Positions 1-64,000 of a DNA stretch of 64,000 bases are shown here, one piece after another (the first letter of the stretch is position 1; the number at the start of each line of letters is the position of its first letter). The position numbers were made by a program, and so were the translations under genes. The DNA is from Macrostomum lignano (Eukaryota). Below the pieces are notes generated by a model that did not search any database, was not told the DNA's origin, and worked only from the letters and a program-made list of their open reading frames with translations. The stretch spans positions 1 through 64,000 of the forward strand of contig NIVC01001110.1 in NCBI GenBank assembly GCA_002269645.1, in the 5' to 3' direction.

Positions 1-3000
1 TTTTTGTTTTCATCAAGTCATTCTATGCTAATTTTTTCTGAAGGTAAAGATACCATATATTTAGAGTCAATAGGGGAAGCATTTAGACTTATTCAATAGT
101 CATTAAAATTGCAACTATATTATTATAATATAGTAATAATATTATACATGTATTATATAGTAATATTAACTTCTAAGATGCCCTTATAAATTTAAGTAAA
201 GACAACAGGCCTTAATTAATTAATCAGCATTTTGAAGAAACTGACCTTATACAGATGGCCCCAAGCTAAGAAATGAATGTAGAGCTTATTTCGTGTAAGG
301 TATAAAAATGCAATTTTATTAAAATATTAAATACTTCTAATAAATTGGTTAAATTAGTTATTTACCTTGAATTAATTTAATTTTAATAATTAAATATAAA
401 TTTGTTTCACTTCTTACTGCATTTAAATAGAGTACCTCTCTACTATACTATAGAAGTATAGTAAAAGTACATGGTAAAAAAGTATAGTAAAAATTTTCTT
501 TGGTTTAATCCCAGCTTGCCTCAGTTTTTTAGTCTTAATACGAGCTAGATAGTAAGTGTTGATTAATTTGCTCCATCACCTTTTGCCACGGAAACAGCAC
601 ATGTCGGACATGCAACACTCTTCCTGATCCCTGGATTCAAGATGACTGCTTCTGCTTCTTCAATGCTTGAAACTGAGTCATGGAGCTTTAGGTTATGCTG
701 TCAGAGTGCTGCTGCCGGTGCTGTGTGTGTATGTGTGTGTCTTCTGCGGGTAGGTTCCATGTCCTCAGTTAGCCACTGTTGTGGGCTAACTGGAGGAATT
801 GCCGTTGTCGGTGCTGCAGGTGGCACTGCATGGTAGTATTGACGCTGTCAGTGACGCTGGCAAAGGCTTGGACGAAGCTAGGTGCCGTCATTGTCAGAAG
901 GACATGCGTGTGCTGCTTAGACCAGTGCGCACATTCGACTGGACTCGACTCGTATCTGGTGCAGTCTGGTGTATTCACTGAGATTGTGTGGATCTGCCTC
1001 CTCGCATCACCTCAACCAGGCTCAATTTCTTTTGTAGAATTTTCGTGCGCTGCTTAACTGCATCTTGTGCCTGCTGAGTGATGCCAAGAATTGTGCCACA
1101 CAATAATTTGGCCCATAAACTACTCGTATATTATACATATGTATGCACAGCACACACACACGCAGTTCATTCATATTAAATGTACTAGTTAATGGAATTC
1201 TCATCTCATGAGCTCTAGTCTATGGACAAACCTGAAATTACTAGAATATCTAGATAGATCTAAACTTCTTGAGCAGCGCGTTGCGCTGCGAGCAAAATAC
1301 ATGTAGATTCCTTAGCGCAACTAATTAATAGTGTAGTACAGTCTACAGCCTGAAGTAGCCTGTGTAAGATGCGGAGGGATGATTTTTGCATAGGAAGCCA
1401 CTACGGTAAGGTTGATGGAACTATGGGGAGGTGAGAGATTCAAAGCGAGGGACGGAAGCCATGCATAGTTCGATCATAAGTTTGATTATTCATGAGTCTG
1501 GGGATGCATTAACGAGAGGCGGACGAGAGCATAGAAATAAAGCGGGCTAAATATATTAATACACAAAATTACATGTACTAGCTAGTAATTTCAGAATGGT
1601 CAGCGACTCCTCCGATTTGTATCCGCGACCGCGTGCCCACAAATCCCCCGGCAGACCCTGTCGCAGTTGGTGGTTGTGCACAGAATACAATGTTAATTTT
1701 CGAGCTTCTCTGCAAAAAATGCGTGATGCACTCAAGATGCGTGCTATAGTCTACTTCTTTGATTGATGGCTGGGTTTTGCCTTTTCGCTTGTGATCATCA
1801 AAAGCTTGGGCGTCATTGCTACTGGTGTTTCAGTGTGCGCATTATGTCTGGTTATCATGTATTATGTGCATGTGCAGTGTCTTTTACCTACATTTTTGTT
1901 TGTCTCTGTTTCCTGCATGCTCTTTCGCATTTTTACACCTCGCACACCCTCATTTTTCTCAATTAACAAGTGAAATCTTTTTTGAAAGACTAACTGCTAT
2001 TTTAGTTAAGCTAGTAGGTTTTTGGTAATTAAATAATTCAATTTTGTCTATTTTCCAAAAAGTTTCAAAAAATGAATTGATTAAAATAAATTTGAATTAT
2101 TTTAAGTTAATTGGAGTAAAATGTCTAATAAGTAACTATAATTTTTTATTTTAAGTACATGCAGCTTTGGTATAAGTATTAATGTAATAAGTACTTAAAG
2201 TAAAATCAAGCAAGTTATAGTTTTCAGAAATTATGCTACAAATAATCAAATATATACTAGAATCCGAATTCCTTTATTAAGGAACATGCAGTTGATATTA
2301 AATCCACAATGTGCTTTTATAATAATTTCGCACTTTTTCGCACACGATAATTTTAAATGTCTGGGATTTAGAGCAGAGTAACAAAATGCTGTGCTCAAAA
2401 ACATTTCCTTTGTCAATTTCTTGTTCTTTTATTTTTGCAAAAGAAATTTAACTGCATATTTAAAATAAAAATAGAAGAAATTTTATTTTCTCTTTAATAT
2501 TTTTGTCGTTTATTTTCCGCAACAAAGAATAACAAATAGCCTTGATTTCTTCTCAATTTCAAGTTTTCTTGTGGTTTTAGTAGCAGCTTCTTACAGAAAT
2601 TGTCGAAATAATTTTTTTTGTACGATTATTGGTCGATGTATAAACTTTTTTTGCAATAACAAAAAGTTGTGACCTAGCTTTGAGAACGACCCAAGCATTT
2701 CCTTACAAAAGGAAAAGTAAATGGAAAAATTGATGGGAAAGTTTATAGAAAATTAAATAGTAAAGTTTATGGCCAAAGTTGTATATTTGCATGTGTTTTG
2801 ATACTATTGATAACAAAAATTAATAATAGTCTTAATAACAAAAATTAATAATACAATATAGTGTAGGCCTAAGCAAATTCAATGACAACAGAATTTTAAG
2901 TACAGGAATACACATAGTCATAACTCATAAAATAAAATTATATTACCATGGAATCCTAATTTTAGAAACAAAGAGCTTTATGTGAAATATGAGCCACTAG

Positions 3001-3114
3001 CAAAACAGTTAAAAATAAGTTTTTTGTCCTTTCGTTTCCTCCTTTTATTTTAGTAGTCCTTGACCTATCCGGAAGGCTTTGGGTGAATATCTGTCATTTC
3101 AGCTAGGGCCTAAC

Positions 3115-3720
3115 CATTTCGGCGACAAACAAAATCAGCGACATTGATTCACCGAAGGACTCCCCAAGTAGTTGAGGTCTTACTACTTGAGGTGAGGAGG
3201 CCTTGCCCCTTGGCCCGGATTCGATTCACCGACACCATTCACCATAGACAAATTCAGCGAAAGCACTTTCGGTGACAAACTCTGCCTAACATTCGACGTC
3301 AATAAAGAAAAAAACTGTATAATCTTATTCAATAATCGTCAATGCACAGTATTCGTTAATGCACATTAACTTCTCCTTTTAAATTGACTTTGTTTTATCC
3401 AATCTTTATCCTCTTCTTTTCAAATGTGCTTTCCAAGAAGTTTTTCATTCTATTCAATTATTTCGGTCGGTAGCATTCCTTCTATCAAAAATCATATAGG
3501 CTTTAGTGTAAAATCGAAATTTCGGAGTGAATAGAACTTTCACGTGCATTTTAAGAAAGCCTTTATTACATGTAATTTTCTTTAACTCAAAGACAGCTAT
3601 AAAAAAGTCAAAGACTTGTCGCCGAATTTGCTTTCGCCGAATGGCGAATTTGTCCATGGTGAATCTCGTCACCGAATTTGCGTGCATCCACTTGTACGCA
3701 AGAATAGACAAATTCGGTGG
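3115..3720. mobile_element. Degenerate inverted-repeat element (MITE-like) with repeated TTCGGYGA/TCRCCGAA motifs
   Basis: 3231-3292 (attcaccatagacaaattc..agcgaaagcactttcggtgacaa) is an imperfect inverted copy of 3612-3676 (ttgtcgccgaatttgctttcgcc..gaatttgtccatggtgaat). Termini and TSD not resolved. Confidence 0.4.
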
Positions 3721-5064
3721 CATTCGTCCAGTTCTGTGGTGCTGGGCTCGAGGCGGACTTGCTTGCGTAAATTAAACCAAACGCAAACATACATAGTGTC
3801 ATAGTTTACTTGTTTGAATAGAAGTTACATAAATTGAATAATTAAAACAAAATCATTTAGCCATTTATTATTTATTTAGTATAAATTTAACTTTGAAAAT
3901 TAAAATAGGCCCTCTAAGACATTTGATTTTCCTAGTTATCTAGGCCTAGCATAGATTTATGCAAGAGAAAGGCATGATTGAAAATTAATCATAGGCCTAA
4001 GCTAAGGCTAAGCTAAGGCAAGCTATAGGCTAAGTTGATAGGAAAATTGATAATATTTTAATGTATAATAAGTTGATGCATTCTTTTACTAGGTCTAATA
4101 AGGTCTCTAAAAAGCATATATTTCAAGTTATTTTTTATTAGATATTGGTTATATTTAGGTTTTTTAATATACAAATGTAAAAGTAAAAAAATTCTATTTT
4201 TTGCAATGAAAAAAAGCTTATATTTTTTCTAGATTGCAAAGGCCTTTAATAGACTATAGCCAGCTAAGCTAGGGACATGGGGATAAGATATATCCTTTCT
4301 ATAAATAACCAAATTTTTTGAAGTCTATTTTTCTAGTATATTGAAGTAGGGGTGAAGAAATGAAAATTTGTCTAAGGTTGCTTGGTTCGACACCAAATTG
4401 GGGTGGTTCTGACTTTTGAATTATTGCCAGCATTGAGTTTGCATAAATTAAATCTAGAAAATTGCACAAACAAACCATTTTGCAGATGGTGGAGTGTGTG
4501 CCAGAAAATTCTAGCGTACACTTGATTTCTGTGGCGTATACCAGCATACATTTCTTGGCTGTGTACAGTGTGGCATACAGTTTGGTGTATGGCAACTGGC
4601 GTAGAAGTTAATATAAAGATTTTTTTGTGCTTTTTCTGTGTCAAGTTATTTCAAAAACCATTTTTTTCTGCTACTATTTTCTCATTTACCAATCATTTTA
4701 ATTATTGGAATTGTCACAATAATCCTCATGTTGTTATCAATTTTTTGGAGTTTAAATTTAAATTTAAATATTTGTTGATTTTTTTACCATTGTTTAAGTT
4801 GGCCTACATTTAAAATCTATTGGCGTACAATTAAAAATTCAATAAAAATGTGTCCAGCGTACACAGAAAACCTTCGCAATATGCCAGACAAATCAATAAA
4901 ATTTGTCTTGAATACTCCGGTTGCTGGGGTTCTCAATTCTAGGGAGAGGGTAGTTTTAGTTGTAGATGAGCAGTCTTCAATAGGCACAAGTGCTCAGAGT
5001 GGGTCCTTAGACACTGAAATTAATGGACCTTATATGCTTGACTTATTACTATCAGTAAAATAGT

Positions 5065-5074
5065 GCTGCCACCA
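5065..5074 (-). other. Degenerate primer-binding site (tRNA-Leu type) of the eroded copy
   Basis: Minus strand reads TGGTGGCAGC(A), the positional equivalent of the PBS at 14119-14129 with its CpG mutated. Confidence 0.6.
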
Positions 5075-5409
5075 TAATTTACATATTATGGAACGTTGAA
5101 TTCTTAGGGCTCTCTTTGAGTTAAGAACTTGGTTATTTTACGTTCCATAGGCAAATAACTTAAGATAGGCTAGTGCTCTCAATTAAGTATTAAGCAAAAA
5201 ATATTGAGTAGGTTGATGTTCATTTTATTATTATTAGCAGGCTGGCAAAGTATTAATGTTTAGGTTGACTTGACAATAAATGATGCCAGGGGAGCTGCGG
5301 TATGAGTCTTTACATTAAAGATCAGATGAGTCTAAGCAAAGAAATTAGCTAGCTGCAATTAATAGTAGAGGAGAGCAAGAAGAAAAAAAAAGAGCTTTAC
5401 AGAATCAGG

Positions 5410-5790
5410 CCAAATGAGGCCAAATAAATACAAAAAGGGGGGCAGAAGGTGGGCAAAGTGGCTCAGAGAATGGGGACAAGACATGGACACTAAGGTCTAG
5501 AACTTGGCAAGCAAAAGTTTCTGTAGAAAATACAGAGGGAAAAGAACAAAAACAAAAAAGGGACAAGCAAGTGAGGTGGGAGCTTTTAAAGACGAGCAAA
5601 AAGAGGCCTAGTTAAATAACAAAAAAGGAGCAGAAGGTAGGCAAAGTGGTCCAGAGAATGAGGACAGGGCATGGACATCAAGGCCCAGAACTTGGCAAGC
5701 AAAAAGTTCCACAGAGATACACAAAGAAAAACAAACAGAACAGAAAAAGGGTATAAAAAACTAGAGAAGGGCATAAAAAACCAGAAAAGG
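5410..5790. repeat. Diverged tandem duplication, ~190-bp unit
   Basis: gcagaaggtgggcaaagtggctcagagaatggggac..agaacttggcaagcaaaagtt (5445-5520) recurs at 5628-5710. Confidence 0.7.
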
Positions 5791-7865
5791 GCAGTTATTC
5801 CAGAAAGAGGGACAAAACACATCATAGATTTTGCTAGGGAGTAGACAGATAGGGCCAGAAACAGGGCAATGGCAAATGAGAGAGTCTGAAAAATGTTACT
5901 ATGATATTAAAAAATTTGTTAGTGGGAGTCCACAACTACCACATGTGCCGGCAGGCCGTGGCATGAGATGAATGATTAGACCTTCTAGTCTAAGGGTAGC
6001 GACCGCGGTTAGCTATGGCTCGGCCACCTTGGTTGGCCAGGCAGGTGCCACCAACCAAGCTGTTTGGTGTCCAAGTGGCAGGTTAGGCGGCGGGCTCCTG
6101 ACCATTAGTCTCTAAGCTGCTAGTCGTAGTGGCTGGGTTTGGGCGACCGCAGGCTTGGGCCACGCTGGCTACATAGGTACCATAGCAAAGTTGCTCAAGC
6201 GACAGGGGTAGCCCTCAGTGGCGGGTGGCAGTGTTATTGATGGCTAGCACCACCAGCGTGCAGCACGGGCCAATTTGCTGCCCCTCGGTTTCATCGCCAA
6301 GCCGGGCCGCGGTAGCGGCAGCAACCATATCGAGCACCAAGGTCACGTCAGCTGGGGTGAAGTGCTAGGCATATAGGGTCCAATTCCGGCCATCGCTGGC
6401 TTGTCGCTGGGCAGAGGCCCCTTCAGCTTCCAGGAGCAGTAGCTCCACCAAATGTTATGCCCGAGCTTCTGCAGGGGCCGCAGGGTCACCAGCGGGGCAG
6501 CTGTTGGAGCTCCGCGAGGGCTGTCACTAGATTCGCTAGTCCAGGCCAATGGTAGAGGTGGGGGCGTCTCATGGTGGTCTGGCTCAAGCAGCCGCACTAG
6601 ATCTGGCTCAGGTGCCACAGGCATTCTGTACACTGCCTCCATGAAGCCATTGATCTCAAGTCCTGGGCTATAAGCAGCCTCCAGTGGTTTGGGTCGCAGT
6701 TCGTCCAAATTGACCGAGTACAGTTAGCAACCAGTTCGGCAAGGCGCTAATGCGCCATTCTACATAGGGTCGCTGTACATGTTTGGTGCTGTTTGCAATC
6801 TGGAGCAAAGTGTGTCAGGCAAAATAAACTAACTGTCAAATGATATAGCTGGACAAATCGGGTGTCAGATTATTAGCTGGATGGCCAGAGAAACAAAAAT
6901 TCAGAAAATTAACCCAGTGAAATTAAATGCTTATATACTTCTATGCAGGCCAGATAATAAACAAAGGGGCCAGAAAACAGCCAAACACAAAAACACCCCC
7001 CTTCATGCACTCCAGTAGGGTCGTGCCCGGAGATTGGAGTGGAGAGAAAATCAAGGGGCAATAAAATGGTAAACCACAAGTTAGGGGTGCATTTTAGGCT
7101 GAACACCGAATCGATGAATTGAGAAGGTCCCAAATGGCTCGCACAAAAAGGGGGTCGCATGGGAAAATACAAAGAGTTGCAAGCATAAGTTAGAATTTGA
7201 CAAATGACTATAAGATAGCAAAATGAGGTTCCTAACCAGCATTAATAATAGGAATAGCTGAATAGCTAAGATACTAACCAAAATAGCAAACAGGTCTCCA
7301 TAAGGAGCTTTACAAACAAAAGGAGAAAAAGGCACTGGAAAAGAATTTTCCCAGGCTAGGCTTAATCTAGACAGAGATCAGGAGCCACTAGTCACCTTAG
7401 ATGCCCCCACTAGGAACAGAGCCTCGAACAAGAGGGCCTGACCCAGGTGCGGCAGGGCAGTCAAAAAACTGGCAGGTGGAACAAAAATTTCCTTCAGCTT
7501 TGAACAAGGAGCTAAGAGGGTTTACAAAAAAATGAAAATGACAAGTGTTATGTTACAGAGATGAGCATAAAACTTTCAGCACTCTGGGCATGCGCAGAGA
7601 AATTTACGGCAAAATTTCGTAGAACAGAAAAAGGGATATTCACAACAAATAATGTATCGCATGTGGAAAAATATGAACACATTTGTGCAGGCTTTTACCA
7701 GAAAGCCTAAGGCTAAATATGAGCGCAAGGGTGCAGCTTATTGTAATGCATTGTATAAGCATAAGCACATAGAAATAAATAGATTGCAGCTTTTATCCGG
7801 AAAGCTTAAGGAGAAAAGTATAAAATTGCTTTTGTTAGAAAGCAAAAGGTTACATTAAAAGAATC

Positions 7866-8026
7866 TGCTTTTACCCTCAAGCATAAGGTTTACAATAGAG
7901 AAAATTGCTTTTACCCTCAAGCATAAGGTTTACAATAGAGAAAATTGCTTTTACCCTCAAGCATAAGGTTTACAATAGAGAAAATTGCTTTTACCCTCAA
8001 GCATAAAGTTTACAATAGAGAAAATT
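7866..8026. repeat. 40-bp tandem repeat, 4 copies
   Basis: Unit tgcttttaccctcaagcataaggtttacaatagagaaaat; ttaccctcaa recurs at 7871, 7911, 7951 and 7991. Confidence 0.95.
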
Positions 8027-8174
8027 TTAAATTAACCTTCAGCACATTAGCAGCTGCAGAGAAGGTTTACAGTGGCAGAATAAATCAAGCGCAGATGCAA
8101 ATAAGACTACTGGCAGTAGTGTGCAAATACAAATTCGCAGAAAGCACACTTAGTTAATTTCGCAGTTAATTACC

Positions 8175-9503
8175 TTAAATTTCGACCTCCATTCCGATGT
8201 CTGGCAGGTCAGGATCGTCTTCTAGCACTTCAGGATGGCACAGGCTCGGCTCGAATAGTTGGGTGCCTCGCAGATCAGGCTGAGCTGCGGCCTGCTGTTC
8301 CGGTGCGGGCTGATCAGCTGAGTCCTCTTCGCTTTCCTCGCTCGACTCGTAGGGCAAAATTGGCCGTTCAGTTTGTTGCTGCGGCTCCTGCGGTCGTTTG
8401 GCCATCATTTGCGGCACCTTGATGATGTTGTTCCGGTGTACAAGCACTTCGGCTGGGCGTCCTCGTCGTGCGGTGGCAGGTTTGATCCAGTAGGCGACTT
8501 CTCCGACTTTCTTAACAACCTTATACATGCTCTTATACGGCCGGTGAAACTTGGGCAACTCTCCCAACTCGAGCTTCGGGTTGGCCAGGCAGACCAGGTC
8601 TCCTGGCTGCTGTTCTGCTGGCCTCGGCCGGTTCTCATAATACTCTTCTCGGCGCTGGATCTCTGCTCTCAGTCGCTGTCGCACAATACGCTCGGTCTCG
8701 GCCAGTCTGCGCTGATGCTTGGCAATGTACTCTGGGAGGTCAGCCGATACATCCAGGCGGTCTAGGGTGTTGTCGATAGGGTGGGCACTCCGTAGACAAC
8801 ATAGTGCGGCGAGAAACCAGTAGCACGATTGACGGCGGATCTTAGTGCAGTCAAAGCGGCTGGCAGCATCTTGTCCCACTGTTGATCAGATGATCTTCTA
8901 GGAGACAGGTGAGCACCTTCTTAATATTCTTATTGCATGATTCGGCTTGTCCATTAGCCCAGGGCGAATATGGCGGCGTCGTCTGCCTGATGCCGTAGAC
9001 TTCGCAGAAGTGTCGGAACTCATGCCCTGTGAATTGCTTGCCTTGATCCGAATGAATCCAAGCGGGGATTCCGGTGATCGGAAAGACTTGCTCTTGCAGG
9101 AGCGTGATTATTGTTTTGGCGCGCTGGTTCTTCATGGCGAAGGCGAAGGGGTATTTCGACGTGGTGTCGACGTAGGTCAGGATGTACTCATTTTCTCGAT
9201 CTGTCGGGTCTCCAGTGGTGCCCAGAATATGTCGATAGCGCATCGCCCATAGATTTCGTAGACCGGGAACGACTGTACATGCGCCGGAATTCGTCGCCGT
9301 CCTTTGCTTAAAGTGCAGGTCTGGCAGGAAGCGACATGGTCGGACACTGCCTTGGCCAGGGCAGGTCGCCAGAATTTTTCGCGCACTTTAGCGATGGTGA
9401 GGTCTCGGCCCATGTGTCCGCAGTAGGGCGAATCATGCAGTTCGGCAAACACGGTGGCATCGAGACTTCTTGGCAGTCTTGGCTTTATCTTCTTCGCCAA
9501 CAT
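8175..9503 (-). pseudogene. Gypsy integrase, frameshifted in 3 pieces
   Basis: 9177-9503 has the zinc-binding domain ELHDSPYCGHMG..SCQTC. 8851-9243 has the core YVDTTSKY..IHSDQGKQF..NGQAESCN. 8175-8879 has the C-terminal KFHRPYKSMYKVVKKVGEVAYWI (GPY/F-like, SH3-type) and an acidic tail. Confidence 0.93.
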
Positions 9504-10374
9504 CTTCGAGATGTATTACTAATAGTCCATCGTCTCGGACTTCGAGCTGTTCGTAAAATGCTAACATGTTTCGTTCGTCTCTAGTCATGTTCAGACGTTG
9601 ATTCATCGGCAGCTTCGGTTGTCGGGTTTCCAATAGATTGATCACCATGGCGATGGCGGAGTCAGCTCGCTGATGGGTCTGGAGCTCCTCACGAGTGACT
9701 GGCCTCGGGATATGATCTGTCAAGTTCAGAGTTCGGCGTCTGTCCGTAGGATTTGCTGGCGAGGCATCGGCTGTGGCGGCATGGTTCGGGGTCTGGAGCT
9801 CCCTCCGCATGATCGCTACTCTAACCGGTTGCCGGGCTGTTGATGATTTTAAGGGCCGATCCTTGTCGGTTACTTCGGCGTCACTGTTGTCAGATTTGGG
9901 TTTGTCAGCAGATGATGATGAGTCAGCGGAGCTGTCGGCGTCGCTGCTGAACCTCACCTTCTTGAACTTAGGGCAGCGAGCGGGTTGGCAGCGGTCATCT
10001 CTGGCTGCACTGTGGTCGCTGTCCTCGTCACCTTCAGCTAGTAGTCAGCGGCTCCTATTAGGGCAACATGTCGTGCTACTGCTAAAACTGGTGGGCGACC
10101 TCCGTGAGTCCCGATAACGACTGGCAGCTGGCCTCAGCTTCGTCGCCGGCGGTTGCAGCTCTGTCAGCGGCTTGCTGTCGGCTGGCGGTGTTGCTGGCGG
10201 CGTAGCCTCGCCGTTGGACTCTTTCGGTTAGGTCGGCGGCCTCCGTCGATTTCGGCGGGTCGATGGCTTCTTGCTCGGTGGAGGGCTAGGGTAGCTGCTG
10301 TCGTGGACCTTTGGCGCCGCTGCGCCAGTTATCGCGGCTGGCTGCTTACTTTGGTCCTTGTCAGCTTCCTCGCG

Positions 10375-11706
10375 CTAAGTCTCCTCCAAGCATTCGGCGT
10401 CTTCCTCGGGCCGTTTCGAGAGACCGTCGGCATTTTGATGCTGACTTGATTTGCGGTGCTGGATTTCGAACTCAAATTCGCTGAGTCTCTGTAGCCATCG
10501 TCCAAAGATGCCTACTTGCTGAGTTCGCCTTAGGATCCAGGTCAACGCGGCATTATCGGTTCGGCAGATGAACTTCTTGGCCAGCAGGTAGAAGCGGAAG
10601 TGTTGCATCCCATCTACGACTGCCAAGAGTTCCTGTTTAGTAATCGGGTATCTGGCTTCGGCTGGCTTGAGTCGCCGGGAGAAATAGCCGATTGGGCGCT
10701 CAATCTCATCAGCTTGGCGTTGGCTCAGGCAGGCTCCGATCCTGGTCGCAGAAGCATCCGTGTCCAAGATAAACATTACTTCAGGATCCTCACTGAACTG
10801 CGGATACGCGAGCACTGATGTCGAAGTCATAGCTGCCTTGAGCTGGTCGAACGCGTCTTGCTGGGCTTTTCCCCATAGACAATTGAAATTCCGAATCTTC
10901 TTTTCCTTGATTAAATCATGGAGCGGAGCTGCAAGTTCTGCGTAGCCAGGTACGAATTTAGCATAATAAGCGCACGTGCAGACAAAACTTTTCAGTTGTC
11001 GCGCTGTTCGTGGTCTTGGCCAGGTCTGAATTGCTTCAATTTTCGCCGGGTCGGTTTTGATGCCGTCTTTAGTTACTAGGTGTCCCAAATAGTTTAGGCT
11101 TGCCCGAAATAAATGGCACTTCTTGCCTTTAAATTTTAGATTGGCTTCTTAAACTCGTTTGAAAACTTCTTCCATATGCTGCAGATGGTCTTCGAACTTC
11201 TTGGAATAAACGATGACATCATCTAAATAGGCTATTGCACTTATGTAGGCGATCCCGTTAAGCACAGCGTTCATGAGGCGCATGAAGCTGGCTGGCGCCG
11301 AGCTCAATCCCATAGGCATAACATTATAGGCGAATTGTCCGCGGTGCAGCGTGGCAAAGGCAGTCAGATCTTTATCTTCTGGACGCAGAGGAATCTGATA
11401 GTAGCCACTGTTTAAATCGAATGTACTAAACAGCTGGCTTCCTTCGAGGCTGGCGAATGCTTTTTGAATGTTAGGAATCGGGTACGGAAAGTACTCACAT
11501 TTCTGGTTCAGACTCCGAAAATCTTGCACAATTCTCAGGCTGCCGTCCTTCTTCGGGATGATCACCAGCAGGGTGTTGTAGCTGGAGAAGCTCGGTCTAA
11601 TCACACCTTTGGCTAGTAGGTCGTCTAGCAGCTGATCCACCTTCGGTAACAGATGCGGCGGAATCCTTTGCGTCGGCAGGTGTACCGGATCCTTGTCCTT
11701 CAGCAC
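10375..11706 (-). pseudogene. Gypsy reverse transcriptase + RNase H with an in-frame stop at 11149-11151
   Basis: FSTFDLNSGYYQI, VMPMGLSSAPASF, AYLDDVIVYS, then in the same frame YLGHLVTKDGIKTDP, FILDTDASATRIGACLSQ, ELLAVV, RTDNAAL, NADGLS. Confidence 0.96.
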
Positions 11707-11814
11707 GATGTTGTGGGTGACCAGGTGAGTTCGGCCGAGATCGTGTGGCCCCTACGAGGTTTTCTTCTCGTCCTTTTGCTAATTTGATTTTGATTCGGGC
11801 TGATGATAATGGTA

Positions 11815-12215
11815 TCACAGTAGTGCTTTCGGCTGTATAAATTCGGTAGCTTCGGTTCCCGTGTAGCGAGGTGGTGCGGCTGCGCCGTCCTTGAAGAACA
11901 GCATCCCGGCGGCGAGATCCAGTGAGGTGCTGTAGTTCTCTAGAAACTCGAAGCCCAGGATGTTGTCATGCGACCCTTTCGCTAGTAGAAACTTGACTGT
12001 TGGCTCAGAATTTCCTATTTTAACTTTAATAGTTAGTTGGCCTGCCATCTGGATTGGTTCGCCATTGTAGGTCACGATGCGTTGCAGGCAGGGCTCAATT
12101 TGGCCACGCAGGGTTGGGTCATCAGTACATAGCCGGTTCCAGGTGCCGAATCCTAGGACTTCACACTTGGAGCCGGTGTCAAGCAGAAAAGCAAAATAGC
12201 GGCCCTGAATCTCAC
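11815..12215 (-). pseudogene. Gypsy aspartic protease
   Basis: Manual translation GRYFAFLLDTGSKCEVLG (LDTGS at 12183-12169) runs into ORF 11815-12075 (..DNILGFEFL). Confidence 0.88.
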
Positions 12216-12325
12216 CAGTTAGAAACGGATCCTTCGAGGTCGCTTGGGTGCAGAGTTCTGTACAGCTGCAGCGGAGGCGGTCTCAGCAGTGGCCTGCTGA
12301 GCGACTAAAGTCCTCGGCGGGGACT

Positions 12326-13736
12326 TTAGTGCTGGCTCGGCTGCTGGATGGCGCTGCCCCCGATGGCGCGTCCAGCCGTCCCGTTTCCCGAGCTGCCGTT
12401 TTGCTGGGGCACAGTGCTGGCCAACCGTCGATGCGGGCTTTCATCGCTGCGATGCTCACGATTGCACCTGTAGCACATTGCGTTCTGCCGCCGCAGCTGA
12501 TAGGGCGGCGGGCGCAAACTCGTCTGTTGCTGCGACTGCTGCGGCTGCTGATGTTGTCGACGTTGACCTCCTGCTGGCGGTGTCCTCGGCGGCGGGTTGC
12601 TGCCGTCTCGCGGTTGCTGAAGCTGATGGAACTGTTGATGCTGCACATTACGTGTGCCGGGTGTCGTAAATTGGGCGCTTCCGTCGGCGCTGCGGCGAGG
12701 AGTTGGGGGTGCCAAACATCTGGAGCGTTGGCCCCACGAGTCCCGCGGCTGATGGCGAGCTGGTTCCCATGGCTCCGGGGCGTCGTTATCGCGCGATCCC
12801 CGAGAGTAGAACTCTCGCATTTCGTTGCTTAAGGTTTCCAGAATTCGTCGCTGCTCTTGCAGAGTTTCCGCTTGTTGTTCCATCACCTCACGCAACCAGT
12901 TTTCCTCGGGCCGAGATGACTTGGCGTCGTGTTGCACCGCAGTGGGCGTCTGACTGTCGTCATTCTCGAGAACCCGTACATGTCTCGCTGCTGGCGGCGG
13001 TGCTACTCGCTGAGCCAGGCTAGCTGCTGTCTCCAGGCGTAGCACATCCCTTCTCGCGGCAGTCAGATTCTGCGGTCTCACCAGGATTAGCTGTTCTCGG
13101 GCCGACTGGGCGATTCGCACTCCAACCGTGAACTGATCCACCAGTTCAGCCTGCTTCTGAACTGGGTAAAGTGCGGAAACGCTCGATCGGCCAGAGCAAT
13201 TAATCGATCGCCGTAGTCGTCAACGCTCTCATTCTTGCCTTGCTGGCAGCTCCAAAACTGCTCCCGGTACTCCAGCGTGTCGGCTACATGGGTAAAGCGT
13301 TCAGACAATCGCTGTTTGAACTCACCAAACGTTAGGTTGTCTGGCAGCTCCATCCTGACGACTGCGGGATAGGTTGTGGCGATGTCCAAATTCACTAGGA
13401 CCTCCGCCTTCTTTCGTCTGTCGTCTGTGATCCCGTTGAGCTCATAACGCTCCTCGAGAGCCTGGATCCAGACGTCGAATTCCTGGTTTTGGGTGTACCG
13501 CTCAATCTTGACCGGTTTTGGTGCCGGAGCTCGATCCTGCTGCTGGGGCTGCTGGTACACATGGACACATGGTGATGGTGCTGCGGCTGGCCCAGGCTGG
13601 TCTGCTCCAAACGCCGTCGCACCTCGTCGGTCACCGCCCGAATCATCTCGTCGTAGGTCGGTCTCGTTGCTGAATTGTCGGGGCCTGCGGCGTCAGCTGT
13701 TGCCTCCGCGGCCGTTGAATTATTAGTTGAAGCCAT
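12326..13736 (-). pseudogene. Gypsy gag, frameshifted
   Basis: Starts MASTNN (ATG at 13736). Capsid-like IERYTQNQEFDVWIQALEERY..SCQQGKNESVDDYGDRLIALADRAF, then DQFTVGV, a Gln/Pro-rich linker and a degenerate knuckle CYRCNREH. Confidence 0.85.
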
Positions 13737-14118
13737 AGCGTAGATTCTGAACGACTCGTCGAATGGGTTGTGGCGTTTCGATATCCCACTTAGCTGACCA
13801 CCAGTGAGGTGGGGGCTGAGAATGAAAATATATTTGGCGGTAAATTTGGCAGGGTTTGCTGATACCAATGAGGTGGGGCGGTTTTATTTTGAATTGCCGC
13901 CGACGTTGAATTTGCACGAATTAAATCTGGAAATATTGCGCAGACAAATCTCAACGAAATTTCTCCTGTTACTCCGGCTGCCGGGGTCCTCAATTCCGGG
14001 GGGAGGGTAGTTTGGTCGTAGACGAGCAGTCTTTGTTAGGCGCGAGCGTTCAGATAGGGTCCTCAGACACCAAATTGATGTACCTCGAATGCTTGACTGA
14101 TTACTTCCAGTAAAGTAG

Positions 14119-14129
14119 CGCTGCCACCA
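14119..14129 (-). other. Primer-binding site complementary to the tRNA-Leu 3' end
   Basis: Minus strand reads TGGTGGCAGCG. Eukaryotic tRNA-Leu(AAG/TAG) ends ..CCGCTGCCA-CCA (recalled knowledge). It lies ~390 nt upstream of the gag ATG. Confidence 0.75.
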
Positions 14130-14574
14130 CCGTAATTTTGTATTACGGAACGTTGAAGTCTCAGAGCAGTTATACCAGAAAGAGGGACAAAACACGTCAT
14201 AGATTTCGCCGGGGGGGGGTAGACAGGTAGGGCCAGAAATGGGGCGGCGGCAAATGGGAGAGTCCGTAAAATATTATTATGAAATTAAAAAAAATTGTTA
14301 GTGGGAGTCCGCAACTACCACACAAGGCCAGAAAAGGGGTAAGGTAGGCCAGAATGTGGACCGAAAAATATGGCATAGAACTGCGCCATAGGGTAGGCAG
14401 ATAGGGCCACAAACAGGGCAACGGAAAAATGGGAAAGTCTACCGTTAGTCCATAATATGTTATTAGAAAATTTAAAATAATAGAACTTCAAGTGGGAGTT
14501 TGCACTACCAAAGTATGATATAGATATCAACTATGGAAATAATTTATTCTGCTTTCAAAAATAACTGTCCCAAA

Positions 14575-15556
14575 TGTCCCAAAAGTCGGTGCACTTTCTT
14601 TACAACAGCCTTTTCTGACCGATCAGAAATATTTATTTTGTAGCAGTTAACAGAGAATTATCTGCCCGTTAAAATGACTTTCTATTCATTTCTGTATCTG
14701 CTGGCATTCTATAGATATGAGCAATTTTATGCCCCACCCCTGTGCTACTACTCTACAAATTGCCATAGACCAAAGCTTTGTACCTAATGCACGAAACAAC
14801 GAAACATTTAACGAATCAACAAAACATCCGCAGCATGAAATCCGCAGTCCAAAGTTCACTGTTCCATACCGCACCATGACTGCGGAGTTGGAACTGTCAA
14901 AGATCTCGGCCCACTAATTACCGTGGCTCCGCACCTTCTGCACCATGACAATGCAAGTCCCCACACGGCCAAGAATACGGAGGAGACGATCGAGCAGGCA
15001 AATTTTGAGCTGCTCTCACACCAACGCCTTCTCTCCGAATTTGTTGACAGCTGACTTTTCCATCTTTTTAAAGATAAAGAAGCTGCTGCATGGACGAATC
15101 TTTGCTTGTTGTGGGAGCCTAGGGAAGCATTGACTCGCCAAGTTCTCCTTCATGGTATGCCGCGCTCAGATATTGCTGATGCCCTTGACGACATGCACAG
15201 CTGATAGCAGAAGTGTGCAGCGCAGTGGTGACTATGTGGAGAAGCCTCAGGACAATTTTGATGATTAACTTTTGACTGTTCTTTCCTCAGCTTTCATGCT
15301 GCGGATGTTTTATTGATTCGTTGATTGTTTCGTGCATCAGGTACAAAGCTTTGGTCTATGGTAATTTGTAGAAGTAGCACAGGTGGTGGGGCATAAAATT
15401 GCTCATATCTATATAATGCCAGCAGATACAGAAATAAATAGAAAGTCATTTTAACGGGCAGATAATTCTCTTGTTAACTGATACAAAATAAATATTTCTG
15501 ATCGGTCAGAAAAGGCTGTAGTGAAGAAAGTGCACCGACTTTTAAGACACCCCTCG
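14575..15556 (+). mobile_element. Internally deleted mariner (Tc1/mariner) element with long inverted arms
   Basis: 14575-14840 and 15292-15550 are near-perfect inverted repeats. The right end reads inward (TA)CGAGGGGTGTCTTAAAAGT, mariner-type, with TA at 15557-15558. Transposase remnants: LHHDNASPHTAK..FELLSH and, after a frameshift, AFSPNLLTADFSIFLKIKKLLHGRIF (HDNARPH and YSPDLAPSDF motifs) at ~14935-15105. Confidence 0.88.
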
Positions 15557-16146
15557 TATCCTTCAAAAATTCTAGCTATAGGGGCCTACACCTAACCATG
15601 GCCTAGGCCATAGCTATAAATAATTTTTTGTAGCTCATATTATAATTATCTAAAAAGGGCTATTGAAATAGTATTCTATTTTTTATAGAAAAAATATAAA
15701 ATGATTATGTTTTCTTTTTTAGCTCAATGTATACTTTATTATTTCATTATTTATTTTAGTACACTATCTTTGCTGTATCAAAATATTATACTCTAGTTTA
15801 CTTTTATGCTGTTTTTAGCCTCTACTTTTAAATATACTTTTATGTGATATAAACTTTGTTTACTTTCTTTTGTATCCCCAAAATTATATATTGATTGGTT
15901 AAAAGTTTAGTATTATGTATAGGCAGCCTTCCTATAAATCATCTAAATAAGATATATTTAAATAGTTTAAGAATCAGTACAGTTTATTATCTAAATATTT
16001 AAGAAAAATATCCTTTTTTGTTTCCAAGCTTTTAATAGCAAGTTTATAATCCAATGCAAATGCATGTTGCTGCTAGGTGTCAGCAACTAAAGCAGTCGTC
16101 TGCTAAGATAAAATAGCCAAGTCTAAAAGTGAACATTTTTGAAGCA

Positions 16147-18733
16147 ATGTCCAGTTGCTACAACTGCGGAGAGGTTGGCCACTTTGCCCGCGACTGTCCC
16201 AATGAACGAGGCGACGGTGCTGGCGCTGCTGGCCAACAAAGAAAAACCGGCCGAGGCGGTGGCGGCGGCGGGCGAGGTCGCGGTCGCGGTCGCAGTCGAC
16301 GAGCCAACCGGCAAGATGGAGGCAGCGACGGCGGCGGTATTGTTGACAATAACGGCGTGCCGGTGTGCTTCAAGTGCAACCGATCCGGCCACCTGGCCCG
16401 CAACTGCTACCGGGGCGGCCTGACCCGCTGCTACAAGTGCAACTGCCTTGGCCATGTGGCCAGTCAATGCCAGCGAGATATTGTTGCCGGGGCCTGCTAC
16501 AACTGCGGCTCGTCTGAGCACATTCAGCGCGACTGTCCGGATCCTTTGGTGAAATCTTGCTACAGGTTTGCATTTTGTTCCTTGCATTGTTTGCCATGGG
16601 GAAAATGTTGTACGTTTTACGAGCATATCATGCGCTATATTCCCTCACGCTCACTTCTCTGCCTCTTTCTCTGCCTCCCTTTCTCTGCCTCCCTTTCTCT
16701 GCCTCCCTTTCTCTGCCTCCCTTTCTCTGCCTCCCTTTCTCTGCCTCCCTTTCTCTGCCTCCCTTTCTCTGCCTCCCTTTCTCTGCCTCCCTTTCTCTGC
16801 CTCTCTTTCTCTGCCTCCCTTTCTCTGCCTCTTTCTCTGCCTCCCTTTCTCTGCCTCTCTTTCTCTGCCTCCCCTTTCTCTGCCTCCCTTTCTCTGCCTC
16901 CCTTTCTCTGCCTCTTTCTCTGCCTCCCTTTCTCTGCCTCCCTTTCTCTGCCTCTTTCTCTGCCTCCCTTTCTCTGCCTTCCCTTTATCTGCCTCCCCTT
17001 CTCTGCCTCCCTATTCTACCGATCATGTATCAACCGTCCTCCACTGAGACTTAATTAATCCTGATTATTTAAGGATTCGTGGCCATACTTTTTTGTCGCC
17101 AATACGACTGCATCAACAGGGAATGTGCTATAAAATCCATCTGCTCTTTAGTTATTTGCTCTGCAAGCCTATAATTGAGTTTACAAGCAAATGAGAGCTA
17201 GTCTAGTAGGCTACAAGAAAACAGATTATTTCAATCGCTTACTGTCTTGAGTAGCACTATTAGGATTTTGTCATCCATTCTTATACCCAATTTGCCTGAA
17301 ACAGATGCGGCGACAAAACTCACCTGGCCAAAGATTGCCCGAATAGCGCAGCGGAGGATCGGTCTTGCTACAACTGCGGCCAAGTCGGCCATCTGAGCCG
17401 CGAGTGCACGCAGGCTAAAACTGGACAGCCAATCTGCTATAAGTAAGTGTAGCCCTGTGCGCTTGGAGCTCCCCAGTTGCTGGGCCAGCCTCCCAGATCC
17501 CCAGTTGCTGGGCCAGCCTCCCAGATCCCCAGTTGCTGGGCCAGCCTCCCAGATCCCAGTTGCTGGGCCAGCCTCCCAGAGTGTCAGTTGCTGGGCCAGC
17601 CTCCCAGATCCCCAGTTGCTGGGCCAGTCTCCCAGATCCCCAGTTGCTGGGCCAGCCTCCCAGAGTGTCAGTTGCTGGGCCAGCCTCCCAGATCCTCAGT
17701 TGCTGGGCCAGCCTCCCAGATCCTCAGTTGTTGGGCCAGCCTCCCAGATCCCCAGTTGCTGGGCCAGCCTCCCAGATCCCCAGTTGCTGGGCCAGCCTCC
17801 CAGAGTGTCAGTTGCTGGGCCAGCCTCCCAGATCCACAGTTGCTGGGCCAGCCTCCCAGATCCCCAGTTGCTGGGCCAGCCTCCCAGAGTGTCAGTTGCT
17901 GGGCCAGCCTCCCAGATCCCCAGTTGCTGGGCCAGCCTCCCAGATCCTCAGTTGCTGGGCCAGCCTCCCAGATCCTCAGTTGCTGTGCCAGCCTCCCAGA
18001 TCCCCAGTTGCTGGGCCAGCCTCCCAGATCCCCAGTTGCTGTGCCAGCCTCCCAGATCCCCAGTTGCTGGGCCAGCCTCCCAGATCCCCAGTTGCTGGGC
18101 CAGCCTCCCAGATCCCCAGTTGCTGGGCCAGCCTCCCAGATCCCCAGTTGCTGGGCCAGTCTCCCAGATCCCCAGTTGCTGGGCCAGCCTCCCAGATCCC
18201 CAGTTGCTGGGCCAGCCTCCCAGATCCCCAGTTGCTGGGCCAGCCTCCCAGATCCCCAGTTGCTGGGCCAGCCTCCCAGATCCCCAGTTGCTGGGCCAGC
18301 CTCCCAGATCCCCAGTTGCTGGGCCAGCCTCCCAGATCCCCAGTTGCTGGGCCAGCCTCCCAGATCCCAGTTGCTGGGCCAGCCTCCCAGATCCCCAGTT
18401 GCTGGGCCAGCCTCCCAGATCCCCAGTTGCTGGGCCAGCCTCCCAGATCCCAGTTGCTGGGCCAGCCTCCCAGATCCCCAGTTGCTGGGCCAGCCTCCCA
18501 GATCCCCAGTTGCTGGGCCAGCCTCCCAGATCCCCAGTTGCTGGGCCAGCCTCCCAGATCCCCAGTTGCTGGGCCAGCCTCCCAGAACCTCAGTCACCCA
18601 GCTCGCAGCATATTTGCATATACTCGAAAGCAAAATGTCAATCTTCACTAACAGCTGCCAGAAGCCGGGCCATGTATCCAAAGAGTGCCCAGACAAGGCG
18701 GACGCTGAGCAGGGCATCCCAGTCAGCGAATGA
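16147..18733 (+). CDS. CNBP: CCHC zinc-knuckle nucleic-acid-binding protein, CNBP/ZNF9 orthologue, 211 aa
   Basis: Exons 16147-16565, 17305-17442 and 18655-18733 (636 nt; both introns GT-AG, phase 2). Seven CX2CX4HX4C knuckles with an RGG/Gly-rich box between knuckles 1 and 2, the CNBP architecture. Confidence 0.93.
16655..17012. repeat. 14-bp pyrimidine minisatellite in CNBP intron 1
   Basis: Unit CTGCCTCCCTTTCT, ~25 copies with variants. Confidence 0.97.
17468..18590. repeat. 28-bp minisatellite in CNBP intron 2
   Basis: Unit CCCCAGTTGCTGGGCCAGCCTCCCAGAT, ~40 copies; explains the 28-aa periodic ORFs. Confidence 0.98.
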
Positions 18734-19209
18734 GACAACAAAACAATAAACAAATAAACAAATAGAAAAGCAAAGATTTTATTTCCTGGTTAGTTCGAGT
18801 CTGTTGCTGCTGTTCATTTTTACCATGTTAGGTTCTGTTGAATCTATTTAATAGCTACCTAAAAACCATCCCCTTAGTAACGTATTGATATACTGCCGGC
18901 CTTGCGCTCCTACTAATATTGTTATAATTAACATTCGGGATGTTACCTGGCCTTTTCTGACTTCCCAGACTGTTTTGCCACAATTTTGCATTGAGCGTAT
19001 TATTTAACTTCAATTGGTCGGCTTTCATTCGGTAGATTATTGGCATAAATCATATCATTTTTATTACTAGGGGTAAGACTGTGTCTTTGTGTTCGCATAG
19101 CTTCATGTCCATTCATTCAGACCGCTCGCACCATGGCGTCTTGCTTGTTTTATAATTTGTGATTATTATTTTATATAGATAATTTCTGTTCTTTTTGATT
19201 TTGCTTATC

Positions 19210-19444
<235 letters not shown>

Positions 19445-20446
19445 TCTATATTTGAAATGAGATGTAAAGATTCCCTGCTATATTTAAATCGGATTGCAAT
19501 TGGTTGTCAGTAATATAGGAATTATTATTGTTTTAATGCATCGTTTCAGTATAGATTTAGTTATGTATTTCCGCGTGAGAGACTTCACAATCACTTCAAC
19601 GGGACCCTGAGTCGTCTAAGAGTTCGTTGGTGTTGGCGCTTAAGTTTCTACTAAATACTTGAATATACTAAAAACTATAAAAGACTCAATAGAGTTATAG
19701 ACGCAACTCAGTGGTTCTACAGCGACTCTAGCACGCCTCAGACACGGCTCTGCGGTTCCAAAGTCGTGACATTTCGTCGTTTTATAATCTTCTAGAGTCA
19801 CCTATTTTATCTGTGTTACCTGCAAACGACTCTGAGGCGATGCATGCCCTCTTAATATACTTTTGATTGCGGACTCGTCTAACTAAGCTTTTACTTATTG
19901 TTTTGTCTAGCTAAAAAGAAATAAAAGATATCTGATTAAAACAAATCGAGTTTCTCCTAACCCAAAAGGTTCTGGTGCGTTTTTTACTCTCTGTTTTGCT
20001 TCAAATCAATCCAAGATTTCTCTGCTTTACTGCTTTACAGTTTAGCCAGCAGTGTAATTTTATCTAAACCGGTTTGGTTTATCAAACGCTATAGAGATTT
20101 CTTTCATTCTTTCTTGCTCAAGTTTCTAGCATAAGCAATGCAGATTAAAAACCAGTGAAAGCATTGCACATTTATCCGCTGATAAACACCGTAGGCTGTG
20201 AATTCCAGTTTTCTGGGTTTCTCTGATCCAGTTTCAGCTTGCATTTATAAAAAAATTAAAACAACAAAAAAGACAAAACCGAGTCGAGAACCAACCAATA
20301 TTGCTTATTATGTTTGCTTTGTCCAGCAGTAGCGGCTTTGTCATGTGGTTTGATACGTTTCTTCTAACTATTAATAATATTACTTATTATATGTAGTCTG
20401 TGGGTGTCTAAAATAAGAGTTAAGCAACTCCGTTAATACGATGGCA

Positions 20447-21001
20447 TCAGACCCCGGCCCCGGTCGGCTTCTTGTCTGTCGAAGCCTTGCGAGCGTCAGC
20501 AGACGACTTGCGATTGTCCACAGAGGACTTCCTGCTGGCCGGCTTCTCTGGCGGAATGATCAGCACGGGCCGGTGGGCGTGGTGCAGCACGTAGTCGGAC
20601 ACGCTGCCAAGGAATGTACGGCGCAGAGTGCCCATTCCGCGGTTGCCCATGATGATGATGCTGACGTTCTCCTCTTTGGCCACCTCGACAATTGACTGGC
20701 CGGGATTGTTGGTCACTCGTTCCACGAATTTGGTCTCGTTATTGACGCCCAGCTGGCGGCAGCGCTCCCGCACCGCTTTGCCAATCTGGCTGCCGGCTTT
20801 CATTGCGTCCTTCATCATGTTGGCGTACACTTCGGAGTTGGCCATCAGGCTGGCGCCGGTGCCCCGCGGCAGCGCCGGCGGCTCGATGGCGTACGTGAAG
20901 ATGAGAACATCGGACGACTTGTTCATGTTGTCGGCGTAAAAGGCCACGGCCCGATGGCTGTGGTCGCTGCCGTCCACAGCGATAAGAATGCGCCGGGTCA
21001 T
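20447..21001 (-). CDS. Universal stress protein (UspA family, ATP-binding type), intronless, 184 aa
   Basis: N-terminal RILIAVDGS; C-terminal IIIMGNRGMGTLRRTFLGSVSDYVLHHAHRPVLIIP containing the G-2X-G-9X-GS motif. Confidence 0.96.
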   Translation of the reverse strand: MTRRILIAVDGSDHSHRAVAFYADNMNKSSDVLIFTYAIEPPALPRGTGASLMANSEVYANMMKDAMKAGSQIGKAVRERCRQLGVNNETKFVERVTNNPGQSIVEVAKEENVSIIIMGNRGMGTLRRTFLGSVSDYVLHHAHRPVLIIPPEKPASRKSSVDNRKSSADARKASTDKKPTGAGV

Positions 21002-21519
21002 GGCACGGCTTTCTCGGCTATTGCTTGTTGGCTCAACGGAGTTTGAGAATTCTATTTTTTAAAGATTTAGAGCGAGGCTTCGCCTACACTTTTATGCACA
21101 GGCGTCGAGGAGGGGCAATGCAGAGAGGTTGGAAATGCTCTGTGACTTATGGTCTATTTCCAACGCTATTCTTATCCGTATCGGCGTGTTTAGTCTTCAT
21201 GGTTCTTTTTAATCTAATCTCGATTTTCGCTCAATTATCAGTGTGTATATTTCTCCGAAAGAGCTGCACGTCCGAATATAAAAATTATGGCAGCTGAAAT
21301 AACTAATAATACATGTATTCGTCGAAACCTTTAGAAATTGGAAAAAATTTGCGAATGCTTATAACTTTACCCCTTGAAATGTTGTGGTTCAGGGTAAGCG
21401 TCAAACAATTCAGTCATTCTAAGCTCCTGATCCCTAACCCCAAAATCCTTAAACTTGTTATTACACATGTACGTACCCTTTGTTGTAACTGTGTTTGTAG
21501 TGCATGTTCGTGTACTAAA

Positions 21520-21785
21520 GGGGGTTGTAGCCTAGTGGTTAGAGCGTCGGAGTCACAACGTGAAGGTCGAGGGTTTGATTCCCAATCCCGAGATTCAACT
21601 AGTAGAACAATGTGTGTCCTTCAGCAAGACGACGATCTGCATTGCTTCAGTTCACCCAGCTGTAAAATGGGTGCCAGCATTAGCTGGGGTAACTGAGGCT
21701 GTGTGTGGCGACCCCCAAGTCCCTCGACTGAACAGCCGTAGCAGCCTTCAGATACGCCGCGTAATATACGAGCGTACATGTAACT
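21520..21785 (+). mobile_element. tRNA-derived SINE with a CORE-like central domain
   Basis: The head GGGGTTGTAGCCTAGTGGTTAGAGCG..GGGTTTGATTCCC has Pol III A and B boxes but broken stems. It is followed by TGTGTCCTTCAGCAAGAC..GCTTCAGTTCACCCAGCTGTAAAATGGGT, which resembles the CORE-SINE consensus as recalled. The 3' end is approximate. Confidence 0.75.
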
Positions 21786-22037
21786 GCGGCTGAGCTGTCG
21801 GTTTCACATCTGCCCGTTAGGACAAATTGTTTTTCGTCCTAAAATAATATGATGGGTTCGGCCTTTTTAAGCCTGTAGCTTCGGGCCTCGGAACTCAGAA
21901 ATGAATCACTTAAAGCTCCGGCCTCTCACTCCTGTCAGATGGTCAGCCCCGTGGTAGCAAGATTGTGGGCGAGCAGCAAGGTCCTATAGCTAGGAGAAGA
22001 CAGCGAGAGACAAGCAGGGAGAATTAGATTAACTAAC

Positions 22038-23270
22038 CCGCTGCCACCAGTCCGTGCGCCCCAGCTCACCAAACCGGAGCTATCGAAATCGGACTTCCGA
22101 CTAGAGGGGCAAGGCACTTACCTGCCACCCCCCAGTCCTCAGTCTTTTAGCTGTCTATCTCGAAGTCATAGCCGAATAGAAGGGACGCTGCTGGGACTAA
22201 GATCACATTGGCCATGCAGGGACAGAGAGGACTTTTGCAGGATGTTCTTGCGCTGGCGAGCCTTCATACACTATACTAAATGTACTACTTCATTACCAAT
22301 TCCCATAAGTACATGTACAAGTACATGTAACTGCACACTTTTGGCACTAAATGTGTTAACGCGTCGACAGATAGCGATGATGTAGGTGTATTGCCGCCTT
22401 TGGAGATCTCTAGACTAACATTTAACTCGTTTTAGCCGCTTAGCTGCCTGAGACTGCGCGAAAGCACAAGTCTGGCACTTAGGTTGCATGCTTATCATGA
22501 TTTCCGAGATCGACTGATTGACTGGGGACTGTGCCGGTTCCGGTCCACTGTGACCTCTGCTCCTAGATCTAGCCACTCATCTCAGCTGGCATTGCGAAAA
22601 AGAAAGAAAACGCTAAGTCTAACTTCCAGATTTAACTTTCTTACTTAATCCGCAATCCTAAACGCCTTAGATTGAGTCAGAGCAAATAGCTACTTTTAGT
22701 ATTAAATGACACTTCTGCCTCGAGTTTGGCACACAAAAAGCAAGTAAGCAAAAGTGCAAATCCTATCAGACTACCTAGGAAGGGGTTAAACAAAGGGCGC
22801 ACCCAGTTAAGCAGGTCAAGAAAGCCTTTCACCAAGCCAATCAGAGGACCTAACTGCCGGTAGCCAAGGGATCCGCAGAGACCGAAGCGCTCGGATGGGA
22901 TGCTGCTGCTGATCTTAGCTGACGAGTGCCGCCGGTACTCTTCACTTTCCGGTTGTCGTTGCTGCTCTTAGATCACTGCCGGGAGATATTGATAATGCTT
23001 CTCAGGGGGAACTTAGCTGTTGAAGCCGAAACTGCCGGGGGAAGTGGAATCAGGTCGGCAGGACCCGAAGGGAGAAGAGCCTGAAGGCAGTATCAGGCCC
23101 CGAGTTCTTTCGAGCACGGGTCGAATTGCCGCCTTTTTATAGCTCTCATGCGGCCGATTTGTTATAACGCGCGCCGAATTTTCTGATTGGCTGAGAGCTT
23201 TTGTTAAAATAGGCGCCAAATTTTCTGATTGGACGAGCCGGGGGCAGTCAGGTCGTCTCTGATTGGCTGA
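22038..23270 (-). mobile_element. Probable LTR fragment with promoter and downstream tRNA-Leu-type PBS
   Basis: On the minus strand: 3 CCAAT boxes, then a TATA box, a CAG|GTAAGT donor (GT at 22121-22120) and TGGTGGCAGCGG (22049-22038). No coding remnants or partner LTR recognised. Confidence 0.4.
23131..23270 (-). promoter_or_regulatory. Pol II promoter-like module: 3 x CCAATCAG + TATAAAAA
   Basis: CTGATTGG on + with ATTGG at 23186-23190, 23228-23232 and 23262-23266; GCTATAAAAAGGC on minus at 23131-23143. Confidence 0.6.
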
Positions 23271-24939
23271 GCTCAAAACCCCAAAACCCACCCCACCAGG
23301 TGGCCTTCAGACCCCAGGGAAGTTGACAGGTGCGGTCCTAAATCATGTGCAAAGTATAATAAAAGTCACTTGTCTAGACATCCTGGCGCCAAAAGTGACT
23401 GTAAAACGCCCATAAATCAAAAGAGAAGGTAACAGAGCGAGTGGGGAGAAAGCTGGAAAGACCTCTTTGACCCAGACAGGCTGGAGCCAGAAGTGACAGC
23501 TAGACCGCCATGAGTCACTAAAAACAGTGAAAAAGTCACAAATCAGGGGGTCAGAATGAGGTTAAAAAAATTTTTCCCAGACTTAGTGTCGCTTGTCGAT
23601 CTAGACTGTTAGAGGTCAATCCGTCTCAGACCCAGACAGCCTGACCTTCAAAGATGCGTAAACAACCCAAAATTAAAATCCTAAGGGAAGTACATTGAGT
23701 TGAGTATATATCTAATTAATAATAATGTCATAAATTAGTATAGTGCGGTTTGCGGTTTTAAGATTGAAAAAAGATGCGTCCTCATCAAATAGTATTGAGA
23801 ACTACATGTAATACGACCACTTTTTGGATATTTTAGGTAATTATTATGTGTGAAAAAAGTTTATATAATTTAGCTATTTAAATATGAAGTTTTTATTACA
23901 TTTAATAAAAGGATTTCTTCATACAGTTTTATGCATTTTATATGGGCTTGTTTCAGGATTTACGTCGAAATACGATCAGCTTTTTATGTTATTTAAGAAA
24001 AGGATGCTGTGAAATAGAAAAAAATGGACTTGTTAAATAAGTGAATTTTTAAGTAAGTTAATATAGCTTTTTTATTACGACTATATGTATTTTGCTGCTA
24101 AACAAATGCAAAAATTGTGTGACAGAAGCATTGTGTAGTAGTCTTCGTGGAAGTTTAATAACTCAATTAAATTCAATAGCTGTTTGAGACGTTAGCTAGC
24201 TTTATTTTAATTATTTTGTTTAAACAAGTGCATCTAATGAAATCAACTTCAAATTCAAAATAGAGTTTAATTTGCAGGTTTTTTGTTTTTATAGTTTATT
24301 ATGAGCCTGCTCCCTGGGCAAACACTTTAAAAACACCAAAGTAAAACTATTCATAGCTGAAAAATAACTTGTAATGAAAAGGAGTCTGTACTAATGATAT
24401 CGACATAATAAGAGATGGTCTCATGGCATGTTTAGGTTGAATTTCTAATAGAATTTGCATCGACTAAACGCAGTCTTGTTAGCTCAAAAAGAAAGTAAAA
24501 AAAAAAGAAGACAGTTTTTTAGTACTGAAGGTACGGTTAAAAATATTTGCTTGGATTTGGTCATTGAGACAATGTTTTATTTAAATTATTTTATGTCGGA
24601 ATAATTTTAGGAATATATGTAGGCTTTAACGTACATGTAAATTGCAAAGCAAAATATAGCATAATCTTTTAGTCACACTAATCATGAATGACGAAATTTT
24701 TGTTTTTAAATATGGTATTTAATTTATAATTCAGATTCAATATGCTTTTAAAAGTGTTTCTTCCTAAGGCCTGCATTTTCCTAGATTTTACTACATTGTC
24801 CTCAGTCGACGTTGCTACTTAGACTAGAAATTCCATTTTGGACATGGGTTCGCCTTAATTTCTTATCGTGGACTTTGTATATGTCAATTGCTAGAGTTGC
24901 TCCAAAAACTTCAGAGCTTAATGCGGGCGAACAAGTTCA

Positions 24940-27900
24940 ATGAAATCCTCAGATGATGCCGACAGCTCAGCAGTCACCTCAAAAAACCACCAGACGGCTC
25001 AGCCATCGCAGACAGTCGCCAGAAATCCACTGCTTCACCGGCACTCGTCAAAGATCCTCAGACTAGCAGGCGATGGAGACTTACCTGGCACGCGCCTGGC
25101 CGCCAGTCCGAGCTACCAAGGCGTTATGCTCGGCGACTTGGCCAACGTGCCACCTGAGAATAGCCGCGTCGTACGCATCTTTCTATCGTCGACCTTCTCC
25201 GACATGTCGGCGGAGCGCAACTACCTCATGCAGCGCGTCAATCCCCGGCTGAAGAGGTTCTGTAGAGACACCTACGGACTGGAATTTCACACCATCGACA
25301 TGCGCTGGGGCGTAGGCGACGATGTTCAACTAGATCATCGGGGTCCGGAAATCTGCTACCAGGAAATTCAGAATGCCCTACTGACGTCAGCCGGCCCCTA
25401 TTTTATTTGCCTTCTCGGTCAACGGTATGGCAATCAGCCGCCAGCTGCAACCGTGGAGACTGACACCTTTGAAAAGATTATTTCGGCTCTTACAGCCGAT
25501 GGCCAGGACGTGTCCTGTCTGCGGGACTGGTACGCCATTGACGTCAACAGTCAGCCGCCGGTTTGCGTGCTGAAGCCGATTGCGACACCGGCTGAGGCGG
25601 TGAGCTGTGGATACTTTATAGTACCTGTAAAAATTAACACGAATTATTGTGGAAAAAGTGGATAAGTAGTACGAACTTCGGTCACAAATTCATAGGTAAA
25701 TAAGCAATTCCAAGGAAACGGTACTGGCCAACACGAATTTTATACCAAAAATTATGAGATGTGACCTTACAGAAATCAACTCCACCTTCCAGGGAAATGA
25801 GACACCCCTGCTTGAGTCTCAGTGCCGAGTTCGCGATCTATTTCGCTCATTTCTGCATTAAGCAGCATATAAATATTCAATATTAGTGGTGTTGTTTAGC
25901 ATTTTAGTAGAATTAAGTGATTTTTCTTCATGGTTCTTGATCAAATGAGCAAACGAAGCGTGTTTTGCTTGTTGCTATAATCGTTAAATACGAGCGTGAT
26001 CTCTACCGAAACTTTTTAGACCGATAAGGAGTTTCTTAGAAAGGCTCATCAGAGCTGGGCGGCTGTGAGCGATCGCCTAATTGACTTGATGCGAAGAGGC
26101 GCCGAGCTCTGCTTCCAATGCGGCCAAATTTCGCAGATGCAAATGAAGAAACTCACCGCTTCGGTCACGGAGACGGAGATTCTGAATGGAATTTTGTCAA
26201 TGCCCGAGAAGAAGCTGGCGCAGGCGCTGGCATTTGTCAGGGAGTACTCCAATCTGGAGACGCAGCGCGATCTGTCCCGCGGCAAGCTGTTTAAGTTTAT
26301 CGACCTAATGGATTCTGTCGACGAAGCTGGCAAGCCAGTGAAGGTTATTAACCCCACTGTGAACCAGATGGTAAAGCAACTCAATGAAAGTGTTCTAACT
26401 AGTTTGCCCAGCTCAAATGCATTTAAATACTCGCTCGAATGGACCGACGATCACGATGGCGCAAGTTTGGACTCGAAAGAAAACTATCTAGAGCGCTTCG
26501 GTAATGACTATTGCTGTGAAGTTCAGCGACTTGTGGCCGAATCCGTGCGGGAGAGCATGCGGCTCCGATCCGACGATCTCTACTCGGAGGTGCTGCAGCA
26601 CTCGACTGCGTGCGTCAACTACGTGAAGAAGTTCCAGGGTCGGCAAGAGATCATCGACAAGGTGAAAGCTTATGTGCAAGCGAGCAACACAATGGAGCCT
26701 CTGGTGGTGTACGGCGACTCGGGCAGCGGCAAGACCTCTCTACTTGGCAAGGCCGCCAGTCTGGTGCGAAGCTGGTTGCCAGAGTCCGATTCCAAAGATG
26801 CCATCGTGCTGTTGCGATTCCTCGGCACCAGTCCCGGTACGTCGATCATTCGACAGACACTCAAGTACCTGTGCCGTCAGCTCGCTGTGTTCGGCAACGA
26901 GGACGACCAGGAAAAGTGCGAGTCGCTCGACGACTTCAAGGAGATCTTGAACATCTTCTACTCCATGCTCGAACGCATGGGCCAGTTCAGGAGAATCTTG
27001 GTGTTCCTTGACAGTGTTGATCAGCTGGACAGCTCTGACGGTGCCTACCATCTGACGTGGGTGCGGACGCCATTGCCTGCCAACGTGAAGATGGTTGTGT
27101 CCACGCTGCCCAACATGTTCGACCTGCTGAGGACATTCAAAGGGAAACTGCCGAACCCAGACATCTACGTAGAGGTGACGCCACTGGAGACCAGTCTGTG
27201 CACCAGCATTTTGTCGGCTCTGCTCAGCGAACAAGGTCGCACTCTGAACGAGCAGCAATGGGCTCTGGTCGAGCAGGCATTCTCCAAGTGCTCACTGCCA
27301 ATCTATGTTCACCTGCTGTACCACGAGGTTTTGAGATGGCGCTCTTACCAACAGGTGGATGAGTCGTCTCTGCGCTACACCGTTCGTCAGGCAATCTTTC
27401 AGCTGTTCGAGAAACTCGAGTTGAAGCACGGCAGGCTGTTTGTAAGTACTTCATGTTAGTTACAGTAGCCCAGGCTAGTGAGAATAACCCACTACTATCC
27501 ACTTATCTACAGTGATTGGATTTGCTTTTCCAGACATCTCACGCCCTGGCATTCATCACTGCATCGAGAAACGGACTGTCAGAGTCGGAGCTGGAGGATC
27601 TGCTCAGTCTGGATGACGCCGTCCTCATTGACGTGTTTCAGCATCACCTGCCGCCCTTCATCTGCATCCCGCCGATCTGCTGGGCTCGACTTCGTCACGA
27701 CATTGGCTCTTACCTGGTCGAGAGAGAGGCGGACAACATCCGAGTAGTGTTCTGGTACCACCGACAGTTCATCGAGGTGGCTCAGGAGTACTTCTTGTCG
27801 GACGAAAAGACCAGACGGGACATTCACTCCATCATGGCAGACTACTTCTTGGGTCTGTGGAGCGGCAGGAGAAAGAAGTTCGTGTACCCAGCCTATCTGC

Positions 27901-30900
27901 GCAAGAAGCTCGTAAGTGATGACCGCTGCAGTTGATCTGCTCTCTGAAACGCCTTCAATTCGTTCTCACTGCTCCCCTCCAGAACCTGCCCGAGTTCTCA
28001 ATGGAGGACCGAGCCGTTCCCGAGCAGCCATTCGTGCTCCGCAAAGATGAGGACGGCACTGCTCAGTACAACCTGCGAAAGCTGAACGAGCTGCCGTGGC
28101 ACCTCATCAAGTCCGGTCGAGTGAACGAGTTCTACGACTACATTGTGTTTGACTACGACTTCATGTTCAACAAGCTGAAGGGCACGTCTCGGTACCTGCT
28201 GCTGAGAGACCTCGACCTCCCGCAGAAGCTCGGGGTCGAGTACATCAAAGAGGCCGAGCTCGTGTACAATGCAATCCGACTCTCCGCTCAGAGTCTTGTA
28301 TACGACCCTGTCAATCTGAGCGTTGATCTCATCGGTCGGCTCATCATGTACGAGAAGGACTGTCCTCGAGTGAAGCTGCTGCTCAACCAGTGTCGCCAGT
28401 CGAAACAGGCTCTCAGCAACTGCTGCCTCATCCCGAAAGTGCAGTGCTTCGACTCCGGCTCTGGAGTTCTATACTCCAGTTTCGATCTGGGTCTTGGACT
28501 AGGCATCATGCTTCCGAATGGTCAGGTGGCGGCCTTCTCGCTCATTAATAACGACATCACGTTTTACGATATCGAGGGAAATGAGATTAAGCGTTTTCCA
28601 AGCAACTACAACTTTGCAGTTAGTTTAAAGTACCTCGCAGAGGGCAACGTGCCCGTGTCAGAGGACTGCGTGGCAACCGTGATTGCTTTGCGGGATAAAA
28701 ACATGCCGGTAGATGAGGAGGAAGTAGAATCTGCCCAGGGCTCTGGTTCAGATTCAGAACAGTACGATGTTGTTCGCCTAGACTTTATTAATGGAAAAGC
28801 TACCAAGTTGATGTCTCTGGCTCGACCACACAAACTAAGCATTCAAGATATTCATATAGTCACGGAGAACTACATCCTCCTTGGGAAAAGCCAATCAGAT
28901 ACTAGCATCGACGTGAGTTTATTGTCAATAAAAGACAATATTCTAGTTCCCCTTTTGGATGATCAGGTTTTAGTGCCCTCATCTTTCGGACGGCAATACC
29001 TGGACCCAGAGCAAGACCGTATCTGCGTTGGAATTTCCACCAAAAAGTCGAAATCCACCTTTTTACTGTTCAAAAACTTGAAGACTGGGGCAGTTTTGAA
29101 CGGAGACTTGCTCGATATATTCCGATCTGTAGACAAGTCGAATCTCGAGGCTATTTGTTCGCCATCCGACATCAGTCAACGGCCACGAAATCCAGGACTA
29201 ATCGATCTGCTGCACCAGGCGACTCACATAGCATTGGGCTGTTGCTGTTTAGCCCCAGACGGCAGCGTCGTAGCACTACTGTCGGTGCACAGTGCCGAGC
29301 TGACCGAGTGCACTATACTAGTGACATTCTGCACATGTGCTGAGGCTCTGCGGCCGACCTATATTGTAGACACCGGCTCGAGATTTCTTTCGAAATCGAC
29401 GCAATGCATTCGCAGCGCCTCTATGAATCGAATCGCATTTTTTATTGAGATGTCAACAAATAAAACTGAAAGTTCCAGTCAAACGCCCTCCATGCGCAGA
29501 GGCTACATCTACGAATGTCACTCAAAGCGAGCGGTTGAGCTCCGCATTGATGACAATCTGAGCAGATTCTCAAAGTCGCTCAAAAAGTTCGGCAAATCGA
29601 TGCGTGCATGCTTCACAGAGAATGAAAAACTGCTGGTGACCAACGAATTCCAAACTTTACTGTTAGTTTGGTCAGTGCAAACTGGCCAGCTGTTGCACGG
29701 AATCAAGGATGGCGCAGCTGAGGGAATTCTGTGCGGTCAACCCAAGGGCACTGAGTTCATGACTATCTGCTACTTTCCCAACTTTCCTGACAGCATGAAC
29801 ATCTCATTGAAGGTCTACAATCTGGGAGTCTTTAATCAGGAAAATCAGCCAGTTGAGCAGGGTGGCATGACCCTGCCATTGTTCCCCACCGGTTCGCCTG
29901 GTCCTGCTGTGCCAAAGTTGCCGGAGAGCCTCGCAAGATAGAAGTCCTCGGCGAGGAACCAAAAGATACGCTGCTGTTGGACTCCGAGTCTCTGGAAGTC
30001 AGTCGTGTCGGTGCCGCAGGCCAGGCAGACTTTGTGCGAGTTCTTATTGATGAGCCGCGAGTTGAGCTGGTCAGAAAATCGTCCAATCAAGGCAAAGTGA
30101 TTCTGGTCCTGCCCAACTGCCAGCTTGAGAACGTGCTTTCTGTTTCACAGCAGATTCAGGAACCAGATGTGAAGCCAGAACCCTGCGCCATTGAGGAGCC
30201 CAAGAAGTTTTTAGAAGACCTAGAATTCACCGTGCTAGTCACCAAGGCTTCGGATGGGACTGAGAATCGTCACGTGACATCAGCGCCGTTGCGCGAGTAC
30301 AGCAGTTTGATATTTACGTCGACACCAATTTCGCAATTCTATTCCGATTCGCCTCTAATTTTTGTTGACGAATCGAGAAAACTATTGATGTCAATGACTT
30401 TCAATAAAAGCTTTCTATCATATGATGTTGCTGTTTCGACTATTAATCTAGAAACGTTTTCCGGAGAGCAAAGCAAAATTAACTTGGAAAACCTTGAAGC
30501 GGAGCATCCATTTTCCGATCAATTTCTAAGCGTGTTTAATTACGTAATTGCCAACGAGCTCAGGCCTGCCGCTAGAAACCGAGCTCAAACAGCGGATGAA
30601 AGTAACAAGGAACTGAGCCTTTACAATCTGACTACTGGGGAAAGGCAGTCGAAAATCAATAAGTTCTTTCAGTACTACCTGCGCAACAGAACTAGCTGCA
30701 TCGAAATCCAGTTCGTTGCAGAGCAACGGATTTTGAACCTGGCGATCTCGCAAAAGGAACAGGCTGCCAAGCTGATTCGCACCGGAGTTGGCGTGCCGTC
30801 CATATGGCTTGGCTTTGTCATCCGATTGGAGTATGGCGAAACGTCAATACCGCAGTCGAGCTTGTGTCAGCGCAACAGTAAATACTTCGATATGGGGCCT

Positions 30901-33900
30901 TCAGTTGCATTTCTGAGCGACAACCAGCACCTGGTGAACTACAAGCTGCAGATTGTGGACTACATGGCAGGAGACGTGATTCGCTGTATCCGGCCGGATG
31001 AGGAGCTGCACTTTCTGCAGCTGAAGGTTAGAAGTCTTAAAAATTTAAAGCATTCCTTTCGTAACTTCTACTACGAGTAATAGGTTTGTTTACACAATTT
31101 CCCTCACGAAAAATTACAGGTCACTCGCGACGAAAGTCTTCTTGTTGGCCAGCTGTTCTTTCCATCGTACGAGGTCAACGTTGCCGCGTTTGCAAAAATT
31201 AGTGCCAACGAAAAAGAAGAGGGCACATTCGCTATTTTGCCACCGCGTTGTGTTCAGGTGAATGATCTGCATAACATTGCTGAAAAATTTCTGAGAATAA
31301 TCAGTACTCGACCGTAGCTCAGGACAGGGGGTCTTTCTCGAAAATTGCGTAAGTTCTATGGTAAGTTCGATCTTAAGTTAGAACTTTACGCTCTGCGAAA
31401 GATCAATACTAAGCCAGTTTCTCGAAACTCGCTTAGACTTTGCGTGACTTACGCGATTCGTAAGTCTAGTTAAGTCGATAAAATGTTGTCTATGGAAGAG
31501 AAGACAAAAAATCAAATCTAAAAAGCTAATTTTAATAATATGGATTTCTTGCTTTATTTTTTACTAACAGTAATAGGAATTGGGCACCAGTTTTATTTTA
31601 TTTTATTTTATTTTATTTTATTTTATTTTAGGAAAGTACCCAAAGAAATACATGCATGTACAAGCAAAAGATTATAATGTTTTAGAACGCGAGCAGTTGT
31701 TAACCAGTTTTTTTGGCTCGACAGCTAAAAGTCGTAACAGATCAACTCAATTAAAGTAGACAATCAACCCGCACAACTCCACATGGACCCCCTAAATCAC
31801 AGAACTCACCAGTTGTCGTGGACATCACTACCAATCACACCCTCAGACCAGAGTTTCTCTTCGGACGTCGGCTCTCATTGAATTCCCTGTCCTTCCAGAG
31901 GCTCCATGGCTTTCCGCATAGGTTGAACAAGTAGTATTTATTGCAGCATGCTGAAAATAATTCTTCAACGTAGAAGCGCCATAGCAATCACCACATTGAT
32001 TTCGGATCTCTAAGATTAAACACTTAAGAACGTAGTTGAGATCGCGCTTGCTCAAACTCGGATGCGGGTGCCAATGGCAAGTCACTTTAGACAGCTTCGA
32101 CTTCAGCAACACTAAACTAAGTGATTCAATGCAAATAACTCGAAAATGTCACAGAAAAGGTTTAGTAGAGATAAAGACAACTACTCACTCTTAAATATAG
32201 GATTCAATACTTGGTCACGAGTGCGCGAAGCAACACGATATATATTTCTCGTGCATTAAATGACTCCAGCCAATACGCGATCACGAGCTACGAAAGCGAA
32301 GAAGTCTGTGCTGAAAATTGAGATGAAGAAAGAATCGTAACTTTTTCTCGAGTTTCCTTATACATGCGCTGTATGTACAGCTTTCCCATTGTGTATTTTC
32401 ACGACGTTTACTTTATGTAATAAAACTATTTAACATTTAAGAAAACCGACCCTGCACCCGCCTTCTGACTGCCTATCAAAAAGTCAAATATGATACGAGT
32501 ATACATTGGCAACTGAAAGCATGAGCATACGGATGGGCCATAGAACAATGCTTTTAAACGAGCCTCATACTTTTTTCGCCATGAATTGGCTCGTTTCCGG
32601 TCCTGAGTTATCAAGTTGTCCTTGGATTTTATACATTTTTATCGTGTTACGAGTGCGCCTAGCTGGAGGGTTTTTGCCATAGACGCACAAGTCAAAGTGC
32701 TTGATTCCCATTCTTATTTAATCCAACATGTGTGGCTAAAGTAGACAAGGGTGAAGCTGGGGGTGTGGAGTTAGACTTGAACCATAGACAAAATATGCGC
32801 GAGCTAGTCTGAACATTCTTGCACGATGGAAAGAAGATTATGCTTGTAGTCTATGGCTGTTATGCTAAATATAGAAACATCGCGCATTACATTCTTGCAC
32901 GATTGACATTCCTGCACGGAGTGCACATGTAAATTCAAGGTGCTTTTACCATAGACACTTGCATTTCTGCACGCATATGGCGACTTCCAAAGCATTCTTG
33001 CACGCTGGATCAAATAAGAATACCCAGCACAGTCGTTTTTGGTAAACGGCACCAAATCAAAATTTCTCTATGGTTAAAACGTACAATGTTAATATGGCCA
33101 AACGGGGTATAAATATATCGCTCGTATTATTTCCGTTTATTTTAGTGTATGGTCTAAAGCATAAGCTTCGGACTCGCATCCAGGGCTCGGCTTTGCCTCG
33201 GCCAAAAAAAGCACATGTTCTTTGTATCTAAGGACCAACTTCCTTTACGATTAATTCGAAGTTTTCCCGAAGTGAAGCTCTCAGTGCACGATTGAGCACT
33301 ACTCAACCTGCTTTTTAAAACAGGTGTACCGCATCAGCGATGGCTCACGACTAGCCAACTATCTGTTCGAGACCAGCCCTCTTGGCTTCTGTATCTTCGG
33401 ACAGCCTGACCGAGACCTATTGGTGTTGTTTCAAAACAAGCCCCTACAACTGTTCTGTCTGGTTGAACCACCCGAAGACGCTGAGGCGACAGCAACAGTG
33501 CATTCAGTGCAGCGCACGGAAGCGGCCGAAAGTCTGGCTTCTTTGTCGCACAATGAAATGGATTACGAAAATCAACTGGACAGTCTACGTGAGCTTCTTG
33601 GTTATTTGTAATATTTTTAATTGGATTTCTTGAAGTTTTACTGGGATTATATAGTGTCCGAGCTCCGTCCCCGCTTCCTGTCCCAGAACGAGTCCTTTGG
33701 GCCTCCTGTCCCAGCACGAGTCCTTTGGGTCTCCTGTCCCAGACAAGTCCTTTGGGTCTCCTGTCCCAGCACGAGTCCTTTGGGTCTCCTGTCCCAGCAC
33801 GAGTCCTTTGGGTCTCCTGTCCCAGCACGAGTCCTTTGGGTCTCCTGTCCCAGCACGAGTCCTTTGGGCCTCCTGTCCCAGCACGAGTCCTTTGGGCCTC

Positions 33901-34612
33901 CTGTCCCAGCACGAGTCCTTTGGGTCCCCCGTACTGCACGAGTCCTTTGGATCCCCTGTCCCAGCACAAGTCCTTTGGGTCCCCCGTTACTGCACGAGTC
34001 CTTTGGGTCTCCTGTCCCAGCACGAGTCCTTTGGGTCTCCTGTCCCAGCACGAGTCCTTTGGGTCTCCTGTCCCAGCACGAGTCCTTTGGGCCTCCTGTC
34101 CCAGCACGAGTCCTTTGGGTCTCCTGTCCCAGCACGAGTCCTTTGGGTCTCCTGTCCCAGAACGAGTCCTTTGGGTCTCCTGTCCCAGCACGAGTCCTTT
34201 GGGTCTCCTGTCCCAGCACGAGTCCTTTGGGTCCCCTGTCCCAGCACGAGTCCTTTGGGTCCCCTGTCCCAGCACGAGTCCTTTGGGTCTCCTGTCCCAG
34301 CACGAGTCCTTTGGGTCTCCTGTACCAGCACGAGTCCTTTGGGTCTCCTGTCCCAGCACGAGTCCTTTGGGTCCCCTGTCCCAGCACCAGTCTTCAGGCG
34401 TCTCCAGTCCCACAGTGTCCAATCAGTCTAACAGTCTCAGTTTAACATTCCACTCAATTCAATGGATGGCAGGTGTAGCCCTGGGCCAGGCCATGCTCGA
34501 ACTGGCCGTCGCTCGCCCTTCGGACCCCGTCGCATTTCTTGCCAACGCTCTGCTACGATTGAGGCTTTCCTGCGTTGGAGACCCTCAGGTTTCCACCGAG
34601 AAGCGAGCTTAA
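24940..34612 (+). CDS. NACHT and WD-repeat (NWD1/NWD2-like) STAND NTPase: DUF4062-NACHT-divergent propeller-Dpy-30, ~2000 aa
   Basis: Exons 24940-25599, 26020-27441, 27534-27911, 27983-31026 (frame break ~29857-29941), 31120-31257, 33324-33600 and 34473-34612, all GT-AG and phase-consistent. Motifs: [21 protein letters not shown] (DUF4062), Walker A GDSGSGKT, Walker [49 protein letters not shown]. Confidence 0.88.
31591..31631. repeat. (TTTTA)n microsatellite
   Basis: 8 tandem TTTTA units in the NWD intron; could be a (TAAAA)n retro-element tail on minus. Confidence 0.9.
33580..34612 (+). other. Dpy-30 (D/D, RIIa-like) motif split by the last intron of the NWD gene
   Basis: Joining 33600 to 34473 (phase 1) gives [37 protein letters not shown], matching the Dpy-30 consensus L.qaL.el...RP.DP..fLA.yL. 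Confidence 0.7.
33675..34390. repeat. 28-bp minisatellite in the last NWD intron
   Basis: Unit GTCCCAGCACGAGTCCTTTGGGTCTCCT, ~25 copies. Confidence 0.97.
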
Positions 34613-35124
34613 TAATAAAGAATGCTTAACATTGTTGAATTAAAATATTTGCTTTACTACCAGCAAAGTATGTATGCTTACATTTCGAGGTCAAATTGTG
34701 CGTGATTTGATGACGTGCAAATGTAGAGATGAAGAATAGTGATAAACCGGTTCGTGTCGTCAGTGTGGACAAATTTTGTTTTGCTAATAACTCGTGATTC
34801 TAGTCTAACATTCTAAATCGCTTAGAACGAATGCAACGTTTTATTGTATGCTATAAATTATAAAAATGCAAACTTTTTTCAGACTTTGAATATTAATTTC
34901 TCAAATATACATTTATATAAGGTGCACAAAAGTATGCTCATCTCATACTTTCAACTTCTTTCTGGCTGCCTAATACCACTATCTACTAGTAAGTAGCATA
35001 AGTGGGATTGCTACTTGCTATTCTTGTTGATTGATTAGTATAGGAAACTTCATTTAAATACTCATAACTTTGCCTACTTTGCCCAGTTTGAATTCTGTTC
35101 ATTGCAGTTTCATTTTCCCGTGGT

Positions 35125-38100
35125 TCAGTTGGTTACAGTGTCACTAACACGAAATTCAGTTGGTTCCAGTGTCACTAACACGGAATTCAGTTGGTTCCAG
35201 TGTCACTAACACGGAATTCAGTTGGTTCCAGTGTCCCTAACACGGAATTCAGTTGGTTCCAGTGTCACTAACACGGAATTCAGTTGGTTCCAGTGTCACT
35301 AACACGAAATTCAGTTGGTTCCAGTGTCACTAACACGAAATTCAGTTGGTTCCAGTGTCACTAACACGAAATTCAGTTGGTTCCAGTGTCACTAACACGG
35401 AATTCAGTTGGTTCCAGTGTCACTAACACGAAATTCAGTTGGTTCCAGTGTCACTAACACGGAATTCAGTTGGTTCCAGTGTCACTAACACGGAATTCAG
35501 TTGGTTCCAGTGTCACTAACACGAAATTCAGTTGGTTCCAGTGTCACTAACACGGAATTCAGTTGGTTCCAGTGTCACTAACACGGAATTCAGTTGGTTC
35601 CAGTGTCACTAACACGAAATTCAGTTGGTTCCAGTGTCACTAACACGAAATTCAGTTGGTTCCAGTGTCACTAACACGGAATTCAGTTGGTTCCAGTGTC
35701 ACTAACACGGAATTCAGTTGGTTCCAGTGTCACTAACACGGAATTCAGTTGGTTCCAGTGTCACTAACACGAAATTCAGTTGGTTCCAGTGTCACTAACA
35801 CGGAATTCAGTTGGTTCCAGTGTCACTAACACGAAATTCAGTTGGTTCCAGTGTCACTAACACGGAATTCAGTTGGTTCCAGTGTCACTAACACGGAATT
35901 CAGTTGGTTCCAGTGTCACTAACACGAAATTCAGTTGGTTCCAGTGTCACTAACACGGAATTCAGTTGGTTCCAGTGTCACTAACACGAAATTCAGTTGG
36001 TTCCAGTGTCACTAACACGGAATTCAGATGGTTCCAGTGTCACTAACACGAAATTCAGTTGGTTCCAGTGTCACTAACACGGAATTCAGTTGGTTCCAGT
36101 GTCACTAACACGGAATTCAGTTGGTTCCGGTGTCACTAACACGGAATTCAGTTGGTTCCAGTGTCACTAACACGAAATTCAGTTGGTTCCAGTGTCACTA
36201 ACACGAAATTCAGTTGGTTCCAGTGTCACTAACACGGAATTCAGTTGGTTCCAGTGTCACTAACACGAAATTCAGTTGGTTCCAGTGTCACTAACATGGA
36301 ATTCAGTTGGTTCCAGTGTCACTAACACGAAATTCAGTTGGTTCCAGTGTCACTAACACGAAATTCAGTTGGTTCCAGTGTCACTAACACGGAATTCAGT
36401 TGGTTCCAGTGTCACTAACACGGAATTCAGTTGGTTCCAGTGTCACTAACACGGAATTCAGTTGGTTCCAGTGTCACTAACATGAAATTCAGTTGGTTCC
36501 AGTGTCACTAACACGAAATTCAGTTGGTTCCAGTGTCACTAACACGAAATTCAGTTGGTTCCAGTGTCACTAACACGGAATTCAGTTGGTTCCAGTGTCA
36601 CTAACACGGAATTCAGTTGGTTCCAGTGTCACTAACACGAAATTCAGTTGGTTCCAGTGTCACTAACACGAAATTCAGTTGGTTCCAGTGTCACTAACAC
36701 GAAATTCAGTTGGTTCCAGTGTCACTAACACGAAATTCAGTTGGTTCCAGTGTCACTAACATGGAATTCAGTTGGTTCCAGTGTCACTAACACGAAATTC
36801 AGTTGGTTCCAGTGTCACTAACACGAAATTCAGTTGGTTCCAGTGTCACTAACACGAAATTCAGTTGGTTCCAGTGTCACTAACACGGAATTCAGTTGGT
36901 TCCAGTGTCACTAACACGGAATTCAGTTGGTTCCAGTGTCACTAACACGAAATTCAGTTGGTTCCAGTGTCACTAACACGAAATTCAGTTGGTTCCAGTG
37001 TCACTAACACGAAATTCAGTTGGTTCCAGTGTCACTAACACGGAATTCAGTTGGTTCCAGTGTCACTAACACGAAATTCAGTTGGTTCCAGTGTCACTAA
37101 CACGAAATTCAGTTGGTTCCAGTGTCACTAACACGAAATTCAGTTGGTTCCAGTGTCACTAACACGGAATTCAGTTGGTTCCGGTGTCACTAACACGAAA
37201 TTCAGTTGGTTCCAGTGTCACTAACACGGAATTCAGTTGGTTCCAGTGTCACTAACACGAAATTCAGTTGGTTCCAGTGTCACTAACACGGAATTCAGTT
37301 GGTTCCGGTGTCACTAACACGAAATTCAGTTGGTTCCAGTGTCACTAACACGGAATTCAGTTGGTTCCAGTGTCACTAACACGAAATTCAGTTGGTTCCA
37401 GTGTCACTAACACGAAATTCAGTTGGTTCCAGTGTCACTAACACGAAATTCAGTTGGTTCCAGTGTCACTAACACGAAATTCAGTTGGTTCCAGTGTCAC
37501 TAACACGAAATTCAGTTGGTTCCAGTGTCACTAACACGGAATTCAGTTGGTTCCAGTGTCACTAACACGAAATTCAGTTGGTTCCAGTGTCACTAACACG
37601 GAATTCAGTTGGTTCCAGTGTCACTAACACGAAATTCAGTTGGTTCCAGTGTCACTAACACGAAATTCAGTTGGTTCCAGTGTCACTAACATGAAATTCA
37701 GTTGGTTCCAGTGTCACTAACACGGAATTCAGTTGGTTCCAGTGTCACTAACACGAAATTCAGTTGGTTCCAGTGTCACTAACACGAAATTCAGTTGGTT
37801 CCAGTGTCACTAACACGGAATTCAGTTGGTTCCAGTGTCACTAACACGAAATTCAGTTGGTTCCAGTGTCACTAACATGAAATTCAGTTGGTTCCAGTGT
37901 CACTAACACGGAATTCAGTTGGTTCCAGTGTCACTAACACGAAATTCAGTTGGTTCCAGTGTCACTAACACGAAATTCAGTTGGTTCCAGTGTCACTAAC
38001 ACGGAATTCAGTTGGTTCCAGTGTCACTAACACGAAATTCAGTTGGTTCCAGTGTCACTAACACGAAATTCAGTTGGTTCCAGTGTCACTAACATGAAAT

Positions 38101-39905
38101 TCAGTTGGTTCCAGTGTCACTAACACGGAATTCAGTTGGTTCCAGTGTCACTAACACGAAATTCAGTTGGTTCCAGTGTCACTAACACGAAATTCAGTTG
38201 GTTCCAGTGTCACTAACACGGAATTCAGATGGTTCCAGTGTCACTAACACGGAATTCAGTTGGTTCCAGTGTCACTAACACGGAATTCAGTTGGTTCCAG
38301 TGTCACTAACATGAAATTCAGTTGGTTCCAGTGTCACTAACACGAAATTCAGTTGGTTCCAGTGTCACTAACACGAAATTCAGTTGGTTCCAGTGTCACT
38401 AACACGGAATTCAGTTGGTTCCAGTGTCACTAACACGAAATTCAGTTGGTTCCAGTGTCACTAACACGGAATTCAGTTGGTTCCAGTGTCACTAACACGA
38501 AATTCAGTTGGTTCCAGTGTCACTAACACGGAATTCAGTTGGTTCCAGTGTCACTAACACGAAATTCAGTTGGTTCCAGTGTCACTAACACGAAATTCAG
38601 TTGGTTCCAGTGTCACTAACACGAAATTCAGTTGGTTCCAGTGTCACTAACACGAAATTCAGTTGGTTCCAGTGTCACTAACACGAAATTCAGTTGGTTC
38701 CAGTGTCACTAACATGGAATTCAGTTGGTTCCAGTGTCACTAACACGGAATTCAGTTGGTTCCAGTGTCACTAACACGGAATTCAGTTGGTTCCAGTGTC
38801 ACTAACACGGAATTCAGTTGGTTCCAGTGTCACTAACATGAAATTCAGTTGGTTCCAGTGTCACTAACACGAAATTCAGTTGGTTCCAGTGTCACTAACA
38901 CGAAATTCAGTTGGTTCCAGTGTCACTAACACGAAATTCAGTTGGTTCCAGTGTCACTAACACGAAATTCAGTTGGTTCCAGTGTCACTAACACGAAATT
39001 CAGTTGGTTCCAGTGTCACTAACACGGAATTCAGTTGGTTCCAGTGTCACTAACACGAAATTCAGTTGGTTCCAGTGTCACTAACACGAAATTCAGTTGG
39101 TTCCAGTGTCACTAACATGAAATTCAGTTGGTTCCAGTGTCACTAACACGAAATTCAGTTGGTTCCAGTGTCACTAACACGAAATTCAGTTGGTTCCAGT
39201 GTCACTAACATGAAATTCAGTTGGTTCCAGTGTTACTAACATGGAATTCAGTTGGTTCCAGTGTCACTAACATGAAATTCAGTTGGTTCCAGTGTCACTA
39301 ACACGGAATTCAGTTGGTTCCAGTGTCACTAACACGAAATTCAGTTGGTTCCAGTGTCACTAACACGGAATTCAGTTGGTTCCAGTGTCACTAACACGGA
39401 ATTCAGTTGGTTCCAGTGTCACTAACACGAAATTCAGTTGGTTCCAGTGTCACTAACATGAAATTCAGTTGGTTCCAGTGTCACTAACACGGAATTCAGT
39501 TGGTTCCAGTGTCACTAACATGAAATTCAGTTGGTTCCAGTGTCACTAACACGGAATTCAGTTGGTTCCAGTGTCACTAACACGGAATTCAGTTGGTTCC
39601 AGTGTCACTAACACGGAATTCAGTTGGTTCCAGTGTCACTAACACGAAATTCAGTTGGTTCCAGTGTCACTAACATGAAATTCAGTTGGTTCCAGTGTCA
39701 CTAACACGGAATTCAGTTGGTTCCAGTGTCACTAACACGAAATTCAGTTGGTTCCAGTGTCACTAACACGGAATTCAGTTGGTTCCAGTGTCACTAACAC
39801 GGAATTCAGTTGGTTCCAGTGTCACTAACATGGAATTCAGTTGGTTCCAGTGTCACTAACACGGAATTCAGTTGGTTCCAGTGTCACTAACATGAAATTC
39901 AGTTG
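35125..39905. repeat. 31-bp satellite array, ~154 copies, highly homogeneous
   Basis: Unit CAGTTGGTTCCAGTGTCACTAACAYGRAATT; units abut with no spacers. Confidence 0.99.
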
Positions 39906-40434
39906 AGTCCAGGCACTGTTTATTCGAGCACAAATTCACGCGCACTCTGCATGCGTCCTTTATCCGTACTGTAAAACTTTTTCCTTACAAAACGCCGGGG
40001 CAGACTGCAGTGGATTAAATCTAGAAATTGATTTCTTTTGGGTAAGTATGCCAGCCCTTTCTCACCCGCCATTCTGTTGAGTTGATCTTTGCCGTCGCAA
40101 CGGCTTATGGCCTGATCGGAGGTCGGTACTAGCAAAACAATATTAGTTAGTGCGAACTCTGCACCACACAGCAGACTTGGGCCAGTTCAGTGCGGACCTG
40201 AACTGCAGGCCTTACCTACCGTATGCGCGGTGACGCTGCAATGTCGAAACCAAATGAGAGTTTTATTTTGTCTGCTTAAAAATCTAAGAAAGAACACCGT
40301 GTTAGTAATATTATAGTCTTGTTAATAATATTTATTTAAATGCTTAGTTTTGTCAAAATAATTCAATCAGTTGAAGAGATGCTTAACTATGTACTCGTAG
40401 GAGCATTAATAACTTACTGTAAATTTATAAACTG

Positions 40435-41025
40435 CTACATAAACTACAGAGGCGCTCAATAAACTAGCTGGTACACAGGCGCTAAATAAACTACAGAGGC
40501 GCTAAATACAAGAAAACTGCGGTAGCGCTAAGTAAACTACACAAAGGGTGAATACGACCTAAACTACATAGGCGCTAAATAAACTACAGAAGCGCTAAAT
40601 AAACTACAGAGGCGCTAAATAAACTACAGAGGCGCTAAATAAACTACAGAAGCGCTAAATAAACTACAGAGGCGCTAAATAAACTACAGAAGCGCTAAAT
40701 AAACTACAGAGGCTCTAAATAAACTACAGAAGCGCTAAATAAACTACCGAGGCGCTAAATAAACTACAGAAGGGCTAAATAAACTACAGAAGCGCTAAAT
40801 AAACTACAGAGGCTCCAAATAAACTACAGAAGCGCTAAATAAACTACATAGGCGCTAAATAAACTGCAGAAGCGCTAAATAAACTACAGAGGCTCTAAGT
40901 AAACTACAGAAGCGCTAAATAAACTACAGAGGCGCTAAATAAGCTACAGAAGCGCTAAATAAACTACAGAGGCTCTAAATAAACTACAGAAGCGCTAAAT
41001 AAACTACAGAAGCGCTGAATAAACC
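40435..41025. repeat. 20-bp minisatellite with a 40-bp alternating dimer
   Basis: AAACTACAGA(G/A)GCGCTAAAT, with G and A variants largely alternating. Confidence 0.96.
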
Positions 41026-41802
41026 ACATGTACGTTGTACACTCGTATTGGCGTTGGACAAACTACAAAGTCGGTAAATGCAGATCTATAAAGTTGCTGA
41101 ATAAACAGATTTGATAGTAATAAAAATAAATATTCGCCGGCGGTAGCTGAGCCACTGTATTCAAGTTTCAGGCACAAAATCCGGCCCACTAATCTGATAG
41201 TTGCAACTAGCTGATTAAGCACATAGATCTGCGAGCAATAACATACAATAATTTGTACAAACTTTTCGTCGCTACAGTAGTCGTTTAATCTTTTTAAAAA
41301 TGAAACACCAATGCAAGTTTCATATTTATTGCGTAAACAACTTAGGCACACTATAACCGAAAAAAAATTCCATTTCGGAAATTTACCGAACCAATTTGGG
41401 GGGGGGGTCAAAATTAGTACGAGCGTAAGAAGTGAGTGAATGATAATAACTGGTGAATGCGATGCATGGCTACGACAACCCCTCTCACTCTGTAGTAGTA
41501 TGCGCTACATTGAACTGTCCTCTCTTAAGGTTAGCTTGGCTTCCGTTGAAGAACTATCTAGAAAGATCTAGTTTCTTGTTTTCGTGACAGAGCGAGAGAG
41601 TGAGAGAAGAGAACCCCGACAGCCACCCCACCTCCGTCTCCGTACGCCAAGCCAGGAGGTTGGGGGGGGCGGGCCAGTGTACAGCGGTTTCTGTTGTGCA
41701 TGAAAGCGCTGCTGGGTGGAGTGGGGTGGGGCTGTTTACTGCTGCTAGACAGGCAGCAGAATTCCGTCATGCAAAGCGCAAGTGAGATCTGGGACAATTC
41801 AG

Positions 41803-41810
41803 TATAAATA
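41803..41810 (+). promoter_or_regulatory. Candidate TATA box of the CDO gene
   Basis: TATAAATA followed by GGGCGGGG, ~90 nt upstream of the ATG at 41897. Confidence 0.5.
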
Positions 41811-41896
41811 GAGGGCGGGGCATTGCCACAACTACCCAAAGCCCAATCCGTTAGACCTGTCTGATTAGTTTTAAACAGCCAAGACTACTATACGCT

Positions 41897-44757
41897 ATGG
41901 ACAATATTCTTGTACACTCGGACGAGCATGTAGGCATGCGAGTTCCCATGAAATACCGAGACGAGAAGGCCGTAGTGCGGCCGGCCAACCTGGTTGAGCT
42001 GATCGCCGAGGTCGACAAGATATTCAGCGAGGACACGGTCAATGTCGACTACGTGCACGCCCTGATGGAGTCGTACAAGAGCAACCCGGCTGACTGGCGC
42101 GCCTATGCCAAATTCGATCCGCACAGGTACACTCGCAACCTGGTCAGCGAGGGCAACGGCAAGTACAACATGATGCTGTTGTGCTGGAACGAAGGCCAGG
42201 GCTCGTCTATACACGACCACGCAAATAGCCACTGCTTCATGAAGGTGCTGCAGGGATCCTTGATTGAGACTCAGTATTACTGGCCGGCTAAGAAGGGCCA
42301 GCCGATGAAGCGGAAACAGACTACCGAGCTCATGCTCGATCAGTGCGCCTATATTGATGGTGAGTAGGTGAACAGCTGGGCACCATGAACTTTCGGCGTC
42401 ACTTCCATTTTCTCTCTCATCTCTCACCATCTTTCCTCTTTGACTCTCCTCTCCCTCCCTCAAACTGTATTTACCTCCCTCAAACTGTATTTACCTCCCT
42501 CAAACTGTATTTACCTCCCTCACACCGTCTCTCCCTCCCTCAAACTGTCTCTCCCTCCCTCAAACTGTCTCTCCCTCCCTCACACTCTCTCCCTCCCTCA
42601 AACTGTCTCTACCTCCCTCACACTCTCTTCCTCCCTCAAACTGTCTCTACCTCCCTCACACTCTCCCTCCCTCAAACTGTCTCTGCCTCCCTCACACCGT
42701 CTCTCCCTCCCTCAAACTGTCTCTCCCTCCCTCAAACTGTATTTACCTCCCTCAAACTGTATTTACCTCCCTCACGCCGTCTCTCCCTCCCTCAAACTGT
42801 ATTTACCTCCCTCACACCGTCTCTCTCTCCCTCAAACTGTATTTACCTCCCTCAAACTGTATTTACCTCCCTCACACCGTCTCTCCCTCCCTTAAACTGT
42901 CTCTCCCTCCCTCAAACTGTATTTACCTCCCTCAAACTGTATTTACCTCCCTCACACCGTCTCTCCCTCCCTCAAACTGTCTCTCCCTCCCTCAAACTGT
43001 ATTTACTTCCCTCAAACTGTCTCTCCCTCCCTCAAACTGTCTCTACCTCCCTCACACTCTCTCCCTCCCTCAAACTGTCTCTGCCTCCCTCACACCGTCT
43101 CTCCCTCCCTCAAACTGTCTCTCCCTCCCTCAAACTGTATTTACCTCCCTCACACCGTCTCTCCCTCCCTCATACTGTATTTAACTCCCTCAAACTGTAT
43201 TTACCTCCCTCAAACTGTATTTACCTCCCTCACACTCTCTCCCTCCCTCAAACTGTCTCTCCCTCCCTCAAACTGTATTTACTTCCCTCAAACTGTCTCT
43301 CCCTCCCTCAAACTGTCTCTACCTCCCTCACACTCTCTCCCTCCCTCAAACTGTCTCTGCCTCCCTCACACCGTCTCTCCCTCCCTCACACCGTCTCTCC
43401 CTCCCTCAAACTGTATTTACCTCCCTCAAACTGTATTTACCTCCCTCAAACTGTATTTACCTCCCTCACACTCTCTCCCTCCCTCAAACTGTCTCTGCCT
43501 CCCTCACACCGTCTCTCCCTCCCTCAAACTGTCTCTCCCTCCCTCAAACTGTATTTACCTCCCTCAAACTGTATTTACCTCCCTCAAACTGTCTCTCCCT
43601 CCCTCAAACCGCCTCTCCCTCCCTCAAACCGTCTCTCCCTCCCTCCCTCAAACTGTCTCTGCCTCCCTCACACTCTCCCTCCCTCAAACTGTCTCTACCT
43701 CCCTCACACTCTCTCCCTCCCTCAAACTGTATTTACCTCCCTCAAACTGTCTCTCCCTCCCTCAAACTGTATTTACCTCCCTCAAACTGTCTCTCCCTCC
43801 CTCAAACTGTATTTACCTCCCTCAAACTGTCTCTCCCTCCCTCAAACCGCCTCTCCCTCCCTCAAACCGTCTCTCCCTCCCTCAAACTGTCTCTGCCTCC
43901 CTCACACTCTCCCTCCCTCAAACTGTATTTACCTCCCTCAAACTGTCTCTCCCTCCCTCAAACTGTCTCTCCCTCCCTCAAACCGTCTCTCCCTCCCCAG
44001 TTATCTACACCGCATCTATCTAGAACTCAAACTCAAAATAATAGCTAAAGTCGCATGCGCCATTCGCAGACACCATCGGCCTACACCGGGTTGAGAACCC
44101 GTCCCACGTGGACTCGGCGATCACCCTGCACCTGTACATACCGCCCTACTCTGAGTGCCACTGTTTCGATGAGAATACTGGCAAGCCGAGAACGGCTAAG
44201 GTCACCTTCTGGAGCAAGTACGGCCAGAGGACGCGAGAAGCGGTGAGCAGTGTGGCAGCTGTTTTGACTGGAAATTTTCATGACCAATTAAATTTAGTTA
44301 TATTTATCACGTGACCGTCTCTCCCGCCCTCCCATCGTCTCTCACTCCTTTTCACCGTCTCTCCCTACCTCTCACCATCTCACCCTCCCTCTCACAATTT
44401 CTTCCTCCCTCTCATTGTCTCTCCCTTTCACACTCCCTCCGTTATACGTTCATGGAACTGGAAATTTCCATGGTCTAATTGCACTCGACCATAATGGTAT
44501 CAGTCACGTGAATGATACCACGTGACTGACCGCGTGTAATCGCTCGGGCTGCTCGTGCACCGCCACTCGACTCAAACTGGTTTCATTTTTTCCAGCTTAC
44601 TCTAAAAAAGAACTGAATGAAGCGTCAAGACACACCCCCTTCTTTGAACTTGCCGCCGTTTTACAACGCACATAGATAGAACTTTTGCAACAAGCCTGTA
44701 GCCCGTATATCTTTATTGCAGCCGACTGAGAGCGCCGACCCAGACAGCAGCAAGTGA
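41897..44757 (+). CDS. CDO1: Cysteine dioxygenase type 1, 223 aa from the first ATG
   Basis: Exons 41897-42359, 44070-44242 and 44722-44757 (672 nt; phases 1 and 0). Motifs: YTRNLV (R60), [18 protein letters not shown] (H86/H88/C93), [10 protein letters not shown] (H140), TLHLYIPP (H155/Y157), TFWSKYG. Confidence 0.95.
42400..44000. repeat. Compound ~20-bp pyrimidine-rich minisatellite in CDO intron 1
   Basis: Interleaved units CTCCCTCAAACTGTATTTAC, CTCCCTCAAACTGTCTCTCC and CTCCCTCACACCGTCTCTCC. Confidence 0.97.
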
Positions 44758-45689
44758 GGCCTCCCAGCCAGGCCCAGAGCCAAACACAACTGCGTCAGTG
44801 CGAATTTCAACTCAGTTTATTTTAAACACTTTGTACAGCAGCAATTCATTTGAATTTTGATAATACGATTGTGGTGAAGTAAATAACTGGTGGCAATTCT
44901 TGCCATTGCTAATAGATAATGCCATTTGTTCGTACTGGAACTTGCGCACGAAGACGTAAGCTATTTTTCCGTTTGTTATACTCGGTGAAAGTTGCTTTCT
45001 TCGAAAATATTTTCTCGCTTATAGAGGCTGAGTTCGTTTGAAATTTTATTTTAAATTCAGGCTAAATTGCTTGAAGTAACAAATTGTCACTGTCATTTTA
45101 TCCGCTGTCAGCATGCTGTTGTATTTCTACTTTTTGTTTTAGTTGCACCAATTTACCGCCTTAATTTGAATTGATCTGTTAGAAATAGTTTCAATCGAGC
45201 CATTAATTAGCGTCGATATGCATTGCACCTGTGCCGTCAAGGATGATTATGCTGATTTGTTATTTTCTGCGCGAATTAATCTAATTTCATCTCAATAAAA
45301 CTCGTATATATGGATTTGAGATGTGCAAGATCAAATACATAACTACATTATTGTGTATCATCTATTCTAAAGCGCAACTACAACACACGAGAATCATATT
45401 TTCTTATCAACCATGCAGAGCCAATTGTGGCATTTAAATGCTGTTCCTGGCTACTTATGTGAGTAGAGTGAACTGCATCGGAGTGATATACAAGTCATTC
45501 TGACTATCATTTTAAACCGAAAATAATTCTAAAGAGCTACGATTTTATACGATTAAAATCTGACAGATAAAGTAGCCCTATCTCAAATAAGGCTAAAAAT
45601 CTCACATCTCACGGGCACATTGATCCGTATCAAGGCGTCAAATCAATCTCCTCAAAGGTGCAAAATCAATCTGTACAAAAGCTCCAGAT

Positions 45690-46545
45690 CAATCAACAAA
45701 AAGACGCCAAATCGATATACAAATAGACGCCAAATCGATCTACAAATAGGCGCCAAATCAATCTATAAAAGGCGCCAAATCAACCTACTAAAAGGCGCCA
45801 AATCAACCTACTAAAAGGCGCCAATTCAATCTCTACAAAGGCGCCAATTCAATCCACAAATAGACACCAGATCAAACTACAAAAAAATCACCACATCAAT
45901 CTACAAAAAGGCGCCAAATCAATCTACAAAAAGGCGCCAAATCAATCTACAAAAAGGCGCCAAATCAATCTACAAAAGGCGCCAAATCAATCTACAAAAG
46001 GCGCCAAATCAATCTATAAAAAGGCGCCAAATCAATCTACAAAAGGCGCCAAATCAATCTATAAAAAGGCGCCAAATCAATCTACAAAAAGACTCCAGAT
46101 CAAACTACAAAAAAATCACCACAACAATCTACAAAAGGCGCCAAATCAATCTACAAAAAGGCGCCAAATCAATCTACAAAAGGCGCCAAATCAATCTACA
46201 AAAAGACTCCAGATCAAACTACAAAAAAATCACCACAACAATCTACAAAAGGCGCCAAATCAATCTACAAAAAGGCGCCAAATCAATCTACAAAAAGGCG
46301 CCAAATCAATCTACAAAAAGGCGCCAAATCAATCTACAAAAAGGCGCCAAATCAATCTACAAAAGGCGCCAAATCAATCTACAAAAAGACGACAAATCAA
46401 CCTACTAAAAGGCGTCAAATCAATCTACAAATGGGCGCCAAATCAATCTACAAAAAGGCGCTAAATCAATCTACAAATAGGCGCCAAATCAATCTACAAA
46501 AAGACGCCAAAACATCTCTACACAGGCGCCAAAACAATTTCTACA
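45690..46545. repeat. 22-23-bp minisatellite with GGCGCC core
   Basis: Unit AAAAGGCGCCAAATCAATCTAC(A). Confidence 0.95.
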
Positions 46546-47869
46546 AAACTACCTGCACGAATCGACTAAGGGGAGTCCCAGCTATTTAAACGCTTCTTCA
46601 ATTCTAAGAATAACAATAAATTAGCTCAATTATCTGTTCCAACAGATCAAAGTTTGAATTCGAAAATGAACCAGTTTGTATATTTTACAATCGGACATTG
46701 ACTTCTCGCTTGCGAGCTGGCACTGGATCGAACTGAAATCAAGATAGATAGATGAGCCATTGTTTCGGCCATGCAGCAATCGACGCTACAGCCAGCGGTT
46801 GCGCAAACTATCGCAATACACCAAAAAGCCAGGTACCGATGCCCCAGAGACTACGGACACAAAGACTAGCAGGCGCTATCAGATTTCTGCACCGCAGACA
46901 CACTGGAAGTCACTCGCCCCACTATAAACAGAGAGCCTTCCTCATTAGCGGACAGAGAGCAGGACCTGAATGATGTCGCAACAGGCATTGTTGGTGGGAT
47001 TTAAGGCGGAGATCAACTTTTTGGCAGGCACACACAGCACACAGCACAGCTATTTTTAGCTCGCGAGAAAACAAATGCAATGCTGTATACACACAGTGGC
47101 GAAGTCGCGATTGACACTGCTCCAGATCCATTATTGATTGATTGCGGAGGATCCGAGAAGCCTGCATGCGCGCTGACGCAACAGTGCAGGACAGGCAGAC
47201 AGACGGTCGGACGCAAAGTATTAAATTTTTGTCATTCGCATTTTTCGGCGGCGCTTATCATTTTTTGACAGCGACGGTTCGCCGTCTGTATAAAGAAAGG
47301 ACCTGCTGACGCAACCGCATCTCCTCTTCCAGCGGGTGAGGCCCGGTCTGGGACTGATCTAGAATATTCTCCCCCATTTCTGTTGGCTCCCGCATGGATG
47401 CGGCGCGGTTGCGCCATCATTTTTCATTAATTTAAAGCCCGCGGGAGGGGGGAGAGGTGGGTAAAACAGATGTCCCGCCGGGTTTTTAAATAGGCTACAG
47501 TGATGAGGCCTTCTCAGAGAGCTTCCTCAATTCGTGATTTCTCATACGTTATTAACTCCAGAGACAGCTCAATCTCAGTGCAAAATGTTGAACAAATTTT
47601 CTTTCTCAATTTTTTTCATCAATTCTTTAGCTGCTTTGTCTCTTGAAGTGGCTTCAGTTTCATGCGATCAGTCCTTCATCTACTACTCAGCCTTCCAGCC
47701 TCCCTGCTGGACCTCATCTATTGTGAATGCCCCCAGCAAGGAGGCAATGATGCAGAATATATCTTGGACTCCATCATGTTTTTAGTTGTTTCAAAGTAAA
47801 TCAATATGTTTTCCTCGATTGAACCCGCTAGTTAATGAAATTTAATGATTAGGTACAGCGCCTCAAGAA

Positions 47870-48442
47870 CAGCACCCCTGAATCACCACCCCTGAACCAA
47901 CACCCCTGAACCAACACCCCTGAATCAGCGCCCCTGAATCAGCACCCCTGAATCAGCACCCCTGAATCAGCACCCCTGAATCAGCACCCCTGAATCGCCA
48001 CCCCTGAATCAGCACCCCTGAATCAGCGCCCCTGAATCAGCGCCCTTAAATCACCATCCCTGAATCAGCACCCCTGAATCAGCACCCCTAAATCAGCACC
48101 CCTGAATCAGCGCCCCTGAATCAGCGCCCCTAAATCAGCGCCCCTAAATCACCATCCCTGAATCAGCACCCCTGAATCAGCACCCCTAAATCAGCACCCC
48201 TGAATCAGCGCCCCTGAATCAGCGCCCCTAAATCAGCGCCCCTAAATCACCATCCCTGAATCAGCACCCCTGAATCAGCACCCCTGAATCAGCACCCCTA
48301 AATCAGCACCCCTGAATCAGCGCCCCTGAATCAGCGCCCCTGAATCAGCGCCCCTAAATCAGCGCCCCTAAATCACCATCCCTGAATCAGCACCCCTGAA
48401 TCAGCGCCCCTGAATCACCACCCCTGATTTAGCGCCCCTGAA
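47870..48442. repeat. 14-bp minisatellite
   Basis: Unit CCCCTGAATCAGCR. Confidence 0.96.
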
Positions 48443-49384
48443 ACAGTGAGCTTTCAACAGAGTTCATATAACGGATTTTTCAAGATGCCTGAAACAATTG
48501 TTTAATAAGGGGAATTAATCAGTGCGTACTCGTACTTTGCGAACTTTGCACGTCTCAATAAGTACAGATATATTAAGAATTGGTGCTTGCTGATTGTGAG
48601 GGCCTCGTATACAAATATATTGTGGGCTGTCGCCAAACCAATCAGACACTTTTTGGTCCATCTCCCTAAAGCAACATTCAACCGGAAGTTTCCATTCCAA
48701 AAATCTGGATCTAAGACACCATGTTCCAGAGATTTCAGTTCACTGATTGTTCTGCGCAATATTCGTTCGGTTATGAGAAAGTCGTGTCTTTCCCAGATGA
48801 GCCTTCTCCACACTCCTCTCTCGGCTGGGCTGCTCACCTCTTGAGAGTTCGCACGCTCGTCCGACTCTCGAGATTGAGTCAATTGGGGTAGCGGAGATTG
48901 AGGGAGAATTTTTTTTTAAATGAGGCAAAAGCAGATAGCACGATACGCGGACCTCTTGAAGCGCGCGCGCGCCAAGCAGGCGGAAAAAGCGCTGGGGTTC
49001 CCCAGTGGACAGAGCCTCAAAGCCTTCCATCTGTTGTGGATGGGGAACTCCATGGGAAAACAAAAACTTCTTCATCTCTAACTGAAGCTTTCCAGAAGCT
49101 GCAAAGCAGAGCTCCCCCTGCTCTATCGATCCTGCGCCATTCAAGCATCCAGAGTCTGCGAGGCTCAGGCCATAGACATACAGGGGAGATCGGGGAGACT
49201 GGCAGATGGCTGCTACTCGATCTTGCCTCGTTTTTGAGACCCCTTCCTCGTCCAGAGGGCGGGGGCGGGGGCGGGGGCGGCGGTTTGCAAGATTGCGCAA
49301 CCGAAAGAGGCAGCAGCTCGCGTCTATGGAGAAAATAGTGGACACAAAAATACTGATGATATTAGGGGAGCAAGAAATTGAGAT

Positions 49385-50135
49385 GGGGAGAGGGAGAGTA
49401 TGAGATGGAGAAGGTTAGATCGGGGTAAAATAGGTGGGGTGAGATATAGAGAGAGAGAGGGGTGAGATAGAGAGAAAGGGGTGAGATAGAGAGGGAGGGA
49501 TGGTGAGATAGAGAGAGAGGGAGGGTGAGATAGAGAGGGAGGGATGGTGAGATAGAGAGGGAGGGATGGTGAGATAGAGAGGGAGGGATGGTGAGATAGA
49601 GAGGGAGGGAGGGTGAGATAGAGAGGGAGGGATGGTGAGATAGAGAGGGAGTGAGGGTGAGATAGAGAGGGAGGGAGGGTGAGATAGAGATAGAGATGGA
49701 TGAGATATTGAGGGAGAGTGGGTGAGATAGAGGGAGAGAGGGTGAGATAGAGATAGAGATGGATGAGATATTGAGGGAGAGTGGGAGATAGAGAGGGAGG
49801 GAGGGAGAGATAGAGATAGAGATGGATGAGATAGAGGGAGAGAGGGTGAGATAGAGATAGAGATGGATGAGATAGAGAGGGAGGGAGGGAGAGATAGAGA
49901 TAGAGATGGATGAGATAGAGGGAGAGAGGGTGAGAAAGAGATAGAGATGGATGAGATAGAGAGGGAGGGAGGGAGAGATAGAGATAGAAATGGATGAGAT
50001 AGAGGGAGAGAGGGTGAGATAGAGATAGAGATGGATGAGATAGAGAGGGAGGGTGAGATAGAGATAAAGATGGATGAGATATAGAGGGAGAGAGGGTGAG
50101 ATAGGGAGGGCTAGAATAGAGAGACAACAGAGACA
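49385..50135. repeat. Purine-rich (GA) low-complexity compound repeat
   Basis: Repeated GAGATAGAGAGGGAGGGATGGT and GAGATAGAGATGGAT units. Confidence 0.95.
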
Positions 50136-51324
50136 ACATTGCCATATGTTGCCAGTTGAGTAGACATGTAAATTTCACAAAAAACCAATGGGAAAGATAA
50201 CGGAGCAATGACTGAGAAGGGCGAGAGATGCAGATGAGAGAAGGCTGCTCAAATATCTATCCATTGTATTTATGGGCGTGACGGCTGTAACTGTTCATTG
50301 AACAGAAGCTCTTCAAGCCTGGAAGCTGATAAACCAGGACGATAAAACTTCAGCGGCTTAACCGTGGCAAAATGCTCACACAGATCCCCTTGTCTCCTGC
50401 GCGCTGACCAGGGCGGCCATCTGGCTTTTTTAGCGCAACGGGTCAGGTGGCGGATTGTGCAACACGACACACAGACTCTCGGAGGCTGGCTGTGATTCTG
50501 CCATTCTCCCCTTCATCAATTTATGACGCGCGGGATAGGCTGGGGGCGACTCGCCCGCCCAGCATGTCGTGTTGAAAAGTTTTTATTGGCTAATTGTAGA
50601 GTGTCCACTTTTATGGCCTCCTCGGCCGATCTCGTGTGGGCCTTTCAATAATTCTAAAATAGGAGGGAGTTTTGGTTTTAAGGAGCTTCTCCCGTTCCGC
50701 AGTCTCTGCTGATCCCATCGGGGCTCCGGTCTCTATCCCGGGTGCAGCCGGCGCCCGGAAATCTCTAACTATCGAATGCTCAATTCGAATCGCCTCAAGG
50801 GATGAGAGCAGGGTGGGGCTGCTCAGATTCTAGCGGAGTATTAACAGAAAATTAGCAATGAATCAGTTTGTTAGAAGCTGTATGGCTTAAATTAGTACTA
50901 TGCATGTGCGAATAAGTGTATAACACACATATACATAAAATATGTGCATAACACACATGTACATAACATATGTACATAACACATGTGCATAACATGTGTG
51001 GATAATACATAAACATAACACTTGTACAAAACATGTACATAACCGGGATCCAGGTGCGCATATACAGTAATAGTTAGAGAAACTGGAATCGTTACAGGTG
51101 TAGATGACACGCGATTGTAAAATCGTACAAAAAACACAATTAAGAATTCAACAATTAAAATACAAGATCAGGTACAGGAACAAGTACATACAAATTAACA
51201 TAAGTGAGTACAGATTCGGGAACTCGGGCGAAGATACATATATAAAACAGTAGAAAGTATATAAAGAAGTACAGACATAGGAACAGACACAAATATATAA
51301 AAATGCAGGCACAAGTACTGAAAT

Positions 51325-51500
51325 TGGTACAGGAACAAGTACAGATTAAAGAAGCTGGTTCAGGAACAAGTACAGATTAAAGAAGCTGGTTCAGGAACAA
51401 GTACAGATTAAAGAAGCTGGTTCAGGAACAAGTACAGATTAAGTAAACAAGTACAGGAGCAATTACAGATTAAATAAGCAAGTACAGGAACAAGTACAGC
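51325..51500. repeat. 31-bp tandem repeat, ~3 copies plus degenerate flanks
   Basis: TTCAGGAACAAGTACAGATTAAAGAAGCTGG. Confidence 0.85.
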
Positions 51501-52094
51501 TGCAGACTCGCTATCCCAACTGCAGATGCGGTCAAGCCGGTCAGTTTGTCAATCAAATGGAATCAATCAACAAAGCAGAGACCCATTGCAATCAAATATT
51601 TGATGGTCCAAATATTTCGGGACGGAAACTGATTGTCAAAAAGCTGAATTATTATTAGTAGAAAGTAGAAATCGGCGGGGTCACGTTTTCTGGGATCTGG
51701 TGTGTTGCGCCACATCCGCCGGCCGGCCAAGGTCCTTTGACAGCCCGATGTGCAGGCGCAGATCTATAATTTATCCCCTCTGTTGCGGCATGAAGGCAAA
51801 TATTTGACCTACTAGGGAATATGACTGCCAGTTTTCGAACTCAGGTAGAGAGGGGGCATGTTGGCACCGCGTCTACCCCCTGGGGGGGACACGATTTTTA
51901 TTGCTCAGCGCAGGAGACGCCAGTTTCAGCGCGTGATCAGGAACTTTAAGTCACCATATAAACGTGAATGATTCGCTATTCACACCACTCACGCGTAGAT
52001 TTCTGTGTTGCATGTGCGATTCTTTGTATCTTGAACGAGATTTTTCTGTTCCTGTTCCTGTTTTCTGATGCGTTAAAATAACCATAGACGATGC

Positions 52095-52700
52095 TGGGCC
52101 CCTAAGACACTTTTAGCGCCAATGACACACTTTTTGCGTTACCAAAACACTTTTGGCGCCACTAAGGCATTTTTTGCGCTGCTAGGACACTTTTAGCACC
52201 GCTGGGACCCTTTTGGCGCCGTTGGGACACTTTTGGCGTTACTGAGACACTTTTGGCGCCACTAAGGCATTTTTTCGCCGCTTGGACCCTTTTGGCGCCG
52301 CTTGGACCCTTTTGGCGCCGCTTGGACCCTTTTGGCGCCGCTTGGACCCTTTTGGCGCCGCTTGGACCCTTTTGGCGCCGCTTGGACCCTTTTGGCGCCG
52401 CTTGGACCCTTTTGGCGCCGCTTGGACCCTTTTGGCGCCGCTTGGACCCTTTTGGCGCCGCTTGGACCCTTTTGGCGCCGCTTGGACCCTTTTGACGCCG
52501 CTTGGACCCTTTTGGCGCCGCTTGGACCCTTTTGGCGCCGCTTGGACCCTTTTGGCGCCGCTTGGACCCTTTTGGCGCCACTAAGGCATTTTAGGCGCCA
52601 CTTGGACTCTTTTGGCTCCGCTGGGACATTTTTGGCGCCGCTGGGACACTTTTAGCGCTGCTAGGATACTTTTGGCGCCGCCACTAAGACATTGCTGCGA
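52095..52700. repeat. 20-bp minisatellite with GGCGCC core
   Basis: Unit CTTGGACCCTTTTGGCGCCG, perfect over 52271-52580 with degenerate flanks. Confidence 0.96.
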
Positions 52701-54231
52701 CACCAGCTTTGGCCGCCGTTAAGACAATTCATTAAGACAATGACGATTCTTGGCGTAACTTTTTTTAAAGACGACAACCAGGAAATATTTTGAAAATTTG
52801 TCTTTAGAAGATTGTTGCCAGGATCAGACAGCAGCCTGCGTCTCCGCTCCGTAGCGGAACTAAACAGAAGGATTCAGCCTCATAGTGAAAGTCCACCTCA
52901 TCGAGTTCAAAGCTTCTTGGCCCCTCTCAACTAACTAATTCTCACCTGCTCGCATGCCATTCCCAACCCTTCCCCCAGGGGGCAGCTCAGACTCGCGCGT
53001 GGCCCGCATCGCGCTAGTTAAATAATATGAGCTCACGGCTCAGCGCTATTATGCTGGCGCGTGTCCCAGACGCCTCATCCCGACTGCGCAACCCTGTCCA
53101 AGTACGCCCGTTTTTGCGGCAGGGGACAGTCCGAGTGATTGCGCTGGGGATGAGAATTAGAAAGATGATTTTTCATAACTCGAAGCGACGCCACCGCTAA
53201 AGCTTGCGCAACTGTGTTTTCGGGGGCCGCTATAATGGGAGAATTGGGGATCGTGGGTTCGTAGGAATTGAAGAACCAAGACTCGGCCGACACAAGACAC
53301 TCGTGCCCGCGCTGGTCAGGGCGAGGTTGCGCAGTCAAGATTCGAGCTGAGCTCCCACCGAACTTCTCCATTTTTTCTCCGAGGGGGTGGGGGGAGCTCA
53401 ATAATTGGGATCGGATGAAGCGGAGGAGGGCGCAGCGGCTTGGGTTACAGCCGGCCTCTGCTTGCACAACGGTTGCGCACCTCGATCTGACTGCTCTCTC
53501 AGCTGAGCCCCATTCGCTTATTTCCAGTGTTCTATGCGTTCCATTGAGAATCTCTTTTAACCCAATGGACACAGGCGGATCTTCAAATCCAGAATTGCCT
53601 CATCAGTATCAGCTGGACAGTCGGGCCTTATCTCTGAGCAGCCCGGCTGAATGCCTAATTGACTGGCTGTCACAACTGCCAGATTTATTCAGGACTTTGA
53701 GGAGACCAGCAAAAAATTCCTCAAAGGAAGCCTCGGATTTGGGGGGATGATCCTCGACCGCTGGCGCTTCTCCCAAATCCCAGTCGCTAACACCCAATTC
53801 CCTTTTATCTGAGCCGTTTAACGGCTGATCCATTGGCTGGTGCCTCAGCGGAGCGGGACAGCCGGACGGACAGAACAAGAAAGAAATTGAGTTTTAGAGA
53901 GGAATCGTTTTACTCAGAAATAGCCAATTCTTGGGCAGCTTTTTACCCCCACCCCCCCCACCAAATTTGTTGCTCCGAAATTGCCTGCCAAGTTTGCTAT
54001 TTTCGGGGGATCTGTGGGTTCCATGGATCTGTCGATCTGCGGCATTCGAGTGGGGATTCGAGCTATCTAACATCAAACTGGGAAATTATTGAGGCAAGAT
54101 TAGACTGCCGATCCAAGGGACATCGCATCAAGTTCCTTAGTCTGAGTGCTTGCGTTCCGTTTGAATTAATCGATTGGACCAATTTTTTCGCATTATACGA
54201 GCTACTTGCTGAATAACATCTGATTTTCTTC

Positions 54232-56285
54232 TCGTTCTCACTCACTCTCCATCCTTCTCACCCACTCTCCATCCTTCTCACTCACTCTCCATCCTTCTCA
54301 CTCACTCTCCATCCTTCTCACTCACTCTCCATCCTTCTCACTCACTCTCCATCCTTCTCACCCTCTCTCCATCCTTCTCACCCTCTCTCCATCCTTCTCA
54401 CCCACTCTCCATCCTTCTCACTCACTCTCCATCCTTCTCACTCACTCTCCATCCTTCTCACTCACTCTCCATCCTTCTCACTCACTCTCCATCCTTCTCA
54501 CCCTCTCTCCATCCTTCTCACCCACTCTCCATCCTTCTCACCCTCTCTCCATCCTTCTCACCCACTCTCCATCCTTCTCACCCTCTCTCCATCCTTCTCA
54601 CCCACTCTCCATCCTTCTCACTCACTCTCCATCCTTCTCACCCTCTCTCCATCCTTCTCACTCACTCTCCATCCTTCTCACCCACTCTCCATCCTTCTCA
54701 CCCTCTCTCCATCCTTCTCACCCTCTCTCCATCCTTCTCACCCACTCTCCATCCTTGTCACCCTCCCCTGTCCTTTCCCGTCCTTCTCATTCCCTCCCTG
54801 TCCTTCTCATTCCCTCCCTGTCCTTCTCATTCCCTCCCTGTCCTTCTCATTCTCTCCCTGTCCTTCTCATTTTCTCCCTGTCCTTCTCATTCCCTCCCTG
54901 TCCTTCTCATTCCCTCCCTGTCCTCATTCTCTCCCTGTCTTTCTCACCCTCTCACCATCCTTCTCATTCTCTCCCTGTCCTTCTCATTCTCTCCCTGTCC
55001 TTCTCATTCTCTCCCTGTCCTTCTCATTCTCTCCCTGTCCTTCTCATTTTCTCCCTGTCCTTCTCATTCCCTCCCTGTCCTCATTCTCTCCCTGTCCTTC
55101 TCATTCTCTCCCTGTCCTTCTCATTCTCTCCCTGTCCTTCTCATTCTCTCCCTGTCCTTCTCATTCTCTCCCTGTCCTTCTCATTTTCTCCCTGTCCTTC
55201 TCATTCCCTCCCTGTCCTTCTCATTCCCTCCCTGTCCTCATTCTCTCCCTGTCTTTCTCACCCTCTCACCATCCTTCTCATTCTCTCCCTGTCCTTCTCA
55301 TTCTCTCCCTGTCCTTCTCATTCTCTCCCTGTCCTTCTCATTCTCTCCCTGTCCTTCTCATTTTCTCCCTGTCCTTCTCATTCCCTCCCTGTCCTCATTC
55401 TCTCCCTGTCCTTCTCATTCTCTCCCTGTCCTTCTCATTCTCTCCCTGTCCTTCTCATTCTCTCCCTGTCCTTCTCATTCTCTCCCTGTCCTTCTCATTT
55501 TCTCCCTGTCCTTCTCATTCCCTCCCTGTCCTTCTCATTCCCTCCCTGTCCTCATTCTCTCCCTGTCCTTCTCATTCTCTCCCTGTCCTTCTCATTCTCT
55601 CCCTGTACTTCTCATTCTCTCCCTGTCCTTCTCATTCCCTCCCTGTCCTCATTCTCTCCCTGTCTTTCTCACCCTCTCACCATCCTTCTCATTTTCTCCC
55701 TGTCCTTCTCATTCTCTCCCTGTCCTTCTCATTTTCTCCCTGTCCTCATTCTACCCCTGTCCTTCTCATTCTCTCCCTGTCCTCATTCTCTCCCTGTCTT
55801 TCTCACCCTCTCACCATCCTTCTCACCCTCCCCTGTCCTTTCCCGTCCTGCTCATTCTCTCCCTGTCCTTCTCATTCTCTCCCTGTCCTTCTCATTCTCT
55901 CCCTGTCCTTCTCATTCTCTCCCTGTCCTTCTCATTCTCTCCCTGTCCTTCTCATTCTCTCCCTGTCCTTCTCATTTTCTCCCTGTCCTCATTCTCTCCC
56001 TGTCTTTCTCACCCTCTCACCATCCTTCTCACCCTCCCCTGTCCTTTCCCGTCCTGCTCATTCTCTCCCTGTCCTTCTCATTCTCTCCCTGTCCTTCTCA
56101 TTCTCTCCCTGTCCTTCTCATTCTCTCCCTGTCCTTCTCATTCTCTCCCTGTCCTTCTCATTCTCTCCCTGTCCTTCTCATTCTCTCCCTGTCCTTCTCA
56201 TTTTCTCCCTGTCCTTCTCATTCTCCCCCTGTCCTTCTCATTCTCTCCCTGTCCTTCTCATTCTCTCTCTATCCTTCTCACCCTT
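54232..56285. repeat. Two adjacent 20-bp pyrimidine minisatellites
   Basis: 54232-54765 unit CTCACTCTCCATCCTTCTCA; 54766-56285 unit TTCTCTCCCTGTCCTTCTCA. Confidence 0.97.
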
Positions 56286-58074
56286 TCGCAGAAGCCGGAA
56301 CACAGTTATCTATCAAATCAAAACCATTTTTAATTGCCAAAAAAATTCTTCCACAAAAATCCCCAATAAACCAGACGAGACGCAGACTTGCGAAACGCAA
56401 TGGCGCAACCGGCCCCATAGCATGTGCATAATTTTGGGGGTCATTGTTGCGCTGGCTGGCCTAGGTATCAACTTTCCTTGTAATGCAGTTTTTGCGCGAT
56501 TTTTTTGCTTAGCTATAATCAATTAATTAATCAGTCAATATTATATCTTCTTCTATGAAGAAATTCAATACGAGAAGAGCAAACTAAAAACGTTAAAAAA
56601 GTCTTTGCGTCCTCTCTGTGGCTGGTTGCTACTGAAATACCGTAAATTCCAAAATTTCTTCAATTTTTTTCTTTCAAGATGTACAGGCAGATTTACAATG
56701 TCGGCAACAGTCTCACCTTCGGCCCAAATATTTAACTTCAAAAGCAACAGGTGTCCAAGTGACACTTGTCGGTTCATCTTTCAATTAATAAAAATTTGTT
56801 CGCCGCTGTTGGAACTGTTCAGCTCGAAGCCACTTGACTCGAGGAGTTGGTTGTAGAAGTGACCCTACAGTCCAGTCTTCATGGTTGTGAATCGAGACTA
56901 GCTTTTAAAAGTCAGCCTAAAGTCGCTCCTCCGGGCTCTGCTTCTCAGTTCTCCCTGCCCCAGTCCAGCAAAGTCAGAGGGCGGGGCAGCTTGAAATCTT
57001 TCAATTTATTTTTCTCAAGAGCGCCGCCGCCAGAAAGCTGTCGGGACCAAAAACGCCGGGGTCGTATATAAACTCCTTGATGAATTGCGAGGAGCCACCA
57101 ACTGCGTGCGTTGGCGGCTTCAAAGGACGATGATGCAAGCTTCAAAGTGGTCTCCGCGGGGTGGCCCTTCTGTTGTAGCCCTTCCGCTTTCAAAGCCTGT
57201 GTTTGTTAGTCTGTGCTTCTGGAAGAAGACACACACCGATTTCTGCTTTGTCCAAGCCCATCCTCCGGCACGGTTGGCAGATTTCCGGCTGAGATTCAAG
57301 CGCCTTCCCCTCCTGTCGCGTCTCTGCTCGGACATTTTTACAACCCTACATGCGAAACGGTTCGCCCTCTGAAGGCCCGAGTTTTGACTTTTTATTGTCT
57401 ATAACTGGTCGACAGTCGCACCATTTTTGAGCACACATTTTCACGTCTGGCGTGCGGATCCCGTTGCGCAAGTCTCCCAGTTGCAGAGCACTCATTTAAT
57501 TCGGAGCCTCACTACCGAGCAGTTTTTTAATGCCCTTCCACCCGAAATGGCTCCCCTGCTGCCCGGTTCGCCAAAGCGCATTTTTGCCGCAATTAAAAAC
57601 AGCGCCAGGCCAGGGCGCAGTGTGCATGGCTATAAAAATCTTCTATAAAAATCTTCTACTAAAAGAGGCAATCAGCAAATTTGATGGCTAGAAATCCAAA
57701 TGGTTGCAGTCAATCTAAGAGATTGAAACTGGTCAAAAATACAAAGTTTAATCCTAACTCTCCATCCAATATTTTTTATTGCTGTTTGAGCCCAGACTCG
57801 GCCCGCAATTCAGAATTCATGAGAGATGGAGAAGAGTCTGGCAACAATGACTCTTTATCTTTCTTATCTTATCTCTCGAAGTTTGACCTGACGCACACTT
57901 TGCACGAGAACAATGCGAGCAGAAAGTTTCAACTCGATATAAACAGTCAACAATCGGGATAGATATGGAGAAGTGTTGATGCATTTTGCTTGATAAGCGA
58001 TTGTGCAAATTGGGCCCACTGAGGCCTCTGGAAATTGGTTAGCGATAAAAAATGGACATTGAATCTAGATAGGA

Positions 58075-58310
58075 GATTGATTAGAGATAGACTGGAGATT
58101 AGATTAGAGGTAGATTAGATAGATATAGATTAAAGATAGATCGGAAATAGATTAAAGATAGATCGGAAATAGATTAAAGATAGATCGGAGATAGATCGGA
58201 GATAGATCGGAGATAGATCGGAGATAGATCGGAGATAGATCGGAGATAGATCGGAGATAGATCGGAGATAGATCGGAGATGGATCAGAGATAGATCGGAG
58301 GTAGGTCGGA
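58075..58310. repeat. 11-bp minisatellite
   Basis: Unit GATAGATCGGA. Confidence 0.93.
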
Positions 58311-59189
58311 GAACAGATTTGAAAATAGAAAATTTTGGTGAGAATGGACAGAATCTTCTTGAGTGGAGATGAAGACAAACTATAGAAGCAAAATGAAAGA
58401 ACAAGGTACATTTAAACCTTTAAACATAATCATTTTGATGATTCCAATCAAAGCAGACTCACTCAACACTTTTAAAGCCGTCTATCGCAGTAAATGTGAC
58501 GAACATTTCCTGCCAATCTCAATAATTGTTTATAATATTTCAAGAGATTGTTTCAAAAGTTCCAAGAAGTCACGCGGCCCCAGCCTCCCCTGAAACACCT
58601 GTTCCCCTGTTCCCCCCTAGGCGGCAAAGGGCCGCTCTCTGATTTGACTTCAGTTACAGGCAGAAAGGAGGTCTTATCAGATGCGCAGAAGCAGCTTCCA
58701 CATGCGAGCGCGAAGTTTTCAATTGCATAATGACTGGTCAGTGTATAAACATTGAATATTGCGAACAGTTCAGAGCAACAGGCCTTATAGCAGTCAAACA
58801 AAGAGCGGCAAGACAGGGTTCAGTTGAAGCAAGTTGTCGCCAAACTGTTTGTCCCGCGGCCTGTGAGCTGCGGTCTCGGTAAATCATCTCTCTGCTAAAT
58901 CGGTGCTACAACCATTGCGTCACAACTGCCCGAGCTGGTCAGCGTGGAGGCTTGCATCTGTCGCAAAAGTCGCGAGTGACCAACAAAGATTTTTATCGTT
59001 AAACTATTGCTTTTATAGAGGGAAATTATATTTTTAGATCGGGCAGTTCCATCATCTAGCAGCAGAAGCTGGCGAGGAAGTTGCTTGATGAATGTACTTA
59101 GTGGCATGCTCCATCAACGTTTAATGATTCATATAGAGGTGGTAGAACCCTGCTTCCAGATCTCACTACCTCAGTGTAGCACTATCATC

Positions 59190-59845
59190 CACCCTTCATC
59201 CGCTCTCTCATCCGCTCTCTCATCCGCTCTCTCATCCGCTCTCTCATCCGCTCTCTCACCTGCTCTCTCACCTGCTCTCTCATCTGCTCTCTCATCCGCT
59301 CTCTCACCTGCTCTCTCATCCGCTCTCTCATCCGCTCTCTCATCCGCTCTCTCATCCGCTCTCTCATCCGCTCTCTCACCTGCTCTCTCATCTGCTCTCT
59401 CATCCGCTCTCTCATCCGCTCTCTCATCCACTCTCTCATCCGCTCTCTCACCTGCTCCCTCATCCGCTCTCTCATCCGCTCTCTCACCTGCTCTCTCACC
59501 TGCTCTCTCATCTGCTCTCTCATCCGCTCTCTCATCCGCTCTCTCATCCGCTCTCTCATCCGCTCTCTCATCCGCTCTCTCATCCGCTCTCTCATCCGCT
59601 CTCTCACCTGCTCCCTCATCCGCTCTCTCATCCGCTCCCTCATCCGCTCTCTCATCCGCTCTCTCACCTGTTCTCTCATCCGCTCCCTCATCCGCTCTCT
59701 CATCCGCTCTCTCACCTGCTCTCTCATCCGCTCTCTCATCCGCTCTCTCATCCGCTCTCTCACCTGCTCTCTCATCCGCTCTCTCATCCGCTCTATCATC
59801 CGCTGTCTCATACGCTCTCTCATCCGCTGTCTCATCCGCTCTCAT
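59190..59845. repeat. 12-bp minisatellite
   Basis: Unit TCCGCTCTCTCA with CCTGCTCTCTCA variants. Confidence 0.97.
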
Positions 59846-60744
59846 ATTCACTCAGGGCTCAGTCTCAGCCTAAGCAAGGCGCATTCAATCATCAAATAGA
59901 TTTTGGAGCTTAAAAACTCTTTCAAAATTCCAGCACCGCGGATTAACAAAAGCTGTTTAAATGTTTAAGAATTTAGCATCGAGCGCAGGTGCGCAGCGAA
60001 CATGGCTGCAGCATAGATTTTCATTTCGAAGACGCACAAAATGTTAATAAATAGTTTAAAAATTGCATCCCCTTACAATCCCTTTAATTCCAGTGATTTG
60101 TTCTCAACTCAACGGGCGGCACACGACCTCAGAAATTGCGTCACCATTGCAAATCTTCGGCTCGAAGTCCTCTCCATCCTGTCATTTTACTTCCTCTAAG
60201 TCTTTGTTTCAATCTTTGTATTTATGGTGTTCAACTTTGATTAAAAACTACTCTCTCACTCTTAGCTGAGGTCAAAGAGCTGGACCCCCCGCAGTTCCGG
60301 GGGTCAAAGCCGAGACTCCGAAAAATTTGAGACAATCATTATTTTGTCTCTGTTGCCATCCTCCTGTGAAATCACGCCATAAATTTTTGTTAATATTTTA
60401 GCCACTGCCTAACCAACTAAATATAGTAGATGGAGTATTGTCGGCACAACATCGATTGAGACGTGTAATTTTATCAATTTTGCCGCATCCTCAGCCTGCC
60501 ACCTGTCTCGCCATGACGGCTGGGATTCCCGGGCGCACACTTGCGCAACATTTTTTCTCCCAACGAATCCGAGTTGCGTAGCGTTACGAGTTTGGGTTGG
60601 TCTTCTTTTAGAAGAGAAACAGAGAGAGAAATGATCGCCACTGAAACAGAAGCATCGATTTGGAGACCAGCATGAGAGCAAGTTGATTTTTAATCATCTT
60701 CCAGAGTACGGGGGACAAAGAAGGTCAAAATAGAGCAGAGATAG

Positions 60745-62345
60745 ATGTTGGGTCAGGAGACTGGGTCAGGAGATATTGTGGGTCAGGATCGGAGAATGTG
60801 GGTCAGGATCGGAGACTGTGGGTCAGGATCGGAGAATGTGGGTCAGGATCGGAGAATATGGGTCAGTTTCGGAGAATGTGGGTCAGGATCGGAGAATGTG
60901 GGTCAGGATCGGAGAATGTGGGTCAGGATCGGAGAATGTGGGTCAGGATCGGAGAATGTTGGTCAGGATCGGAGGATGTGGGTCAGGATCGGAGGTTGTG
61001 GGTCAGGATCGGAGAATGAGGGTCAGGATCGGAGAATGTAGGTCAGTTTCGGAGAATGTGGGTCAGGATCGGAGAATGTGGGTCAGTATCGGAGAATGTG
61101 AGTCAGGATCAGAGAATGTGGGTCAGGATCGGAGAATGTGGGTCAGGATCGGAGAATGTAGATCAGGATCGGAGACTGTGGGTCAGGATTGGAGCTGAAT
61201 GTGGGTCAGGATCGGAGAATGTGGGTCAGGATCGGAGAATGTGGGTCAGGATCGGAGAATGTGGGTCAGGATCGGAGAATGTTGGTCAGGATCGGAGGAT
61301 GTGGGTCAGGATCGGAGGTTGTGGGTCAGGATCGGAGAATGAGGGTCAGGATCGGAGAATGTAGGTCAGTTTCGGAGAATGAGGGTCAGGATCGGAGAAT
61401 GTGGGTCAGTATCGGAGAATGTGGGTCAGGATCGGAGAATGTGAGTCAGGATCAGAGAATGTGGGTCAGGATCGGAGAATGTGGGTCAGGATCGGAGAAT
61501 GTAGATCAGGATCGGAGACTGTGGGTCAGGATTGGAGCTGAATGTGGGTCAGGATCGGAGAATGTGGGTCAGGATCGGAGAATGTGGGTCAGGATCGAGG
61601 AATATGGGTCAGGATCAGAGAATGTGGGTCAGGATCGGAGAATGTGGGTCAGGATCGGAGAATGTGGGTCAGGATCGGAGAATATGGGTCAGGATCAGAG
61701 AATATGGGTCAGTTTCGGAGAATGTGGGTCAGGATCGGAGAATGTGGGTCAGGATCGGAGAATGTGGGTCAGGATCGGAGAATGTGAGTCAGGATCGGAG
61801 AATGTTGGTCAGGATCGGAGGATGTGGGTCAGGATCGGAGGTTGTGGGTCAGGATCGGAGAATGAGGGTCAGGATCGGAGAATGTAGGTCAGTTTCGGAG
61901 AATGTGGGTCAGGATCGGAGAATGTGGGTCAGTATCGGAGAATGTGAGTCAGGATCAGAGAATGTGGGTCAGGATCGGAGAATGTGGGTCAGGATCGGAG
62001 AATGTAGATCAGGATCGGAGACTGTGGGTCAGGATTGGAGCTGAATGTGGGTCAGGATCGGAGAATGTGGGTCAGGATCGGAGAATGTGGGTCAGGATCA
62101 GAGAATGTGGGTCAGGATCGGAGAATGTGGGTCAGGATCGGAGAATGTGAGTCAGGATCAGAGAATGTGGGTCAGGATCGGAGAATGTGGGTCAGGATCG
62201 GAGAATGTGGGTCAGGATCGGAGAATGTGGGTCAGGATCGGAGAATGTGGGTCAGGATCGGAGAATGTGGGTCAGGATCGAGGAATGTAGGTCAGGATCA
62301 GAGAATGAGGGTCCAGAATCGGAGAATATGGGTCCAGAATCGGAG
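60745..62345. repeat. 20-bp minisatellite with higher-order blocks
   Basis: Unit GTGGGTCAGGATCGGAGAAT; the marker variant GGATTGGAGCTGAAT recurs at ~61191, 61534 and 62037. Confidence 0.98.
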
Positions 62346-63159
62346 AATATTATCCTCATCTTATTCTCATAAAAATGGCAAATCCCTAAGGCGCCCCTAA
62401 AAAAACTGGGAAGATTTTTTCCAACAAAAATTCTCCCCCCGCTCGCTGCCAATCCCGCTGCCCCATCGGGTTGCGCAACCGCTCCGAGTGGCTGAGGCAA
62501 AAGGGCGGAATGGGAGAAGCGCCAGAGCCTATTGGACTCCGCGATGCGGAGGGGAGGAACTGAGGAAAAACTGTTTTGGGAGCTTTTTGTCCAATGAGGC
62601 TGTCTGCTTGACCCGGCCTTCCTACAGTGTCCATCGAGTTACGGAAGACCCGACAGGCGTGGCTTCGGTTGCATCATCGCCCGGCTCCGACCGGAGGGGC
62701 CCTGGCTATGGGGGGACGGCAGACCTCAGCCAATCCTGAAGCGGCATATCAGGCCGTGGCAAGTGTGAGGCCCCTGCTAAATAACCTCCACCCCGCTGGA
62801 GAGCTTGAAGAAAAAGAGAGACAGACCAGAAAGAGACGAAGGCACACAGAGAAGCAGATCAGTAGTCACCGGACAGAAAAAGCAATAAGATAGCGGCTTC
62901 AAAAACGAGCACCAGAAATCGCCAGCCACCCCAGCAAAGAAGATCTGCGCAGCCGCTACCTCTGAGCTGACTCAGGCCTGCAGCTGAGCCGCGTTGCGTC
63001 AGAGTCTGCGAGCAGGGACGACTGGAAAACTCTTTTTAAAGAGTCTTTAACTGTGACTGTGACTCACGTTTCTGCTTGAGTCTGCTTTGACCACTTCTAT
63101 TCTCGTTGTCAAGTTCGTTTGTGTAAGTATGGCCGACTTCTAAAGTATTCATTATCTTG

Positions 63160-63530
63160 TCATCCGCTTCCTAATCCGCTCTTAAATCCGCTCCTGAATC
63201 CGCTCCGGAATCCGCTCTTAAATCCGCTCCCCAATCCGGTCTCCAATCTGCTTTTAAATTCGCTCCCGAATCCGCTCCCGAATCCGCTCCCGAATCCGCT
63301 CCCGAATCCGCTCCCGAATCCGCTCCCGAATCCGCTCCTGAATCCGCTCCCGAATCCGCTCCCGAATCCGCTCCGAATCCGCTCCCGAATCCGCTCCCGA
63401 ATCCGCTCCCGAATCCGCTCCCGAATCCGCTCCCGAATCCGCTCCCGAATCCGCTCCCGAATCCGCTCCCGAATCCGCTCCCGAATCCGCTCCCGAATCC
63501 GCTCCCGAATCCGCTCCCGAATCCGCTCCC
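63160..63530. repeat. 12-bp minisatellite
   Basis: Unit CCGAATCCGCTC. Confidence 0.97.
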
Positions 63531-64000
63531 TCACCAGTTCTCACATCCAGTCTCTCATCCACAGCTAAAAGTCACGAACTCAACTCTCCAATAATTTCTA
63601 ACGCAGGCATCGGTGCGGCATGTTCGCGATGACTGCCACCTCAATTGGAGGAGGCGCAGCCGCGGCCGGGTCGGGGCCGGCCAGCGCCGCGACGGCAGCT
63701 GCCAGACGCGCGGCGGAGGCTCGAGCGGCCGAGGCGGCGGCCGAAGCGGCAGCAGAGGCAGCGCTGCGGAGTCGCTACGGCCGGCGCTGCGGGGTGGCGG
63801 CCTCCGCCGTCTCAGGTGCCGCCGCTTCAGCGCCGAACTGCGGCGGCAGCTCGGAGGCGTCTCCTGCTTTGAACTCGAAAGCCACTGCAGCCTCCACACC
63901 GCAGAGGTGGCAGCCTCATCAGCCCCAGTCTCAGCCGCAGCCGCTATCGCCGCACCAGCTGTTGTCAATGCCATTTCCGCCATCGGTTTTGCCTCCGCTG

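Follow-up and report, generated by a model that had tools for sequence, protein, structure and literature searches.

Does a STAND NTPase of the flatworm Macrostomum lignano carry a Dpy-30 dimerization/docking (D/D) domain at its C terminus, or are the NTPase and the domain encoded in separate transcripts? The question is raised by a locus at positions 24940-34612 of the forward strand of a 64,000-nucleotide stretch of contig NIVC01001110.1, referred to below as the window. Its closest relatives outside the flatworms belong to a family that includes NWD1 and NWD2, conserved animal STAND proteins, and that is poorly understood. A sequence-only reading had described the locus as a DUF4062-NACHT-WD protein apparently extended by a Dpy-30 segment lying beyond a repeat-filled intron, and we have examined both the gene and the proposed extension.

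Gene Identity and Domain Architecture

Judged by its sequence, the segment 24940-34612 (+) belongs, as one M. lignano paralogue, to a branch of NWD2-family STAND NTPases that is specific to flatworms. The predicted product, an NWD2-like STAND protein of ∼2,015 aa, comprises from N to C terminus a DUF4062/TeTIR domain, a NACHT domain, an NWD1-type winged helix, a helical region with a degenerate propeller and Dpy-30; DUF4062, NACHT, HTH_NWD1 and Dpy-30 all score above their Pfam cut-offs in the translated gene, and the top non-flatworm matches in a protein search are NWD2, with E values of 5e-211 and below. Exon 1 (24940-25599, +) supplies the start codon and the N-terminal DUF4062, a TeTIR-type, TIR-like effector domain (PF13271, 38.5 bits versus a cut-off of 24.7), and ends at the donor GCG/GTGAGC. 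The RWG motif described for TeTIR domains (bioRxiv 10.64898/2026.09.21.753143) is found here as DMRWGV. Exon 2 (26020-27441, +) encodes a linker and the NACHT NTPase (PF05729, 40.5 bits versus 26.7; AAA_16, 46.6 bits), in which Walker A (GDSGSGKT) and Walker B (FLDSVD) can be read directly from the translation, and exon 3 (27534-27911, +) the NWD1/2-type winged helix (PF25469 HTH_NWD1, 34.4 bits versus 27). At the protein level these two exons are 86% and 99% identical, respectively, to the M. lignano paralogue P0003, a model from the RNA-seq-guided Mlig_3_7 annotation (PMC5730564).

The C-terminal half begins with exon 4 (27983-31026, +), about 3 kb in length, which tblastn and hhalign comparisons assign to a helical region and a putative, degenerate β-propeller. 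It is followed by intron 4 (31027-31119, +; 93 nt, GTTAGA...TTACAG), which contains two in-frame stops and has no counterpart in P0003, and by exon 5 (31120-31257, +), whose 46 codons end in ILPPRCVQ and form part of the last propeller blades (tblastn to P0003 residues 1660-1707). Intron 5 (31258-33323, +; donor CAG/GTGAAT, acceptor AAAACAG/GTG) spans 2,066 nt, its counterpart in the paralogue being an intron of 106 nt. Exon 6 (33324-33588, +) encodes the last propeller blade, an acidic linker, the first Dpy-30 helix and the first base of a split Arg codon; it is 47% identical to P0003 and aligns with the last WD blade of NWD2. Intron 6 (33589-34472, +) is in phase 1 and harbors a minisatellite of 28 bp in 26.4 copies (33676-34412; TRF score 1255, 93% matches). 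Exon 7 (34473-34612, +) encodes the rest of the D/D domain (PF05186), from the final part of helix 1 through the loop to helix 2, its TAA stop (34610-34612) being followed 2 nt later by an AATAAA polyadenylation signal that is read directly at 34614-34619 (+).

Within exon 4 the reading frame of the window copy is interrupted near 29917 (29909-29941, +), apparently by a 1-nt deletion, at a point where the exon of the paralogue is continuous. Read in the upstream frame, the sequence reaches a TAG at 29939-29941, homology to the paralogue goes on in the -1 frame, and the frame downstream of the break stays open for 370 codons; the interruption is either an assembly error or the mark of a young pseudogene. 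We considered whether 29813-29928 might be a 116-nt intron that bridges the frame change and rejected this, because the segment is itself homologous to the paralogue (LPLFPTG versus LLPMYTQ), which is intron-free there.

While Pfam recovers the DUF4062 and NACHT parts of the original description, the WD part holds in a remote sense only. No Pfam WD40 or other propeller family matches the C-terminal half at E values up to 1, and PF00400 is lacking from the other flatworm homologues as well. Comparison by hhalign of the flatworm C-terminal half with the WD region of NWD2 nonetheless gives a colinear alignment (probability 87%, E 4e-6) in which the last blade is clearly aligned, and tblastn of P0003 covers 27935-29899 and, in a different frame, 30220-31260. 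The AF2 prediction for the C-terminal 300 aa shows β-blade strands at pLDDT 70-83, with an overall pLDDT of 50 at which the arrangement of propeller and tail is not readable, and a profile of the C-terminal half returned one protein from a large protein search. We regard this half as a remote, strongly diverged and degenerate β-propeller sensor.

The Exon 6/7 Junction

Exon 6 had originally been taken to end at 33600, where LDSLRELL and then G/GTTATT are indeed read, and to be joined to 34473 across an 872-nt minisatellite intron (33601-34472). Much of this stands: the acceptor is ATGGCAG/GT at 34472/34473, the coding-like segment behind it exceeds the PF05186 cut-off, and the splice is phase-consistent, in phase 1, with a frame that runs to the TAA. 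The donor, however, is better placed 12 nt upstream, so that 33600/33601 becomes an alternative site within an intron of 884 nt. UniProt entry A0A1I8JL63 (M. lignano, 56 aa) is 100% identical to the translation of 33558-33588 joined to 34473-34612, and this exact identity sets the donor at TAC/GTGAGC, 33588/33589, which is also the homologue at the DNA level of the donor in the M. lignano paralogue. The two donors share phase and acceptor, and the peptide across 33588^34473 reads ...LDSLR/VALGQ..., without ELLG. Pfam cannot separate them (29.7 versus 30.1 bits), and a protein search with a profile of the tail returned three proteins, one of which is the decisive model A0A1I8JL63. An exact contig look-up of A0A1I8GQD6, an allelic variant of the 56-aa protein, found nothing on record. 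We also tried a donor TT/GTAATA at 33608/33609 combined with an upstream acceptor CTCAG/T, which would keep the residues GYL (compare LLGYLE in Paragonimus), and rejected it since it adds ∼6 residues to the domain and finds support neither in A0A1I8JL63 nor in the paralogue. Sequence comparison thus makes 33588^34473 the better-supported junction, its one direct model being a 56-aa fragment.

The C-Terminal Tail Is a Dpy-30 Domain

The evidence supports a real fusion, in which the last exon encodes a Dpy-30 dimerization/docking tail on an NWD-type STAND NTPase. The tail scores 29.7-30.9 bits against Pfam PF05186 (cut-off 22, E 2-5e-7) over positions 13-39 of the 42 in the profile, while the RIIa family reaches a sub-threshold 17-18 bits, and the assignment of a C-terminal Dpy-30 docking domain is upheld both by this profile match and by the M. 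lignano model that joins the two exons across a conserved phase-1 intron. When the window, translated in six frames into 1,948 pieces, was searched with a profile built only from the tails of other species, the exon 7 piece was the single significant match (E 8.8e-9), the next best having an E value of 0.22. Searches of the PDB with the tail profile give DYDC2 (E 7e-11), DPY30 (3e-8), AK7 (3e-6) and NME5 (3e-3 to 0.12 across PDB entries), and the single-sequence alignment to DYDC2 spans the exon junction.

The conserved RPxDPxxFLA turn and the second helix are present. With either donor the Pfam alignment stops short of profile positions 1-12, from which it follows that helix 1 is divergent; its sequence is DYENQLDSL, the canonical pattern being YLxxxVxPxL. 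With the 33600 junction phmmer aligns SLRELLG to YLKRCFG of DYDC2, and with the 33588 donor helix 1 aligns gap-free to EYLDMLK of the paralogue and DYFEESGL of trematodes. An AF2 model of the tail is a helix-loop-helix (helices 3-27 and 32-47) with a pLDDT of 80, rising above 90 over residues 11-40. The top 29 Foldseek matches to this model are all D/D domains (Dpy-30/DYDC/RII), at E values of 0.2-4 that fall short of significance on their own, the domain being so small; the best of them, DYDC2 (8wzb_A), superimposes with an rmsd of 0.6 Å, and RIIα (4zp3) is matched as well.

Conservation of the Tail and of Its Intron

A conserved phase-1 intron divides the D/D domain, whose second half alone is encoded by the last exon. 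The position of this intron, 15 codons ahead of the P of RPxDP, is shared by the window gene, the M. lignano paralogue, Fasciola gigantica and Schistosoma mansoni, in which donor and acceptor are homologous as well; judged from protein sequence, the homologues of Paragonimus, Calicophoron, Fasciolopsis and the monogenean Cichlidogyrus likewise terminate in the tail. NWD-like proteins of Macrostomum, trematodes and one monogenean carry it at their end where the models are complete, and the carriers comprise at least 5 paralogue groups of M. lignano, six genera of trematodes and the monogenean. Among 102 non-flatworm NWD1/2 matches the tail is found in none, and 28 of these end in a CaaX-like C-x-x-x. 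An NWD body, a terminal Dpy-30 and a shared position and phase of the split place the window gene, by sequence, with a flatworm NWD-Dpy-30 clade.

Uncharacterized flatworm NWD-Dpy-30 proteins in the databases include A0A1I8HEY0, BOX15_Mlig021732g1 and FGIG_08899. The architecture had been called unfamiliar from characterized proteins; the occurrence of NACHT together with PF05186 in several predicted proteins of UniProt and NCBI means that it is not unknown to databases, although literature searches on NWD2 or NACHT with Dpy-30, on Macrostomum NACHT proteins and on NWD with CaaX returned no paper that describes it. In the S. mansoni model Smp_145280 the last exon is missing, apparently through an annotation error, and the tail of the window gene is listed for M. 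lignano as a 56-aa protein of its own.

Alternative Readings of the Locus

Two alternatives concern the transcript. A separate short mRNA, started within exon 6 or by SL trans-splicing, might contain the terminal exon and specify a free-standing Dpy-30 protein of 56 aa rather than the end of the NACHT protein; the sole public model of the junction is of just this length and begins at an internal ATG at 33558, and M. lignano makes common use of both trans-splicing and polycistronic units (PMC5730564). We consider this very improbable, given that an open frame leads from 33324 into that ATG, with homology to the last propeller blade of the paralogue all along, that exon 7 by itself is half a domain, and that full-length NACHT models from M. 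lignano, Schistosoma, Fasciola, Paragonimus and Calicophoron bear the tail with the shared intron. Alternatively, the main transcript could retain intron 6 and stop after GYL (33609-33611), giving a tail-less protein and leaving the Dpy-30 exon to a minor isoform or to no use at all. An in-frame stop does lie 21 nt past the 33588 donor, the intron is long and filled with repeats, and the RefSeq model of S. mansoni reads through in the same manner, but the last of these looks like a prediction error, as models of seven other Schistosoma species include the exon. Retention is, moreover, difficult to reconcile with a donor (GTGAGC) identical to that of intron 1, with the lack of a poly(A) signal after 33611 when AATAAA directly follows the 34612 stop, and with the conservation of both tail and intron position between Macrostomum and trematodes, a pattern that presupposes translation of the tail; this reading, too, strikes us as quite improbable.

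A weightier possibility, though still an unlikely one, is that the window copy is a decaying duplicate, with a real frame break, translation that ends at 29941 and a Dpy-30 exon that is a relic, while intact paralogues keep the architecture. There is no room for an intron at the break, where the paralogue is a single continuous exon, and a stop-containing 93-nt segment (31027-31119) is extra relative to it. The gene body is, in addition, absent from public M. lignano proteomes, the best match being only 67-69% identical, and redundancy is high in the DV1 genome, where blocks of at least 95% identity make up 180 Mb (PMC5730564). On the other side, the 370 open codons past the break have by our own calculation an expectation of ∼2e-8 without constraint, all four later exons are intact with usable splice sites, and the tail exon matches an annotated product at 100% identity. 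Single-base deletions are, furthermore, a typical error of long-read assemblies, which the sequence fits. Taken as a joint explanation that includes the proposed role in dimerization and docking, a flatworm-specific paralogue of the NWD2 branch with a C-terminal D/D domain is in our judgment quite probable.

Comparison with Known Systems

The protein shares its N-terminal two-thirds (DUF4062/TeTIR, NACHT and winged helix) with NWD2 (KIAA1239) and NWD1, at 35-40% identity over ∼48% of the query. The TeTIR domain of NWD2 has weak NADase activity (bioRxiv 10.64898/2026.09.21.753143), and the C. elegans orthologues of NWD2/NWD1 are T05C3.2 and QUI-1, the latter acting in ciliated sensory neurons (PMC8871372). 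Relative to NWD2/NWD1 the flatworm C-terminal half is ∼300 aa longer and without recognizable WD40 repeats, the family is expanded in M. lignano to at least 5 paralogue groups, and the flatworm proteins end in a Dpy-30 D/D domain whereas those of other phyla have CaaX-like or insect-type tails.

For the tail itself the best matches in both sequence and fold are the PF05186 proteins DYDC1/DYDC2 and DPY30, with which it has RPxDPxxFLA and the helix-loop-helix in common (36-43% identity to DYDC2 over the domain). These are, however, small proteins (99-177 aa) of which the D/D domain is the main feature, while in the flatworm protein it makes up the final ∼45 residues of an NTPase of ∼2,000 aa. 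A parallel in design is provided by AK7 and NME5, along with Chlamydomonas RSP2/RSP23, enzymes with a C-terminal Dpy-30 that docks them in the axoneme, and the flatworm tail profile matches the tags of both AK7 (residues 677-719 of 724) and NME5. As AK7 and NME5 show, a C-terminal Dpy-30 tag on a large enzyme is an established docking design; the bodies of those two are nucleotide kinases, whereas the flatworm body is a STAND ATPase, and the likeness does not imply axonemal placement. The D/D domains of PKA RII/RI belong to the same fold class and exemplify a signaling enzyme anchored through a dimeric four-helix bundle, but they are N-terminal, whereas the flatworm motif is C-terminal and of the Dpy-30 type, with its RIIa match below threshold.

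Proposed Function of the Tail

By analogy with these systems the tail is likely to serve in tail-to-tail dimerization and in docking on an amphipathic helix. Two tails would pair into an X-type four-helix bundle, giving a constitutive tail-to-tail dimer, and through its groove the bundle would dock on an amphipathic helix supplied by a scaffold, in the manner of ASH2L-DPY30, RSP3/RSPH3-DYDC/NME5 and AKAP-RII. Docking through the groove would make the tail an address tag that fixes the location of the TeTIR-NACHT machine, and activation of the N-terminal effector would still need nucleotide-driven oligomerization of the NACHT modules. Since a CaaX-like box is common in NWD1/2 proteins outside the flatworms, we infer from the C-terminal sequences that the flatworm tail may represent the replacement of a lipid anchor by a protein dock. 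In its fullest form, in which Rhabditophora would have swapped an ancestral prenyl (CaaX) anchor for a DYDC-like dock that holds a TeTIR-NACHT dimer on a scaffold helix, possibly of an axonemal RSPH3-type or AKAP-like protein in cilia, and in which the whole NWD family would share a hitherto unrecognized need for an anchor at the C terminus, we consider the proposal rather improbable.

The C-terminal modules on record for animal STAND NTPases have been sensor repeats, a repertoire that a dedicated D/D domain now widens. The tail may be used as bait for partners, and a tail-less transgene could be compared with the full-length form in M. lignano, where transgenesis works (PMC5730564). The presence of the tag on every flatworm member, as against CaaX-like ends in relatives from many other phyla, suggests that the site of anchoring matters to function.

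Gene Model and Domain Content

The refined model of the NWD-like gene comprises plus-strand exons at 24940-25599, 26020-27441, 27534-27911, 27983-31026 (the last with a frame break), 31120-31257, 33324-33588 and 34473-34612 and gives a protein of ~2,015 aa. Its Pfam matches are DUF4062 (exon 1), NACHT/AAA_16 (exon 2) and an NWD1-type winged helix (exon 3), and the C-terminal half of roughly 1,000 aa has none. The exon at 31120-31257, missed by the sequence-only reading, was located by tblastn of P0003, a M. lignano paralogue protein, against the window. It lies 3' of a 93-nt GT...AG segment (31027-31119) with two in-frame stops, across which the P0003 coding sequence is continuous, and this segment is either a paralogue-specific intron or an insertion needing removal by splicing.

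The same tblastn comparison places the frame break, an apparent 1-nt deletion on the plus strand, at ~29917 (within 29909-29941): homology to P0003 runs in one frame to about 29917 and then in the -1 frame, the upstream frame ending at the TAG of 29939-29941. An intron here is ruled out, and the break must be a 1-nt deletion in the given sequence, since the paralogue has a single uninterrupted exon at the matching position. Because the frame 3' of the break is open for 370 codons and every later exon is intact, we lean toward either an error in the assembly or a lesion that arose very recently.

In a database protein search the top matches to the whole conceptual protein are M. lignano 'NACHT domain-containing proteins' (56-69% identity), followed by Schistosoma, Paragonimus and Fasciola NWD-like proteins intermixed with mollusc, brachiopod and arthropod NWD2 (E about 1e-200, over the N-terminal ~48%) and, lower, by more arthropod and other NWD1/2 proteins. 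In a recent preprint (bioRxiv 10.64898/2026.09.21.753143) the N-terminal domain is described as a TeTIR, with a TIR-like NADase fold and an RWG loop, whose activity is weak in NWD2; the RWG is retained in the window protein. At the profile level the WD40 half of NWD2 and the C-terminal half of the window protein are colinear (probability 87%, E 4e-6), with a clear alignment of the last propeller blade to NWD2 TIRVFRISDGKKIA, and an AF2 model of 300 aa, poor overall, has blade-like strands at pLDDT 70-83. By this colinearity and these strands the 'WD' part of the protein is probably a degenerate propeller.

Junction of the Last Intron

The sequence-only reading had spliced 33600 to 34473 and proposed a NACHT-Dpy-30 fusion. 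The segments on which it relied, ...LDSLRELL G|GTTATT at 33600/33601 and the acceptor GGCAG| at 34472, are present, as is the 872-nt interval, in which a 28-bp repeat of 26.4 copies fills 33676-34412; the join is phase-1 consistent and reads through to the TAA at 34610-34612, with an AATAAA directly 3' of it. Acceptor and phase stand and the donor must be moved. A large protein search with an alignment of tails as query recovered a 56-aa M. lignano protein whose cluster mate, A0A1I8JL63 (ending ...STEKRA), is 100% identical to 33558-33588 plus 34473-34612, so that a public gene model crosses the minisatellite intron to the very same acceptor; by this match the window comes from M. lignano or a near-identical source. 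Its donor, TAC|GTGAGC at 33588/33589, lies 12 nt 5' of G|GTTATT with the phase unchanged, is identical in sequence to the intron-1 donor of the gene, and is homologous in DNA to the donor of L001, the Mlig021732 paralogue locus (CTGGACATGCTGA|GTGAGATTCAAGG vs CTGGACAGTCTAC|GTGAGCTTCTTGG). The intron is therefore 884 nt long and the peptide lacks ELLG. Pfam does not discriminate between the two donor versions, which are near-equal at 29.7 vs 30.1 bits. In UniProt the tail stands as 56-aa proteins of its own, under the name 'DUF2783 domain-containing protein'. One of them, A0A1I8GQD6, departs from the window-identical A0A1I8JL63 at a single residue (L to P), pointing to a second allele or copy.

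Identity and Conservation of the Tail

The Dpy-30 segment scores 30.7 bits with Pfam Dpy-30 (cut-off 22), and a profile built from tails of other species only picks it out of the window's 1,948 six-frame pieces as the one significant match (E 8.8e-9; next 0.22); by both measures it is not a chance ORF. Against the PDB the tail profile matches DYDC2 (8j07, E 7e-11; 8wzb, 2e-9) and DPY30 (3g36, 3e-8), with further matches to DYDC1, the AK7 C-terminus, NME5, yeast Sdc1 and, weakly, PKA RI, the match to DYDC being slightly better than that to DPY30; even the single tail sequence aligns with DYDC2 across the exon junction. For the last 59 aa AF2 predicts two helices, spanning residues 3-27 and 32-47 (10-sequence alignment, pLDDT 80, >90 over residues 11-40), and all 29 of the best Foldseek PDB matches are dimerisation/docking (D/D) domains, although with a query this small their E-values of 0.2-4 fall short of significance; the closest, DYDC2 8wzb_A, has an rmsd of 0.6 A over 35 columns. 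AK7 and NME5, enzymes with a C-terminal Dpy-30 tag, are precedents for the flatworm arrangement.

The fusion itself is supported by homologous genes that share both tail and phase-1 intron. The transcript-guided L001 model BOX15_Mlig021732g1 (annotation method in PMC5730564) reads ...EYLDML | K | PALASSMAEVANARP, Fasciola gigantica YLEESGL | A | EILEQSLLEVANRRP and S. mansoni YFEESGL | T | EMMKKAMFDVVDKRP, and in these three genes and the window gene alike (4/4) the P of RP stands 15 codons past the split codon. In the S. mansoni RefSeq model Smp_145280 the phase-1 donor that follows YFEESGL is left unspliced, and the protein runs on to ...SKFLCSTFKRNTTGSLNAV* (NC_031502.1, L003 locus positions 42947-43036); the real last exon, which encodes the Dpy-30 part EMMKKAMFDVVDKRPTDPISSIAKSLLEQHHSQNN*, is found ~2.4 kb downstream (about 45362-45472), absent from that model and included in those of seven other Schistosoma species.

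Homologues were surveyed by a profile search of 1.84 billion representatives and subsequent cluster look-ups, which found the tail also in the monogenean Cichlidogyrus; they added NWD-like proteins of Calicophoron and Fasciolopsis, and the models of Protopolystoma and the cestode Schistocephalus stop short of the tail. The survey also brought up more paralogue groups of M. lignano (Mlig032501, Mlig012608, A0A1I8J1S9), which all carry the terminal Dpy-30 motif at 34-45 bits. With homologous tails across M. lignano paralogues, trematodes and a monogenean, the tail is a long-standing, conserved part of NWD-like genes in Rhabditophora and not a prediction artefact. Among the non-flatworm NWD1/NWD2 homologues from the whole-protein search it occurs in 0/102, of which 28 end in C-x-x-x (CaaX-like; e.g. 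CVIS, CQIL, CTIL, CALL), the holders being molluscs, a brachiopod, spiders, a mite, hemichordates, an echinoderm, amphioxus, a coral and Strongyloides; in the same homologue set no insect or flatworm has such an end. We found no paper linking NWD1/2 to prenylation.

Paralogue Mosaic and Genomic Surroundings

Over a 2.45-kb tract of the window (26142-28596), which takes in most of exon 2, exon 3, the first part of exon 4 and two introns, identity to Mlig021732 (L001 10054-12509) reaches 90% in DNA and about 99% in protein. The remaining gene is 73-80% identical in DNA or not alignable, and 36-50% in protein, a mosaic suggestive of conversion between paralogous genes. The near-identical paralogue copy P0001 (M. 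lignano A0A1I8HIM4) ends ...EYLDMLTSTGQLNGRGSEREARGPDRVPGAV..., the Dpy-30 exon in a shifted frame, reflecting either a frameshift in this copy or wrong splicing in its model.

The window is eukaryotic and minisatellite-rich. A 4.8-kb array at 35124-39912 (31 bp x 154 copies, 97% matches) begins some 500 nt past the gene stop, and about 20 other tandem-repeat arrays are present (e.g. 17470-18594, 42449-43997, 54235-56280, 60777-62348). On the minus strand, RNase H (10375-11088), reverse transcriptase (11149-11706) and a gag-like domain (13087-13560) mark an LTR-type retroelement (~10375-13560) that, split into separate ORFs, is evidently degraded. The NWD-like gene has as its neighbour, ~4 kb upstream and in the opposite orientation, a 184-aa universal stress protein family ORF (20447-21001, minus; Pfam Usp 100 bits, full-length match).

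Implications

Taken together, the original observation is confirmed, with its donor misplaced and the frame break overlooked, and the interpretation placed on it is supported. At the level of sequence the analysis establishes the order of the domains, the conserved D/D tail with its split by an intron, and where that tail occurs; the architecture was already visible in public predicted proteomes and is, as far as our literature search shows, undescribed. Dpy-30/RIIa domains dimerise and dock on an amphipathic helix. By analogy two flatworm tails would pair into a four-helix bundle that could dock on such a helix, and the TeTIR-NACHT machine would thus be pre-paired and localised, with NACHT oligomerisation still the activating step. 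Given that the tail matches DYDC slightly better than DPY30, and that QUI-1, the NWD1 orthologue of C. elegans, functions in ciliated sensory neurons (PMC8871372), a ciliary dock is conceivable, if speculative. Our literature search returned no paper on the CaaX-like ends or on the Dpy-30 tail of NWD-like proteins. The CaaX-like ends elsewhere vs the Dpy-30 tail in flatworms suggest that one C-terminal anchor was swapped for another.
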